A stretch of 64,000 bases of DNA from Gammaproteobacteria bacterium (GTDB lineage: Bacteria; Pseudomonadota; Gammaproteobacteria; UBA4575). The position numbers and the translations under genes are program-made. Positions 1 to 64,000 of this stretch are shown piece by piece. Location: NCBI GenBank assembly GCA_965222615.1, contig CBDCUI010000007.1:192001-256000 (forward strand), written 5' to 3'. Every line of letters begins with the position of its first letter. Within the stretch, counting starts at the first letter, position 1. The notes beneath the pieces were generated by a model. The model worked only from the letters and a program-made list of their open reading frames with translations, searched no databases and had not been told where the DNA came from.

Positions 1-446
1 GTGGCCTCTTGTGTTACTGTGCATGACGTTTGACTTCCAGCAACAGGCGTTAGTGCTGTTGGCCCACTACAGCGGTCAGGAGTTGCATTATTGCATGAAT
101 ATAAACTGGGTCCAGAAACTAATGCCGCAGGATTGCCGCCAATACTTAAACACAAAGCAAAGTTAATATTGCCATCTCCAGGAGTATCGGTATCAAATAG
201 AATACAAGCGTCTCCAGTATTATTGCCTGGCAAACCTGTTTCATCCCAACTAAGTTGCACATCGTAGCTAGTAGGTAAATTACTTTCATCGATACAAAGT
301 TGCGTTAAATCAGATTGGCCATTTTCATCGTTCGCACCCCCAATATCTTTAGAACAAGTAAACGCTGCATATGAAAACGACGAGTATAATATTGTTAATG
401 CTATTAAACCTAAAATCTGTAAAGTTTTTAATAAAATTTTATGCAT
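1..446 (-). CDS. Secreted Cys-rich protein, 5' part only (runs off window start); probably co-transcribed with the giant surface protein
   Basis: Not in the ORF track; translated by hand from ATG 446: MHKILLKTLQILGLIALTILYSSFSYA|AFTCSKDIGGANDENGQSDLTQLCIDES...GDACILFDTDTPGDGNINFALCLS...SCNNATPDRCSGP. Open to position 1, Sec-type signal peptide, 11 bp after the stop of the giant gene. Confidence 0.85.
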   Translation of the reverse strand, partial: MHKILLKTLQILGLIALTILYSSFSYAAFTCSKDIGGANDENGQSDLTQLCIDESNLPTSYDVQLSWDETGLPGNNTGDACILFDTDTPGDGNINFALCLSIGGNPAALVSGPSLYSCNNATPDRCSGPTALTPVAGSQTSCTVTQEA

Positions 447-457
447 AACTAAATTAT

Positions 458-3400
458 TTAATATTTTCCAGTGATATCAAAGAACCAACCATTCGAGTCG
501 TAATCGTTATCGGTTAAGTCATCACTAAAGTCAGTAAAGTTATAACCTGCACCCACTTTTAAGTGATCTCCAATATGGCGATACATACCGACTAGTGCTC
601 CGTCTTTATGGTCGTCGTTTTCTTCGGTTTCTAACCAACGATATTCAAACAATGCATCCCATTTCTTCAGCAAGTGATAACGTGCACGGGCAACGGCTAA
701 GTGTGCACCGGTTTCAAACCATGGACCCGCGCCACGTGTTAAACGCGTATCGCCTGTCTTATAGGCAAGTTTGGCACCTATCTCCCACTTCTGATTCAAG
801 TCATACAACCCTTCAATGGCAAACACATGGCTACGTTGATCAGCCAGCGAGGTGTCTTGACCGGTGGTAGCCAAATCATAAATAAAGGTGTACTTACCCA
901 ACAGATTGAGTCGGTCGTTAAAGGCCGGTCGATAGGCGAAACCTAAATCAAGTTCTACATACTTGCCTTCATCATTGTCATTGGCACTGCTGTGCGTAGT
1001 AGATAAATCAAGTTTACCTAACCAACGCAGGCTTTCACTTTGTTGCCATTCAATAGCATTGGTAGTTAACCATTGTGAAGTGTCTTCATTGCTAGCTTCG
1101 TTTTCGTCTTGGCGATACTCAAGTACGGTTGAGAATTTCAAATCATCATCGATGAATTTCGCACCCAAGGTCGCGGCACGGCGATCAAAATCGCCAGCAT
1201 CTTGTTCGATATCGTTAGTTTGTACTGAAGCTGATAATCTCCACTGCTCAGTCAGGTCGAAATCTAAACCATAGGTGCGAGCAACACTTTGTTCATGTTC
1301 ATGTTCACCTTCACCAAACTGGCTTTCTGAATACAGTGACAGACCATTACCATAACGCTTGCGCGCGCCAAAGGTAAACATGTTTTCAAAACTGTCGGTG
1401 CGATCTGGATCAATTGCATAGCTTCCATATAGTTCGAGTCCATTGGCGGTAGTGTAATTGGTACCCACTTGGTTAACCGCGCCACTTCCAAAACCGGCTT
1501 CCGCACTGATATTAAGATTTGGAGTAATGTCATATTCAAAACCAGCAATTACTGCATCACCTCGATCACCAGTGGCAACCTCACCTTTAACTGCGAGCTT
1601 GTCACTGACTTGTTTCTCTATACCTGCCGTGACTAAATCGTTATCTTCATATTCATCATCTTCTTCGATTACGGTTTGACCGCTCGCATATACATTAGTG
1701 TGTTCATCAAGGTTATAGCGCACTTCTACACCACCTAAAGTGGCTTCACTATCTACCCCAATACCCGAATCGTCCTCATCCTTTTCATGACGGAGCTCAG
1801 CACCAACACTGAGCTTATCGGTAAGCTCGTAGTCGGCTTGAATACTGAGTGTCGTCAATTCATTTTGAGTTTTTCTCTCCAGCTGTGTGGCCCTGGCAGT
1901 TAAACCCAAACGATCGGTCATTAACCACTGTGCTTCAATTCCCGTGTCCGTCGTTTCGATGCCATCATCCAGTCGCGCGGTGGATGAGAACCCTGCATCG
2001 CGGTCTTTCCACCAACCCAGTATATAACCTTCTTGATGATCGCTAAGCTCGGCAAAGTTTATGCGCGCCTCAACCCCTACCGCATTGCCATTTGATCCTG
2101 CATTGCTGGTACTAAGCGTATTAAAACTTATACCGCCGTTCGCAGAGGTAAAGCTATTACTTGCTTGGGCAGCGTCCGATTCGGCATACTCCAGTTTTAG
2201 ATAAGTACCTTTACCAGCACGTAAAGTTACATCGGAACCCTTGAGCTCATAATCAGTTCCATCTCGCTCTTCGTTTACATAAGTGCCGCCGATGGCGATG
2301 TAATCATTTAACCAAGCCTTACCTCGCGCACCCGTAGTGAGATCATCTGCAGTAAAGGCATCCGGTCGATATTCATAATCCACCAACAAGAACACATCAT
2401 CACCTTCCAGCGGTGTTGATTTAATGATGGCGGGTCCGCTACGCAGTTGCACCTGAGATAACGGGCGGGTCAGGATGATACGACCTTGGATATAATCGAT
2501 GTCGTAATCTCGACCATGTTCAAGCACAATATTTTCAACGATTTGTTCGGTATCGCGCCGACGTACTTCTACCCAAACTTTTTCCGAACCTTGCACCACA
2601 TCGGTATCACGCAAGTAGTAAAGTGAACCACCAGTACCTTCAAATTCATTATGTGCCGCAGCAGTTTGTGCTTCACTGGCAAAAGCGTGAATTTCATGCT
2701 TGTGCTCACCAAAGCTGGTGGTGTCTACATTACGGTGTTCAAGCTTGGCACCATACAAGCTACGGTTATATTGCGCGAACTCGGTACCGGTGAGATCGGT
2801 ATTGTAATTACCCCACAAGGCACGACTCTTATCCCAATCGACACGAATATAGAATGCACCTTGACTGTCGGTATCATCGATGGTGGTGGAGTCATCACCA
2901 TAAACTGCATATTGCTGTTCGGGATCGAGCCTTCTGAAAATAGCGCTTGGATCTTCTTCTTCAAGACGATCATGTAATTTATGTAATTCATCTTCGGTAG
3001 TATCTAATTGTGCTGTAACTAAATACTTACCTTTGATTTTACCTTTTAAGTAAAAGGCAACACGGCCATCAACGTAAACTTCTTCATCGAAATGGTCATC
3101 ATCACCTAACGGTTCGACCGAACCGGAAACACTGTTTTCACCGACGGTAAGATTAGCAATACCGACCATGAACATGTATTTACCACTGACATTTACATTT
3201 AAGGTGCGATCGTAATCAATTTCATTGCCGTCACTAACCTTCACCGTTAAATCGTGCTGTCCCACAGGTAAGTGTTGTTCTACAACAAACTTACCTTCTT
3301 CATCTATCACCGCTTTTTCACCATTAATGGTAATGACATAGTCTGTATCGACATCGAGTCCATTTACACGAATGCGCGAACCACTAATTGGTATAGTTTG

Positions 3401-6400
3401 ACGCACTAGACTGGATTCACCATAGGCAGCATTGGCTACTTCGGTTTCATCTACTTCCGGTTCACTAAAGCGTCTTTCAAGATTGGTTAATTCTTTATCG
3501 ACAACCGCAAGCACATGTGGTGCGGTTTCATCTATGCGTCCTTGTTTATCATAGGCCTTTAATACATAAGTTAAGCTTTCACCTGGCTCAAAATATTTCG
3601 CATCGATTTGTTGCGCATTCCATTCTATAGCTTCTGCTAAATAGATCTCCTTACCACTTAAGGTATCGATAGGTGTAATTAAATCGCGATCATCGTGACT
3701 ATAAATTTCCAATTCCCAATGATCGATAAACGCCGCGTAGTTACTGTATAACTGGAAGCGTACAGGTTGCGTAACTTTGCCATTCTCGAACACAACACTA
3801 CCCAGTGCAGTAACATTTAAACGTGGATCAATAATGGCAGGATCTTCTACTGCCCAAATAGCTCCCCCGTTAGGTAATGTAACTTCACGTTTTATGGCCG
3901 GACGTTCTACTGGCACATAATCAACGTTAACAACACGTTTAACTGTGGTTTCATCGTACAGAACTTGTACTTCGACTCTACGATTACGCGCCATTCCCGA
4001 TGCAGTTGCATTAGAAGCTACTGGCACATCCGGACCTTTGCCTTCAATGATGATCTTGCTTTCTTCTAAAGCAAGTGTTGCTTTTAATTGTTCTGCAACT
4101 TGTTCAGCACGCGCAATCGATAAACCATAATTGTCTTTATAGATCGGCTTGATTCTATGCGATAACCTCTGTGGATCAGTATGACCGACAATTTTCACGC
4201 GGATATTTTCTTTATCCTGAAGAGCATCCATCACTTCTTGTAAACGCTTCAGTTGCCTATTGGTTATTTCTGCTTCGCCGGAGCCATAGAAAATCGGACT
4301 GATTACGTTGTTAATTTCTTTTGTTTCAGTAACCTCAGTTTCGTTTTCAACTTTACGTGCAACTCCGAACTGCTTATCGCCATAGGGCACGTCTTGTTGC
4401 GGCAACTTGACACCAAAGTTGAACTTAGACATTAAGGCTTGAGTAATTCGAAGCACACGTGGGTTTTCTGTGGTAAAGGTGCTGCCTTCTGGCAACGTCG
4501 CAGGATCTACTTTAATAATAAAGTTGCGACCGCGTTCCCAACGCCCACCATCGATATCCGCCAAGTGATACCGTCCGTATTGATCCGTTTCTACGATTAA
4601 ACCTTTCACCGTAGCCAAACGAACACCTGGAATACCCATTTCGTGCACACCGAGGTTGATGATAGTGATTACCAAGTCATCTCCCTCGCGTTCACTGCTT
4701 ACTACGATATCTTGTGCAGTGAGTCCTTTGGCTTTCTTACCAACATGTTTTTCTGTGACATTGCCGTCATCATCCACTTTGATGACGGTGCCTTCATCAG
4801 TTACAACATGGAAATTATTGTTGCCCTCAAGGTTAAGCGGCATGTGCACACTGACTTGATGATCTTCAAGTGAATCAAGCACACTGCTACGACCTTTTAT
4901 GGTACCAACAAGATGACTGTTCCAACCAAAGTGATCACTCTTGATTTTCACTCCAGTAGCTGTAGCGCTATCCTGCCAACCATCTTCGTCACTATCGTTA
5001 AAGACTTTTCCTATGATAGTGGTCTTTTGCAAAATCGGATCTTGTACCACGCGCACCGTTGCGCTGGCTGCATTACTAAGCGTAATGCCACCCACACCAC
5101 CAATAACTTGTGCAGTGTTGGTGTATTCACCTTCAACAACACCCGAGCTGACACGTAATAGATAACGAATTAATAAAGTTTCATTGGCTGCGACATCGAT
5201 ATCTTCAAAAGTAATCGGATCTGAACCTGTTACGCTTACAGTGGATTGAATTTCGTCACCCGTGTTGATAATCCCATCCGGACCGGCAGTGATCACTAAT
5301 GCCGAGTCACTTACATAACTAAAGCCAGCAGGAATATTATCGGGCACATCGATATTGGTGAAAGCAATTGCATCTGTGTTTTCAATTTGTAATGTGTATT
5401 GAACCACATCACCAATCACAACCTCGTCTGGTGTAGCCGTCTTCGACAACAACAATGGATTGGTAAACGTCGTACAGTTGGTTAACGGAATATTATTATT
5501 GATAATGAACGGATCACCCGCTTCAATAATAAAGTTTGTATACCACGGTGTATTCGCTGCTGCACTAAAATCAGTTAAAAACCCAGTTGTCCCAGATTCA
5601 TTACCACCCAATGAAGTTGGGTTAGGGCCACCGGTGGGGTCAATTGCCCCTGCAGTCAATCGAGTTGTACTTAAGGTGGTACCCGGCGGAATCGTAATGG
5701 CCATGGTATACGTATCGTTACCGTTAAAGACAGCTTGATAACGACCCGTTGAACCATCTTCAATAGTAGTAACGATACCCGCACCAGTAGGAGTAAAACT
5801 GACATTTCCGCCTGGAATAATCTGACCGGTATCTTCACAATAGAAATAACCGATCGGGTCAAAATCTTGGCAATCTGGGACACCATCCCCATCACGATCA
5901 CCCGTACAAGGCTCTACTAGATCAGGAATACCATCCCCATCGGTATCAATACTAACTAGTACAGAATCCTGATCGTCTTCACTAGGAGTATTATTATTTG
6001 GTGTTGAGTCAGGATCCGGTTGATCACATGCACTGACTTCTGCAGTATTTAAGTATTCTCCCGCAGCGCCCGTTGCAGCATTCACTGTCGCGGTAATATT
6101 TAAAGTCGCATTACCGGAATTGGATATCGTGCCTACCGCCCACACACCAGTAACACTATTATAAGTACCAGAGCTATCATCACTTACATACGTGAAGCCA
6201 ACCGGCAATTGATCGATCACTTCTACATCCGTTGCCGCTCCTGTGCCTGCATTATTCACTGTAATCGTGAAGATAACATTGTCACCAATCGCTGGTGCCG
6301 CACTATTTACAACCTTAGTCAGTGAAAGATCAGCACTATGATTTTGTGCCACCGGCGTGCTCAGCGTCACCGTCGTCGGACCCGGCACTTCGGTACTGGT

Positions 6401-9400
6401 CACACTACCGGTGTTGTCGACACTGCCCGCATCCACTTCCGCTTGCGTCACCACATGCGTACCCGTCAACACACAGGTCGCACTCGCCGCTAAGGTCGCA
6501 CACGTATTCGAGTTCGGCGTTAACAACGCATCACTCACCACCACGTTGTTCAACGTCGTCGTGCCGTCGTTGGTCACCGTCACACTGTACGTTAAGGTGT
6601 CATTTAAGCTGACATCGCCCGAACCGTCTTCATCCGCATGGCTATCCAAGGTCTTGGCAATCGCTAAACTATGATTTTGTGCCACCGGCGTGCTCAGCGT
6701 CACCGTCGTCGGACCCGGCACTTCGGTACTGGTCACACTACCGGTGTTGTCGACACTGCCCGCATCCACTTCCGCTTGCGTCACCACATGCGTACCCGTC
6801 AACACACAGGTCGCACTCGCCGCTAAGGTCGCACACGTATTCGAGTTCGGCGTTAACAACGCATCACTCACCACCACGTTGTTCAACGTCGTCGTGCCGT
6901 CGTTGGTCACCGTCACACTGTACGTTAAGGTGTCATTTAAGCTGACATCGCCCGAACCGTCTTCATCCGCATGGCTATCCAAGGTCTTGGCAATCGCTAA
7001 ACTATGATTTTGTGCCACCGGCGTGCTCAGCGTCACCGTCGTCGGACCCGGCACTTCGGTACTGGTCACACTACCGGTGTTGTCGACACTGCCCGCATCC
7101 ACTTCCGCTTGCGTCACCACATGCGTACCCGTCAACACACAGGTCGCACTCGCCGCTAAGGTCGCACACGTATTCGAGTTCGGCGTTAACAACGCATCAC
7201 TCACCACCACGTTGTTCAACGTCGTCGTGCCGTCGTTGGTCACCGTCACACTGTACGTTAAGGTGTCATTTAAGCTGACATCGCCCGAACCGTCTTCATC
7301 CGCATGGCTATCCAAGGTCTTGGCAATCGCTAAACTATGATTTTGTGCCACCGGCGTGCTCAGCGTCACCGTCGTCGGACCCGGCACTTCGGTACTGGTC
7401 ACACTACCGGTGTTGTCGACACTGCCCGCATCCACTTCCGCTTGCGTCACCACATGCGTACCCGTCAACACACAGGTCGCACTCGCCGCTAAGGTCGCAC
7501 ACGTATTCGAGTTCGGCGTTAACAACGCATCACTCACCACCACGTTGTTCAACGTCGTCGTGCCGTCGTTGGTCACCGTCACACTGTACGTTAAGGTGTC
7601 ATTTAAGCTGACATCGCCCGAACCGTCTTCATCCGCATGGCTATCCAAGGTCTTGGCAATCGCTAAACTATGATTTTGTGCCACCGGCGTGCTCAGCGTC
7701 ACCGTCGTCGGACCCGGCACTTCGGTACTGGTCACACTACCGGTGTTGTCGACACTGCCCGCATCCACTTCCGCTTGCGTCACCACATGCGTACCCGTCA
7801 ACACACAGGTCGCACTCGCCGCTAAGGTCGCACACGTATTCGAGTTCGGCGTTAACAACGCATCACTCACCACCACGTTGTTCAACGTCGTCGTGCCGTC
7901 GTTGGTCACCGTCACACTGTACGTTAAGGTGTCATTTAAGCTGACATCGCCCGAACCGTCTTCATCCGCATGGCTATCCAAGGTCTTGGCAATCGCTAAA
8001 CTATGATTTTGTGCCACCGGCGTGCTCAGCGTCACCGTCGTCGGACCCGGCACTTCGGTACTGGTCACACTACCGGTGTTGTCGACACTGCCCGCATCCA
8101 CTTCCGCTTGCGTCACCACATGCGTACCCGTCAACACACAGGTCGCACTCGCCGCTAAGGTCGCACACGTATTCGAGTTCGGCGTTAACAACGCATCACT
8201 CACCACCACGTTGTTCAACGTCGTCGTGCCGTCGTTGGTCACCGTCACACTGTACGTTAAGGTGTCATTTAAGCTGACATCGCCCGAACCGTCTTCATCC
8301 GCATGGCTATCCAAGGTCTTGGCAATCGCTAAACTATGATTTTGTGCCACCGGCGTGCTCAGCGTCACCGTCGTCGGACCCGGCACTTCGGTACTGGTCA
8401 CACTACCGGTGTTGTCGACACTGCCCGCATCCACTTCCGCTTGCGTCACCACATGCGTACCCGTCAACACACAGGTCGCACTCGCCGCTAAGGTCGCACA
8501 CGTATTCGAGTTCGGCGTTAACAACGCATCACTCACCACCACGTTGTTCAACGTCGTCGTGCCGTCGTTGGTCACCGTCACACTGTACGTTAAGGTGTCA
8601 TTTAAGCTGACATCGCCCGAACCGTCTTCATCCGCATGGCTATCCAAGGTCTTGGCAATCGCTAAACTATGATTTTGTGCCACCGGCGTGCTCAGCGTCA
8701 CCGTCGTCGGACCCGGCACTTCGGTACTGGTCACACTACCGGTGTTGTCGACACTGCCCGCATCCACTTCCGCTTGCGTCACCACATGCGTACCCGTCAA
8801 CACACAGGTCGCACTCGCCGCTAAGGTCGCACACGTATTCGAGTTCGGCGTTAACAACGCATCACTCACCACCACGTTGTTCAACGTCGTCGTGCCGTCG
8901 TTGGTCACCGTCACACTGTACGTTAAGGTGTCATTTAAGCTGACATCGCCCGAACCGTCTTCATCCGCATGGCTATCCAAGGTCTTGGCAATCGCTAAAC
9001 TATGATTTTGTGCCACCGGCGTGCTCAGCGTCACCGTCGTCGGACCCGGCACTTCGGTACTGGTCACACTACCGGTGTTGTCGACACTGCCCGCATCCAC
9101 TTCCGCTTGCGTCACCACATGCGTACCCGTCAACACACAGGTCGCACTCGCCGCTAAGGTCGCACACGTATTCGAGTTCGGCGTTAACAACGCATCACTC
9201 ACCACCACGTTGTTCAACGTCGTCGTGCCGTCGTTGGTCACCGTCACACTGTACGTTAAGGTGTCATTTAAGCTGACATCGCCCGAACCGTCTTCATCCG
9301 CATGGCTATCCAAGGTCTTGGCAATCGCTAAACTATGATTTTGTGCCACCGGCGTGCTCAGCGTCACCGTCGTCGGACCCGGCACTTCGGTACTGGTCAC

Positions 9401-12400
9401 ACTACCGGTGTTGTCGACACTGCCCGCATCCACTTCCGCTTGCGTCACCACATGCGTACCCGTCAACACACAGGTCGCACTCGCCGCTAAGGTCGCACAC
9501 GTATTCGAGTTCGGCGTTAACAACGCATCACTCACCACCACGTTGTTCAACGTCGTCGTGCCGTCGTTGGTCACCGTCACACTGTACGTTAAGGTGTCAT
9601 TTAAGCTGACATCGCCCGAACCGTCTTCATCCGCATGGCTATCCAAGGTCTTGGCAATCGCTAAACTATGATTTTGTGCCACCGGCGTGCTCAGCGTCAC
9701 CGTCGTCGGACCCGGCACTTCGGTACTGGTCACACTACCGGTGTTGTCGACACTGCCCGCATCCACTTCCGCTTGCGTCACCACATGCGTACCCGTCAAC
9801 ACACAGGTCGCACTCGCCGCTAAGGTCGCACACGTATTCGAGTTCGGCGTTAACAACGCATCACTCACCACCACGTTGTTCAACGTCGTCGTGCCGTCGT
9901 TGGTCACCGTCACACTGTACGTTAAGGTGTCATTTAAGCTGACATCGCCCGAACCGTCTTCATCCGCATGGCTATCCAAGGTCTTGGCAATCGCTAAACT
10001 ATGATTTTGTGCCACCGGCGTGCTCAGCGTCACCGTCGTCGGACCCGGCACTTCGGTACTGGTCACACTACCGGTGTTGTCGACACTGCCCGCATCCACT
10101 TCCGCTTGCGTCACCACATGCGTACCCGTCAACACACAGGTCGCACTCGCCGCTAAGGTCGCACACGTATTCGAGTTCGGCGTTAACAACGCATCACTCA
10201 CCACCACGTTGTTCAACGTCGTCGTGCCGTCGTTGGTCACCGTCACACTGTACGTTAAGGTGTCATTTAAGCTGACATCGCCCGAACCGTCTTCATCCGC
10301 ATGGCTATCCAAGGTCTTGGCAATCGCTAAACTATGATTTTGTGCCACCGGCGTGCTCAGCGTCACCGTCGTCGGACCCGGCACTTCGGTACTGGTCACA
10401 CTACCGGTGTTGTCGACACTGCCCGCATCCACTTCCGCTTGCGTCACCACATGCGTACCCGTCAACACACAGGTCGCACTCGCCGCTAAGGTCGCACACG
10501 TATTCGAGTTCGGCGTTAACAACGCATCACTCACCACCACGTTGTTCAACGTCGTCGTGCCGTCGTTGGTCACCGTCACACTGTACGTTAAGGTGTCATT
10601 TAAGCTGACATCGCCCGAACCGTCTTCATCCGCATGGCTATCCAAGGTCTTGGCAATCGCTAAACTATGATTTTGTGCCACCGGCGTGCTCAGCGTCACC
10701 GTCGTCGGACCCGGCACTTCGGTACTGGTCACACTACCGGTGTTGTCGACACTGCCCGCATCCACTTCCGCTTGCGTCACCACATGCGTACCCGTCAACA
10801 CACAGGTCGCACTCGCCGCTAAGGTCGCACACGTATTCGAGTTCGGCGTTAACAACGCATCACTCACCACCACGTTGTTCAACGTCGTCGTGCCGTCGTT
10901 GGTCACCGTCACACTGTACGTTAAGGTGTCATTTAAGCTGACATCGCCCGAACCGTCTTCATCCGCATGGCTATCCAAGGTCTTGGCAATCGCTAAACTA
11001 TGATTTTGTGCCACCGGCGTGCTCAGCGTCACCGTCGTCGGACCCGGCACTTCGGTACTGGTCACACTACCGGTGTTGTCGACACTGCCCGCATCCACTT
11101 CCGCTTGCGTCACCACATGCGTACCCGTCAACACACAGGTCGCACTCGCCGCTAAGGTCGCACACGTATTCGAGTTCGGCGTTAACAACGCATCACTCAC
11201 CACCACGTTGTTCAACGTCGTCGTGCCGTCGTTGGTCACCGTCACACTGTACGTTAAGGTGTCATTTAAGCTGACATCGCCCGAACCGTCTTCATCCGCA
11301 TGGCTATCCAAGGTCTTGGCAATCGCTAAACTATGATTTTGTGCCACCGGCGTGCTCAGCGTCACCGTCGTCGGACCCGGCACTTCGGTACTGGTCACAC
11401 TACCGGTGTTGTCGACACTGCCCGCATCCACTTCCGCTTGCGTCACCACATGCGTACCCGTCAACACACAGGTCGCACTCGCCGCTAAGGTCGCACACGT
11501 ATTCGAGTTCGGCGTTAACAACGCATCACTCACCACCACGTTGTTCAACGTCGTCGTGCCGTCGTTGGTCACCGTCACACTGTACGTTAAGGTGTCATTT
11601 AAGCTGACATCGCCCGAACCGTCTTCATCCGCATGGCTATCCAAGGTCTTGGCAATCGCTAAACTATGATTTTGTGCCACCGGCGTGCTCAGCGTCACCG
11701 TCGTCGGACCCGGCACTTCGGTACTGGTCACACTACCGGTGTTGTCGACACTGCCCGCATCCACTTCCGCTTGCGTCACCACATGCGTACCCGTCAACAC
11801 ACAGGTCGCACTCGCCGCTAAGGTCGCACACGTATTCGAGTTCGGCGTTAACAACGCATCACTCACCACCACGTTGTTCAACGTCGTCGTGCCGTCGTTG
11901 GTCACCGTCACACTGTACGTTAAGGTGTCATTTAAGCTGACATCGCCCGAACCGTCTTCATCCGCATGGCTATCCAAGGTCTTGGCAATCGCTAAACTAT
12001 GATTTTGTGCCACCGGCGTGCTCAGCGTCACCGTCGTCGGACCCGGCACTTCGGTACTGGTCACACTACCGGTGTTGTCGACACTGCCCGCATCCACTTC
12101 CGCTTGCGTCACCACATGCGTACCCGTCAACACACAGGTCGCACTCGCCGCTAAGGTCGCACACGTATTCGAGTTCGGCGTTAACAACGCATCACTCACC
12201 ACCACGTTGTTCAACGTCGTCGTGCCGTCGTTGGTCACCGTCACACTGTACGTTAAGGTGTCATTTAAGCTGACATCGCCCGAACCGTCTTCATCCGCAT
12301 GGCTATCCAAGGTCTTGGCAATCGCTAAACTATGATTTTGTGCCACCGGCGTGCTCAGCGTCACCGTCGTCGGACCCGGCACTTCGGTACTGGTCACACT

Positions 12401-15400
12401 ACCGGTGTTGTCGACACTGCCCGCATCCACTTCCGCTTGCGTCACCACATGCGTACCCGTCAACACACAGGTCGCACTCGCCGCTAAGGTCGCACACGTA
12501 TTCGAGTTCGGCGTTAACAACGCATCACTCACCACCACGTTGTTCAACGTCGTCGTGCCGTCGTTGGTCACCGTCACACTGTACGTTAAGGTGTCATTTA
12601 AGCTGACATCGCCCGAACCGTCTTCATCCGCATGGCTATCCAAGGTCTTGGCAATCGCTAAACTATGATTTTGTGCCACCGGCGTGCTCAGCGTCACCGT
12701 CGTCGGACCCGGCACTTCGGTACTGGTCACACTACCGGTGTTGTCGACACTGCCCGCATCCACTTCCGCTTGCGTCACCACATGCGTACCCGTCAACACA
12801 CAGGTCGCACTCGCCGCTAAGGTCGCACACGTATTCGAGTTCGGCGTTAACAACGCATCACTCACCACCACGTTGTTCAACGTCGTCGTGCCGTCGTTGG
12901 TCACCGTCACACTGTACGTTAAGGTGTCATTTAAGCTGACATCGCCCGAACCGTCTTCATCCGCATGGCTATCCAAGGTCTTGGCAATCGCTAAACTATG
13001 ATTTTGTGCCACCGGCGTGCTCAGCGTCACCGTCGTCGGACCCGGCACTTCGGTACTGGTCACACTACCGGTGTTGTCGACACTGCCCGCATCCACTTCC
13101 GCTTGCGTCACCACATGCGTACCCGTCAACACACAGGTCGCACTCGCCGCTAAGGTCGCACACGTATTCGAGTTCGGCGTTAACAACGCATCACTCACCA
13201 CCACGTTGTTCAACGTCGTCGTGCCGTCGTTGGTCACCGTCACACTGTACGTTAAGGTGTCATTTAAGCTGACATCGCCCGAACCGTCTTCATCCGCATG
13301 GCTATCCAAGGTCTTGGCAATCGCTAAACTATGATTTTGTGCCACCGGCGTGCTCAGCGTCACCGTCGTCGGACCCGGCACTTCGGTACTGGTCACACTA
13401 CCGGTGTTGTCGACACTGCCCGCATCCACTTCCGCTTGCGTCACCACATGCGTACCCGTCAACACACAGGTCGCACTCGCCGCTAAGGTCGCACACGTAT
13501 TCGAGTTCGGCGTTAACAACGCATCACTCACCACCACGTTGTTCAACGTCGTCGTGCCGTCGTTGGTCACCGTCACACTGTACGTTAAGGTGTCATTTAA
13601 GCTGACATCGCCCGAACCGTCTTCATCCGCATGGCTATCCAAGGTCTTGGCAATCGCTAAACTATGATTTTGTGCCACCGGCGTGCTCAGCGTCACCGTC
13701 GTCGGACCCGGCACTTCGGTACTGGTCACACTACCGGTGTTGTCGACACTGCCCGCATCCACTTCCGCTTGCGTCACCACATGCGTACCCGTCAACACAC
13801 AGGTCGCACTCGCCGCTAAGGTCGCACACGTATTCGAGTTCGGCGTTAACAACGCATCACTCACCACCACGTTGTTCAACGTCGTCGTGCCGTCGTTGGT
13901 CACCGTCACACTGTACGTTAAGGTGTCATTTAAGCTGACATCGCCCGAACCGTCTTCATCCGCATGGCTATCCAAGGTCTTGGCAATCGCTAAACTATGA
14001 TTTTGTGCCACCGGCGTGCTCAGCGTCACCGTCGTCGGACCCGGCACTTCGGTACTGGTCACACTACCGGTGTTGTCGACACTGCCCGCATCCACTTCCG
14101 CTTGCGTCACCACATGCGTACCCGTCAACACACAGGTCGCACTCGCCGCTAAGGTCGCACACGTATTCGAGTTCGGCGTTAACAACGCATCACTCACCAC
14201 CACGTTGTTCAACGTCGTCGTGCCGTCGTTGGTCACCGTCACACTGTACGTTAAGGTGTCATTTAAGCTGACATCGCCCGAACCGTCTTCATCCGCATGG
14301 CTATCCAAGGTCTTGGCAATCGCTAAACTATGATTTTGTGCCACCGGCGTGCTCAGCGTCACCGTCGTCGGACCCGGCACTTCGGTACTGGTCACACTAC
14401 CGGTGTTGTCGACACTGCCCGCATCCACTTCCGCTTGCGTCACCACATGCGTACCCGTCAACACACAGGTCGCACTCGCCGCTAAGGTCGCACACGTATT
14501 CGAGTTCGGCGTTAACAACGCATCACTCACCACCACGTTGTTCAACGTCGTCGTGCCGTCGTTGGTCACCGTCACACTGTACGTTAAGGTGTCATTTAAG
14601 CTGACATCGCCCGAACCGTCTTCATCCGCATGGCTATCCAAGGTCTTGGCAATCGCTAAACTATGATTTTGTGCCACCGGCGTGCTCAGCGTCACCGTCG
14701 TCGGACCCGGCACTTCGGTACTGGTCACACTACCGGTGTTGTCGACACTGCCCGCATCCACTTCCGCTTGCGTCACCACATGCGTACCCGTCAACACACA
14801 GGTCGCACTCGCCGCTAAGGTCGCACACGTATTCGAGTTCGGCGTTAACAACGCATCACTCACCACCACGTTGTTCAACGTCGTCGTGCCGTCGTTGGTC
14901 ACCGTCACACTGTACGTTAAGGTGTCATTTAAGCTGACATCGCCCGAACCGTCTTCATCCGCATGGCTATCCAAGGTCTTGGCAATCGCTAAACTATGAT
15001 TTTGTGCCACCGGCGTGCTCAGCGTCACCGTCGTCGGACCCGGCACTTCGGTACTGGTCACACTACCGGTGTTGTCGACACTGCCCGCATCCACTTCCGC
15101 TTGCGTCACCACATGCGTACCCGTCAACACACAGGTCGCACTCGCCGCTAAGGTCGCACACGTATTCGAGTTCGGCGTTAACAACGCATCACTCACCACC
15201 ACGTTGTTCAACGTCGTCGTGCCGTCGTTGGTCACCGTCACACTGTACGTTAAGGTGTCATTTAAGCTGACATCGCCCGAACCGTCTTCATCCGCATGGC
15301 TATCCAAGGTCTTGGCAATCGCTAAACTATGATTTTGTGCCACCGGCGTGCTCAGCGTCACCGTCGTCGGACCCGGCACTTCGGTACTGGTCACACTACC

Positions 15401-16129
15401 GGTGTTGTCGACACTGCCCGCATCCACTTCCGCTTGCGTCACCACATGCGTACCCGTCAACACACAGGTCGCACTCGCCGCTAAGGTCGCACACGTATTC
15501 GAGTTCGGCGTTAACAACGCATCACTCACCACCACGTTGTTCAACGTCGTCGTGCCGTCGTTGGTCACCGTCACACTGTACGTTAAGGTGTCATTTAAGC
15601 TGACATCGCCCGAACCGTCTTCATCCGCATGGCTATCCAAGGTCTTGGCAATCGCTAAACTATGATTTTGTGCCACCGGCGTGCTCAGCGTCACCGTCGT
15701 CGGACCCGGCACTTCGGTACTGGTCACACTACCGGTGTTGTCGACACTGCCCGCATCCACTTCCGCTTGCGTCACCACATGCGTACCCGTCAACACACAG
15801 GTCGCACTCGCCGCTAAGGTCGCACACGTATTCGAGTTCGGCGTTAACAACGCATCACTCACCACCACGTTGTTCAACGTCGTCGTGCCGTCGTTGGTCA
15901 CCGTCACACTGTACGTTAAGGTGTCATTTAAGCTGACATCGCCCGAACCGTCTTCATCCGCATGGCTATCCAAGGTCTTGGCAATCGCTAAACTATGATT
16001 TTGTGCCACCGGCGTGCTCAGCGTCACCGTCGTCGGACCCGGCACTTCGGTACTGGTCACACTACCGGTGTTGTCGACACTGCCCGCATCCACTTCCGCT
16101 TGCGTCACCACATGCGTACCCGTCAACAC
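458..16129 (-). CDS. Giant surface adhesin-like protein, main part: DUF11/DUF7507-like Ig repeats, DxDxDG Ca loops, SdrD-B-like domain, OmpA domain, C-terminal outer-membrane beta-barrel
   Basis: 5223-aa ORF. 111-aa repeats (LAIAKT..TLTYSVTVTNDG..VVSD..VTQAEVDAGSVDNTGSV); DUF11 domains (ADLSLTKVV..VIDQLPVG; LLLSKTATP..PDNIPAGF); OmpA motifs (IVGHTD..N.GLSIARA..RNRRVEV); alternating beta-strand pattern ending in WFFDITGKY. Same frame as 16301-17641. Confidence 0.9.
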   Translation of the reverse strand: MLTGTHVVTQAEVDAGSVDNTGSVTSTEVPGPTTVTLSTPVAQNHSLAIAKTLDSHADEDGSGDVSLNDTLTYSVTVTNDGTTTLNNVVVSDALLTPNSNTCATLAASATCVLTGTHVVTQAEVDAGSVDNTGSVTSTEVPGPTTVTLSTPVAQNHSLAIAKTLDSHADEDGSGDVSLNDTLTYSVTVTNDGTTTLNNVVVSDALLTPNSNTCATLAASATCVLTGTHVVTQAEVDAGSVDNTGSVTSTEVPGPTTVTLSTPVAQNHSLAIAKTLDSHADEDGSGDVSLNDTLTYSVTVTNDGTTTLNNVVVSDALLTPNSNTCATLAASATCVLTGTHVVTQAEVDAGSVDNTGSVTSTEVPGPTTVTLSTPVAQNHSLAIAKTLDSHADEDGSGDVSLNDTLTYSVTVTNDGTTTLNNVVVSDALLTPNSNTCATLAASATCVLTGTHVVTQAEVDAGSVDNTGSVTSTEVPGPTTVTLSTPVAQNHSLAIAKTLDSHADEDGSGDVSLNDTLTYSVTVTNDGTTTLNNVVVSDALLTPNSNTCATLAASATCVLTGTHVVTQAEVDAGSVDNTGSVTSTEVPGPTTVTLSTPVAQNHSLAIAKTLDSHADEDGSGDVSLNDTLTYSVTVTNDGTTTLNNVVVSDALLTPNSNTCATLAASATCVLTGTHVVTQAEVDAGSVDNTGSVTSTEVPGPTTVTLSTPVAQNHSLAIAKTLDSHADEDGSGDVSLNDTLTYSVTVTNDGTTTLNNVVVSDALLTPNSNTCATLAASATCVLTGTHVVTQAEVDAGSVDNTGSVTSTEVPGPTTVTLSTPVAQNHSLAIAKTLDSHADEDGSGDVSLNDTLTYSVTVTNDGTTTLNNVVVSDALLTPNSNTCATLAASATCVLTGTHVVTQAEVDAGSVDNTGSVTSTEVPGPTTVTLSTPVAQNHSLAIAKTLDSHADEDGSGDVSLNDTLTYSVTVTNDGTTTLNNVVVSDALLTPNSNTCATLAASATCVLTGTHVVTQAEVDAGSVDNTGSVTSTEVPGPTTVTLSTPVAQNHSLAIAKTLDSHADEDGSGDVSLNDTLTYSVTVTNDGTTTLNNVVVSDALLTPNSNTCATLAASATCVLTGTHVVTQAEVDAGSVDNTGSVTSTEVPGPTTVTLSTPVAQNHSLAIAKTLDSHADEDGSGDVSLNDTLTYSVTVTNDGTTTLNNVVVSDALLTPNSNTCATLAASATCVLTGTHVVTQAEVDAGSVDNTGSVTSTEVPGPTTVTLSTPVAQNHSLAIAKTLDSHADEDGSGDVSLNDTLTYSVTVTNDGTTTLNNVVVSDALLTPNSNTCATLAASATCVLTGTHVVTQAEVDAGSVDNTGSVTSTEVPGPTTVTLSTPVAQNHSLAIAKTLDSHADEDGSGDVSLNDTLTYSVTVTNDGTTTLNNVVVSDALLTPNSNTCATLAASATCVLTGTHVVTQAEVDAGSVDNTGSVTSTEVPGPTTVTLSTPVAQNHSLAIAKTLDSHADEDGSGDVSLNDTLTYSVTVTNDGTTTLNNVVVSDALLTPNSNTCATLAASATCVLTGTHVVTQAEVDAGSVDNTGSVTSTEVPGPTTVTLSTPVAQNHSLAIAKTLDSHADEDGSGDVSLNDTLTYSVTVTNDGTTTLNNVVVSDALLTPNSNTCATLAASATCVLTGTHVVTQAEVDAGSVDNTGSVTSTEVPGPTTVTLSTPVAQNHSLAIAKTLDSHADEDGSGDVSLNDTLTYSVTVTNDGTTTLNNVVVSDALLTPNSNTCATLAASATCVLTGTHVVTQAEVDAGSVDNTGSVTSTEVPGPTTVTLSTPVAQNHSLAIAKTLDSHADEDGSGDVSLNDTLTYSVTVTNDGTTTLNNVVVSDALLTPNSNTCATLAASATCVLTGTHVVTQAEVDAGSVDNTGSVTSTEVPGPTTVTLSTPVAQNHSLAIAKTLDSHADEDGSGDVSLNDTLTYSVTVTNDGTTTLNNVVVSDALLTPNSNTCATLAASATCVLTGTHVVTQAEVDAGSVDNTGSVTSTEVPGPTTVTLSTPVAQNHSLAIAKTLDSHADEDGSGDVSLNDTLTYSVTVTNDGTTTLNNVVVSDALLTPNSNTCATLAASATCVLTGTHVVTQAEVDAGSVDNTGSVTSTEVPGPTTVTLSTPVAQNHSLAIAKTLDSHADEDGSGDVSLNDTLTYSVTVTNDGTTTLNNVVVSDALLTPNSNTCATLAASATCVLTGTHVVTQAEVDAGSVDNTGSVTSTEVPGPTTVTLSTPVAQNHSLAIAKTLDSHADEDGSGDVSLNDTLTYSVTVTNDGTTTLNNVVVSDALLTPNSNTCATLAASATCVLTGTHVVTQAEVDAGSVDNTGSVTSTEVPGPTTVTLSTPVAQNHSLAIAKTLDSHADEDGSGDVSLNDTLTYSVTVTNDGTTTLNNVVVSDALLTPNSNTCATLAASATCVLTGTHVVTQAEVDAGSVDNTGSVTSTEVPGPTTVTLSTPVAQNHSLAIAKTLDSHADEDGSGDVSLNDTLTYSVTVTNDGTTTLNNVVVSDALLTPNSNTCATLAASATCVLTGTHVVTQAEVDAGSVDNTGSVTSTEVPGPTTVTLSTPVAQNHSLAIAKTLDSHADEDGSGDVSLNDTLTYSVTVTNDGTTTLNNVVVSDALLTPNSNTCATLAASATCVLTGTHVVTQAEVDAGSVDNTGSVTSTEVPGPTTVTLSTPVAQNHSLAIAKTLDSHADEDGSGDVSLNDTLTYSVTVTNDGTTTLNNVVVSDALLTPNSNTCATLAASATCVLTGTHVVTQAEVDAGSVDNTGSVTSTEVPGPTTVTLSTPVAQNHSLAIAKTLDSHADEDGSGDVSLNDTLTYSVTVTNDGTTTLNNVVVSDALLTPNSNTCATLAASATCVLTGTHVVTQAEVDAGSVDNTGSVTSTEVPGPTTVTLSTPVAQNHSLAIAKTLDSHADEDGSGDVSLNDTLTYSVTVTNDGTTTLNNVVVSDALLTPNSNTCATLAASATCVLTGTHVVTQAEVDAGSVDNTGSVTSTEVPGPTTVTLSTPVAQNHSLAIAKTLDSHADEDGSGDVSLNDTLTYSVTVTNDGTTTLNNVVVSDALLTPNSNTCATLAASATCVLTGTHVVTQAEVDAGSVDNTGSVTSTEVPGPTTVTLSTPVAQNHSLAIAKTLDSHADEDGSGDVSLNDTLTYSVTVTNDGTTTLNNVVVSDALLTPNSNTCATLAASATCVLTGTHVVTQAEVDAGSVDNTGSVTSTEVPGPTTVTLSTPVAQNHSADLSLTKVVNSAAPAIGDNVIFTITVNNAGTGAATDVEVIDQLPVGFTYVSDDSSGTYNSVTGVWAVGTISNSGNATLNITATVNAATGAAGEYLNTAEVSACDQPDPDSTPNNNTPSEDDQDSVLVSIDTDGDGIPDLVEPCTGDRDGDGVPDCQDFDPIGYFYCEDTGQIIPGGNVSFTPTGAGIVTTIEDGSTGRYQAVFNGNDTYTMAITIPPGTTLSTTRLTAGAIDPTGGPNPTSLGGNESGTTGFLTDFSAAANTPWYTNFIIEAGDPFIINNNIPLTNCTTFTNPLLLSKTATPDEVVIGDVVQYTLQIENTDAIAFTNIDVPDNIPAGFSYVSDSALVITAGPDGIINTGDEIQSTVSVTGSDPITFEDIDVAANETLLIRYLLRVSSGVVEGEYTNTAQVIGGVGGITLSNAASATVRVVQDPILQKTTIIGKVFNDSDEDGWQDSATATGVKIKSDHFGWNSHLVGTIKGRSSVLDSLEDHQVSVHMPLNLEGNNNFHVVTDEGTVIKVDDDGNVTEKHVGKKAKGLTAQDIVVSSEREGDDLVITIINLGVHEMGIPGVRLATVKGLIVETDQYGRYHLADIDGGRWERGRNFIIKVDPATLPEGSTFTTENPRVLRITQALMSKFNFGVKLPQQDVPYGDKQFGVARKVENETEVTETKEINNVISPIFYGSGEAEITNRQLKRLQEVMDALQDKENIRVKIVGHTDPQRLSHRIKPIYKDNYGLSIARAEQVAEQLKATLALEESKIIIEGKGPDVPVASNATASGMARNRRVEVQVLYDETTVKRVVNVDYVPVERPAIKREVTLPNGGAIWAVEDPAIIDPRLNVTALGSVVFENGKVTQPVRFQLYSNYAAFIDHWELEIYSHDDRDLITPIDTLSGKEIYLAEAIEWNAQQIDAKYFEPGESLTYVLKAYDKQGRIDETAPHVLAVVDKELTNLERRFSEPEVDETEVANAAYGESSLVRQTIPISGSRIRVNGLDVDTDYVITINGEKAVIDEEGKFVVEQHLPVGQHDLTVKVSDGNEIDYDRTLNVNVSGKYMFMVGIANLTVGENSVSGSVEPLGDDDHFDEEVYVDGRVAFYLKGKIKGKYLVTAQLDTTEDELHKLHDRLEEEDPSAIFRRLDPEQQYAVYGDDSTTIDDTDSQGAFYIRVDWDKSRALWGNYNTDLTGTEFAQYNRSLYGAKLEHRNVDTTSFGEHKHEIHAFASEAQTAAAHNEFEGTGGSLYYLRDTDVVQGSEKVWVEVRRRDTEQIVENIVLEHGRDYDIDYIQGRIILTRPLSQVQLRSGPAIIKSTPLEGDDVFLLVDYEYRPDAFTADDLTTGARGKAWLNDYIAIGGTYVNEERDGTDYELKGSDVTLRAGKGTYLKLEYAESDAAQASNSFTSANGGISFNTLSTSNAGSNGNAVGVEARINFAELSDHQEGYILGWWKDRDAGFSSTARLDDGIETTDTGIEAQWLMTDRLGLTARATQLERKTQNELTTLSIQADYELTDKLSVGAELRHEKDEDDSGIGVDSEATLGGVEVRYNLDEHTNVYASGQTVIEEDDEYEDNDLVTAGIEKQVSDKLAVKGEVATGDRGDAVIAGFEYDITPNLNISAEAGFGSGAVNQVGTNYTTANGLELYGSYAIDPDRTDSFENMFTFGARKRYGNGLSLYSESQFGEGEHEHEQSVARTYGLDFDLTEQWRLSASVQTNDIEQDAGDFDRRAATLGAKFIDDDLKFSTVLEYRQDENEASNEDTSQWLTTNAIEWQQSESLRWLGKLDLSTTHSSANDNDEGKYVELDLGFAYRPAFNDRLNLLGKYTFIYDLATTGQDTSLADQRSHVFAIEGLYDLNQKWEIGAKLAYKTGDTRLTRGAGPWFETGAHLAVARARYHLLKKWDALFEYRWLETEENDDHKDGALVGMYRHIGDHLKVGAGYNFTDFSDDLTDNDYDSNGWFFDITGKY

Positions 16130-16724
16130 ACAGGTCGCACTCGCCGCTAAGGTCGCACACGTATTCGAGTTCGGCGTACCCGTAACAACGCATCACAGGT
16201 CGCAACAACGCATCACTCACCACCACGTTGTTCAACGTTCGTCCTGTACGTTAAGGTGTCATTTAAGCTGACATCGCCCGAACCGTCTTCATCCGCATGG
16301 CTATCCAAGGTCAACTATGGTGTCATTTAAGCTGACATCGCCCGAACCGTCTTCATCCGCATGGCTATCCAAGGTCTTGGCAATCGCTAAACTATGATTT
16401 TGTGCCACCGGCGTGCTCAGCGTCACCGTCGTCGGACCCGGCACTTCGGTACTGGTCACACTACCGGTGTTGTCGACACTGCCCGCATCCACTTCCGCTT
16501 GCGTCACCACATGCGTACCCGTCAACACACAGGTCGCACTCGCCGCTAAGGTCGCACACGTATTCGAGTTCGGCGTTAACAACGCATCACTCACCACCAC
16601 GTTGTTCAACGTCGTCGTGCCGTCGTTGGTCACCGTCACACTGTACGTTAAGGTGTCATTTAAGCTGACATCGCCCGAACCGTCTTCATCCGCATGGCTA
16701 TCCAAGGTCTTGGCAATCGCTAAA
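6335..16724. repeat. Intragenic tandem repeat, 333-bp unit x31 (29 identical, one scrambled 399-bp unit, one more identical)
   Basis: Shadow ORFs recur every 333 bp from 6357 to 16014, then at 16413. I saw no substitutions between intact copies. Confidence 0.97.
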
Positions 16725-17641
16725 GAGGGTATAGCTGCAGTCAAATCGTCAGTTGCAGTTGCACTGTCAGCTGCTTCATCCGTGCTTACTACGCCCGTGG
16801 TATTGGTGTGCGTACCTTGTGTGGCAGAGGTCACGTCTACTGTAATCGAGCAACTGCCCGACGCCGGAATGGTGCCACCGCTTAGTGTCACATTACCGCC
16901 GCCATCCACCGCAGTTAGGATGCCGCCACAATCGGTGCTTGCATTCGCTGGTGTCGTATTGGTAATCTCAGTTGGGTAGGTATCCGTCATCGCTGCGTTA
17001 GTTAACGCAAACGCGTTCGGATTCGTGATCGTGATCGTTAATGTACTGGTACCGTTTACCGCGATGTTGTCCGGACTAAAGACTTTCGTTATTGTTGGTG
17101 CTTCATTGTCATCATTAGTGTAAGTACAAGTGACATTGTCGTTTACCGCCAAGGTTAAGTTCGGCGCCGCCTGTGTTACACCACTGACATCAGTACCACC
17201 AGCCGTGGCATTAGTACACGCTAAGGTCGTCCAGGTGTAACCCGCAATTGCAGCTTCGCTTAATACATACGTACCGACATTGACACTAGCATTGGTAACC
17301 GCCGCATCACCTTCGTTGCCACTGATCGTTTGTGGCCCGGTTGCAGTTAAGATGAAGTCAGTATCCACGGCAGTACCACCATCGTCATTGGTGACATCTT
17401 TCACTAAGGTCAAGACCGCTTTAGCGAGCGTATTACTATCCGTAGCGCTATTATTACCAGGCACAGGATCGGTTACACCGGGGGGGACTGTAACCGTTGC
17501 AGTATTGACTAAGGGATCTGGAAAACCAGCTTGAGACGAAAATGGAACCAATAAAATAATTAACGAAAAGAAATACTTACAGGTAGATGTAAGTTTGCGC
17601 ATTGGTTGCTTTGTTTGATTTCGTCCTATGAAAACCTGCAC
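16301..17641 (-). CDS. N-terminal part of the same giant protein (signal peptide, orphan DUF11 tail, SpaA-like domain, DUF11-like domain, first repeat); split from the main ORF by a scrambled repeat unit
   Basis: GTG 17641 has AAGGGA 8 nt upstream (alternative ATG 17602). Signal peptide ..KYFFSLIILLVPFSSQA|G. Contains one intact 111-aa repeat. In frame with 458-16129 (offset 1512 = 504 codons). Confidence 0.85.
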   Translation of the reverse strand: MQVFIGRNQTKQPMRKLTSTCKYFFSLIILLVPFSSQAGFPDPLVNTATVTVPPGVTDPVPGNNSATDSNTLAKAVLTLVKDVTNDDGGTAVDTDFILTATGPQTISGNEGDAAVTNASVNVGTYVLSEAAIAGYTWTTLACTNATAGGTDVSGVTQAAPNLTLAVNDNVTCTYTNDDNEAPTITKVFSPDNIAVNGTSTLTITITNPNAFALTNAAMTDTYPTEITNTTPANASTDCGGILTAVDGGGNVTLSGGTIPASGSCSITVDVTSATQGTHTNTTGVVSTDEAADSATATDDLTAAIPSLAIAKTLDSHADEDGSGDVSLNDTLTYSVTVTNDGTTTLNNVVVSDALLTPNSNTCATLAASATCVLTGTHVVTQAEVDAGSVDNTGSVTSTEVPGPTTVTLSTPVAQNHSLAIAKTLDSHADEDGSGDVSLNDTIVDLG

Positions 17642-17668
17642 TTAGTTAGTCCCTTAACAGCTTTATTA

Positions 17669-17912
17669 GGCCAAACCCGCCCGTAGACGATTTGGAAAAT
17701 TTCCAAATCGCTACTCAAAAAATGTATTGAGTAATTGAGGTCGAATTACCGAGTTAGTAACTGTTCAATAATCAGAACAGTCTCACTAAGTTATTGACTT
17801 TTTAGGAAAAATTAATTTCTCTAGTAATTGTCAATAGTACGGGCACAGCGTCAAATTTTAGACGCTCTAGCTCTCAAATCTAAGGATTTACTAAGGAAAA
17901 CCCGATTTAGGC
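17669..17912 (-). promoter_or_regulatory. Highly structured putative 5' leader of the giant-protein operon
   Basis: GCCCGTA 17679-85 pairs with TACGGGC 17838-44 and encloses hairpins at 17688-17710, 17712-17733, 17731-17749, 17754-17789 and 17792-17836. Further hairpins at 17847-66 and 17876-89. Confidence 0.55.
17850..17863. promoter_or_regulatory. FleQ-box-like operator candidate (GTCAAATTTTAGAC)
   Basis: One mismatch to GTCA-N6(AT-rich)-TGAC, upstream of an adhesin gene. Confidence 0.3.
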
Positions 17913-18061
17913 TATAGTTTTAGCGATAAAAGGGGTTCAGAAAAAATAAACTAGATATAATGATAAGCTGTTGATTATTAAAGATAAATGGCAATTTTTC
18001 CCACAGAATTTTACAATTGATCAAGCAATAGAATAATTCCTTATAATTCAATGAGTTATAC

Positions 18062-18622
18062 TTAAGCTGTCTTCCATTTAATATTACAACCGATACTTGG
18101 TTTTTGCTCAGGATTGACTGTATTTCCTGAAAGGATGGCATCGAGTGCATTACGCAAATCTCGCCCGGTTGTGGGAATGTCGTTACCTGGGCGGGAATCA
18201 TCTAACTGTCCTCGATATACACATTTCAACTCTTGATCAAAAACAAAGAAGTCAGGGGTACAGGTGGCATCATAGGCACGGGCAACTTCTTGAGTTTCAT
18301 CATACAAGTACGGAAATGCGTAACCCAATGAATTTGCCAGTGTTTGCATCTTATCTGGTGCATCCTCTGGATAATTGTTTACATCATTCGAACTGATCGC
18401 AATAATCCCTATCCCCTTAGATATGTATTCTTTACCAAGTTTTACCAGTTCACTTTGAATATGTTTTACGAAAGGACAGTGATTACAAATAAACATCACC
18501 AATGTAGCGAGTTCGCCTTTCAGCTCTTGTAAGCTTAGTTTGTTTCCAGAAATTGTATCGGGCAAGCAAAAGTCAGGGGCCGATGTACCTAATGGCATCA
18601 TATTTGACGGGGTTTGTACCAT
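18062..18622 (-). CDS. Thioredoxin-fold (redoxin/AhpC-TSA-like) family protein
   Basis: FICNHCPFV, YDATCTPDFF, YRGQLDDSRP and PSIGCNIKWK motifs. Confidence 0.93.
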   Translation of the reverse strand: MVQTPSNMMPLGTSAPDFCLPDTISGNKLSLQELKGELATLVMFICNHCPFVKHIQSELVKLGKEYISKGIGIIAISSNDVNNYPEDAPDKMQTLANSLGYAFPYLYDETQEVARAYDATCTPDFFVFDQELKCVYRGQLDDSRPGNDIPTTGRDLRNALDAILSGNTVNPEQKPSIGCNIKWKTA

Positions 18623-18732
18623 AATGAGAAAGCCTTAATATTTTTAACAGTTTAGAATACGTACAATAACTCGCTTTAAATTCTCTGTTAACCTTTTTAA
18701 TACATTAAGCTTACTGCACTAAGGACAAACTA

Positions 18733-19890
18733 ATGCCTACAACACGTGTATTTACTTCTGAGTCAGTTTCAGAAGGTCATCCTGACAAGATGTCTGATCA
18801 AATATCAGATGCAATTTTAGATGCTATATTAAAACAAGACACTAACGCACGTGTTGCGTGTGAAACATTAGTAAAAACTGGCATGGTTGTATTAGCGGGC
18901 GAAATTACTACTAGTGCTCTAATTGAGTATGAAGCTATCGTTCGTGATACAGTAAATAAAATTGGTTATAGCAATTCAGAGGTTGGCTTTGATGGACATA
19001 ATTGTGCAGTCATTAATGCCTTAGGCAAACAATCTCCTGATATCGCGCAGGGTGTTGATCGCCAATCTAAGGAAGAACAAGGTGCTGGAGACCAAGGCAT
19101 GATGTTTGGTTATGCAAGTAATGAAACCGATGTACTTATGCCTGCTCCTATCACCTACACCCATCGCTTAGTACAAAAACAATCAACCATTAGAAAAACT
19201 GGTGAATTAACCTGGCTACGTCCAGATGCTAAAAGTCAGGTTACTTTTGTTTATGAAGATGACAAACCTACCGCCATTAACGCTGTGGTTTTATCTACCC
19301 AACATGATCCCGATGTAAGTCAGAAAGAATTATACGAAGCAGTGATGGAATTAATTATTAAACCTACCTTGCCAGAGAAATGGTTATCGAGTGATACAAA
19401 GTTTCACATTAATCCAACGGGTAAATTTGAAATTGGCGGACCGGTTGGAGACTGCGGTTTAACAGGTAGAAAAATTATTGTAGATACCTATGGTGGTATG
19501 GCCCGTCACGGTGGTGGGGCCTTTTCTGGCAAAGATCCTTCTAAAGTAGACCGCTCGGCTGCCTATGCTGGACGCTATGTTGCTAAAAATGTTGTTGCTG
19601 CAGGCCTAGCAGAACGTTGCGAAATTCAAATCTCTTATGCTATCGGTGTGGCTCAGCCGACGTCTGTATCTATCGATACATTTGGAACAGGTAAAATATC
19701 CGATAGTAAAATTGAAGAGATTGTAGAAGACGTATTTGATTTACGACCGTACGGCATCGTAACAATGCTGGATTTATTACATCCAATTTATCAAGCTACC
19801 GCAGCATATGGTCATTTTGGTCGTGATGAGGGTAGCTTCCATTGGGAACGTACAGATAAAGTCACAGAATTAAAAGAGCGAGCTGCTTAA
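18733..19890 (+). CDS. metK: S-adenosylmethionine synthetase
   Basis: [35 protein letters not shown]. Confidence 0.99.
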
Positions 19891-19940
19891 TTTTATAGTA
19901 CTTTTCTTTCAAAATTTATTGCTTAAGGAGCAAATTAAAC

Positions 19941-21254
19941 ATGAGCATTCAATCCGCTGAAAAAGTTGAACCAGATTTTAAAGTCGCTGATATCAATGCT
20001 GCCGAATTTGGGAGAAAAGAAATTGCCATTGCTGAAACTGAAATGCCGGGACTTATGTCATTACGTGCAAAATATGGCAAAGAAAAACCTCTTGCTGGTG
20101 CTCGTGTAGCTGGATGTCTACATATGACGATTCAAACAGCAGTATTGATTGAAACTTTAATTGAACTTGGTGCAGAAGTGCGTTGGTCTTCCTGCAATAT
20201 TTTTTCTACTCAAGATCATGCCGCGGCCGCAATTGCCGCCAAAGGTATACCTGTCTTTGCTTGGAAAGGTGAGACCGAAGAAGAATACGAATGGTGTATT
20301 GAACAAACTATTCATGGGCCTGATGGGTGGAAACCAAACATGATTCTTGATGATGGTGGTGACTTAACTAAAGTCATGCACGAGAAATACCCAGAATTAC
20401 TTAATGACGTAAAAGGTCTTTCAGAAGAAACTACTACTGGTGTACATCGCTTACATGAAATGCAAAAAACTGGAGAACTAAAGGTGCCTGCATTTAATGT
20501 CAATGATTCGGTAACCAAATCTAAATTTGATAATTTATATGGCTGCCGAGAATCTTTAGTCGATGGCTTAAAACGTGCAACCGACGTCATGGTTGCCGGT
20601 AAAACTGCAGTAGTTTGTGGTTATGGTGACGTAGGTAAAGGTTGCGCGCAATCTCTACGCGGTTTAGGCGCCACGGTTTTAATCACTGAAATTGATCCCA
20701 TTTGCGCACTACAAGCAGCAATGGAAGGTTATAGCGTAGTCACTCTAGAAGATGTGGTGGACTCGGCTGACATCTTTGTTACTGCGACGGGTAACTATAA
20801 TGTGATTACTCATGAACATATGTCGAAAATGAAAGACCAAGCCATCGTTGGCAATATTGGTCACTTTGATAATGAGATCGATGTGGCGAACTTGAAACAA
20901 TATCAATGGGAAAATATTAAACCACAAGTGGACCACATTATTTTCCCGGATGGCAAACGCATTATTTTACTAGCAGAAGGCCGACTACTAAATCTGGGTT
21001 GTGCAACGGGTCATCCAAGCTTTGTAATGTCAAATTCGTTTACTAATCAAGTCTTAGCGCAGATGGAATTGTGGAAAAATTCTGATACTTATGAAAATAA
21101 AGTCTATGTGCTACCGAAATCCCTTGACGAAGAAGTTGCGCGTTTACACTTAGATAAAATTGGCGCGAAATTAACGAAACTTTCTACCGAACAAGCAGAT
21201 TATATTGGGGTAGACGTTGGTGGACCTTACAAACCTGACTATTACCGTTACTAA
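19941..21254 (+). CDS. ahcY: Adenosylhomocysteinase
   Basis: [43 protein letters not shown]-terminal YRY. Confidence 0.99.
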
Positions 21255-21285
21255 TCTGAAGTGTCCTTTGACCTAAATAGGTCAG

Positions 21286-22038
21286 ATGCGAATCATTCGA
21301 TTGTATGTTAACCAAAAGTTAACAAAAGATAGCGTCATTAGACTAGATGACGCTAGCCGCCATTATGCAATTAATGTTTTGCGTGCCAATAAAAATACAC
21401 CTTTAACATTGTTTAATGGTGATGGATACGACTATGCATGTGAATTATTAACATTTACTAAAAAAATTATTGAGGTGAAAGTAATTGATAAAATTCATGT
21501 GGGAAAGGAGTCATTGTTAACCACTAAGCTGTTACTTGGCATCTCAAAGAGTTCGCGTATGGACTATGCAATCCAAAAGACCGTAGAAGCAGGTGTATCC
21601 AGTATTCATCCACTTATCACCGAACGTACCGTATCGAAACTGTCTGAGAAATCTAAAAAAAATAAAATTCAACATTGGCAGAAAATCATCATTAGTGCTT
21701 GTGAACAATGTAGGCGTGCAGTTTTACCTGACTTAAACGAAATTATTGAATTTACACAATTGCAAAAATTAGAGAATGATGAGTATGGTTTTATTTTTGA
21801 TACAAATTCCAATCTATCACTGGCCAGTTTTCATCACCAAACAATAAGCTCTGTCTTTTTGCTAGTTGGACCTGAAGGTGGTTTTACAAAATCTGAAGTT
21901 AACGATGCCAAGTCAAAGGGCTATCAACCTGTGAGCATAGGACCACGAGTATTGCGCACGGAAACAGCCGCTCTATCTGCAACGATTTCTGCGCAGTTAC
22001 TTTGGGGAGATTTATCTGAATTAAAAAAGAAACAGTAG
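21286..22038 (+). CDS. rsmE: 16S rRNA m3U1498 methyltransferase
   Basis: HYAINVLR, SACEQC, VGPEGGF, GPRVLRTETA. Confidence 0.97.
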   Translation: MRIIRLYVNQKLTKDSVIRLDDASRHYAINVLRANKNTPLTLFNGDGYDYACELLTFTKKIIEVKVIDKIHVGKESLLTTKLLLGISKSSRMDYAIQKTVEAGVSSIHPLITERTVSKLSEKSKKNKIQHWQKIIISACEQCRRAVLPDLNEIIEFTQLQKLENDEYGFIFDTNSNLSLASFHHQTISSVFLLVGPEGGFTKSEVNDAKSKGYQPVSIGPRVLRTETAALSATISAQLLWGDLSELKKKQ

Positions 22039-22515
22039 TCAATCTGAGCGTGAAGCTAGAATTGATTCAAGTTTTTCAAAATTTGGAATGGCTAATTCCT
22101 TACTACCTATTTTTACATGATGAGAAACCGTTTCAGAATGCTTGCTCATCGCCCCATCATGGCTATACAAAGCGCGGCTGTCTAAAATCAAAGGCCGAGG
22201 AATAGATTGAACTTCGATAGCATAGTAAGGAAACGCGTCGGTTTTATACATTGCATAACACACTACGGCCCGTACATGTGAAGGCTTACTAATACGTCGT
22301 TGATTACATAGCAATTCAAAAGAAATCAATGGCACTATATAATCTTGCCATTCAATATCCCCAATCAGCCAATCACTATCGTCTTCAAACAATTGAGTTT
22401 TAGGTTTATATACAACTTCTTTGACAATAGATTTTGGCAATAAAACATCATAATCACTCAATGGTAGTAACATACAACTGAGTGTTGGGTAAGTTGCGGT
22501 TTCAGCTAAAGACAT
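22039..22515 (-). CDS. chpC: CheW-like protein ChpC
   Basis: LLPKSIVKEV..WLIGDIEWQDYIVPLISFE; directly downstream of chpA. Confidence 0.8.
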   Translation of the reverse strand: MSLAETATYPTLSCMLLPLSDYDVLLPKSIVKEVVYKPKTQLFEDDSDWLIGDIEWQDYIVPLISFELLCNQRRISKPSHVRAVVCYAMYKTDAFPYYAIEVQSIPRPLILDSRALYSHDGAMSKHSETVSHHVKIGSKELAIPNFEKLESILASRSD

Positions 22516-22521
22516 ACTAAA

Positions 22522-25500
22522 TCAATGTAAGACAGCTTCAATATTACGAAGCAATTCATTTTCGTTATAAGGTTTGCCCAAATACTCCTGCACACCAATA
22601 TCAAATGCACGTTGACGATGTTTTTCTCCCGTCCGCGAGGTAATCATAATTATTGGCACATTTTTTAAACGTGTATTATTTCTTACATGTGCGGCCAACT
22701 CATAACCATCCATACGTGGCATTTCAATATCTAATAAAATCATATCAGGCGTAAAATCCTGCAATGCTTGAACAGCATCAATACCATCTTTTGCCGTCAC
22801 CACTTTAAAGTTATTCCGCTCTAAAAATCGTTTAGTGACTTTCCGAATCGTAATTGAATCGTCAACAACCAATACTGTTGGTTTTTTACCTTTTGAAGTT
22901 TCTGGGCCAGGTATTATCGCGTTTTCCAATTGCTCAATCGAATCGAGGCGAATTAAGCCTTGTACGTCTAAAATCAATACAACACTGCCATCGCCTAAAA
23001 TAGTGGCACCCGAAACGGCAGGCAACCGACTTAGCTGAGAAGCAAGTGGTTTTACAACAATCTCACGATTGCCTAAGGTTGCTTCTACATGTAAAGCCAT
23101 GCGTGAATCGCCAGATCGCACTAATAAAACTGGAAACATATTATCTGCACCATCTAACTGTGGCTGGTTTATACTCAGCAATGTGCCTAAATGACATAAA
23201 CGATAATCTTTATCTGCGTAATGATATGTCGCATTATCTTTTGCATACTTTTGCTTAAGTTCATGCGCAGATAATCGCACCACTCCTTCAACGCTCACTA
23301 ATGGTGTAGCATAGGTTTCATCCCCACATTTTATTAACAAGGCTTGTGCAATAGCCAATGTAAAGGGAATACGAATGGTAAAGACTGCACCTTTACCTAA
23401 TTCTGAATCTATTTTTAAAAAGCCCCCGAGTTGCTTCAATTCATTTGCAACTACATCCATACCAACACCACGACCAGAAACCTGAGTTACTTTTCCCGCA
23501 GTACTAAATCCTGGCGCTAAAATTAAATCTAATAATTCACGTTCTGGAATGTCAACATTTTCAATCAATCCCAGCTCAAGTGCTTTTTTCTTTACTTTTC
23601 CCGGATCAATACCTGCTCCATCATCCGTAACTTCAATAACAATTTCCGCACCTTCACGGCTCACACTGATAGAGATTTCTCCACTCTCTGGTTTACCCGT
23701 TTTTTCCCGTTCAGTTTTATCTTCAATACCATGTGAGATCGCATTTCGGATTAAATGTTCAAGTGGAGCAACTATTCGATTTAATATTGAACTATCGACT
23801 TCCGTTTGCGCCCCAATAACTTTTAAATCTGCATCTTTATCTAATTCTCGTGCTGTTTGTCTCACGATTCTCTGCATCCGAGGAACAAGTTGGCTAAATT
23901 GCACCATACGTGTGCGCATCAACCCTTCTTGTAAATCACTATTTATTCGATGCTGTTGTAGCAATAATATTTCAGACTCTCGCACTTGATCAAAAAGAAT
24001 TTCTTTTATACTTAACAAGTCATTCACACTTTCTGCTAAAGAACGAGATAATTGTTGTATAGTAGAGTAACGGTCCAACTCTAAGGGATCAAAATCCTCT
24101 ACATTAGGCGCTTCATGAGCATGCCTGGATAAAATTTGGGTTTCAGTTTCAATTTCTAAATTACGTAATTGATCACGCACTCTATCTACAATTTGTTCAA
24201 GCTCTTTTATACTTGATGTGTATTTACTACTTACTTGTTCAAGGCGAGCCTGAAAGATATTAACTTCACCCGCATTATTAACCAGGTTATCAAGCATTTC
24301 TGCCTGTAAACGCACTGATTGTTGCGGTGCAATTACAGGTTGAATACTCTGTTGTTCTTTTGGTTTGACAACCGAACGTAGTACAGGGATTTTAACTACT
24401 GGTTTAGATTCGCTTTGAAGGGTACTCTTTTCACTATCAGGCTTTTTATCTGAGATTGTGTTGTTGTTTTCACTATCTACAGCATCGACTTTTCCTGTAA
24501 TAGAATTACCATCTTTAATTGCATTCAACTCAGCAATTAAGTTTTCTGCAGGATAAACGGGTCGGTGTGCAACCGCATCATCAACCATTTCATGCACGGA
24601 ATCTAAACAGCGCTGCAGCAATGAGAACACTGGCCCAGTGGCTTCAATTACGCCTTCAGCAATTGGAATCACTACAGACTCTATAGCATGGCTAAAATCA
24701 CCTATATTGGTATAGGTCGCCATACGTGCGCTACCTTTTAATGTATGTAGTTGCCGTCGCAGCTCTGATATTGAGTTTTGATCTTCAGGATCTTCCCGCC
24801 AATTATCCAGACACTCATTACAAGTAGATAAAATATCACTCGCCTCTTCAAGAAAGATTTCGACTAAATCAGCATCTTTATCTTCGTAAAGATCAATGTT
24901 TTCTGGCAACTTCTCATCCGTGATATTCGTATCGGCTATGGTTATAAACTGTGTTTCTTCAAGATCTATTTCTTGCTCCACATTGGTTGAATCAACAAAG
25001 TCTTCCAATACTGGTATTTCTACACACTTTAATTCATCCACTTTGGAAAGAAGCTCAGAATCTACATTGGCTGCTTGTAGATCCTCTGAATGCTCAGTTA
25101 TTACTTGCTTAATATGCTGTACACAAGCCACTATAGTATCGAACTGAGCCTCAGAAATTACTTGGTTTTTTTTGTGAAAGTCCTGACAATATTGTTCTAA
25201 CGGTTTGCAGACATTTACAATAGCCCCAACGTCTGCAGTGCGCGCCGAACCATGTAATGTATGCAGTGCATGCAGCATGGCTTCATCTACTTTAAGTTTC
25301 TTTGTTTCTGCTCCTTTATCAACCAAGTCTTCAAGTACTGCTACATGTTGAGATGCTTCGTTAATAAATATCTCACGCAATTCCGTAGCGAAATCATTTT
25401 CAATATTAGACTCATTTAAATCTTCATCTTTATCTTTATCTTCCAATGACTCTGCTTCTTTAGCCGCATTTATAATTTGCGAACTGTCTGATGGTGCATC

Positions 25501-28500
25501 ATCAATAACATTTTCTGATACTTCTTTTACCCCTTCACCTACAGAACTGCTGTCCTCTAACAGTTTATTACTTCCACTTGATTTTGCACTAAACTGTTGT
25601 GCAGAAGTAATTAAAGCTTGGATATCAGCTTTAGGTTGTTGATCTGATTTTAGTTGTTCAACTAATTGCTGAAGCGCTGTAACAGACTGAGCGAGTACTT
25701 CATGTAACTCGTCGGTAACTGGCAAAGTGCTTTCTATTACTTTATTTAATAACTTTTCTAACTGCCAAGAATACTCACCAATGATTTGTGCACCAATCAG
25801 ACGACCACTACCCTTTAAGGTATGAAAAGATCGCCGTATACTGATTAGGGCTTCTTCGTTATCTGGATTTGAGCGCCATGCAGGGAGAGTTTGAGTTATT
25901 TTCTCAATCTCTTCCTCTGCTTCTTCAACAAAAATTTCTATAATCTCACTATCTGCATCTTGTTGAATAACTTGCAGCTCTTTTTCTACTCCATCCTCAG
26001 TTAAACTAATAATATACTCACCTGAATCTTGCTTATCAGACCTTACAATCTCAGCTGGCGATAGTTGAGACTTATCTTCTTCTGTTAATTGGTAATTCTC
26101 AATCTCTTGCTCAGTCAAAGCCGGTAAATCTTCCGAAGTTAGCTCAACAGATTCGCTAATATCCAAATCTTCAATAATAGTGCCAGTCTCTTGATCACTT
26201 TCATTGTAATTATCAGGCTCTAATGCATCGGTTGGTTGTAGTTGTGTTTCATCTAGTTTCTCTTCTTGGACTTCTTCATCGACAAAATCAATTATGGAAG
26301 GCAAATCACCAGAAGATTGTTGTTCTGAATTATCAAGATCTAACTTTTCTACATTTGTATTTAGCTCTTCTTCAATTTCATTTAGATTTAGTAAATCATT
26401 TTCTTCCAAATCAACTTCAACTACACCTACGGATTCACCCTCCTGATTCAAATCTATAGTTAGATCTTTATCTTCGACCTCACCTACGAATGAGCTCAAT
26501 TCTGTTTCAGCTTCGAAAATACTGGTTTCTTCAAGCCCTGCAAATTCAGGTGATAGTTCGTCTTCATCATTCTCAATATTCTGCAAACTAGTATTTAGTT
26601 CAGTAGCCGCTTCATTTTCTAGAGACATGTCAGTTGATTCTGAAATATCAAGGCTAAGTTCTGTATCAGCAGTAATCTCGTTTTTGATATTAGATGGATC
26701 GGGAGAAACTTCTGGGGGAGGTTGGTCAAATAATTCTGGATCAATCGAAAGGCCTAAAGATGTGGCACTTAAATCCTCTAGCTCAACTTCTTCGCTGATT
26801 TCAGTCTTTTTTTTTCCTACATCGTTCGTTTCTACATCGACTAGAGACAGTGATTCACTATTATCTTCAATTAAATTATCGACCTTTATAGTTTGTACTT
26901 CGTTAACTTGATTCGTCTGTAATACTTCGGCACCTACAAGTCTTGAAACACTTTCTAAGCCATAGCTTAAAATATCTGCTGGATTATCCTCTTCTGCAAT
27001 AATAGCTTCTAAATAACATTCCACACTAGTAACTGAATCAGCAAATGCATCAAGTTTAGTTGGTTCACTATTTAATTCTTCCGCTGCTTGGTTACCAATT
27101 AAATAGGCCTGAATATTTTCCAAGATTGCAGCTACATCATCTAATCTTAATATCGACAATGCCCCTATGATTTTGCGAAACCGATCCTGGGCTTCTTGAA
27201 GCTTTGTTTCGTCATTAGGCGAAGCAAGAACTTGTGAAACGGCATTCTTCGCTTCTTCTAACTCTGACAAAGCTTCAGAAATTGTTTGTACTTTTATTTT
27301 TTTAAGTTGATTGTCCTCAATTTGTCCATCAACACTTTTATCACTATCGTCTATATCTTCAACGGGTTTCAATACTGGCTTATTTAAAAGACGATAGTTG
27401 ACAAAATTTTCGACTATGTTTTCTGCTTTAATTAAAGTTTCAGCAACATGCACAAAACTATCATCTGCATGTTCTAACTCATCAGCAGATAATCCATTTA
27501 AAGCAGCAACTTCTCGCATTACTTCTTCTCTTGGCTCTTCCAAACCAACCATACTTAAGGTATCAGCAATCTTATGTAGCTGTTCTCCAACTTGACTTAC
27601 ACTTTCCGGCGATCGATTTTCATTATGCACGTAGAGTTCAATAGCATCTTTTACAGTGGCAATATCTTCATGTAGTGCTTTTGAAACCGCTTGCAATACC
27701 TCAACATTAGGACCTGCTATTCCTTCACGCATCTGTCCGATAACATCTTCGCTAGGAATTAAATCATTCAAGCTATATGCAGTCTTAACTTTAGTAACGA
27801 TTCGACCACGGTCGCCCGCTATACCTACATAATAAAGTAAGTTTTTAATTAGGCTTGAAGGAATATTGTTAGCAAATTCTACTTCATCAAGGCCTACAAA
27901 ATTTTTAATCTGCCTATCTACTTGCCCTAGTAAAGACGCTAATCCTGCACTTGTTGGCAAACTACCTATTGCCAATGCTTGTGCTACTGCGCTACTGACC
28001 CACCAAAGCCTTTGAGACGCCAATTGCTTCGAGCACTGATGCAATCGTATTGCTACTTTGCAAATTTTTGTTGCAGCAATATCGGTTTCTTTGTTTTGGA
28101 TCAAACTAATGAGCCCCGATTGAAATCCGTAACGTATTTTTTTTGCATATTCTTGTGCAGACATGCCAAAGTCTGCATTGACATTTGGGACTTCTATATC
28201 ATCTAAGTTCGGAAAAAATAGAATATGTTCTGACAATAATGCTGCTTCTCTAACTCCTCTTAAGTCATTGAGTAGTGGAAGAAGCACAATAGGTACGTCT
28301 TTATTGCCTACTTGCACATATTCAAGGTAGTCAGACATTTGCAAAATTCCACGTGATAAGGTTTCCTGAGCCTTTTCCGTTTGTGTAATGGAATCTTCAA
28401 TTAGACAATCTACAACATCCCGCATTTCGCGAGCCAAAACCGCTGCGCCATTAATTTGTACAAGCTGTAATGTTCGTTCTATTTGAGTAAGTGAATCGCT

Positions 28501-28641
28501 GACTTCTTTTAATGACGCAATATCAGATTCGTCTTCGATATAAACTTGCAACTGACTACGAGCATTATCGATTATAGTGTCGATTTCAGATTTAACTTTT
28601 TTTACTGCTGCTTTTTCTAAAGCACTGTTTCGCATTTTCAT
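22522..28641 (-). CDS. chpA: Pil-Chp chemosensory histidine kinase/response regulator ChpA (PilL)
   Basis: Multiple Hpt motifs (FHTLKGSG, LHTLHGSA, LHTLKGSA), HATPase (HLIRNAISHGIE, SGRGVGMDVV), CheW and C-terminal REC domains. Confidence 0.96.
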   Translation of the reverse strand: MKMRNSALEKAAVKKVKSEIDTIIDNARSQLQVYIEDESDIASLKEVSDSLTQIERTLQLVQINGAAVLAREMRDVVDCLIEDSITQTEKAQETLSRGILQMSDYLEYVQVGNKDVPIVLLPLLNDLRGVREAALLSEHILFFPNLDDIEVPNVNADFGMSAQEYAKKIRYGFQSGLISLIQNKETDIAATKICKVAIRLHQCSKQLASQRLWWVSSAVAQALAIGSLPTSAGLASLLGQVDRQIKNFVGLDEVEFANNIPSSLIKNLLYYVGIAGDRGRIVTKVKTAYSLNDLIPSEDVIGQMREGIAGPNVEVLQAVSKALHEDIATVKDAIELYVHNENRSPESVSQVGEQLHKIADTLSMVGLEEPREEVMREVAALNGLSADELEHADDSFVHVAETLIKAENIVENFVNYRLLNKPVLKPVEDIDDSDKSVDGQIEDNQLKKIKVQTISEALSELEEAKNAVSQVLASPNDETKLQEAQDRFRKIIGALSILRLDDVAAILENIQAYLIGNQAAEELNSEPTKLDAFADSVTSVECYLEAIIAEEDNPADILSYGLESVSRLVGAEVLQTNQVNEVQTIKVDNLIEDNSESLSLVDVETNDVGKKKTEISEEVELEDLSATSLGLSIDPELFDQPPPEVSPDPSNIKNEITADTELSLDISESTDMSLENEAATELNTSLQNIENDEDELSPEFAGLEETSIFEAETELSSFVGEVEDKDLTIDLNQEGESVGVVEVDLEENDLLNLNEIEEELNTNVEKLDLDNSEQQSSGDLPSIIDFVDEEVQEEKLDETQLQPTDALEPDNYNESDQETGTIIEDLDISESVELTSEDLPALTEQEIENYQLTEEDKSQLSPAEIVRSDKQDSGEYIISLTEDGVEKELQVIQQDADSEIIEIFVEEAEEEIEKITQTLPAWRSNPDNEEALISIRRSFHTLKGSGRLIGAQIIGEYSWQLEKLLNKVIESTLPVTDELHEVLAQSVTALQQLVEQLKSDQQPKADIQALITSAQQFSAKSSGSNKLLEDSSSVGEGVKEVSENVIDDAPSDSSQIINAAKEAESLEDKDKDEDLNESNIENDFATELREIFINEASQHVAVLEDLVDKGAETKKLKVDEAMLHALHTLHGSARTADVGAIVNVCKPLEQYCQDFHKKNQVISEAQFDTIVACVQHIKQVITEHSEDLQAANVDSELLSKVDELKCVEIPVLEDFVDSTNVEQEIDLEETQFITIADTNITDEKLPENIDLYEDKDADLVEIFLEEASDILSTCNECLDNWREDPEDQNSISELRRQLHTLKGSARMATYTNIGDFSHAIESVVIPIAEGVIEATGPVFSLLQRCLDSVHEMVDDAVAHRPVYPAENLIAELNAIKDGNSITGKVDAVDSENNNTISDKKPDSEKSTLQSESKPVVKIPVLRSVVKPKEQQSIQPVIAPQQSVRLQAEMLDNLVNNAGEVNIFQARLEQVSSKYTSSIKELEQIVDRVRDQLRNLEIETETQILSRHAHEAPNVEDFDPLELDRYSTIQQLSRSLAESVNDLLSIKEILFDQVRESEILLLQQHRINSDLQEGLMRTRMVQFSQLVPRMQRIVRQTARELDKDADLKVIGAQTEVDSSILNRIVAPLEHLIRNAISHGIEDKTEREKTGKPESGEISISVSREGAEIVIEVTDDGAGIDPGKVKKKALELGLIENVDIPERELLDLILAPGFSTAGKVTQVSGRGVGMDVVANELKQLGGFLKIDSELGKGAVFTIRIPFTLAIAQALLIKCGDETYATPLVSVEGVVRLSAHELKQKYAKDNATYHYADKDYRLCHLGTLLSINQPQLDGADNMFPVLLVRSGDSRMALHVEATLGNREIVVKPLASQLSRLPAVSGATILGDGSVVLILDVQGLIRLDSIEQLENAIIPGPETSKGKKPTVLVVDDSITIRKVTKRFLERNNFKVVTAKDGIDAVQALQDFTPDMILLDIEMPRMDGYELAAHVRNNTRLKNVPIIMITSRTGEKHRQRAFDIGVQEYLGKPYNENELLRNIEAVLH

Positions 28642-28678
28642 TTTTGTGTAATAAAACTTTTGAGTTTGGCTTTATTTA

Positions 28679-30070
28679 CTATGATGCTAATTCCTGCTCG
28701 ATGACATCGTCTTCAACAGACTTCGGTAACTTGAAACCAGCCACTGAGCGCTTAAGCTCTTGTGCTAAAGTAGTGAGTTTTCCTACCCAGCTTGCTGTAT
28801 TACTTGCCCCTTCAGAAGCCTGCATAGTTATTTCTTGAATAACAATCATCGTTTTAGTTACGTTACTTGCAGCCTTGGTTTGTTTTTCTGTTGCGTCGGT
28901 AATATTTTGAATAAGTGCAGCAAGGTTATCGGATACCGATTCAATTTCAGTTAATGCTTCACCAGCATTGACCGCAAGTTTGGCACCACTCACCACATTA
29001 GAAGTGCTTTGCTCCATAGAAATAACTGCTTCATTTGTGTCACTTTGAATAGTCTTAACTAATGCTTCTATTTGTTTTGTTGCAGTACCTGCTCGCTCTG
29101 CAAGTCTTTGTACTTCGTCTGCTACCACTGCAAAACCTCTGCCGGCTTCACCTGCAGTTGAGGCTTGGATGGCAGCATTCAATGCCAAGATATTGGTCTG
29201 ATCTGCAATTTCATCAATTAATCCAACAATATCACCAATTTCTTGCGAACTTTCGCCAAGTCTTTTTATTCGTTTTGAAGTTTCCTGGATTTGTTCACGA
29301 ATAGTATCCATACCATCAATCGTACGACTTACGGCTTGAGCACCTTTGTGCGCAATATTTACTGACTGTTGCGCAACTTTTCCTGAACTATTTGCGTGTT
29401 CTGCTACTTGTTCAATCGATTTAGCCATTTCAGAAATTGCAGACGTTACATTTGCAATTTCTCTAGCCTGAGTCTGACTAGACTTTGTTAACTTGTCTGT
29501 CGAATCTTGAGTCACCTCTGCAGCTGAAGCTACTTGTCTGGAGGTGTTGTTGATTGTGTGTACAAGATTACGCAATGCATCGATGGAATAATTAACTGAG
29601 TCAGCAATTGCGCCAGTAATATCTTCCGTAACGGTCGTATGTACAGTTAAATCACCTTCGGCAAGGTTAGTCATTTCATCCAACAATAATAAAATCGCTT
29701 GCTGGTTTCTTCTATTTTGTTCATCAACTGCGGCTAATTGATGCCTTACCTTTCCACCCCATTTGTTCGCAAGAAAAAGAAACAATGCTAAGCTTGCCAT
29801 GCCAATGCTGAAGACTACCGCAGCAAAAGCACTGCTGTTTTCACCCATACCAAAATATTTTCCTAGATCAAACGCTAGTATCCCCATAACCGCCATAATC
29901 AAAATTGAAAGCAGTGCTAATACAGTCAAAGTTGATTTACTCGATAAGTTGTCTTGATTTTTTCGAGTAATTGATTTGGGTAAGGCCATAGTCAATTTAT
30001 TCCTAATTCGGTGAAGCCAAGATTTTTGATAAATTCTTTTACTGTTTATGTGTCTGTCGGTGTCTTTCAA
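28679..30070 (-). CDS. pilJ: PilJ-type methyl-accepting chemotaxis protein lacking the periplasmic sensor domain (start may be ATG 29989)
   Basis: [40 protein letters not shown] region; [27 protein letters not shown] signalling domain; synteny. Confidence 0.93.
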
Positions 30071-30299
30071 AAGTGTCTGTACGGATCAAATACACACCTA
30101 AAATCAATGAGATCCAGACAGTAATGATACGGGGGATCGGCTATTACCTAGGTATAGGTGTGTCGTGAAAACGCCTACTTTTATCGGTTAGAATACCGAT
30201 TACCAATAGAAATGAAATCCAATTGGCTATCACTACCGGCAACCAAATAAGGCTCATTCAACAGTCGGCAAAAGGCCTTTATGAATTTGTGGTGATAGT

Positions 30300-30833
30300 T
30301 TAGAAACGCTCGTCCAGCAATAAGTTTTCAACAGAAAGTGCGGCATACCATTCTTCACCCGAAGAATAGAATGTACTTATATAATCAATAAAGTTCGGAT
30401 CAAATTCCTCAGGAATTTGATCACTTCCTTGATCAACATGAAAAGATTTCATGCCAATGATGGAATCAATCACTAAGCCATAAAAATGTGCATCCATTTT
30501 TACCAACAGCGCACGTCTTGAACGTGTTGAAGCTTTTGACACCGATCCAAAAATGTACTCATGTAAGTCTAATAGCGTAACCAAATTCCCCCTGACATTT
30601 GCAATGCCTATCAACCAACTCGGTGTATGAGGCATATTGGTAAAATTTGAAATTGCAATCACTTCATCAATTTCTGTAATAGGAATAATGTATCGATGAG
30701 GTCCAACATGAAATGCCAATCCATGCGAATAACTTGTATCCGCCTCTTGTTGCGCTAAACCACCTTGTTGTTCGACACATTGACGGTCAATAGTCAATAA
30801 ATATTCAAATGCAGTCGAGTCTTGTGACGTCAC
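30300..30833 (-). CDS. pilI: CheW-like protein PilI
   Basis: PHTPSWLIGIANVRGNLVTLLDL; lies between pilH and pilJ. Confidence 0.92.
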   Translation of the reverse strand: MTSQDSTAFEYLLTIDRQCVEQQGGLAQQEADTSYSHGLAFHVGPHRYIIPITEIDEVIAISNFTNMPHTPSWLIGIANVRGNLVTLLDLHEYIFGSVSKASTRSRRALLVKMDAHFYGLVIDSIIGMKSFHVDQGSDQIPEEFDPNFIDYISTFYSSGEEWYAALSVENLLLDERF

Positions 30834-30851
30834 TATTGTAAAATGTAAAAC

Positions 30852-31217
30852 TTAAGCGGCAAGAAAAGATTTTACAGAACTAATTAACATTTCAGAATTA
30901 ACTGGTTTAACTAAGTAGCCCTTCGCACCCTGTCTGGTGGCCCAAACTTTATCGGTTTGTTGACTCTTTGTAGACACCATTACCACTGGAATACTTGATG
31001 TTTCAGGAGCTTGAGTAATTTTACGTGTGGCTTGAAATCCGTTCATACCAGGCATAACAATGTCCATCAATATTAAATCTGGATGCTTAGCCTTTGCCGC
31101 TTCAACTCCTTGTTCACCACTATCAGCGGTTGAAACTTTATGACCAGTTTCTTGTAAAATTTTGGAAATAAATAAACGTTCGGTAGGAGAATCGTCGACA
31201 ACAAGGATGTGAGCCAT
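30852..31217 (-). CDS. pilH: Twitching motility response regulator PilH
   Basis: ILVVDDSPT, MDIVMPGMNGFQATR, TDKVWATRQGA. Confidence 0.96.
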   Translation of the reverse strand: MAHILVVDDSPTERLFISKILQETGHKVSTADSGEQGVEAAKAKHPDLILMDIVMPGMNGFQATRKITQAPETSSIPVVMVSTKSQQTDKVWATRQGAKGYLVKPVNSEMLISSVKSFLAA

Positions 31218-31233
31218 ATCGCTTGTAAACTTT

Positions 31234-31662
31234 TTATTGTTTATTACTATGTTCAGCTATTGCACCCAGCAAATCATCTTTTGTAAAAGGTTTGGTAAGG
31301 TACTTTTCTGAACCTACAATTTTCCCTCTTGCCTTATCAAAAATACTATCTTTACTTGAAAGCATAATCACAGGGGTGGATTTAAATAGCCTATTATTTT
31401 TAATCAACGCACAGGTTTGATAACCATCAAGACGCGGCATCATAATATCTACAAATATTAAATCTGGACGGTGTTCAGCAATTTTTGCAAGCGCCTCAAA
31501 ACCATCATTTGCCGTGACGACTTCACAACCTTCTTTTGTTAATAAAGACTCTGCTGACTTTCGAATCGTTTTACTGTCGTCAATGACCATGACTTTGAGT
31601 ACACCTGAGGTGTTGCTATTCACTTCTACTGAATCATTTAGTGCTAAACCACCATCTTGCAT
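31234..31662 (-). CDS. pilG: Twitching motility response regulator PilG
   Basis: KVMVIDDSKTIR, VDIMMPRLDGYQTCALIK, LSSKDSIFDKARG. Confidence 0.97.
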   Translation of the reverse strand: MQDGGLALNDSVEVNSNTSGVLKVMVIDDSKTIRKSAESLLTKEGCEVVTANDGFEALAKIAEHRPDLIFVDIMMPRLDGYQTCALIKNNRLFKSTPVIMLSSKDSIFDKARGKIVGSEKYLTKPFTKDDLLGAIAEHSNKQ

Positions 31663-31869
31663 AACTGCTTCCTAGATTCCATATTATTAATCTGATCAAG
31701 TCTTCATAACTCCAAGCCTTGATAACCTGAGCGTTATCCTGTAGACCTCTTACCGTAGTCGCTTATTTAGCAAGGTATTTGAGGGAACATCCCTAACCAT
31801 GCCAGTTACACAATATAGGACAAGTAGCTTCCGATATAAGCGTAATTATCACTGACGAGGTAGGCATTA

Positions 31870-32826
31870 ATGAGCATAAAACTAGGCGTTATTATGGACC
31901 CCATAGAGCGGATAAATGTCAATAAAGACAGTACCTTTGCGATGTTGTTGGAAGCCCAAAGACGCCATTACGAAATCCACTACTTGCAACAAGCCGATCT
32001 GTTCTTATCCGACAACAAAATCATGGGCAGAACCACTTCAGTTTCTGTTCAAGACGACCAAACTTGCTGGTACGAACTGAACAATTCGGTACAAAAAGAA
32101 TTATGTGAGCTTGATGTAGTACTGATGCGCAAGGACCCACCGGTGGATATGGAATTTATCTACACCACCTATTTATTAGATCGGCTGCAACAAACGGGAA
32201 CCATCGTTGTCAACCATCCTACTAGTCTTCGCAGTGCCAATGAGAAGTTATTGGCAACTCGCTTTCCAGAGTGCACACCTCCTTATGTAGTGAGCAGTGA
32301 TAAACAAATTCTTGATGGCTTCATTGATGAATACAAGGAAATCGTAGTTAAACCACTAGATGGAATGGCAGGGGATTCAATCTTCCGTATCCATTACGAT
32401 GATCCAAACCGTAATGTAATCGTAGAAACTATTACTCAATTAGGAAGTCGAAAAATAATTGCACAGCAATTTATTGCTGAGTACAAAAAAGGTGATAAAC
32501 GCATTTTAATTATTGATGGTAAACCAATTCCTTACGCATTACTTCGCGTTCCTGCTAAAGGCGAATTACGCGCTAACTTAGCTAAAGGTGGTACCGCAAA
32601 AGGAATTGAGCTTTCAACAAGGGATTATTGGATTTGCGATCAAATCAAACCGACACTGGAATCATTGCACCTTAGCTTTGTCGGCATAGATATAATTGGA
32701 GACTATTTAACCGAAATTAATATCACCAGCCCTACAGGGGTACGCGAATTAGATAAAATATATGAGTTAAATATATGCGGTAAATTATTTGACTATATTG
32801 AGACCCAACTTAACAATAGTCGATGA
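31870..32826 (+). CDS. gshB: Glutathione synthetase
   Basis: KDSTFAMLLEAQRR, LMRKDPP, KPLDGM, RANLAKGG, TEINITSPT. Confidence 0.98.
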   Translation: MSIKLGVIMDPIERINVNKDSTFAMLLEAQRRHYEIHYLQQADLFLSDNKIMGRTTSVSVQDDQTCWYELNNSVQKELCELDVVLMRKDPPVDMEFIYTTYLLDRLQQTGTIVVNHPTSLRSANEKLLATRFPECTPPYVVSSDKQILDGFIDEYKEIVVKPLDGMAGDSIFRIHYDDPNRNVIVETITQLGSRKIIAQQFIAEYKKGDKRILIIDGKPIPYALLRVPAKGELRANLAKGGTAKGIELSTRDYWICDQIKPTLESLHLSFVGIDIIGDYLTEINITSPTGVRELDKIYELNICGKLFDYIETQLNNSR

Positions 32827-32982
32827 CTTGTCCTATTACGCTTAAAGCCTACTACAAGTATTATATTTTGTTGTCTTAGTGGCAGTAGTTAGCTGATAGA
32901 TATAGTTAAATATTAGGTGGTTTTCAATCTTTGGAACAGTACAATTAAACGAAATGAAAGCGCAAACAGATAGCTCTATTTC

Positions 32983-33873
32983 ATGGCAGCGGTAGCGAAT
33001 ACAGTACAAGTAACTGCCTCTGATCGCTTAGGCTTCAGTTTATTTTTTGCAGCTATTTTACACGCCATGTTGATTCTAGGCATTGGTTTCGGTATCCATT
33101 TCAGTACAGACCCAAATCGAGGTAGCATACTTGAAGTTACAATGGTATTAACCAAAACTCATCAAGAACCTTTAGAAGCAGAACACATTGCCAGTGAAAA
33201 TCAATTAGCCAGTGGTAGTACTGACATCCGCAATCAACCCTCCGCGCCTATAATCGGTTCTAGCCTATTGGATACAGAAGGCATTGCACCAATACAAACA
33301 AACCCAAATCAGCAATCATCTTCTGAGAGTACGTCACAACAAGAAATAATATTGACTCAAGAATCTGTGCAGATGATGCAAGAACAAAAGGAGTCTCGAG
33401 AAAAAGCAGAACAAGAGCAACACCACAGACAAGAGTTACTTACTTCACAACAGCTAGAATTAGCTAAATTGGTTGCCGAAGTGAACCAAGAACAACAAGA
33501 CTACGCCAAAAGGCCTAGAATAAATTATATTGATACGCTGAGCGCTAAAACCGCTACTGAAGCGAGCTATGTAAAAGAATGGGTAGATAAGGTCGAACGC
33601 ATTGGTAATTTGAATTATCCCGATGAGGCTAGACACAAACACCTAACCGGGACATTGATCCTTAGTGTGCTTTTAAATCATGATGGAAAAGTTGTAGATA
33701 TGGAGATAAAGACTTCAGCTGGAAAATCTATACTTGACGAAGCCGCAAAGAAAATTGTTCGAATTGCTGCACCCTTTAAACCGTTTCCACAAGAAATGCG
33801 TGACAGTTATGACCAGTTGATGGTAACTCGAACATGGCTATTTGGCAAAGACAACACCTTACTTACAAAATAA
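32983..33873 (+). CDS. tonB: TonB-family protein (TonB3-like)
   Basis: N-terminal TM with His, C-terminal KVERIGNLNYP..AAPFKPFP..TRTW; gshB-tonB-yqgE synteny. Confidence 0.85.
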   Translation: MAAVANTVQVTASDRLGFSLFFAAILHAMLILGIGFGIHFSTDPNRGSILEVTMVLTKTHQEPLEAEHIASENQLASGSTDIRNQPSAPIIGSSLLDTEGIAPIQTNPNQQSSSESTSQQEIILTQESVQMMQEQKESREKAEQEQHHRQELLTSQQLELAKLVAEVNQEQQDYAKRPRINYIDTLSAKTATEASYVKEWVDKVERIGNLNYPDEARHKHLTGTLILSVLLNHDGKVVDMEIKTSAGKSILDEAAKKIVRIAAPFKPFPQEMRDSYDQLMVTRTWLFGKDNTLLTK

Positions 33874-33877
33874 TGGT

Positions 33878-34438
33878 ATGTCAGAAACACTAACAAAACA
33901 CCTATTAATCGCCATGCCATCCTTGCAAGATCCTAATTTCTCGCGAACCGTTACTTTAATTTGTGAACATAGCGAAAACGGAGCGATGGGAATCATCATT
34001 AATCAACCTACTTCCTTATCGGTAGAAGAATTGATTAACAATCTAAATACTGAAAATAAAACTGACAGTGTTCCAAACAATAATCCAGTACTTGCAGGCG
34101 GTCCTGTTCTAATGAATCATGGATTTATTTTGCATGACTCTGATCGGGAATGGGAATCCACACATATTATTGATAACGATTTAAAGCTAACTACTTCTGA
34201 AGACATATTAATTGATATCGGTAAAGGCAATGGCCCAGAAAACTCTATTGTGGCTTTAGGCTATGCCGGTTGGGGGGCTGGTCAATTAGAGCAAGAGCTA
34301 GGTGACAACTCTTGGTTAACAGTCCCATATGAGGCTGAAATTGTATTTAATACCCCAATTGAAAAGCGTTGGCAAACTGCCGCAGAAAAACTTGGAATAG
34401 ATTTACATTTAATTTCTAATCAAACAGGACATGCATAA
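33878..34438 (+). CDS. yqgE: YqgE/AlgH family protein
   Basis: LLIAMPSLQDPNFSRTV, GGPV, LGYAGWGAGQLEQE. Start moved to ATG 33878. Confidence 0.95.
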   Translation: MSETLTKHLLIAMPSLQDPNFSRTVTLICEHSENGAMGIIINQPTSLSVEELINNLNTENKTDSVPNNNPVLAGGPVLMNHGFILHDSDREWESTHIIDNDLKLTTSEDILIDIGKGNGPENSIVALGYAGWGAGQLEQELGDNSWLTVPYEAEIVFNTPIEKRWQTAAEKLGIDLHLISNQTGHA

Positions 34439-34495
34439 GTCGGTTTATTTTTATTTAAACGTGTTCACTAAAAACTTAGCTTCATACATTTTCCG

Positions 34496-34948
34496 ATGGG
34501 CAGCGTAATTGGATTTGATTATGGTGAACGACGAATTGGTGTAGCAGTTGGTTTATTAGAAATAGGTACAGCCAATCCACTCACAACGATTGAGACTACA
34601 TCAGCACAAACTTTGTGGGATGAAATTGACCAAATCATTAAAGAATGGAAACCCGACACACTAATTGTGGGGTGCGTAGAACATCGTACACAAAATAATA
34701 ACCATATAAAAAATAAAATTCTTATCTTTTGCAATAATTTGAAATCACGCTACTATTTGCCCGTAGAAACTATAGATGAATCATATTCATCTGTTACTGC
34801 CTATGAAACACTCAAGGATATGCGTAGTAAAGGTCAACGCAAAAAAATAAGTAAAGCAGACATAGATAAGGCCTCTGCTACAATAATTTTAAACTCTTGG
34901 CTATCATCTAATACAACCCAGGATAAAAATAATCTAAAACATGACTGA
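34496..34948 (+). CDS. yqgF: Pre-16S rRNA nuclease / RuvX family
   Basis: GFDYGERRIGVAVG, DESYSS, IDKASATIIL. Confidence 0.95.
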   Translation: MGSVIGFDYGERRIGVAVGLLEIGTANPLTTIETTSAQTLWDEIDQIIKEWKPDTLIVGCVEHRTQNNNHIKNKILIFCNNLKSRYYLPVETIDESYSSVTAYETLKDMRSKGQRKKISKADIDKASATIILNSWLSSNTTQDKNNLKHD

Positions 34949-35438
34949 TTTAGACGCTAAACAGTTAATGCAAAAACTAGCCCAAGATTTACAAAACTAT
35001 ATGGGCGAAAAAAATATAGAAAAGCCAATATTTATTGGCATTCTCACTGGTGGCGTATGGGTAGCCAAGCATCTACAATCATTATTAAGTGACAATAGCG
35101 AACTTGGAATACTAGACATCACTTTTTACCGTGATGATTTCAGCCGTGTAGGGATACAACCGACGGTAAAGCCTTCTAAATTACCCTTAAACCTGAACGA
35201 CCGACATATTATCTTAGTTGATGATGTCCTGCATACGGGCCGAACCGTGCGTGCTGCTTTAAATGAAATATTTGATTATGGTCGTCCTGCTTCAGTAAGT
35301 TTGGTTACATTAGTACAACGAAATGGAAGAGAATTGCCCATACAGGCTGATGTGGTGGGAGAAACGTTACGGCTGAAGGCTAAACAACATGTGAAACTAA
35401 GTGGCCCTGAGCCATTAACATTAGCGGTTGTCGATTAA
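34941..35438 (+). CDS. pyrR: Pyrimidine regulatory protein / uracil phosphoribosyltransferase
   Basis: LDITFYRDDF, ILVDDVLHTGRTVRAAL, RELPIQAD. Confidence 0.96.
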   Translation: MTDLDAKQLMQKLAQDLQNYMGEKNIEKPIFIGILTGGVWVAKHLQSLLSDNSELGILDITFYRDDFSRVGIQPTVKPSKLPLNLNDRHIILVDDVLHTGRTVRAALNEIFDYGRPASVSLVTLVQRNGRELPIQADVVGETLRLKAKQHVKLSGPEPLTLAVVD

Positions 35439-35444
35439 ACTCTT

Positions 35445-36386
35445 ATGCGACATTTTTTAAACATCGGAGCATTCAACAACGAAGAACTCACTCAAATTCT
35501 TGATACAGCCGAGTCATTTATCAGCGTAGACAATCGATCAATAAAGAAAGTGCCCCTGCTACGTGGCAAAACCATTGTAAATCTATTTTTTGAACCCAGC
35601 ACTAGAACCCGCACTACTTTTGAACTCGCAGCTAAACGACTTTCAGCCGATGTGTTAAACATTAATGTTGCAACCTCAGCAACAACAAAGGGCGAGAGCT
35701 TACTAGACACACTTTTCAATCTAGAAGCCATGAATACTGATGTATTTATCGTTAGACATTCTGAAAGTGGTGCTGCCGATTTCATTGCTAAATACGTCGC
35801 GCCTCATGTCAGCATTATTAATGCTGGAGATGGCAGCCACTCTCATCCTACACAAGCCATGTTGGATATGTTTACCATTAGAAAACACCTTAATGATTTT
35901 TCCAAACTAAACGTAGCAATCGTTGGTGATATTTTGCATTCACGTGTCGCACGTTCACAAATAGAAGCATTAAATATTTTAGGTGCTAGAGATGTCCGTG
36001 TGATCGCACCGCGTACCTTACTCCCAGCCAATGTTGAACAGCTAGGAGTAAGTGTTTTTCAAAACTGTAAAGAAGGATTAAGTAATGCAGATGTCATCAT
36101 TATGCTGCGTTTACAAAAGGAACGCATGCAGGGAGCATTCATCCCTAGCGAACATGAATATTTTCAATTGTATGGATTAACTCCTGAACGTCTGGCACTC
36201 GCCAAACCAAATGCCATTGTAATGCATCCAGGACCAATTAATCGTGGTGTGGAAATCAGCTCTGAAGTAGCCGATGGTCCACAATCTGTTATTTTGCAAC
36301 AAGTAGAGTATGGAATAGCTGTACGCATGGCCATTTTATCAATTGTCATTAGTTCAGATCAAAATGGAGTAACGAGTGAAAATTGA
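35445..36386 (+). CDS. pyrB: Aspartate carbamoyltransferase catalytic subunit
   Basis: [26 protein letters not shown]. Confidence 0.98.
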
Positions 36387-37656
36387 AATTCTAAATGGCC
36401 ACCTCGTTGATCCTAAAAATAAAATAGACCAACAAGCTGACGTTTTTATTGCCACTGGCAAAGTAGTTGCTATCGCGAAACCACCTAGTGATTGGCAAGC
36501 CGAACTCAGTATTGATGCAAAGAATAAACTCATACTACCTGGTTTAGTTGAGCTTTCAGCAAGCTTGCGAGAACCGGGACATGAGCATAAAGCAACCATT
36601 CAATCAGAAACACAAGCCGCCGCCGCGGCTGGAGTTACTAGCCTTGCTTGTCTACCAAATACCGATCCAGTAGTAGACACACCAGCACAAGTAGAATTAA
36701 TCGAACAGCTTTCTCACAACAGTGGGCTGTGTAATGTATACATCATTGGGGCCCTAACAGCTGGGTTAAAAGGTGAAAACTTAAGTGAAATGGCAGCATT
36801 GAAAGCTGCAGGTTGTGTAGGCGTTACAAATGTCTTTCACCCCATCAAAAATTCATTAGTATTACGCCGCGCAATGGAGTATGCATCGAGTCAAAACTTA
36901 ACCGTCTTCTCTCATCCCTTAGATCACAAACTTGCTAATCACGGTTGTATACATGAAGGCCTGACTTCATCACGTTTAGGTTTGCCTGGCATCCCCGCAG
37001 CTGCAGAAACAGCTGCTGTAGCTTTTCAATTAGCACTAATAGAAGAACTGAATGTATGTACACATTTTTGCAGGCTCTCTACAAAACGTGCTGTTAATAT
37101 GATTGGGCGTGCACGTTATGAAAAATTACCCGTGACAGCGGATACTAGTATTCTACACTTGTATTTAACAGATCAAGACATCCAAAGTTTCGATGCTCTG
37201 TGTCATAACCTACCACCGTATCGTACACGCGAAGATCGCGAAGCACTACGTGCAGGAGTTAAGGATGGAGTACTATCAGCGATTTGTGCAGACCATCAGC
37301 CACATGAAATTGAGGCCAAACTTGCTCCTTTTCAATCTACCGAACCAGGTAGTTCAGCGATTGAAACTTTACTGCCCTTAGTGCTCGAATTAGTAGAAGA
37401 AGATATTTTGAGTATGAGTGAAGCTGTGCACTTGGTCACACAAGGCCCAGCAGAAATACTTGGAATTGAAGCAGGAAGTTTGCGTGTTGGCAACTGTGCC
37501 GATGTGTGTATTGTGAATCCAAATTTAAGTTGGACATTGAACAGTGAAACATTATGCAGTAGTGGTAAAAATACTCCTCTTTTAGGTGATCAGCTGCATG
37601 GACGTGTCAGCCACACTATTCTTGGTGGAAAACTAATCTACGAAAGTCAACCTTAG
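36376..37656 (+). CDS. pyrC: Dihydroorotase-like protein (PyrC'-type, probably catalytically inactive ATCase partner)
   Basis: [14 protein letters not shown] (HxH metal motif replaced), AAAAGVT, PNTDP, KNTP; overlaps pyrB. Confidence 0.9.
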
Positions 37657-37706
37657 CTTAGTGTTGTTTACTTATAACAGAGGCTGTCTGAAATGGAGAA
37701 TGTAGT

Positions 37707-38588
37707 CTGAATATACACCGCAATACGATCTTCGAAGAAAGTGCAGAAGTTATTAACCATGAATCTTTAGCTGCACAACAGTATGTGATAACTCTCAAAG
37801 TCCCAAAATGTGCAAAACATGCACGGCCAGGGAATTTTGTTCATCTGCAATGTGATCAAAAATTAGCTATGCGACGGCCATTCTCTATCATGCGCAGTGA
37901 TCCAACTGCTGGACACATAGATATCCTTTATAAAATAGTAGGACATGGAAGCGCATATCTTGCAACACGTAAAAAAGGCGATGTTATTCAATGTTTAGGA
38001 CCAATTGGCAACTCTTTTCAACTTAAACAAACTACAACTCATCCTTTACTACTGGGTGGTGGCGTAGGTATTCCTCCTATGGTGTTCTTTGCCGATGAGT
38101 TACGTAAAAATATTTACCAGAAAAAAAATATCACACCATTTGTAGTCATGGGTTCTGAGGTTCCTTTTCCATTTACTTCTAAACCATCAAAAATTCTGAT
38201 ACCAAACATCCCCAATGACGTGATTGCGTCCATGCCATTACTAGATGACTGGGGTATAGCCTCTCGTCTTACCAGTCAACAAGACTATCAAGGCTGTTTT
38301 AAAGGTTATGTACACGAACTCGCTGAGCATTGGTTTAAAAACTTAGATAAAAAAATTCAACGTGGTGTTGAAATATTTGCTTGTGGCCCAACTTTGATGC
38401 TGCAGTCTATTGCCAAATTTGCTAAGCGCTATCGAATTCCTTGCCAGCTTTCTTTGGAAGAATATATGGCCTGTGCGGTAGGTGGTTGTGCTGGCTGTGT
38501 AGTCCCTTACAAAGAAAATAATACAGTTACTGCAATGAAACGGGTTTGTGTCGATGGCCCAATTTTTAATGCTGAAAATATTTTTTAA
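37707..38588 (+). CDS. pyrK: Dihydroorotate dehydrogenase electron-transfer subunit; probable non-canonical CTG start at 37707 (track start 37785)
   Basis: RRPFS, GPIGN, GGGVGIPP, ACGP, MACAVGGCAGC..RVCVDGP. The frame stays open upstream to 37692 and reads LNIHRNTIFEESAEVINHE. Confidence 0.88.
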   Translation: MNIHRNTIFEESAEVINHESLAAQQYVITLKVPKCAKHARPGNFVHLQCDQKLAMRRPFSIMRSDPTAGHIDILYKIVGHGSAYLATRKKGDVIQCLGPIGNSFQLKQTTTHPLLLGGGVGIPPMVFFADELRKNIYQKKNITPFVVMGSEVPFPFTSKPSKILIPNIPNDVIASMPLLDDWGIASRLTSQQDYQGCFKGYVHELAEHWFKNLDKKIQRGVEIFACGPTLMLQSIAKFAKRYRIPCQLSLEEYMACAVGGCAGCVVPYKENNTVTAMKRVCVDGPIFNAENIF

Positions 38589-38672
38589 ATTCACACAAAT
38601 TTACATTTCGTGTCGTCAAAATTTTGACGATAAAAACTTCTATAAAAATTTCTGGCCCATCTCTAGGTTTAT

Positions 38673-39017
38673 TTACAAGTTGGAAATACATTTTTCCATC
38701 TTGTCCACTACGATATCAAGGATTTGTTGTCCCCTCTCGCTTATATGCAAATGTTTAACTCGAGAATCTCCATCACTAGATGATTCAGATATATACTGGT
38801 ATTCGTTAACCAAATCCTTTACATATCTCTTAAGAGTTGTCGAAGAAATCGCAGAAATTTTGCCGTTTAAATCATTGCGGGTTATCCCATCATTCAAATA
38901 AACGGTAATCAGTATATCTAGGTGGCTCAAACAAAACCCTAGCGTAGAGCTTGACCTGATTGTTTGAACTGTATCTCCCCAACAGGAAAGAATGATTTTT
39001 TCTTTTTTATCGAACAC
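38673..39017 (-). CDS. MarR-like winged-helix protein
   Basis: GITRNDL..ISSTTLKRYVKDLV..DGDSRVKHLHISERGQQIL fits the MarR wHTH pattern (D.R wing motif). Confidence 0.65.
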   Translation of the reverse strand: MFDKKEKIILSCWGDTVQTIRSSSTLGFCLSHLDILITVYLNDGITRNDLNGKISAISSTTLKRYVKDLVNEYQYISESSSDGDSRVKHLHISERGQQILDIVVDKMEKCISNL

Positions 39018-39247
39018 AAGGCGTAATTTATTGCTTATATCTATGCAATAGCTACATTATTGTTGAATATTGTAATCCCTTTGCAATACAAATAAATGAT
39101 AGGAACAAAATCGGACCTAATTAAGGTTTGAAGTATCCAATAACAAATATTAGGACCGATAACGTCCCTATCATTGTAAAAAGAATTCTCCTCATTACTA
39201 TATTTGTAAGTCTTAAAATATCTAAGCAAATAAGTCGGACATTTTTA

Positions 39248-39478
39248 ATGAGGGACGATGATAAAATTGTATCGCTGGAAGATATGGATACAGCGATTTT
39301 AAGCCTTGAGGGTTGGGAACTTAAAAAAGTTTTTGAAGGCGCCCCTAAGCATACTGTAGAAATCTTTGAAACGGCGATGGAATATGCTGAAAAGCTTGCC
39401 GAGTGTTACACAGTTGGCTATCGGCCTGTGAAAAGCAATAAAAGTGTTTTTGTAGATATCTATGTAAATAAAAAATAA
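39248..39478 (+). CDS. Hypothetical small protein (about 76 aa)
   Basis: Protein-like composition from ATG 39248 (MRDDDKIVSLEDMD...); divergent from the wHTH gene. Confidence 0.5.
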   Translation: MRDDDKIVSLEDMDTAILSLEGWELKKVFEGAPKHTVEIFETAMEYAEKLAECYTVGYRPVKSNKSVFVDIYVNKK

Positions 39479-39902
39479 AGCACTTCTAAATTTCCCTCCA
39501 ATTTATTACTTAACAAACTAGAAAAACATCTAGCTTGCATAGTAAAAGTTGTGTTGCGCATATTAAAGAAAATAACTAAGTTACTGCGATAAAATGCACT
39601 TTTGTAGACAGTCCCATATTAAGACAGGAAATAATAATTAATGCTTAAAATAGTTAAGTTATGTGAAGAAAATTATTATAAAGGCATCATAGCGAAATAT
39701 GTCTGCATCAATGATCCAACCAATCTCCACACAATTAAGTGATTACCTACCTCCACTTAAAAGCATTTACCAAAATTTGTTGAGTAACTGACCTAGAACA
39801 ATAAACTTCTAAGCATAGGTGTATACACTTTAATGTAAGTGGCTTATGGAGTTATGCCGTTAATCGAAAACAATGGTCATGAATTTAACGAAGGAAAATG
39901 CT

Positions 39903-40019
39903 ATGAAAGATCATAACGTAAGTGACAATAGCAAAAGCCCCATAATAACAGTGGTTTGGGTATTACTAACTATTACTGTTTTTGTAGTGTTATTTGGAAC
40001 TCTACTAACCTTTTTATGA
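39903..40019 (+). CDS. Putative 38-aa single-pass membrane protein
   Basis: AAGGA 7 nt before ATG; MKDHNVSDNSKSPIITVVWVLLTITVFVVLFGTLLTFL*. Confidence 0.5.
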   Translation: MKDHNVSDNSKSPIITVVWVLLTITVFVVLFGTLLTFL

Positions 40020-40249
40020 GCACTTAGTAATAAGTCTACTAACACCGCAGCAAATTTTTTAAACTCATAAAAATTGGATCGACTTGTTGGATTAATAGTA
40101 CTTGCAACTAAAAATCTGATGTTAAGCATCTGAAAATTACTTATTAAAAAACGTATTTATGTGCCACACATGTTTAGCTATAAACATTTTACGTAATATT
40201 TAGCCTAACATTGAGCTTTATACTCTCTATTAAATTCAACTCCTGCCTA

Positions 40250-40560
40250 AATTACATTTTCATATTTAAAAACGAAGCTTGGTCTTAGCCCTGTTTTCTC
40301 AAGCTTAATATCATAGTAGTCGGCAAATGTTCAGCATCTGATCGCACTTTAAACGCGTAAGCGAGTATTCCAGCTACTTTGTTTGATGTGATATTTCCTC
40401 TTTTTATATCATCGATAATTGCTTTAAATGCTGCAATATCCTTCTTCTCAATCTTTACTTTAGAGTTATTTTTACACTCAATTAAAACTAACGTTTCTTC
40501 CTCGTTGACCATATCAATAAAGGAAACCTCAATCTGAATGCCTACAACTACTTTTACCTT
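40250..40560 (-). pseudogene. Remnant of an Mrr-like PD-(D/E)xK restriction endonuclease
   Basis: QIEV..LVLIECKN...IEKKDIAAFKAIIDDI..VAGI; the continuation TFADYYDIKL lies in a shifted frame; no credible N-terminus. Confidence 0.6.
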
Positions 40561-40567
40561 CTTTCTA

Positions 40568-40700
40568 GCACATAACATCACACTGAAAAACGCAAAAGCT
40601 TTTCGGATGAAAAGTGAGTAGTGTTTGAGCGTAGTGAGTTTGCGAGCCGCCGAAAAGATCGAACATCGCAAGACTCAGTGATGTTCAACGCTAATGCTTT
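40568..40700. repeat. Palindromic element, possible degenerate attC/REP-like site
   Basis: AACATCAC(AC)TGA..TCAGTGATGTT and CTTTTCGG..CCGAAAAG inverted pairs around TGTTTGAGCGTAGTGAGTTT; the minus strand ends GTTATGTGC next to the nuclease remnant. Confidence 0.3.
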
Positions 40701-40783
40701 TGGATGAAACAGCTATTTTTAAAATGACTAAATATACTGCATCTTCCTTGATGGAAACCTTATTCGCATCTCCATGTGCTCAC

Positions 40784-42133
40784 TCATTGGTCCCCAAACA
40801 CTGATTTCAAGCGATCTAGATAGCCCGCATCTTTTCCATCTTCCTCGTCAAGAATGGGTTGGTTGGGTTCCGCGGGCTCTGCGTCATCTTCAGAGTTGAA
40901 ATCCAAGATCTCATGATCATCAAATCCAACATGGCTATCCAAGATTTCACCATCGACAACAGAATCTGACAACGAGTGAGATACAGAAGGTTGACCTTTT
41001 TTATCTGTGTCATTTGATTTTTGGGTTTCGGACGGAAACTGTAAATTATCACTGGTATCATTAACGCTTTTAACCCCACCACCAAAATTAATCTGCCATT
41101 CAAGGTTGCCTCGAGAATCTGCATGGGAAAGCGCATCATCCAGCGATATCTTTTCACTTTTATATAAATCATATAAAGATTGGTCAAAGGTTTGCATCCC
41201 TGATGCAGCACCTTTTTCCATGATCGGTTTAATCTCACCAACCTCACCACGTTTAATAAGGTCAGAGATATAAGGAGTGTTAATCATTATCTCTACTGCA
41301 GGCACACGACCGCCTTCGACATTAGGAATTAAACGCTGCGAAACAATCCCGCGTAAGTTTAATGCCAAATCCATTAAGATTTGTGCTTTTCCATCTGATG
41401 GGAAAAAGTTTACAATACGGTCCAATGCTTGGTTAGCATTTACGGCGTGCAAGGTCGTTAAACAAAGGTGACCTGTATCGGCATAGGTGATAGCAGCTTC
41501 CATGGTTTCTTTATCACGCACCTCACCAATCATGATCAGATCCGGTGCTTCACGCATAGCTTCGCGCAAAGCATTTTCATAAGAAAGCGTATCCAGGCCT
41601 ACTTCACGTTGGCCAATAATGGATTTTTTATGACTGAATGCATATTCGATAGGATCTTCAATAGTAAGAATATGTCCCGTTTGATTTTTATTGCGGTGCT
41701 CAATCATCGATGCCAATGAGGTCGATTTACCAGAACCGGTAGAACCCACTACGATAACCAAACCATTTTTCTGCGCGACTAGCTTTTTAAGGATCGGGGG
41801 CAAACCTAAATCTTCTAATTCTGGAATATCGCCTTTGATGAATCGAATCACCATAGATACTTCACCACGTTGGTAATAGACATTGACACGAAAACGACCA
41901 GCACCTGCTACTGAAATACCAAGATTCATCTCCTTGGTCATTTCAAACTCGTTAACTTGTTGTTCATCCATGATGCTATATGCAATTTTCTGCACCACAC
42001 CAGGCTCTAGCACATTACGACTTACACGGCGCGTAACACCTTCTACTTTTGTGCATACTGGAGCACCTGTTGTAAAAAATAGGTCCGAGGCATTTTGCTC
42101 GACCATTAATTTTAGATATGGATCTATATTCAT
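40784..42133 (-). CDS. Second PilU-like type IV pilus retraction ATPase with acidic C-terminal extension
   Basis: GSTGSGKST, TIEDPIE, IGEVRD, TGHLCLTTLH, GMQTFDQ. Confidence 0.95.
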   Translation of the reverse strand: MNIDPYLKLMVEQNASDLFFTTGAPVCTKVEGVTRRVSRNVLEPGVVQKIAYSIMDEQQVNEFEMTKEMNLGISVAGAGRFRVNVYYQRGEVSMVIRFIKGDIPELEDLGLPPILKKLVAQKNGLVIVVGSTGSGKSTSLASMIEHRNKNQTGHILTIEDPIEYAFSHKKSIIGQREVGLDTLSYENALREAMREAPDLIMIGEVRDKETMEAAITYADTGHLCLTTLHAVNANQALDRIVNFFPSDGKAQILMDLALNLRGIVSQRLIPNVEGGRVPAVEIMINTPYISDLIKRGEVGEIKPIMEKGAASGMQTFDQSLYDLYKSEKISLDDALSHADSRGNLEWQINFGGGVKSVNDTSDNLQFPSETQKSNDTDKKGQPSVSHSLSDSVVDGEILDSHVGFDDHEILDFNSEDDAEPAEPNQPILDEEDGKDAGYLDRLKSVFGDQ

Positions 42134-43320
42134 CCAGTGTTAGCTCTTTTAACTGGGGCGATCAAGCCATCGTCTTTAGATGTTTCTTCCACCATTAAAT
42201 CATCGGTACCTTCGAGTAGATCTTGATCCGCAGAAGATTTGCTCTCCAATTTCAGGCGTAAGCGTAGATCGTTAACGGAATCTGCATTGCGCAAACCGTC
42301 TTCCATGGTAATTTGCCCTGCTTCGATAAGCTGGAACAAGTGCTGGTCAAAGGTTTGCATACCTTGCTCATTAGATTTGGCGATAAGCTCCTTCATTTGG
42401 TGTACATGTCCTTTAAATATGAGATCTGCCATCAGTGGGGAATTGAGCATCACTTCAACGGCTGGAATTCGACCATCACTATCTTTAATTGGCAATAGCC
42501 GTTGCGATACAACCGCCTTTAAGTTCAATGAAAGGTCCATCAACAGCTGATCACGACGATCATCTGGGAAAAAGTTAATAATACGATCTAGCGCTTGGTT
42601 AGTACTGTTTGCGTGTAATGTGGATAAACATAAGTGACCTGTTTCTGCAAATGCGATCGCGTATTCCATGGTTTCACGATCGCGTATCTCACCAATCAAT
42701 ATTACATCAGGGGCCTGTCGCAATGTGTTCTTCAGAGCAATATCATAGTCTTCTGTATCCACACCAACTTCACGTTGCGTGATAATACAATTCTTATGTT
42801 TATGTACAAATTCAATCGGGTCTTCAATTGTAACAATATGTCCAAAACTATTTTCGTTGCGGTAACCTACCATCGCAGCTAGAGAAGTTGACTTACCACT
42901 ACCGGTACCCCCCACGAAAATAACCATGCCGCGCTTGGTCATGGAGATGTCACGTAGTATGGGTGGCAACTTGAGTGATTCAAATTTAGGAATCTCTGAA
43001 TTGATGACACGCAATACCATGCCAGGGCTGCCACGTTGCGCAAAGGCATTAACACGAAAACGAGAAACATTAGGCAAACTAATTGCAAAGTTGCATTCTT
43101 GAGTCGCCTCAAATTCTCGTGATTGTTTATCGTTCATTATGGATCGAACTAAAACCTGTACATGGCTACTGGTAAGCGGTTGATTAGTCACCGGTACCAT
43201 CTTGCCGTCGATTTTCATTGAAGGTGGCGCACCAACCGTAACAAACAAGTCTGAACCACCTTTAGTTAATAGGTTACGCAACAAGTCATGCATGAAACTA
43301 ATCGCTTTATCTCTATCCAT
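42130..43320 (-). CDS. pilU: Type IV pilus retraction ATPase PilU
   Basis: GGTGSGKSTSLAAM, NTLRQAPDVILIGEIRD, ADSVNDLRLRLKL. Confidence 0.96.
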   Translation of the reverse strand: MDRDKAISFMHDLLRNLLTKGGSDLFVTVGAPPSMKIDGKMVPVTNQPLTSSHVQVLVRSIMNDKQSREFEATQECNFAISLPNVSRFRVNAFAQRGSPGMVLRVINSEIPKFESLKLPPILRDISMTKRGMVIFVGGTGSGKSTSLAAMVGYRNENSFGHIVTIEDPIEFVHKHKNCIITQREVGVDTEDYDIALKNTLRQAPDVILIGEIRDRETMEYAIAFAETGHLCLSTLHANSTNQALDRIINFFPDDRRDQLLMDLSLNLKAVVSQRLLPIKDSDGRIPAVEVMLNSPLMADLIFKGHVHQMKELIAKSNEQGMQTFDQHLFQLIEAGQITMEDGLRNADSVNDLRLRLKLESKSSADQDLLEGTDDLMVEETSKDDGLIAPVKRANTG

Positions 43321-43358
43321 AACTATTTTCCCTGTGGTTTGCCCTTAAATTATTTAGT

Positions 43359-44393
43359 TTAAAATTCATCTTTATTAGCGGCCTTGCGACGCGCCTCTTC
43401 ACGCGAAATAAGCCCTTTTGCCGCGATTTCTTTTAAATTTTGATCTAGTGTCTGCATGCCAACAGAGTTACCGGTTTGAATAGCAGAATACATCTGAGCC
43501 ACTTTATCTTCGCGAATCAGATTTCGAATCGCCGGTGTGCCAATCATGATTTCGTGTGCGGCGACACGACCTCCACCAATTTTTCTACACAAGGTTTGTG
43601 AAATAACCGAACGTAGTGATTCCGAAAGCATGGAACGCACCATATCTTTCTCCGCACCTGGAAATACATCCACGATACGATCTATAGTCTTTGCTGCCGA
43701 ACTTGTATGCAAAGTACCAAACACCAAGTGTCCGGTTTCTGCTGCGGTGAGCGCCAAACGAATGGTTTCTAAATCTCGTAACTCACCGACAAGAATGGTG
43801 TCAGGATCCTCACGTAGAGCAGATCGTAATGCCTCATTAAACCCTAATGTATCTCGATGAACTTCACGTTGGTTAATAAGACTTTTTTTACTTTCATGGA
43901 CAAATTCAATTGGGTCTTCAATTGTCAAAATATGACTGTATTCATTTTCGTTTTTGTGATCCATCATCGCAGCAAGCGTAGTCGACTTACCTGAACCTGT
44001 GGGCCCGGTAACTAATACAATGCCTCGTGGATAACTTGCGATCTCAGCAAAAATTTTTGGGCAATTAAGTTCTTCAAGTGTGAGAATTTTACTAGGGATT
44101 GTTCGGAATACTGCACCTGCACCACGATTTTGTATAAATGCATTCACACGGAAACGTGCAAGGCCTGGGATTTCAAATGAAAAATCCGTCTCTAAAAATT
44201 CTTCATAATCCTTGCGCTGTTTGTCGTTCATGATGTCATAAACCATTTCATGAACTTGGCGATGCTCCATTATCGGTACATTAATGCGTCTTACATCACC
44301 ATCCACTCGAATCATGGGTGGGACACCTGCGGAAAGATGTAAATCGGATGCGCCATTTTTGACACTAAAGGCAAGTAGCTGAGATATATCCAC
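43359..44393 (-). CDS. pilT: Type IV pilus retraction ATPase PilT
   Basis: GPTGSGKSTT, ALREDPD, AIRNLIRE motif. Confidence 0.99.
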   Translation of the reverse strand: MDISQLLAFSVKNGASDLHLSAGVPPMIRVDGDVRRINVPIMEHRQVHEMVYDIMNDKQRKDYEEFLETDFSFEIPGLARFRVNAFIQNRGAGAVFRTIPSKILTLEELNCPKIFAEIASYPRGIVLVTGPTGSGKSTTLAAMMDHKNENEYSHILTIEDPIEFVHESKKSLINQREVHRDTLGFNEALRSALREDPDTILVGELRDLETIRLALTAAETGHLVFGTLHTSSAAKTIDRIVDVFPGAEKDMVRSMLSESLRSVISQTLCRKIGGGRVAAHEIMIGTPAIRNLIREDKVAQMYSAIQTGNSVGMQTLDQNLKEIAAKGLISREEARRKAANKDEF

Positions 44394-44688
44394 GAATACT
44401 CCTTAAATCTAGCTCTGTTGAACAAGCGTGGTGTTAATACACTCCCTGTGTAACCCATCCCACCTCAGTTAGTTAGAGGCATATACTTCTGGGCTAAAAA
44501 GGATAATATCGATAGTGTTATGCGGTTGATATGGTGCTGCTGAACTATTCTCGACGAGCCGAATCATTCATACGACTAGCTGCTAGCTGATAAGATTAGA
44601 TCGAGATTTTCCAGGCCAAATATCGCCATATAGCTTTGTTTGAGAATAGGCCCTTTAGTACCAACATTAGTAAATAATAATCGATTGC

Positions 44689-45375
44689 ATGAACGCATCT
44701 ATAGACACTCGGCTTACTGAACTCAAGGCACGTATTCAACAAATAGAGTCAAAATACCAACGCAAAGCTGGCAGCACTCATTTATTGGCCGTCAGTAAAA
44801 CTAAATCAGTAGCGCAAATAAACAAAGCCATCGCATGTGAACAACAAGATTTTGGTGAAAATTATACACAAGAAGCAATTGAAAAAATTTCTGCTTTATC
44901 AAATAAAGATCTTCGCTGGCACTTTATAGGACCTATTCAAAAAAATAAAACCAAACAAATCGCAGAACATTTTGATTGGGTACATAGTATCGATCGATTA
45001 ATTATTGCAGAACGATTGAATGTTCAACGACCAAAATCATTACCTCCCTTGCAAGTATGCATCCAGGTAAATATCGATAATGAACGATCAAAATCTGGTG
45101 TACCTATAGAGGAGGTGCAAAATCTGGCAGAGTCAATAAACAAGCTTACACGAGTTAAGCTACGTGGTTTGATGACAATTCCGCGAACAAGAAGTGACTT
45201 AAACGAGCAACGACAACCTTTCAAACAATTGCGGATACTGCTTGTGAAATTAAATGAGATCGGGCTTAATCTGGATACCTTATCAATGGGAATGAGTGGA
45301 GACCTAGAGGCAGCAATAGCTGAAGGTGCGACAATCGTTCGTATCGGTACAGCAATTTTTGGTAAACGAACATGA
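44689..45375 (+). CDS. yggS: PLP homeostasis protein YggS
   Basis: LLAVSKT, FGENY.QE, WHFIGPIQKNK, SMGMSGD, VRIGTAIFG. Confidence 0.97.
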   Translation: MNASIDTRLTELKARIQQIESKYQRKAGSTHLLAVSKTKSVAQINKAIACEQQDFGENYTQEAIEKISALSNKDLRWHFIGPIQKNKTKQIAEHFDWVHSIDRLIIAERLNVQRPKSLPPLQVCIQVNIDNERSKSGVPIEEVQNLAESINKLTRVKLRGLMTIPRTRSDLNEQRQPFKQLRILLVKLNEIGLNLDTLSMGMSGDLEAAIAEGATIVRIGTAIFGKRT

Positions 45376-46220
45376 AATCAGAACTAGAAACCTTAAACAT
45401 TGCTTTTATAGGTGGTGGCAATATGGGGCAAGCCTTAGTTCAAGGTTTGCTGGAAAGTGGTTATGCCGCTGAGAACATCACTATTATAGATACGGACCAG
45501 GAAACCTGCGCAAAACTGAAAAAACAATTTCCACAGTGTCATGTGTTATCACAGACGGAAGCCGCCTTGCATATCGCCGACTTGGTCGTATTAGCCGTCA
45601 AACCTCAATCGATGCAACAGGCATGTGAACAAATTGCAGAACAGTGTCAATCCACTCGTCCCTTGATCATATCCATTGCGGCAGGTATACCCACTGCAGA
45701 TATCGATCATTGGCTAGGCGGGGGCTTGGCCATCGTCCGCTGCATGCCAAATACACCTGCCTTAGTACAATCTGGCACTACTGGATTATATGCAAATGCC
45801 GAAGTAGTGGCATACCAACGTGAGATAACAAATGGCATTCTTGGCAGTGTAGGTTCAATTTTATGGTTAAACGACGAGGAAATGTTGAATGCGGTCACTG
45901 CAGTATCAGGTAGCGGACCCGCCTATTTCTTTTACCTGATCGAGGCCATGCTTGAAGCCGGCTTAGCACTCGGTTTAAATGAGACGCAAGCACGTCAACT
46001 TACCATTGATACCGCAGCAGGAGCAGCAAAGCTGATTGAAAAAACTGCTAAAACACCACAAGAATTACGGCGTGCAGTAACCTCCAAAGGAGGAACAACT
46101 GAGGCAGCTATTTCGACTTTAGATCAGAATAATATGAAGCGTATTATCCAATCTGCTATTACAAATGCAGCAACAAGAGCAAAAGAATTATCCTCAAGCA
46201 CCACAATAAATAAAGGTTAA
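45372..46220 (+). CDS. proC: Pyrroline-5-carboxylate reductase
   Basis: FIGGGNMG, LAVKPQ, RCMPNTP, SGSGPAY, VTSKGGTT. Confidence 0.98.
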   Translation: MKSELETLNIAFIGGGNMGQALVQGLLESGYAAENITIIDTDQETCAKLKKQFPQCHVLSQTEAALHIADLVVLAVKPQSMQQACEQIAEQCQSTRPLIISIAAGIPTADIDHWLGGGLAIVRCMPNTPALVQSGTTGLYANAEVVAYQREITNGILGSVGSILWLNDEEMLNAVTAVSGSGPAYFFYLIEAMLEAGLALGLNETQARQLTIDTAAGAAKLIEKTAKTPQELRRAVTSKGGTTEAAISTLDQNNMKRIIQSAITNAATRAKELSSSTTINKG

Positions 46221-46226
46221 GTAAAT

Positions 46227-46778
46227 ATGGATCCGCTAGTTAATGTGCTTGTTTTTCTGATACACATTTTTGTTACTCTATATATATACATTGTCCTCAT
46301 TCGAATGATTTTGGGTTATACCAAAGCAGATTTTTATAATCCCTTTTCACAATTTATTGTAACGGCAACCAGTCCAGTTCTCCGACCACTAAGAAAATTT
46401 ATCCCTAGCATAGGCCAAGTAGATACTGCTGCACTAGTTTTGGTTTTTGTACTTAAGTTTGCGGAACTGTTTCTTACTAATTTTCTTGTTGGGAAAAATA
46501 TAGTACTAAGTTCACTTATCATGCCAACAATCTTTGGCTTGATTAACTTAGTGTTAAACTTGTTTATATTTGCAATCATCGTATTAGTAGTCATTAGCTG
46601 GATTGCTCCACACCTACACGCTCAAAACAATCCATTGGCATCTGTATTGCGCTCTATCACTGAACCACTGATACGCCCTGCAAGAAAATTAATCCCTCCG
46701 ATCGGTATATTTGACCTATCAACTTTTGTGGTTTTAATTGCCTTGTATTCTGTAAAAATATTCATAAACTCATTTTAG
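46227..46778 (+). CDS. yggT: YggT family membrane protein
   Basis: ADFYNPFSQF..PLRKFIP; TEPLIRPARKLIPPIG.FDLS. Confidence 0.93.
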   Translation: MDPLVNVLVFLIHIFVTLYIYIVLIRMILGYTKADFYNPFSQFIVTATSPVLRPLRKFIPSIGQVDTAALVLVFVLKFAELFLTNFLVGKNIVLSSLIMPTIFGLINLVLNLFIFAIIVLVVISWIAPHLHAQNNPLASVLRSITEPLIRPARKLIPPIGIFDLSTFVVLIALYSVKIFINSF

Positions 46779-46880
46779 TTTCTAAATGAATCTTTGATTT
46801 AATGCTATACAAGCATTAAATCATTGCGTGCAACTAATGCACTCATTACACTGCATAGCAAACTAACTAATAGTATTCGC

Positions 46881-48017
46881 ATGCCTGACACAATACCGGC
46901 TGACTCTGTTGGTCTCGTAGAGACAAAAACTATCACCATCAAAAAACCTTTGGCTCTTGATTGTGGTCGCACGTTACCTGAATTTACACTGGCTTATGAA
47001 ACCTATGGCGAACTAAACTCGGACCGAAGTAACGCCATTTTAATTTGCCATGCCTTGTCAGGAGATCAACACGCAGCAGGTTATTACGCTATGCAAGACC
47101 GCAAACCTGGTTGGTGGGATAATTGTATCGGTCCTGGAAAACCCTTTGATAGTAACGATTTTTTTATCGTCTGCCCAAATAATTTAGGTGGCTGTAAAGG
47201 CAGTAGTGGACCAACGACAACTAACCCTAAAACCGGAAAACCCTACGGACCTGGCTTCCCTTTAGTGACTGTACGCGATTGGGTATTAAGTCAAAGCCAT
47301 CTCGCCGATGAACTCGGCATTCAACAGTGGGCCGCTGTAATTGGTGGCAGTTTAGGTGGCATGCAAGTCATGCAATGGGCAATCGATTTTCCGAAGCGTA
47401 TACGTCATGCATTAGTCATCGCTGCAGCTCCTAAACTTACCGCACAAAATATTGCTTTTAACGAAGTTGCGCGCCAGGCAATTTTTTCTGATCCCAACTT
47501 TCATCAAGGACGCTATTACGAACATAATACTGTGCCCAGACAAGGCTTGATGCTGGCACGCATGTTAGGACATATCACTTATTTATCTGATGACGCAATG
47601 CGTGAAAAATTTGGTCGTGATTTGCGTGAAGGTAAACTTAATTTTGGTTTTGACGTTGAATTTCAGGTAGAGAGTTATTTGCGCTATCAAGGCAAGTCTT
47701 TTGTAGACCGATTTGATGCAAATACATATCTTATTATGACCAAAGTGTTGGATTACTTTGATCCGGCATTAAACTTTAATCATAATTTAGCTCAAGCATT
47801 TAATGAAACCGATGCAAGTTTTTTAGTTGTGTCATTTACAGGTGACTGGAGATTCTCTCCTGCACGTTCCAGGGAAATTGTGCGTGCCTTAATTGCTGCA
47901 AACAAAAAAGTCAGCTATGTAGAAATTGAGGCCGAGCTTGGGCACGATGCTTTTTTAACCACAATTCCTGAATATCATGCAGCTTTGCATGCTTACATAA
48001 ACACCATTCAAGCATGA
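46881..48017 (+). CDS. metX: Homoserine O-acyltransferase (MetX fold; acetyl versus succinyl not resolved)
   Basis: [30 protein letters not shown]. Start moved to ATG 46881. Confidence 0.96.
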
Positions 48018-48625
48018 CAGATCGATTACGACCAGATTTAGAAATTATCAGCGAGTGGATAAAGCCCAATACGAGAATATTGGATTTAGGCTGTGGTGAC
48101 GGCACATTGCTTACTCACCTTCTACGCACACGCAATGTAACTGGTTATGGTCTTGAGATCGATGGGGAAAACATACTTCAATGTATAGTAAAAGGGGTCC
48201 AAGTTATCCAAACCAACCTGGATGAAGGCATCACAGAATTTTTTGATGAAAACACATTTGATTATGTAGTGATGACTCAAACTCTCCAAGCGATCCAAAA
48301 CCCTGAAAAGCTACTGGATGAGATGTTACGCATTGGCAAAGAAGGCATTGTCACCTTTCCTAATATGGCATATTGGAAAAACCGAATTCAGCTTGGCTTA
48401 GGTGGGCATATGCCAATGACACGAACTTTGCCAAATGACTGGTTTGACACACCCAACATTCACCTCTGTTCAATCAACGATTTCGAAAGCTTATGCAAAC
48501 AACGGAGTATAAAAATTATCCAAATGACGGCGGTAGACTACGCACATCGGCATAGCTTGGGAATAAAATTATTCCCAAATCTGCTTGGTGAAATTGCTTT
48601 ATACCGCTTTTGTAAAAGTTCCTGA
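48014..48625 (+). CDS. metW: Methionine biosynthesis protein MetW
   Basis: [26 protein letters not shown]; overlaps metX. Confidence 0.96.
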
Positions 48626-48821
48626 CTAGGGCTTTATCCCCATAAATACAGAAAAAGGATGACAGCCGAGATAAATTAGATACAATAATAAAGACTGAAG
48701 AATTTGCAAAATTGCCTATTTCTTCGCACTTTTTTGATAGTTACTATTGTATTTTTTTACTTTGTGCTTAATCATACGCCCCACTTAAATATGTTAATTT
48801 TAATGACTAGAGGACTATTGC

Positions 48822-49145
48822 ATGGCCGCTACTAATTCAGCTAAGAAACCACCCACTAAATCAGAAATCTTAAATCATATTGCTGCAGAAACTGATCTTT
48901 CTCGTAAACAAGTAGCAGCAGTATTTCAATCTCTCGAAGGTTTGATCGCTAAAGAATTAAAACCTCGTGGCTCAGGTCTTTTTAATTTGCCAGGCTTATT
49001 AAAAATTAAAGTAATCAAAAAACCTGCTAGAAAAGCACGCAAAGGCATCAATCCTTTCACGGGTGAAGAAATGATGTTTAAAGCAAAACCGGCTAGCAAA
49101 GGTGTTAAAGTTTTACCGCTTAAAGGCTTAAAAACTATGGTCTAA
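48822..49145 (+). CDS. HU-family DNA-binding protein
   Basis: TKSEIL.HIA..DLSRKQV; LPGLLKI..KPARKARKGINPFTGEE..KAKPA. Confidence 0.93.
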   Translation: MAATNSAKKPPTKSEILNHIAAETDLSRKQVAAVFQSLEGLIAKELKPRGSGLFNLPGLLKIKVIKKPARKARKGINPFTGEEMMFKAKPASKGVKVLPLKGLKTMV

Positions 49146-49319
49146 AGCCGCAGGCACCTCTGATCCATTCGGGGCTTGTATTTTGTGTCTGAAAGTAACT
49201 AGCTTTTTCGTTGCCGAACTTCGTAAAGGCTAGTTATCGTGTGCGGCTCACGTTTGGGGTTTGAACACATTTTAGTTCACTGTTTACTTCGCCCAGAATA
49301 AATCTGCGGATCTTATACC

Positions 49320-49347
49320 AAGGTGCTTTTCGCACCTTTTCATTTTT
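49320..49347 (+). terminator. Intrinsic terminator
   Basis: AAGGTGC-TTTTC-GCACCTT followed by TTCATTTTT, between convergent genes. Confidence 0.7.
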
Positions 49348-49350
49348 AGC

Positions 49351-49800
49351 TCAGTTCTCCATTACCTGAAGTTTAGTCTGAATAAACATACTGTGTGGCA
49401 CATATAGCAAGTCCGCAATTTTTCTAATTTGATATTCTTCATATTTATCCAGCTTGCTGTCTGCAAACGCGATACGCCACAAGTCTAGCATTAATGCTTT
49501 TTTCTCTTCTGCACTACAACCTTCGTTTATTATTTTCACAAATGGATAGATGGATACATGGTTTTCCTGCTCTGTAAGTGCAAGATGAATTAAGTTTTGT
49601 GTCTCTGCATCACTAAAATTAAATCTTTCCTTGAACACTTTTGCAATGGCTTCTAGCTCTTCTTTCTGAATATCAAAATCTGCACGGCTCACTTCCAACA
49701 ATAAAGTCGCCGAAGCCAAATGCATCAGATGTTCGTCATCAATAACTTCTCGCTCTGGAGAAACCTTATCTTGAATATATGCCGCTAAAGATTTAAACAT
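49351..49800 (-). CDS. TerB-family protein
   Basis: LASATLLLEVSRADF; LWRIAFAD.KLDKYEE..IRKIADLLYV. Confidence 0.9.
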   Translation of the reverse strand: MFKSLAAYIQDKVSPEREVIDDEHLMHLASATLLLEVSRADFDIQKEELEAIAKVFKERFNFSDAETQNLIHLALTEQENHVSIYPFVKIINEGCSAEEKKALMLDLWRIAFADSKLDKYEEYQIRKIADLLYVPHSMFIQTKLQVMEN

Positions 49801-49871
49801 ACAGAGTAAACTCTAATCTATTCATGTGATCATACCCGTACTTTAAATATCCAGAATATATTAGAAGTTAT

Positions 49872-50183
49872 TTAATTTTGTATTCGATAATTTCGGTAGA
49901 CTCCACCTTCAAAGCAGTCAAAATAATCTTCAGTAAGAGGATGAGTGATCGGCTTCTGGCTAGTATCTGGGGCAATATGTCTTTCCGCCACATAGGTTGT
50001 CATAAGTTGCCCGTCAACAAGCACATGGTACCAAGGCTTATCTTTTGGAGGCTTGGATTTTGCTACACGCTCATACCACTCATTTGTACCACTATAATTT
50101 GCGTCCACATCAAAAATGACTCCACGGTAATTAAATTTTTTATGCACGATGATTTGACCAATTGAATATAAGGCTTTGTTCAT
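49872..50183 (-). CDS. hspQ: Heat shock protein HspQ
   Basis: IGQIIVHKKFNYRGVIFDVD, PWYHVLVD, TYVAE. Confidence 0.93.
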   Translation of the reverse strand: MNKALYSIGQIIVHKKFNYRGVIFDVDANYSGTNEWYERVAKSKPPKDKPWYHVLVDGQLMTTYVAERHIAPDTSQKPITHPLTEDYFDCFEGGVYRNYRIQN

Positions 50184-50391
50184 CGAAAACTCCTGGGTTT
50201 TATAACAAACTTGCTAATTACTTGAATAATATAACGCAAATTTTCGGCATTTCTAAATAGACATTAACTGGAGTGTATACGTTCAATATTGATAAATGGT
50301 ATAAATGCTAGAATCTGCTAGGCTATATAAGATCAGAATTTTAATAATAAAATAATAAACTGGTCTGTTTGTATAAAAATAGAGGCCCTAT

Positions 50392-50676
50392 ATGGCAACA
50401 AGAAGTAAAGAACAGCGCATATTAGTCGTGATGCGAAAATTGCTGGCGCAAATTGTAAAAGACACCACACCTGGGCCAGGCATGCGCCACCCCCTTAGCG
50501 AACAAACTATCAAGGATATCCGAGACTGCTTTAGTTTAATTGCAGCCCGTGAGCGGGAATTGACAGAACAAGCTGGAATTGAAAATAAGGATAGGCCCCA
50601 TTTTATAGATGAGCCAAAGACTTCGACAATCTTAAAATTTAAACCTCCAGGCAATAAACCAGAAAACGATAAGTAA
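50392..50676 (+). CDS. Hypothetical protein
   Basis: SD AGAGG; SKEQRIL..MRK.LA.IVKDTTP.PG..HPLS..TI.DIR.CF.LI.ARE.EL reads as a real globular protein; function unknown. Confidence 0.8.
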   Translation: MATRSKEQRILVVMRKLLAQIVKDTTPGPGMRHPLSEQTIKDIRDCFSLIAARERELTEQAGIENKDRPHFIDEPKTSTILKFKPPGNKPENDK

Positions 50677-50719
50677 TTTTCTGTACTTTCTATATCAGAT
50701 GTTGTGTCTGATCAGTTTT

Positions 50720-51118
50720 ATGCCTTCTGATTCACAACAAAATCTCATCCAAATAACAAGACATACCATGCGCATATTGGACGAATGGGGGCTATCTGGT
50801 AAGGATATTATTAGTATTTTGGCACTACCCAATAAAACTCGTAGCCGCCATCTCGAGCGATTTCGTGATGATACTGCATTTCCAGAAAGTGAAAAAACCA
50901 TGCAACGAATAGAGCATATTGCTGGAATTGCTGATGCATTACGCACTAGTTATCCACGCAATGCTCAAATGGGCATTATTTGGATGCGCACACCGCATAA
51001 GCGATTTGCAAATCGATCGCCCTTACAAGTTTTGTCAGAACGCGGTTTAAGTGGCCTGTGAACTGTACGAGCTGAGTTAGATTGTGCTTTTGCATGGGAT
51101 GAATCTAGTACAGATTAA
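50720..51118 (+). CDS. Xre/MbcA/ParS antitoxin-like (DUF2384-type) protein with an in-frame TGA at 51059
   Basis: ERIxH-like QRIEHIAGIADALRTSYP..W..TP..RF..RSPL; the frame continues after the TGA with TVRAELDCAFAWDESSTD*. Confidence 0.65.
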
Positions 51119-51205
51119 AAATACATAAACTACCCTACAGTTTGTTTCATCAACTTAAATCCATGCTTATAATGTATCTCTTCTATTAACAGTATCTATT
51201 TATAG

Positions 51206-51622
51206 ATGGAACGATTAGCAGATATTAAAGTAAAGCTGGAACCTGATGTTGAAATTACTGCAGAAAATAAATGCGGTTATTGCACGAACTCCTATTGTTG
51301 CACTTATGTAACAGAAGAACTGACTGCACCTAAGAGTAAAGAAGACTACGAGCATATGCTGTGGCAAGTATCACACGAGGGTGTAGAGGTATATAAAGAT
51401 GACGAGGGCTGGTGGATGATGGTATCCGGCCGCTGTACTCATTTACAAAAAGATGGTGGGTGTGGAATTTATGAAGTTCGGCCGCAAATCTGCCGAGATC
51501 ATACAAATGACTATTGCGAATTCGACTCGCCGGCAGAAGATGACTACGACTTGTATTTCCCCGATTACGAAACTTTGTTGAAATATTGCAAAAAACGATT
51601 TAAACGCTGGAAACGTGGGTAA
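51206..51622 (+). CDS. YkgJ family cysteine-cluster protein
   Basis: CGYC...CC, C.HL...GCGIYEVRPQICR, DYCEFD. Confidence 0.9.
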   Translation: MERLADIKVKLEPDVEITAENKCGYCTNSYCCTYVTEELTAPKSKEDYEHMLWQVSHEGVEVYKDDEGWWMMVSGRCTHLQKDGGCGIYEVRPQICRDHTNDYCEFDSPAEDDYDLYFPDYETLLKYCKKRFKRWKRG

Positions 51623-51673
51623 CTTTAGTTCACATATTGACCCTAAGGCTAAATTTTTGAGTAAGAGATTACT

Positions 51674-52336
51674 TCACTTCGGCATAATCTGAGCAAAATC
51701 GGTTATTGCGCGATAATGCAAAGTATCTTGCTCAGGCTTTGAGCTATCAGGTTTTTTAACAGTAATCAAATATTCAATACCAAACTTTTCTGCAGCAGCA
51801 AGCACTTCAAGATTATCATCTATAAATAACGTAGTAGTTGGATCAAAAGGTTCAGTTTGCATCAGTTTATCCCAAAATAATGGCTCTTCTTTAGAATATC
51901 CAAAATCATGTGAAGAAATAACATTATCGAAGTACCCCTCCAGCTGTACAGTATCCATTTTGATGACAACGCTATCGCGGTGTGCATTGGTAGCCAATAC
52001 TATGCGTTTATTACAATCCAACAACCGTGCAAGGAATTTCTCAACATTTGGAAAAATTTGGATACGATGTGAAATCTCATGCTTTAAAGCCAAGATATCT
52101 AACTTGAGGGCATTGGTCCAATAGTCAGTACAATACCAATCTAATGTGCCAGATTTGCTTTGGTAATGCGCTTTGAGTTGTTGTTTAGCAGATTCAAAAT
52201 CAATATTATGTTTTTGACTGTATCGTAATGGAACATGTTCGTGCCAAAAGTAATTATCAAAATATAGATCAAGTAACGTACCATCCATATCTAAAAAGAC
52301 AGTTGTTACTTTTTTCCAGTCCATTGGTATTTGCAT
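51674..52336 (-). CDS. yrfG: GMP/IMP nucleotidase (HAD)
   Basis: LDMDGTLLDLYFDNYFW, LDWYC, TNAH, FIDD. Confidence 0.94.
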   Translation of the reverse strand: MQIPMDWKKVTTVFLDMDGTLLDLYFDNYFWHEHVPLRYSQKHNIDFESAKQQLKAHYQSKSGTLDWYCTDYWTNALKLDILALKHEISHRIQIFPNVEKFLARLLDCNKRIVLATNAHRDSVVIKMDTVQLEGYFDNVISSHDFGYSKEEPLFWDKLMQTEPFDPTTTLFIDDNLEVLAAAEKFGIEYLITVKKPDSSKPEQDTLHYRAITDFAQIMPK

Positions 52337-52368
52337 ATTTCTACTAATACACCATAATTGTTTAGATT

Positions 52369-53184
52369 ATGGAAATTAATAATATACTGCTAGAAAAACT
52401 CGTCAATCCAGTTTGTGAAATAGCCAAACAAGCTGGCACAGAAATCCTAAAAATCTATCAAGAAGGTTTTGAGATTGAAGAAAAAAAAGATAATTCCCCG
52501 CTAACTTCTGCCGACCTTGCATCGCACACGCTAATCATTGAGCGCTTGAAACAACTAACTCCTGAAATTCCCATTCTTTCGGAAGAATCAAGTTCAATAC
52601 CTTATGCAGAACGCGCGAGTTGGAACTGTTATTGGCTTATTGATCCACTTGATGGGACGCGTGAATTTATTAAAAGAAATGGTGAATTTACCGTAAATAT
52701 TGCCTTAATAACGAATCAAACGGCTGTACTAGGTGTGGTCTATATACCTGTGCAAGACATTACGTATTATGCATCCAGTGGTAATGGTGCCTATAAACAA
52801 ATCAATAATCAGGCAGCCATGAAAATTAGCACTCGACAATCTACACCTGGCAGCAAACCAACCATATGTGGTAGTCGTTCCCACGCTGGTGAATCATTAA
52901 AAGAACTGCTTGCACAAATTGGTGAGTACGAACTGATCAGCATGGGCAGTTCTATAAAAATGTGTCTGGTCGCGGAAGGCAAAGCGGATATCTACCCACG
53001 TTTTGGGCCCACTTCTGAATGGGATACGGCCGCTGCACATTGTGTCGTTGGTGAAGCTGGCGGTATGCTAGTAGATACTAAATTAGAAACTTTAAAATAT
53101 AACACTAAAGACTCGTTACTAAATCCATCTTTTATGGCCATTGGCGATATGAATACACAATGGCGTGAATTACTGTTGCGTTAA
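52369..53184 (+). CDS. cysQ: 3'(2'),5'-bisphosphate nucleotidase
   Basis: LSEE, DPLDGTREF, EFTVNIAL, PTSEWDTAA. Confidence 0.97.
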   Translation: MEINNILLEKLVNPVCEIAKQAGTEILKIYQEGFEIEEKKDNSPLTSADLASHTLIIERLKQLTPEIPILSEESSSIPYAERASWNCYWLIDPLDGTREFIKRNGEFTVNIALITNQTAVLGVVYIPVQDITYYASSGNGAYKQINNQAAMKISTRQSTPGSKPTICGSRSHAGESLKELLAQIGEYELISMGSSIKMCLVAEGKADIYPRFGPTSEWDTAAAHCVVGEAGGMLVDTKLETLKYNTKDSLLNPSFMAIGDMNTQWRELLLR

Positions 53185-53336
53185 TTACATTTACGAGAAT
53201 AGGTGCTTACAAACATAACTAGATTACTAGTTAAACACAAAGTTCGTGAAGACTTGGCACACAACCAACTATCCTAGTTGCCACTTAGAAATTGAGAAAA
53301 GGTAATTACAAAGCCAACCCTGTATCTCTTTTAACC

Positions 53337-53756
53337 TTAGAAGGATGGAAAACTTCCATCTAAAAACCAATTTTCAGCTTCTTCAAAATACCACCAATCT
53401 TGACTATCACGAATGGTCTTAACTTGATTTTGGGTTTCATAGTAATAAGAGATCTCCGCGTCAATCTTAGCCGTTTTATAATCTTCGTTAATCTGAGCAT
53501 GTTTAATTTTATAATCAACGATGCGTAGCTCTTTGTAATCATCAAGATTCACAGTAACGGGTGATTCATCTTTATGTCGTATCATATTTGCCGCCGCTTC
53601 ATATTCTTTCCAACGTAGTAATCTTCCATATAAGCGGGTTCTCTCGTCAAATGTATTTAATGTTTTCTGATTTTTCTGAGATGCACAACCACTTTGCAAT
53701 ACACAGGCTATACTTATGCATAGAATATTAATAATAATAGATTGATAGTTAAACAT
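53337..53756 (-). CDS. Putative lipoprotein
   Basis: Hydrophobic N-terminus with lipobox-like LQSGC; NTF2-like composition. Confidence 0.75.
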   Translation of the reverse strand: MFNYQSIIINILCISIACVLQSGCASQKNQKTLNTFDERTRLYGRLLRWKEYEAAANMIRHKDESPVTVNLDDYKELRIVDYKIKHAQINEDYKTAKIDAEISYYYETQNQVKTIRDSQDWWYFEEAENWFLDGSFPSF

Positions 53757-53808
53757 TATTTATCTTTATGAAACAGTTCTAACTATAGAAAAACCAAGTG
53801 GCTTAACT

Positions 53809-54825
53809 TTACCAACCGTGCAGTACAATTTTGCCTATTGCATGCTTGCCTTCAATTACCGCATGTGCAGCCTTCAGATTTTTAGCATTAATAGGTTCTA
53901 GTATCTCATTAATGGTTGTGTTCACTTTACCTTCATCAGCTAAAGCAGATACTCGATTCAATATATGATGCTGTTCAATCATATCATCGGTTTTATACAT
54001 AGAGCGGGTAAACATGAATTCCCAAGCAAAGGTTGCGCTTTTACTTTTAAGTGCACCTAAATCTACTTCCGCAGCAGTTTCAACGATAGAACAAATTTTT
54101 CCTTGCGGCGCAATGACACTTGCCATAGATTGCCAATGCCCATCTGTATCGTTGAGACACAAAATGTAGTCGTAGTTTTCTATACCCAGTTCATGCGCTT
54201 GCTCTGTAATGTCGAGATAGTGATTAATAATGTGGTCAACACTCAGTTCTTTACACCATTTTCGTGACTCTGGTCTTGAGGCAGTGGAGGTGACCGTGAG
54301 CTTAGCCACTTGTTTAGCAAATTGTGCCGCGATGGAACCAACTCCTCCAGCTCCACCTATAATTAATAACTGTTTATTACTATCGGCTCCAGAACTATCG
54401 ATTCCCAAACGATCAAATAATGCTTCCCAAGCGGTGATACTGGTAAGCGGTAAAGCAGCCGCTTCAGCAAAATTTAACTTTTGTGGTTTGTTCCCTACAA
54501 TACGCTCATCCACTGTATGCAGTTCACTATTACAGCCTGGCTGGACAAAACTTCCAGCATAAAACACTTCATCACCCGGACTAAATAATTCAACATTCGG
54601 GCCAACCGCTTCCACTATGCCTGCGGCATCCCAACCAAGAATTCTAGGACTTTCTTCCACTTTGTCTTGTGGTGCACGCATTTTCGTATCGACTGGGTTA
54701 ACCCCTACTGCATGTACCCTAACCAGTAATTCCCTATCCTTTGGACTAGGAGTTTCAATCTCAACATCTAACAATGATTCGGCATGACCAATAGGTAAAT
54801 ATTTATACAACCCGACTGCTTTCAA
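53809..54825 (-). CDS. Zinc-binding alcohol dehydrogenase / quinone oxidoreductase-like protein
   Basis: VNPVDTK, LGWDAAG, ALPLTSITAWE, GGAGGVGS, WEFMFTRS. Confidence 0.95.
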   Translation of the reverse strand: MKAVGLYKYLPIGHAESLLDVEIETPSPKDRELLVRVHAVGVNPVDTKMRAPQDKVEESPRILGWDAAGIVEAVGPNVELFSPGDEVFYAGSFVQPGCNSELHTVDERIVGNKPQKLNFAEAAALPLTSITAWEALFDRLGIDSSGADSNKQLLIIGGAGGVGSIAAQFAKQVAKLTVTSTASRPESRKWCKELSVDHIINHYLDITEQAHELGIENYDYILCLNDTDGHWQSMASVIAPQGKICSIVETAAEVDLGALKSKSATFAWEFMFTRSMYKTDDMIEQHHILNRVSALADEGKVNTTINEILEPINAKNLKAAHAVIEGKHAIGKIVLHGW

Positions 54826-54968
54826 AGCTCTTCTCCATTTAATGTTAATGATATTAATTTTTTAGCATACAGTATTTCGTATGATATAAGCAGACACTCG
54901 CTACAATATTATTTCATATTATGAATCACCTCTAGCAGACGATAGAATATACACTTATCAAAAACCCA

Positions 54969-55586
54969 ATGGCCAATACGATGACTCAAATTGCATGTCA
55001 TGGATGTGACCTGCTTTTAAAGCTTCCACCAATTAAGGAAGGAGAGCGTGCATATTGCCCAAGATGTAACCATTTGCTTTGCTCTAATCCCACCAACGGT
55101 CTAGAACGCGCACTGGCCTTTGCTTCAGCAGGGATTGCCTTCTTGTACCTGGCAAATATTTTTCCATTTCTTGCATTTCATGCTAAAGGACGTCAGCAAG
55201 TAATGACGCTTTTACAAAGCTCCATAGAGTTATATCGCAATGGCAGTGAATTTCTAGCAGCTTTTGTATTGGTATTCATTATTATTGCACCCGCTTTATT
55301 ACTTTGCTGCATCATTTGGACACTTACACCATTAGTGTTCAAAGGCAAGCGCGCACCTTGGGCCTATTGGCTAGGTCGTCTTATCTTTCAAGCCTCGCCT
55401 TGGAGCATGGCTGAGATTTTTCTGATCGGTATTTTGGTAAGCTTAACAAAAATTGCTTCTTTAGCGACTGTGGTACTTGGGATTTCTTTCTGGGGATATA
55501 TCGGTTTTACACTCTGTTTTACCCTGGCTATGGCAAGTCTTGATAAACATCATTTTTGGAATGCATTAGATAAAGCTCGTACATGA
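54969..55586 (+). CDS. pqiA: Paraquat-inducible protein A, N-half
   Basis: CHGCD..CPRC, ANIFPF, PWSMAEIF. Confidence 0.93.
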   Translation: MANTMTQIACHGCDLLLKLPPIKEGERAYCPRCNHLLCSNPTNGLERALAFASAGIAFLYLANIFPFLAFHAKGRQQVMTLLQSSIELYRNGSEFLAAFVLVFIIIAPALLLCCIIWTLTPLVFKGKRAPWAYWLGRLIFQASPWSMAEIFLIGILVSLTKIASLATVVLGISFWGYIGFTLCFTLAMASLDKHHFWNALDKART

Positions 55587-56191
55587 ATACTGCAGCAGCA
55601 ACCGGTCTCGCAAACTGTCAAGTATGTGGCAAACTTTCGGATACTAAACTAATACATTGCCCTCGTTGTAATTCTAGCTTATATCTAAGAAAGCCAAATA
55701 GTATTCAGCATGTAATAGCACTGTTGATTACCGCATGTATTTTATATGTGCCCGCTAATATATTGCCGATAACGACTACTACTCAATTAGGCCGTGAAAT
55801 TCAAAGTACTATTATCGGAGGAGTTATCCATTTATGGGAACTAGGTTCCCATCCAGTAGCTATAATTATATTCATTGCTAGCATTTTAGTACCAATTGCA
55901 AAAATTATTGCTTTATTTTGGCTATGTTGGAGTGTTGCTTATAAACATATACACAGACGCAAGGAGCGTACACTACTTTATCGCGTCACTGAGTTTGTTG
56001 GTCGTTGGTCTATGATAGATGTGTTTGTAGTTGCCATTCTAGTTGCCTTAATTCAGCTTGGAGGAATTTTAACAATACAACCTGGCGGTGCAGCTTTGGC
56101 ATTTGCTGCAGTGGTAATCATTACGATGTTTGCGGCATTCGCATTTGATCCAAGATTAATTTGGGATGCCGCAGAGCCTGGAAAAGTCTAG
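55583..56191 (+). CDS. pqiA: Paraquat-inducible protein A, C-half
   Basis: CQVC..CPRC, YVPAN, GRWSMIDVFVV, FDPRLIWD. Confidence 0.94.
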   Translation: MNTAAATGLANCQVCGKLSDTKLIHCPRCNSSLYLRKPNSIQHVIALLITACILYVPANILPITTTTQLGREIQSTIIGGVIHLWELGSHPVAIIIFIASILVPIAKIIALFWLCWSVAYKHIHRRKERTLLYRVTEFVGRWSMIDVFVVAILVALIQLGGILTIQPGGAALAFAAVVIITMFAAFAFDPRLIWDAAEPGKV

Positions 56192-56194
56192 CGA

Positions 56195-57835
56195 ATGTCC
56201 GAACATCCCGAAGCTGTAATAACTGCTCGACACAAGCTACCTGCAATATGGATTGTTCCAATTATTGCATTGCTTCTGGGAGCTTGGATGGTACTCAATC
56301 ATTACCTTACTCGAGGACCTGAAGTTTCGATTACTTTCTCAACCGCAGAAGGAATAGAGGCAGAAAAAACTAAAATCAAAGCCTTAAATGTTGATGTAGG
56401 TTTGGTGGAAAGCGTGCAATTAAATTCAAACCTTGAAGGCGTCACGGTAATTGCCCGTATTGAACGTGAAGCTGCCTCGTTATTGCGGGAAGACTCCAGC
56501 TTTTGGGTGGTACGCCCACGCATTGGCGCATCAGGTATCACTGGATTAAATACCCTATTATCAGGCGCATACATTGAACTAGCGCCGGGCAAAGGCAAAG
56601 AAGGTAAACGATATTTTCTAGGTCTAGAAGAAGCCCCGGTGACACCGATGACGACTCCAGGTCTGCATCTAACTTTAATAAGCGATGACGCAGGTTCCGT
56701 AAATACGGGAGATCCAGTCTTATATCGTGGCTATCGCGTTGGCCGTATAGAAAATACAAAATTTGATACCGTGTCGCAAAAACTACACGCAAATATTTTT
56801 ATTGAATCGCCTTATGACAACCTTGTTAACAGCAATACAAGATTTTGGAATAGCAGCGGGATTTCATTCAATGCTACTGCCAGCGGTGTCTCTCTACAAA
56901 CCAGTTCGATTGAATCTTTATTACTGGGGGGAGTAGCTTTTGATTTACCAAAAGGAGCAAACCCAGGCAATTCAGTTGATAATTACGAGCAATTTAAACT
57001 TTATCCAGATGCAAATAGTATTAATGAGCATCCTTTTCGACATTACATCGAGTATCTACTTTTGTTCGATAGCTCGGTTCGTGGATTAGTCGCAGGTGCT
57101 CCGGTTTTATATCGAGGTCTACAAATTGGTGCCGTCGTAGATGCCTCATTTAATTATTTACATATAGACATGGCTAGAACAGAAGGTCGTGCCGTGGATA
57201 TACCCGTGCTCATTCGCTTGGAACCTGGTAGGTGGCTAGGTGAAGATACTACACAAGCAAAAGCCAAAGCCATTGCTGATATACAGAAAAGTGTTATATC
57301 TGGAATGCGCGCAACATTAAAAACTGGCAGTCTGCTCACCGGCGCTTTATTAGTTTCATTAGATTTTTATGAAGATGTTGAACCAGCAAGCATAGGCAAA
57401 GCTGGCAAATACAATACCATTCCAACTATCTCTACAGGTTTAGAAGAGATACAAGTCAAAGTTACTGATTTGTTGGATAAATTAAATGAGTTACCATTGA
57501 CTACAGTTTTAAATGATATGGATGTGACCCTACAGCAAGTTGGACATACACTTACTGCAGCAAATAAAACTGTAAAAGATTTAAATAGTTTAATTGAAAG
57601 CAATGACACGCAGGATTTGCCTAAAACAATTAATACAACGCTGGATGAATTGAAATTAACCTTAAAGGGTTTGTCGCCTGATTCAGATCTTTATCAAGAC
57701 CTAAGCGATAGCGTAATTCAACTCAATGCTACTTTACGTAATATTGAACAACTCACTTATACAATTGACACAAGACCAAATTCGTTGTTTTTTTCTAAGC
57801 CTAAGCAAGAAGATTTGCAACCAAAGAATGAATAA
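56195..57835 (+). CDS. pqiB: Intermembrane transport protein PqiB (3 MCE domains)
   Basis: IWIVPIIAL, FWVVRPRI, LLSGAYIEL.PG, RFWNSSG, SVRGL..GAPV.YRG. Confidence 0.96.
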   Translation: MSEHPEAVITARHKLPAIWIVPIIALLLGAWMVLNHYLTRGPEVSITFSTAEGIEAEKTKIKALNVDVGLVESVQLNSNLEGVTVIARIEREAASLLREDSSFWVVRPRIGASGITGLNTLLSGAYIELAPGKGKEGKRYFLGLEEAPVTPMTTPGLHLTLISDDAGSVNTGDPVLYRGYRVGRIENTKFDTVSQKLHANIFIESPYDNLVNSNTRFWNSSGISFNATASGVSLQTSSIESLLLGGVAFDLPKGANPGNSVDNYEQFKLYPDANSINEHPFRHYIEYLLLFDSSVRGLVAGAPVLYRGLQIGAVVDASFNYLHIDMARTEGRAVDIPVLIRLEPGRWLGEDTTQAKAKAIADIQKSVISGMRATLKTGSLLTGALLVSLDFYEDVEPASIGKAGKYNTIPTISTGLEEIQVKVTDLLDKLNELPLTTVLNDMDVTLQQVGHTLTAANKTVKDLNSLIESNDTQDLPKTINTTLDELKLTLKGLSPDSDLYQDLSDSVIQLNATLRNIEQLTYTIDTRPNSLFFSKPKQEDLQPKNE

Positions 57836-58430
57836 AAAAACCTTATTCTGTTTAATACTAGTAATTAATGCTTGCACTAGCGATTTGCCTAGGCAAGACA
57901 CTCAGTATTTTTTGTTAATACCCAATCTGCCAACAAACTCAAATAGCGAGTCTGTTACATTAGAAGATAATCCAGAAATAAAAATCCTCTTACAACCGAT
58001 TAAGATTGCAGAATTCTTAGATCAACCTGGCATAGTATTACAAACTGATGAGCATCAAATTGATGTCGCCCATTACCACCGCTGGGGCGAACCTCTCAAA
58101 CGTAATTTACATCGATATATATTAGAAACACTGGCTACACAGATGCCAAACTACACTTTCCGAAATAGTAGTAAATTTAATACTGCTGCTAATCTTAAGC
58201 ATTTGCAGATTACTATTAACCAGTTTAATGGAACTGCTGATGGTATAGCATTATTATCGGGCAACTGGAGATTAATAGATAGTCATTCAAAAACCAGTAC
58301 GATGCAAAAGTCATTCTCATATCGTGAAAAACTAGCATCCGAAGGATACCTTGCATTGGTTAAAGAACTTGCTGCTTTATTGGATCATCTATGTCTTGAT
58401 ATCGCTAACTTAATACAAGCAAAAAGCTAA
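57828..58430 (+). CDS. pqiC: PqiC-type lipoprotein
   Basis: Start ATG 57828 overlapping the pqiB stop; lipobox INAC; FLDQPGIV..HRWGEPL. Confidence 0.85.
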   Translation: MNKKTLFCLILVINACTSDLPRQDTQYFLLIPNLPTNSNSESVTLEDNPEIKILLQPIKIAEFLDQPGIVLQTDEHQIDVAHYHRWGEPLKRNLHRYILETLATQMPNYTFRNSSKFNTAANLKHLQITINQFNGTADGIALLSGNWRLIDSHSKTSTMQKSFSYREKLASEGYLALVKELAALLDHLCLDIANLIQAKS

Positions 58431-58648
58431 TATAAATTACGCATAAGAATTGAACATGCGCACTAAACCTGATTCCTGTCAGTATATTTTTCATACAACT
58501 CTTTATGAATTTTGAAATCTTGTCAAATATCAGGGATTTGTAAAGCTTGCGTAGTACAAATAAATTTATTTTATTTTTATGAAATATTTGTTACACAGTA
58601 TGATAAGCCTATTGCTCATTAACTATAACAATAATAGCGAGATTGTGA

Positions 58649-58882
58649 ATGGCTACCATCATTACTGTATTGCGCGGCCCAGCACTCAGTAGCACTTTTA
58701 AATCTAATTCTTCTTGTATCCCTGAAAACACAGTCTACGAACGCGATGCACTTATTATTTTAGAAAATGACAAAATAACTGAATTTGGGCCTGCTGAAAA
58801 TCTCAGCAAAAAAATTCCTCAAGGTACTCATATTAAAACTCACAGTAATTGCAGATTTATAAAAACGGTCATCAATTCATAA
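58649..58882 (+). pseudogene. guaD: Truncated guanine deaminase / amidohydrolase N-terminus
   Basis: LRGPAL..YERDALIILENDKITEFGPA..L resembles the GuaD N-terminal beta domain; it stops before the PGFID.HxH motif. Confidence 0.55.
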
Positions 58883-58919
58883 AATGAGCAATTATTCCTT
58901 TTTAAATTAAACTGAGTAA

Positions 58920-60023
58920 GGCAGATTCTAGATCCAAGTGCACCACTAACTTAAGTGGCAGGACATGAATTCTTATCCAAGTAAAATGAGGTTTTCGAGA
59001 TCTTATTTTAGCAGGAGGGATTCATGTCCTACGTACATGTTAGCGCAAAAGAACGTCATACATTAATGTATTTGTTGCATCTTCGTTTCAGTTATCGAGA
59101 GATTGGACGTCGATTAGGCCGTCATCACAGCACCATCTCAAGAGAAGTCAAACGTAATGGTCGCAGGTCTGGTTGGAGTTATTGGGATGAATACGCGCAG
59201 TGCCAAGCGCAACAGCGTAAACGTCAGCCTCGTCATCGGAGAAGACGAGATCATCAAACACTCTATAACAAGGTCATCGCGTACTTACGCCAAGGCTGGT
59301 CCCCGGATGCCATCAGTGGCTGGTTGCGCAGACATTACAAGAAGCGTTCTCGCGTACAGGTCTGCACAGAAACGATTTATCAGTGGATCTATTGTGATGC
59401 CCAAACAGGCGGCACGTTATATCACTATTTAGCCTCGCAGCATAAGAAGCGCAAACGACAGCCTTTGAATAGGCTCAAAACGATCGGCATTTCACATCGA
59501 GTAGGGATTGAACATCGTCCTGATCATATTGAAAAAAGACAACGACTAGGCCATTGGGAAGGCGATACGGTGGAAGGGGCCAAAGGCTGTGGCGGTGTGG
59601 TGACCTTAGTCGAACGTAAAAGCCGGTTTCTTCTTGCAGGTTTGCTTAAAGACAAACAAGCCCTCACCTTTAGTCAAGTTTCACAACAAGCACTTAAAAA
59701 CATTCCAAGTACACTATGCAAAACATTGACCTTGGACAATGGGAAAGAAAATGTCCTGCATCAACAAATCAGCCAATCAAAAAAGATGAAGATCTATTTC
59801 ACCGATCCGTATTCACCTTGGCAACGCGGTACCAATGAACAAACCAATGGTTTATTGAGAAGAACCTTTCCTAAAGGAACTGATTTTCGTAAAGTATCTA
59901 AACAACAACTTAAAAAAGCCGTTAAACGCATTAATCAACGACCTCGTAAAATACTCAACTACTTAACACCTGAGGAAGTTTTTATGAATGCCGTGAATGG
60001 TGCACTTTGAATTGGAACTCGCC
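58920..60023 (+). mobile_element. IS30-family insertion sequence, 1104 bp
   Basis: 26-bp imperfect IRs GGCAGATTCTAGATCCAAGTGCACCA / TGGTGCACTTTGAATTGGAACTCGCC; flanking TAA direct repeat at 58917-19 and 60024-26. Confidence 0.93.
59024..60010 (+). CDS. IS30-family transposase
   Basis: REIGRRLGRHHSTISREVKRN HTH; HWEGDT, TLDNGKE, WQRGTNEQTNG DDE; INQRPRKILNY. Confidence 0.97.
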   Translation: MSYVHVSAKERHTLMYLLHLRFSYREIGRRLGRHHSTISREVKRNGRRSGWSYWDEYAQCQAQQRKRQPRHRRRRDHQTLYNKVIAYLRQGWSPDAISGWLRRHYKKRSRVQVCTETIYQWIYCDAQTGGTLYHYLASQHKKRKRQPLNRLKTIGISHRVGIEHRPDHIEKRQRLGHWEGDTVEGAKGCGGVVTLVERKSRFLLAGLLKDKQALTFSQVSQQALKNIPSTLCKTLTLDNGKENVLHQQISQSKKMKIYFTDPYSPWQRGTNEQTNGLLRRTFPKGTDFRKVSKQQLKKAVKRINQRPRKILNYLTPEEVFMNAVNGAL

Positions 60024-60040
60024 TAATAACATAGTATCAC

Positions 60041-61078
60041 TTAGTCAATTTCTATCTCTGCCACTGGAACTCCATGATCGGATACGATTCGATTAGATTC
60101 GTGCGCTGTTAGTGACCAATCTAATAAGTGGTCATTATAAATATGCTGATAAGTCACTTTCCCCATGCACTTTGGGTTGCGATGATAAAATTCTTGCGAA
60201 ACTAATATATGATCGAGTACATCTCTTCGGCCTCGATGAATATGGGTATAACCAAAATCTTTTAAGTCTTGTCGCGTTTGAATCGTGTTAGTGCTATACA
60301 AGAGTACATCCCAATATTTTCGTTTAATTTTTGACGTCCAACGAAAATCTGGGTGTTGTCCCGTTACAATCTGAGTACTGGTACTCTCGACAACATCATT
60401 AAGATCGCCTAATACGATTAAAGGTTGCCGAGTCTTTTTAATATCTTTTACGATCATTGCACGTAACGCAGTTGCCTCTATGCTACGTATGAGTTGTGCA
60501 CGCAGCGTACCCAGCGCTTGGTGAAACGGATTTTCAGAACTTTCATCTTCTTTATAAATCGGCCGCTTAGACTTCAAATGAGCCACATATACAACTACAA
60601 CAATATCTGTTTCAGGAAGTCGTATTTCAGCACGAATGGGAGGACGCTCAAATTGAGACAGAGGTACATCGATTAGCTGTTCTGAGCCATCTGGTAATTT
60701 ACTGGGAATTTGAAATTCCACTTTGTCTGGAAATTTTCTTATCGATTCGTAGCGCAAAATTTTAAATCTCGAGACCAGTCCCACTCTGGGTCGCACTGCC
60801 TTGCCTTCAAGTTCATTTTCTTCTGCTGTAGCCCCCGGTGATAGTACTTCTGCTGTGTTCGAAAAACTTTTAGCCTTAAAGATCGCTTGTTTTAAACTCG
60901 ATTCATGAAATACTTCTTGAAAACCAACAATATCTGGCTGAGATTGCTCTAACCTTTCGGCAATCCAGGTCAATTTTTCTTCATGCTCTTCAGCAGTAAA
61001 AGGCTTCTGTTCATAGAAACGTATTCCTGGACGAACTAAATTCAACAAATTAAAAGACGCTACGCGAAATATCATCAA
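60041..61078 (-). CDS. Endonuclease/exonuclease/phosphatase family protein
   Basis: [34 protein letters not shown]. Confidence 0.93.
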
Positions 61079-63432
61079 TGTTTAGCCAGGTATATCCATG
61101 TGCTTAATACTGAATCAGGATTCAAAGACATACTGTCGATACCCTGATCGATCAACCAACGCGCCAAATCCGGATGGTCAGAAGGACCTTGTCCACAAAT
61201 ACCAACGTACTTATTCGCTTTTTTACAAGCACGTATCGCCATACTGATTAACTCTTTAACTGCTACATTGCGCTCATCAAACTTTTCGGCAACAAGTGCT
61301 GAATCGCGATCTAAGCCAAGCGCCATCTGAGTAAGGTCATTTGAGCCTATTGAAAAACCATCAAAATATTCTAAAAATTGATCTGCTAGCAACGCATTGG
61401 AAGGAATTTCGCACATCATGATTACTTTTAGATCATTTTCTCCACGAGCAAGTCCATATTTTTGCATAAGCTCAGTAACCTGACTTGCTTCTTCCAGTGT
61501 GCGTACAAACGGCACCATGACTTGCACATTGCTTAATCCCATTTCGTCACGTACTTTGCGTAGCGCTTTACATTCCATCTCAAAACAAGGGGCAAACATC
61601 TCAGATAAATAACGTGATGCGCCCCGATAACCAATCATTGGATTTTCTTCTTTTGGTTCATATAAATTGCCACCGAGTAAATTGGCATACTCATTCGATT
61701 TAAAATCAGACAAACGCACAATCACTGGCTTATCTTCAAAAGCCACTGCAAGTGTGGCAATGCCTTCTGTCAACCTAGTGATATAAAAAGACTCTGGGTC
61801 AGAGTAAGCAACAATACGTTCCTCAATTGATGATTTAACAGTGTCAGGCATAGAATCAAAATCAATTAAGGCACGAGGATGGATACCGATCATTTTGTTA
61901 ATTACAAATTCCAATCGCGCCAACCCTATTCCTTCGTTAGGGATACTTGAAAATGAGAAAGCCCGTTCAGGGTTACCTACATTAAGCATAATCTTACAAG
62001 GTATATCCGGCATTTTATTTAACTGAATTCGATCAATATCAAACTCAAGCTGACCTTTATACACATAACCAGTATCACCATCGGCACAAGATACTGTGAC
62101 ATCTTGTTGATGTTGTATAACAGATGTTGCATCTTCACAACCTACGATGGCCGGCACACCTAATTCACGTGCGATAATTGCTGCATGGCAGGTACGTCCA
62201 CCGCGATTGGTTACAATAGCCGAAGCGCGTTGCATTACGGGCTCCCAATCGGGATCAGTCATGTCTGTAACTAACACTTCTCCAGCTTGTAATTGCTCAA
62301 TTTCTTGTAACGAGGGAACGATACGTGCTCGTCCAACACCAATTCGTTGTCCTATACTTCTTCCTGTAGTAATCACTTCTGTTTTTTCTGCTAAAGAATA
62401 TTTTTCTATGAAATTTTGATCACGACTTTGTACAGTTTCTGGACGTGCTTGAACGATATAGAGTCGTTGATCAACACCATCTTTAGCCCATTCGATGTCC
62501 ATGGGACGTTGATAGTGCTCCTCTATCAACATAGCGATCCTTGCGAGTGACTCTACCTCTGTGTCTGAAATACAAAACTTATTTCGTTGATTTGCAGCAA
62601 CATCAGCATTATCAACACCACTGCCATTCGCGTTAAAAACCATTTTATGCAGCTTACTTCCACAATTACGTCTAATAACTGCAGGTTGATTTCGCTGTAA
62701 GGCTTTTTTTGATACGTAAAATTCATCTGGATTCACCTGCCCCTGAACGATCGTTTCCCCAAGGCCATAACTAGCGGTGATAAATACCACATCGCGAAAT
62801 CCAGATTCAGTATCTAAGGTAAACAACACGCCACTAGAGGCCAAATCACTACGCACCATTTGCTGAATACCAGCCGATAGTGAAACTTCGGCATGATCAA
62901 AGCCCTTGTGCACTCGATATGCAATGGCCCTATCATTGAATAATGAGGCAAATACTTTTTGCACTGCAGCCAATACTTCCTCTATGCCACATACGTTTAG
63001 GTAACTTTCCTGCTGTCCCGCAAACGATGCTTCGGGCAGATCCTCAGCTGTAGCCGAGGAACGTACCGCAACTGCAACTCCGGGACGAATATAGTTTTCC
63101 ATCTTTTGATAGGAGGTTTTTATTGCACTTTGTAATTCGCTCGGTAATGTAGCATTTAATATCCAGCTACGAATTTTCTTACCGGTATTAACAAGCTGTG
63201 TAATGTCATCAATATCTAGATTCTCAAGCTTGTCAGCTATTTTTGTTTGTAAATCATTCTCAGTAAGAAATAACTGAAATGCATTAGACGTTGTTGCAAA
63301 TCCACCTGGCACAGATACACCAACCGAGCTAAGATGTTGAATCATTTCACCAAGAGATGCATTCTTACCGCCAACTTCGGGTAAATCTTGGGAACTAAGA
63401 TCAGCCAAGTTAATTGTGTAATGTCTCATCAT
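61075..63432 (-). CDS. ppsA: Phosphoenolpyruvate synthase
   Basis: [50 protein letters not shown]. Confidence 0.98.
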
Positions 63433-63446
63433 ACAAGAAAGTTTAT

Positions 63447-64000
63447 ATGCTAAACAAAAAAATACAAAGAGTGTTTTTTATCTCAGATGGGACGGGCATT
63501 ACTATTGAATCTCTCGGTCAATCTTTATTCACACAGTTTCCAGACACTGAGTTTGAAAAAACTGTTTTCCCTTTTGTATCTAATCAGCAAGAAGCTGAAC
63601 GAGTTATCACACACATTCGAGAAGCTACTACTAGTGATAAAACTTCACCACTTGTATTCACCAGTTTAGCAAATGAAGAATTAAAAAATTTATTCATATC
63701 AAGTGACATTGCAATATTTGATATTTTTTCAATTTTTATCCCTGCTATGGAATCACATCTTGGTACTCCATCTTCACATGCGGTTGGCGAGACACATGGT
63801 GTTAGTAACACGTCTAATTATATTCAACGAATTGAAGCACTAAATTTTGCACTAAGTCATGACGATGGCATGAAAATAAATGACTTTGAACGTGCTGATA
63901 TTATTCTAACTGGCGTGTCACGGAGTGGAAAAACACCAACTTGTCTTTATCTCGCCATGCATTATAACTTAAAAGCTGCTAATTACCCGCTAACCGACAG
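63447..64000 (+). CDS. ppsR: PEP synthase regulatory kinase/pyrophosphorylase, partial (runs off window end)
   Basis: Translated by hand: [19 protein letters not shown]..; [14 protein letters not shown]; [16 protein letters not shown]; divergent from ppsA. Confidence 0.95.

Follow-up and report, generated by a model that had tools for sequence, protein, structure and literature searches.

A candidate split DUF11/CLIPPER isopeptide domain shared between the N-terminus of a gammaproteobacterial adhesin and its neighbouring protein

Three ingredients are known by themselves: strand complementation, the autocatalytic isopeptide bond and the engineered Tag/Catcher pair. In chaperone-usher pili and in the type V pili of Bacteroidota, an incomplete Ig-like fold is filled in by a strand that the adjoining subunit donates; the joint is non-covalent, and assembly depends on a chaperone with an usher or on proteolytic priming. 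Engineered split isopeptide pairs include SpyTag/SpyCatcher, isopeptag/pilin-C and SnoopTag/SnoopCatcher; for isopeptag, the Asn sits on the peptide, and the Lys and the acidic residue on the protein. Jo-In, obtained from RrgA, is another engineered split pair (PMC5333627).

Two natural homopolymers and one adhesin domain are also close to the arrangement considered here. BsaA of Clostridium perfringens polymerises by 'donor-strand-exchange-and-lock': an N-terminal strand is reported to enter the next subunit and to be locked by an Asn-Lys bond with an acidic catalyst and no sortase, and the TasA-like subunits form the homopolymeric matrix fibre of a Gram-positive bacterium (PMC11580942). The archaeal thread Saci_0406 combines donor-strand complementation with an apparent intermolecular isopeptide bond, in which Asn57 of subunit n-2 is linked to the amino terminus at Asp24; the thread is described as a homopolymer with a type-1-pilin-like head and no Lys-Asp-Asn triad (PMC9715654). 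The CLIPPER structure 9IFR, from an OmpA-anchored fibrillar adhesin of Acinetobacter silvestris, shows a domain contained in one chain, where Lys715 is bonded to Asn806 and Asp748 is the catalyst; some DUF11 domains are reported to have no isopeptide bond (PMC12617251). The words 'split', 'truncated', 'SpyTag' and 'donor strand' are absent from the main text of the CLIPPER paper, supplements aside (PMC12617251). Full-text searches of a library of papers, supplements excluded, turned up neither a divided DUF11/CLIPPER domain nor a natural two-gene tip mount on an anchored Gram-negative stalk.

The window, that is, the whole stretch of 64,000 nucleotides analysed, comes from a Gammaproteobacteria bacterium and carries on its minus strand an adhesin gene of about 17 kb, near genes for peroxiredoxin, metK, ahcY, rsmE and tkt. 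The initial annotation had singled out a 34-mer behind a signal peptide, at 17426-17527 (-), which by translation is residues G39-L72 of ORF 16301..17641 (-) in GTG numbering; an ATG start at M14 (17600-17602) is likelier. We refer to this segment as the tag and to its partner protein as the catcher. The features of the locus are as follows.

17528..17602, minus strand: Sec signal peptide of the adhesin, M14-A38 in GTG numbering, assigned by eye, with predicted cleavage after SSQA
17426..17527, minus strand: tag, mature residues 1-34, which correspond to the two final β-strands of a DUF11/CLIPPER domain
17123..17422, minus strand: SpaA_2 prealbumin-like domain directly behind the tag (Pfam PF19403, 2e-18, residues 74-173)
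16739..17098, minus strand: DUF7933 domain (Pfam PF25564, 1.1e-30, residues 182-301)
16129..16376, minus strand: garbled repeat copy with a 64-bp duplication (TRF 16255-16376, period 64, 1.9 copies)
6335..16312, minus strand: stalk of 30 near-identical 333-bp repeats, one DUF7507 (CLIPPER_2) domain each
5972..6334, minus strand: complete canonical DUF11 domain within the adhesin (PF01345, 109.7 bits)
3980..4288, minus strand: OmpA-like peptidoglycan-binding anchor domain (PF00691, 1.3e-12)
461..3103 (bounds approximate), minus strand: C-terminal region with an outer-membrane β-barrel (PF13505 OMP_b-brl, 4.5e-09)
1..446, minus strand: first 148 codons of the catcher gene, the remainder lying left of the window at G000:C7:191220-192000

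Judged by eye, the signal peptide has a positive n-region, a hydrophobic core and the site ...SSQA|G directly before the 34-mer, and an A-x-A-type site lies immediately N-terminal to the tag in all homologues. A full SpaA-like domain had been claimed to follow the 34-mer, and the SpaA_2 match at residues 74-173 bears this out. Pfam places a DUF7507 match at residues 305-404 of the 446-aa N-terminal ORF, and the stalk repeats were counted by TRF at 30.0 copies with 99% match, each scoring 60.3 bits with PF24346. An adhesin homologue (P0059) matched OmpA/MotB structures in the PDB, and the C-terminus of the adhesin reads ...GWFFDITGKY. Tip, CLIPPER stalk and OmpA-like anchor make this an adhesin of the same kind as the protein from which 9IFR was taken (PMC12617251).

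In the assembly, a stop codon at 16301-16303 closes the 446-aa N-terminal ORF, and the garbled repeat parts it from a 5223-aa ORF at 458..16129 (-), which is the continuation of the adhesin gene, interrupted at about 16129-16376. The motifs YLNTAEV and YTNTAQV, quoted earlier as belonging to the same protein as the tag, do belong to the same gene but lie in this separate 5223-aa ORF. The garbled repeat is either a real break or an assembly fault. No RNA data set was listed among the sequencing runs. When Logan contigs of four runs were compared with 16000-17700, the junction at about 16114-16340 had next to no cover and no bridging contig; the stretches 16695-17518 and 16816-17700 were matched without a difference by short-read contigs of two of the runs, which may be those of the source sample. 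A frame break also interrupts the adhesin of one relative (G006), after 192 codons. If such breaks are real, the tag here would sit on a short, unanchored fragment.

The 34-mer had been taken for the end of a DUF11 domain only, and profile searches confirmed it. Against a custom HMM of 37 full canonical DUF11 repeats (129 positions), residues 38-73 aligned to positions 92-127 only (36.7 bits), so that the match covers the last ~36 positions; since its source proteins had been retrieved with the tag, this HMM is partly circular. On a second HMM, for which 30 unsplit homologues were collected via the partner protein, the tag fell on positions 106-135 of 139. A 47-residue query taken around the tag was 56-86% identical to DUF11 repeat ends in 66 long proteins (e.g. 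from Tahibacter and Dokdonella). The tag alone matched no Pfam or NCBIfam family, and both the 34-mer and a 44-mer were without a Pfam family even at E 10. A C-terminal-only PF01345 hit, which had been suggested as a check, is therefore unobtainable from Pfam; the custom full-length HMMs that were needed instead did give a C-terminal-only match.

No Lys strand or Asp strand was seen upstream of the tag in the adhesin. This agrees with the earlier statement that the 34-mer holds the isopeptide Asn without them, and alignment to 9IFR identifies N46 in GTG numbering, N8 of the mature adhesin, as the right Asn, the predicted isopeptide residue. F2, P5, L6, N8, T9, A10 and T11 are invariant in an alignment of ten tags, and the tag N-terminus is conserved as (F/Y)P, which is specific to the split form. 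Two other readings of the tag were dropped: a phase-shifted end of the adhesin's own repeats, since these are of the DUF7507 type and end in VDNTGSVTS..., and a multi-substrate sorting signal, since the tag occurs in one protein only in the genome.

An operon partner with a C-terminally truncated DUF11 domain had been predicted, and one was found: a secreted protein of 409 aa (ORF L013, 11217..12446 (-)), mostly outside the window, whose gene starts 11 nt past the adhesin stop codon. The partner had been sought in 'the downstream protein', which is correct for the 409-aa protein; if the 5223-aa ORF was meant, that ORF is the adhesin gene itself. The catcher consists of a Cys-rich N-terminal domain without a family, then SpaA_4, then the truncated DUF11 domain at residues 306-409. 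For the N-terminal domain (residues 28-210), the best ESM Atlas value was 0.85, below lead level, and no family was named. PF01345 matches residues 308-400 on model positions 1-96 of 114, with 43.8 bits against a cut-off of 24.6. The catcher holds the first seven strands of the domain, with Lys K313 and Asp D347, and by HMM positions it stops exactly where the tag begins.

The same division was found in other catchers. On the unsplit-homologue HMM (139 positions), 17/17 catchers aligned to position 2 up to 102-105 and 10/10 tags to 105/106 up to 131-136; on the canonical DUF11 HMM (129 positions) the 17 catchers run from position 1/2 to 89-95, against 92-127 for the tag. All 17 share one C-terminal endpoint, where a ...DY is conserved. 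Here, then, no single chain has the whole domain; two polypeptides carry complementary, non-overlapping parts. The unsplit relatives are continuous across the split point (...VPVxFAxx(L/M)Txx(D/N)PLVNTA...), which puts the cut within a loop. We regard it as slightly favoured, for the explanation as a whole, that one DUF11/CLIPPER isopeptide domain is divided between two adjacent genes. As in the engineered Tag/Catcher pairs, a piece with one reactive residue would complete a truncated Ig-like domain holding the others. Those pairs are laboratory cuts of Gram-positive CnaB- or CnaA-type domains, whereas here the parts are natural genes of a Gram-negative bacterium, the domain is a CLIPPER and, unlike in the engineered pairs, the termini at the split, ...DY on the catcher and (F/Y)P on the tag, are conserved and split-specific.

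With 9IFR the domain shares its Pfam family, its fold according to the model of an unsplit homologue and, by alignment, the Lys-Asp-Asn triad; in 9IFR all of it is in one chain, whereas here the cut falls in the loop before the Asn strand and separates two genes (PMC12617251). A phmmer alignment of the window's internal DUF11 domain to 9ifr_A set the 9IFR triad on the motifs ITK, xxDxLP and LNTA, our chain count for the Asp position differing from the published one by no more than one residue. In 34/34 distinct catchers both Lys and Asp are invariant; the Asn is invariant in 10/10 aligned tags and present in all 13 further N-terminal tags; and all three residues are invariant in 30/30 unsplit homologues. 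The alignment thus supports the earlier proposal of a Lys-Asp-Asn triad divided between two secreted proteins. Since some DUF11 domains lack the bond, a conserved triad is no proof that it forms.

Structure prediction points the same way. The catcher-only model (pLDDT 90.2) has seven strands and ends after strand E88-97, and the AlphaFold2 model of an unsplit homologue (pLDDT 88.2) has two further strands, E112-117 and E120-127, at the tag positions. The top PDB match of the unsplit model was the CLIPPER entry 9IFR (E 5.1e-5, TM 0.70, 122/123 columns), and the Jo-In entry 5MKC was also among its matches; for the catcher model, 9IFR gave the best TM (0.69, rmsd 3.2) and ranked 7th by E-value (E 7.4e-3). 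The divided domain is thus predicted to be a CnaA-like β-sandwich like that of 9IFR. Sequence searches of the PDB returned no CLIPPER entry for the canonical DUF11 protein, the catcher protein or the catcher profile, and reached 9IFR only with the window's internal DUF11 domain, weakly (E 2.6). Co-folding of tag and catcher gave an ipSAE of 0.39 in three runs versus 0.00 for the best of three controls, a weak class in which, without a prior likelihood, a pass is rated as wrong in more cases than it is right: in calibration, 58 of 80 solved complexes attained the mark, as did 2 of 110 mismatched pairs, and only 7 of the 80, together with both mismatches, did so at ipSAE ≤0.60. The runs agreed in at least 98% of contacts, with a partner pLDDT of at least 62; they used custom alignments, and the halves of a split domain may pass through their likeness to solved whole domains.

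A survey of homologous operons showed that the pairing of tag and truncated DUF11 domain is conserved in relatives and, with the genes in reverse order, in several distant lineages. Among 36 genomes of the same family, the tag was found in 9, from 4 genera and including the window's own, and the catcher in 10; all nine genomes with a tag have a catcher. In each of the nine, a two-strand tag lies directly behind the signal peptide, in front of domains of differing type, and not the full DUF11 domain that had been named beforehand as the sign of a simple deletion scar. Relatives carry 1-3 catcher genes after the adhesin gene, and in G028, G014 and G006 the order is adhesin, one or two catcher genes, tkt. 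Stenotrophomonas, Pseudoxanthomonas and two alphaproteobacterial MAGs have the split as well, with the gene order reversed. Catcher and tag genes are neighbours in Stenotrophomonas isolates (loci L051 and L090), and L090 is a chain of three genes with two tags and two catchers. Among the best 80 catcher-profile loci, the ORF ends with the catcher in 23, and in one more it runs on into an unrelated tail of 26 aa; 16 such loci lie outside the Thiotrichales group, of which 11 have a signal peptide and a tag that starts 150-340 nt after the catcher stop, and in 4 of the 16 (L047, L049, L057, L082) no tag was found beside the catcher.

This conservation bears on two readings in which the tag has no partner. 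A deletion scar, pseudogene or assembly artefact without function would fit the adhesin frame broken at the garbled repeat, but 9 related genomes from 4 genera, this one included, keep both tag and signal peptide, the contigs of two runs (possibly of the source sample) reproduce 16695-17518 and 16816-17700, and 17/17 catchers share one endpoint; we find such an origin scarcely credible. In the other reading the tag is a cis cap, a vestigial hairpin on the adhesin's first full domain, and the neighbour's truncated DUF11 is unrelated to it. In every homologue a β-sandwich domain does stand directly behind the tag; however, that domain varies (SpaA_2, DUF7507-type, canonical DUF11 or another) and the tag stays 55-77% identical, and the partner, from which precisely the tag strands are missing, is a constant neighbour in several lineages and in both gene orders. 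A cis cap is therefore very improbable in our view.

Taking into consideration that (i) the adhesin carries the tag and (ii) its neighbour carries the remainder of the same domain, the two proteins probably snap together, perhaps covalently. Both would leave the cytoplasm by Sec, each with its own signal peptide; the tag would insert into the catcher's open sandwich by strand complementation, so that the small protein would sit distally, as the tip of the anchored stalk; and the restored Lys-Asp-Asn triad would then probably form an autocatalytic intermolecular isopeptide bond, giving the junction the force resistance of the cross-linked stalk domains. We consider it highly probable that tag and catcher bind physically, and give a covalent Lys-Asn bond between the chains an even to slightly better chance. 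The place and the order of assembly in this scheme are inferred; it speaks against the scheme that a tip which had folded and docked in the periplasm could be exported through a barrel only with difficulty.

The proposal resembles BsaA in the N-terminal strand, the Asn-Lys lock, the acidic catalyst and the independence from sortase, and differs from it in the CnaA-like CLIPPER fold, in a joint that is mainly heterotypic, tip to stalk, and in a stalk anchored in the outer membrane. With Saci_0406 it shares strand complementation and an intermolecular isopeptide bond; the reactive residues, fold and subunit composition differ. Compared with chaperone-usher and type V pili, two strands would be donated and a reactive triad restored. 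No usher (PF00577) and no sortase (PF04203) were found in the genome, which is 99.79% complete.

The same docking of tip on stalk could rest on non-covalent strand complementation only, with the triad kept for folding or by ancestry. All of the pairing evidence fits this equally, some DUF11 domains are described as having no bond (PMC12617251), and BsaA N35A oligomers are reported to resist SDS without a bond until heated (PMC11580942). Against it, the triad is invariant in the 34 catchers and in all tags examined, although the Pfam family keeps it inconsistently, and a non-covalent tip joint would be the weakest link on a stalk of cross-linked domains. We hold non-covalent docking to be unlikely, though of appreciable weight. 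A further reading makes the catcher a periplasmic chaperone or export helper that binds the adhesin N-terminus transiently and leaves no lasting tip, in keeping with two proteins that both reach the periplasm by Sec. Yet catchers are large and diverse, with frames of 324-1490 aa that combine stalk domains of the adhesin type (SpaA_3/4, DUF7933, DUF7927) with N-terminal domains without a family; up to three different ones accompany one stalk, unlike a chaperone; and a triad fit for an irreversible bond speaks against a transient role. This we consider quite improbable.

The presence of 2-3 different catchers for one tag in relatives suggests interchangeable tips. The catchers of the window's relatives have a signal peptide and no tag (the tag HMM matched 2 of 162 ORFs, both adhesins); some proteins elsewhere carry both tag and catcher, one of 468 aa in Stenotrophomonas sp. 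JC08 and one of 300 aa in a Rhodospirillaceae MAG, which suggests adaptor or chain-forming subunits. A wider and rather doubtful extension is that Gram-negative surface fibres in general assemble themselves by a code of split CLIPPER domains, free of enzymes and chaperones, by which separately exported parts self-ligate via Lys-Asn bonds. One stalk could then accept alternative tips, relatives with more than one catcher gene being an example, and subunits with both tag and catcher could extend or polymerise the fibre head to tail. If true, this would be a covalent pilus without sortase or usher.

The idea of a tag and a catcher can be tested directly with two small recombinant pieces. If the bond forms, these genes would give protein engineering a set of Tag/Catcher pairs that co-evolved in nature and may be orthogonal, and covalent fibres would have, next to sortases, a second natural way of assembly. 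It would also bear on how OmpA-anchored fibrillar adhesins are built and exported, and would explain how modular adhesins swap their tips without recombining a 17-kb gene.

The adhesin of this genome opens, directly behind its signal peptide, with a 34-residue segment (the tag) that corresponds to the last two strands of a DUF11 domain, a family renamed CLIPPER in 2025 (PMC12617251, main text). The features of the gene that are needed here are the following, all on the minus strand.

Features of the adhesin gene
17600-17602 (-): likely ATG start codon (M14) of a Sec-type signal peptide ending ...SSQA, judged by eye
17426-17527 (-): tag 34-mer, residues G39-L72 of ORF 16301..17641, the mature N-terminus
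Residues 74-173 of ORF 16301..17641 (-): SpaA_2 (Pfam)
Residues 182-301 of ORF 16301..17641 (-): DUF7933 (Pfam)
Residues 305-404 of ORF 16301..17641 (-): DUF7507 (Pfam)
16129-16376 (-): frame break, a garbled 333-bp repeat copy; read-through takes three frames
6335-16312 (-): stalk repeats, 30 tandem 333-bp copies with 99% identity, each one CLIPPER_2 (DUF7507) domain

The initial annotation read the 34-mer as only the end of a DUF11 domain, which was confirmed at the coordinates given there. No Pfam family matched it, in a scan of the whole ORF or alone, even at E 10; the C-terminal-only match was obtained with a canonical-repeat HMM built from 37 full DUF11 repeats (129 positions) of tag-selected proteins, which placed residues 38-73 of the ORF on positions 92-127 only (36.7 bits). 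As had also been stated, no Lys or Asp strand lies upstream of the tag in the ORF. A 47-residue query around the tag matched the ends of tandem DUF11 repeats in 66 long proteins among 109 candidates, with identities of 56-86%, except for the weakest protein at 42%. Ten tags were collected from related genomes, each directly behind a signal peptide; since different domains come after the tag in different homologues, its origin as a deletion scar is very unlikely.

The 446-aa ORF 16301..17641 terminates within the repeat array, at the garbled copy, which holds a 64-bp duplication, and ORF 458..16129 (5223 aa) resumes the same repeats behind it. Because P0059, a compact intact homologue of 2198 aa, carries the entire adhesin plan in a single chain, both ORFs were assigned to the same adhesin. 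After the repeats, ORF 458..16129 encodes a complete DUF11, TSP3-like motifs, further DUF11-like and SdrD-like domains, an OmpA-like domain and a C-terminal beta-barrel. The homologue in the related genome G006 is also interrupted, after 192 codons (L010, L035); these frame breaks could stem from misassembly of long repeats, from decay or from phase variation. The uniformity of the repeats points to either a recent expansion or continuing homogenisation of stalk length. In the anchor (458-4288, minus strand), the OmpA-like peptidoglycan-binding domain lies between the passenger and the large barrel. This arrangement implies passage of the chain through the outer membrane on the N-terminal side of a periplasmic domain.

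The initial annotation proposed that the tag completes a truncated DUF11 domain (the catcher) on a neighbouring secreted subunit, such as the downstream protein. If ORF 458..16129 was meant, the latter does not hold, as it is the same adhesin; a separate secreted partner does exist. A PF01345 search of the genome found, just left of the window, a DUF11 match covering model positions 1-96 only. The partner gene begins 11 nt past the adhesin stop codon, at window position 446, and extends beyond the window; its 409-aa product has a signal peptide, a Cys-rich N-terminal domain that matches no family, SpaA_4 and, at the extreme C-terminus, the DUF11 domain, which ends just short of the strands that open the adhesin. 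The second large DUF11-repeat protein of the genome (2847-aa frame; L014, contig C9, 244887-248528) gave no match to the query for the tag or to that for the catcher.

The pairing anticipated for homologous operons was recovered in the relatives. Among 36 same-family genomes the tag is present in nine and the catcher in ten, including all nine with a tag; the tenth is a 190-contig assembly. In G028, G014 and G006 the adhesin is followed by one or two catcher genes and then tkt, and other relatives have up to three consecutive catcher genes. The catcher proteins of these relatives have signal peptides and diverse N-terminal regions, mostly without a Pfam match, and none bears a tag. At L040 (a MAG, 320-5304), L037 (G014) and L021/L026 (G001), a single tag-bearing adhesin is followed by two or three consecutive, different proteins that end in a catcher. 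The N-terminal domains of these proteins are not related to each other and mostly lack a family match, and the proteins may serve a single stalk as alternative tips.

The 17 distinct catchers from related genomes are all C-terminal and all end ...VPV(Q)FSxx(M/P)xDY. On the canonical-repeat HMM they span positions 1/2 to 89-95, and the tag spans 92-127. Because that model came from tag-selected proteins, a second one (139 positions) was built from 30 unsplit homologues found via the catcher profile; here, all 17 catchers fell on 2 to 102-105 and all 10 tags on 105/106 to 131-136. The unsplit proteins read continuously across the split point (...VPVxFAxx(L/M)Txx(D/N)PLVNTA...); therefore the cut falls in a loop, and the DPLVNTAT of the tag is native to the subfamily. 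AlphaFold2 models agree with this complementarity: the catcher alone (pLDDT 90.2) is predicted to have seven strands, the last being E88-97, and the unsplit domain (pLDDT 88.2) to have the extra strands E112-117 and E120-127. Each half carries a split-specific terminus: 31 of 34 catchers have Y as their last residue, mostly in ...DY or ...AY, and the mature tag starts (F/Y)-P/R-x-P where unsplit homologues have (L/M)-T-x-x. The chain ends created by the split may act as a clasp.

The best PDB match of the unsplit model, and the highest TM score of the catcher model, was to 9IFR, the solved CLIPPER domain of an OmpA-anchored adhesin of Acinetobacter silvestris, in which Lys715 is bonded to Asn806 and Asp748 is catalytic (PMC12617251, main text). 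In a phmmer alignment of the adhesin's internal DUF11 with 9IFR, Lys715 corresponds to the ITK-type Lys, the Asp lies in xxDxLP and Asn806 is the N of LNTA. In the split system this triad is divided, with Lys (K313) and Asp (D347) on the catcher and Asn on the tag; N46 (GTG numbering) corresponds to Asn806 and is the predicted isopeptide Asn, as previously proposed. The triad residues are invariant: Lys and Asp in 34/34 distinct catchers, Asn in 10/10 tags and in every further tag listed from loci outside the Thiotrichales group, and all three in 30/30 unsplit homologues.

Split pairs also occur in other lineages. Among the best 80 loci by catcher profile, 23 ORFs terminate where the catcher does, and another continues into an unrelated tail; carriers outside the family include Stenotrophomonas, Lysobacter, Luteimonas, Pseudoxanthomonas and alphaproteobacterial MAGs. 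Of the 16 such loci that lie outside the Thiotrichales group, 11 have a gene for a signal peptide and tag beginning 150-340 nt past the catcher stop. This order, opposite to that of the window's family, is as expected from simple fission. Tag-led frames of 5078 and 3622 aa occur in Stenotrophomonas and Pseudoxanthomonas genomes. Stenotrophomonas sp. JC08 (L090) has a chain of three genes, for a catcher protein, a 468-aa protein that bears a tag as well as a catcher, and a tag protein; HMMs also place both in one protein at L048 (Luteimonas) and L056 (alphaproteobacterial), and at L060 (Rhodospirillaceae) the N-terminal tag of a catcher protein was read by eye only. These dual proteins sit in runs of catcher and tag genes and are candidate adaptor or polymerising subunits.

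SpyTag/SpyCatcher and isopeptag, engineered split CnaA/CnaB pairs, are the closest engineered analogues, together with the split pair Jo-In (PMC5333627). The closest natural ones are BsaA of C. perfringens, described as combining strand exchange with an Asn-Lys lock (PMC11580942), and archaeal threads, described as combining strand complementation with an N-terminal isopeptide bond (PMC9715654). Full-text literature searches of main texts located no description of a split DUF11/CLIPPER domain, and the words 'split' and 'truncated' are absent from the main text of the CLIPPER paper (PMC12617251).

Three co-folding runs with the tag and catcher alignments gave an ipSAE of 0.39, compared with 0.00 for the highest-scoring of three controls (at least 98% contact agreement between runs, partner pLDDT at least 62). 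This is a pass in a weak class, into which only 7 of 80 solved complexes fell, along with both mismatches that passed; resemblance to complete solved domains may contribute to it. Neither a sortase nor an usher was found in the genome (99.79% complete). A few kb from the adhesin, 22039-30833 (minus strand) is a Pil-Chp-type chemosensory cluster, with a ChpA-like 2039-aa histidine kinase bearing several Hpt domains and CheW and receiver domains, flanked by CheW genes and an MCP.

We favour assembly after separate export of both proteins, because moving a pre-assembled tip through a barrel would be a problem. In the simplest reading, the tag would insert into the catcher and rebuild the sandwich; with the triad restored, an intermolecular Lys-Asn bond would be the probable next step. 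Insertion would thus mount the small catcher protein distally on the anchored stalk.
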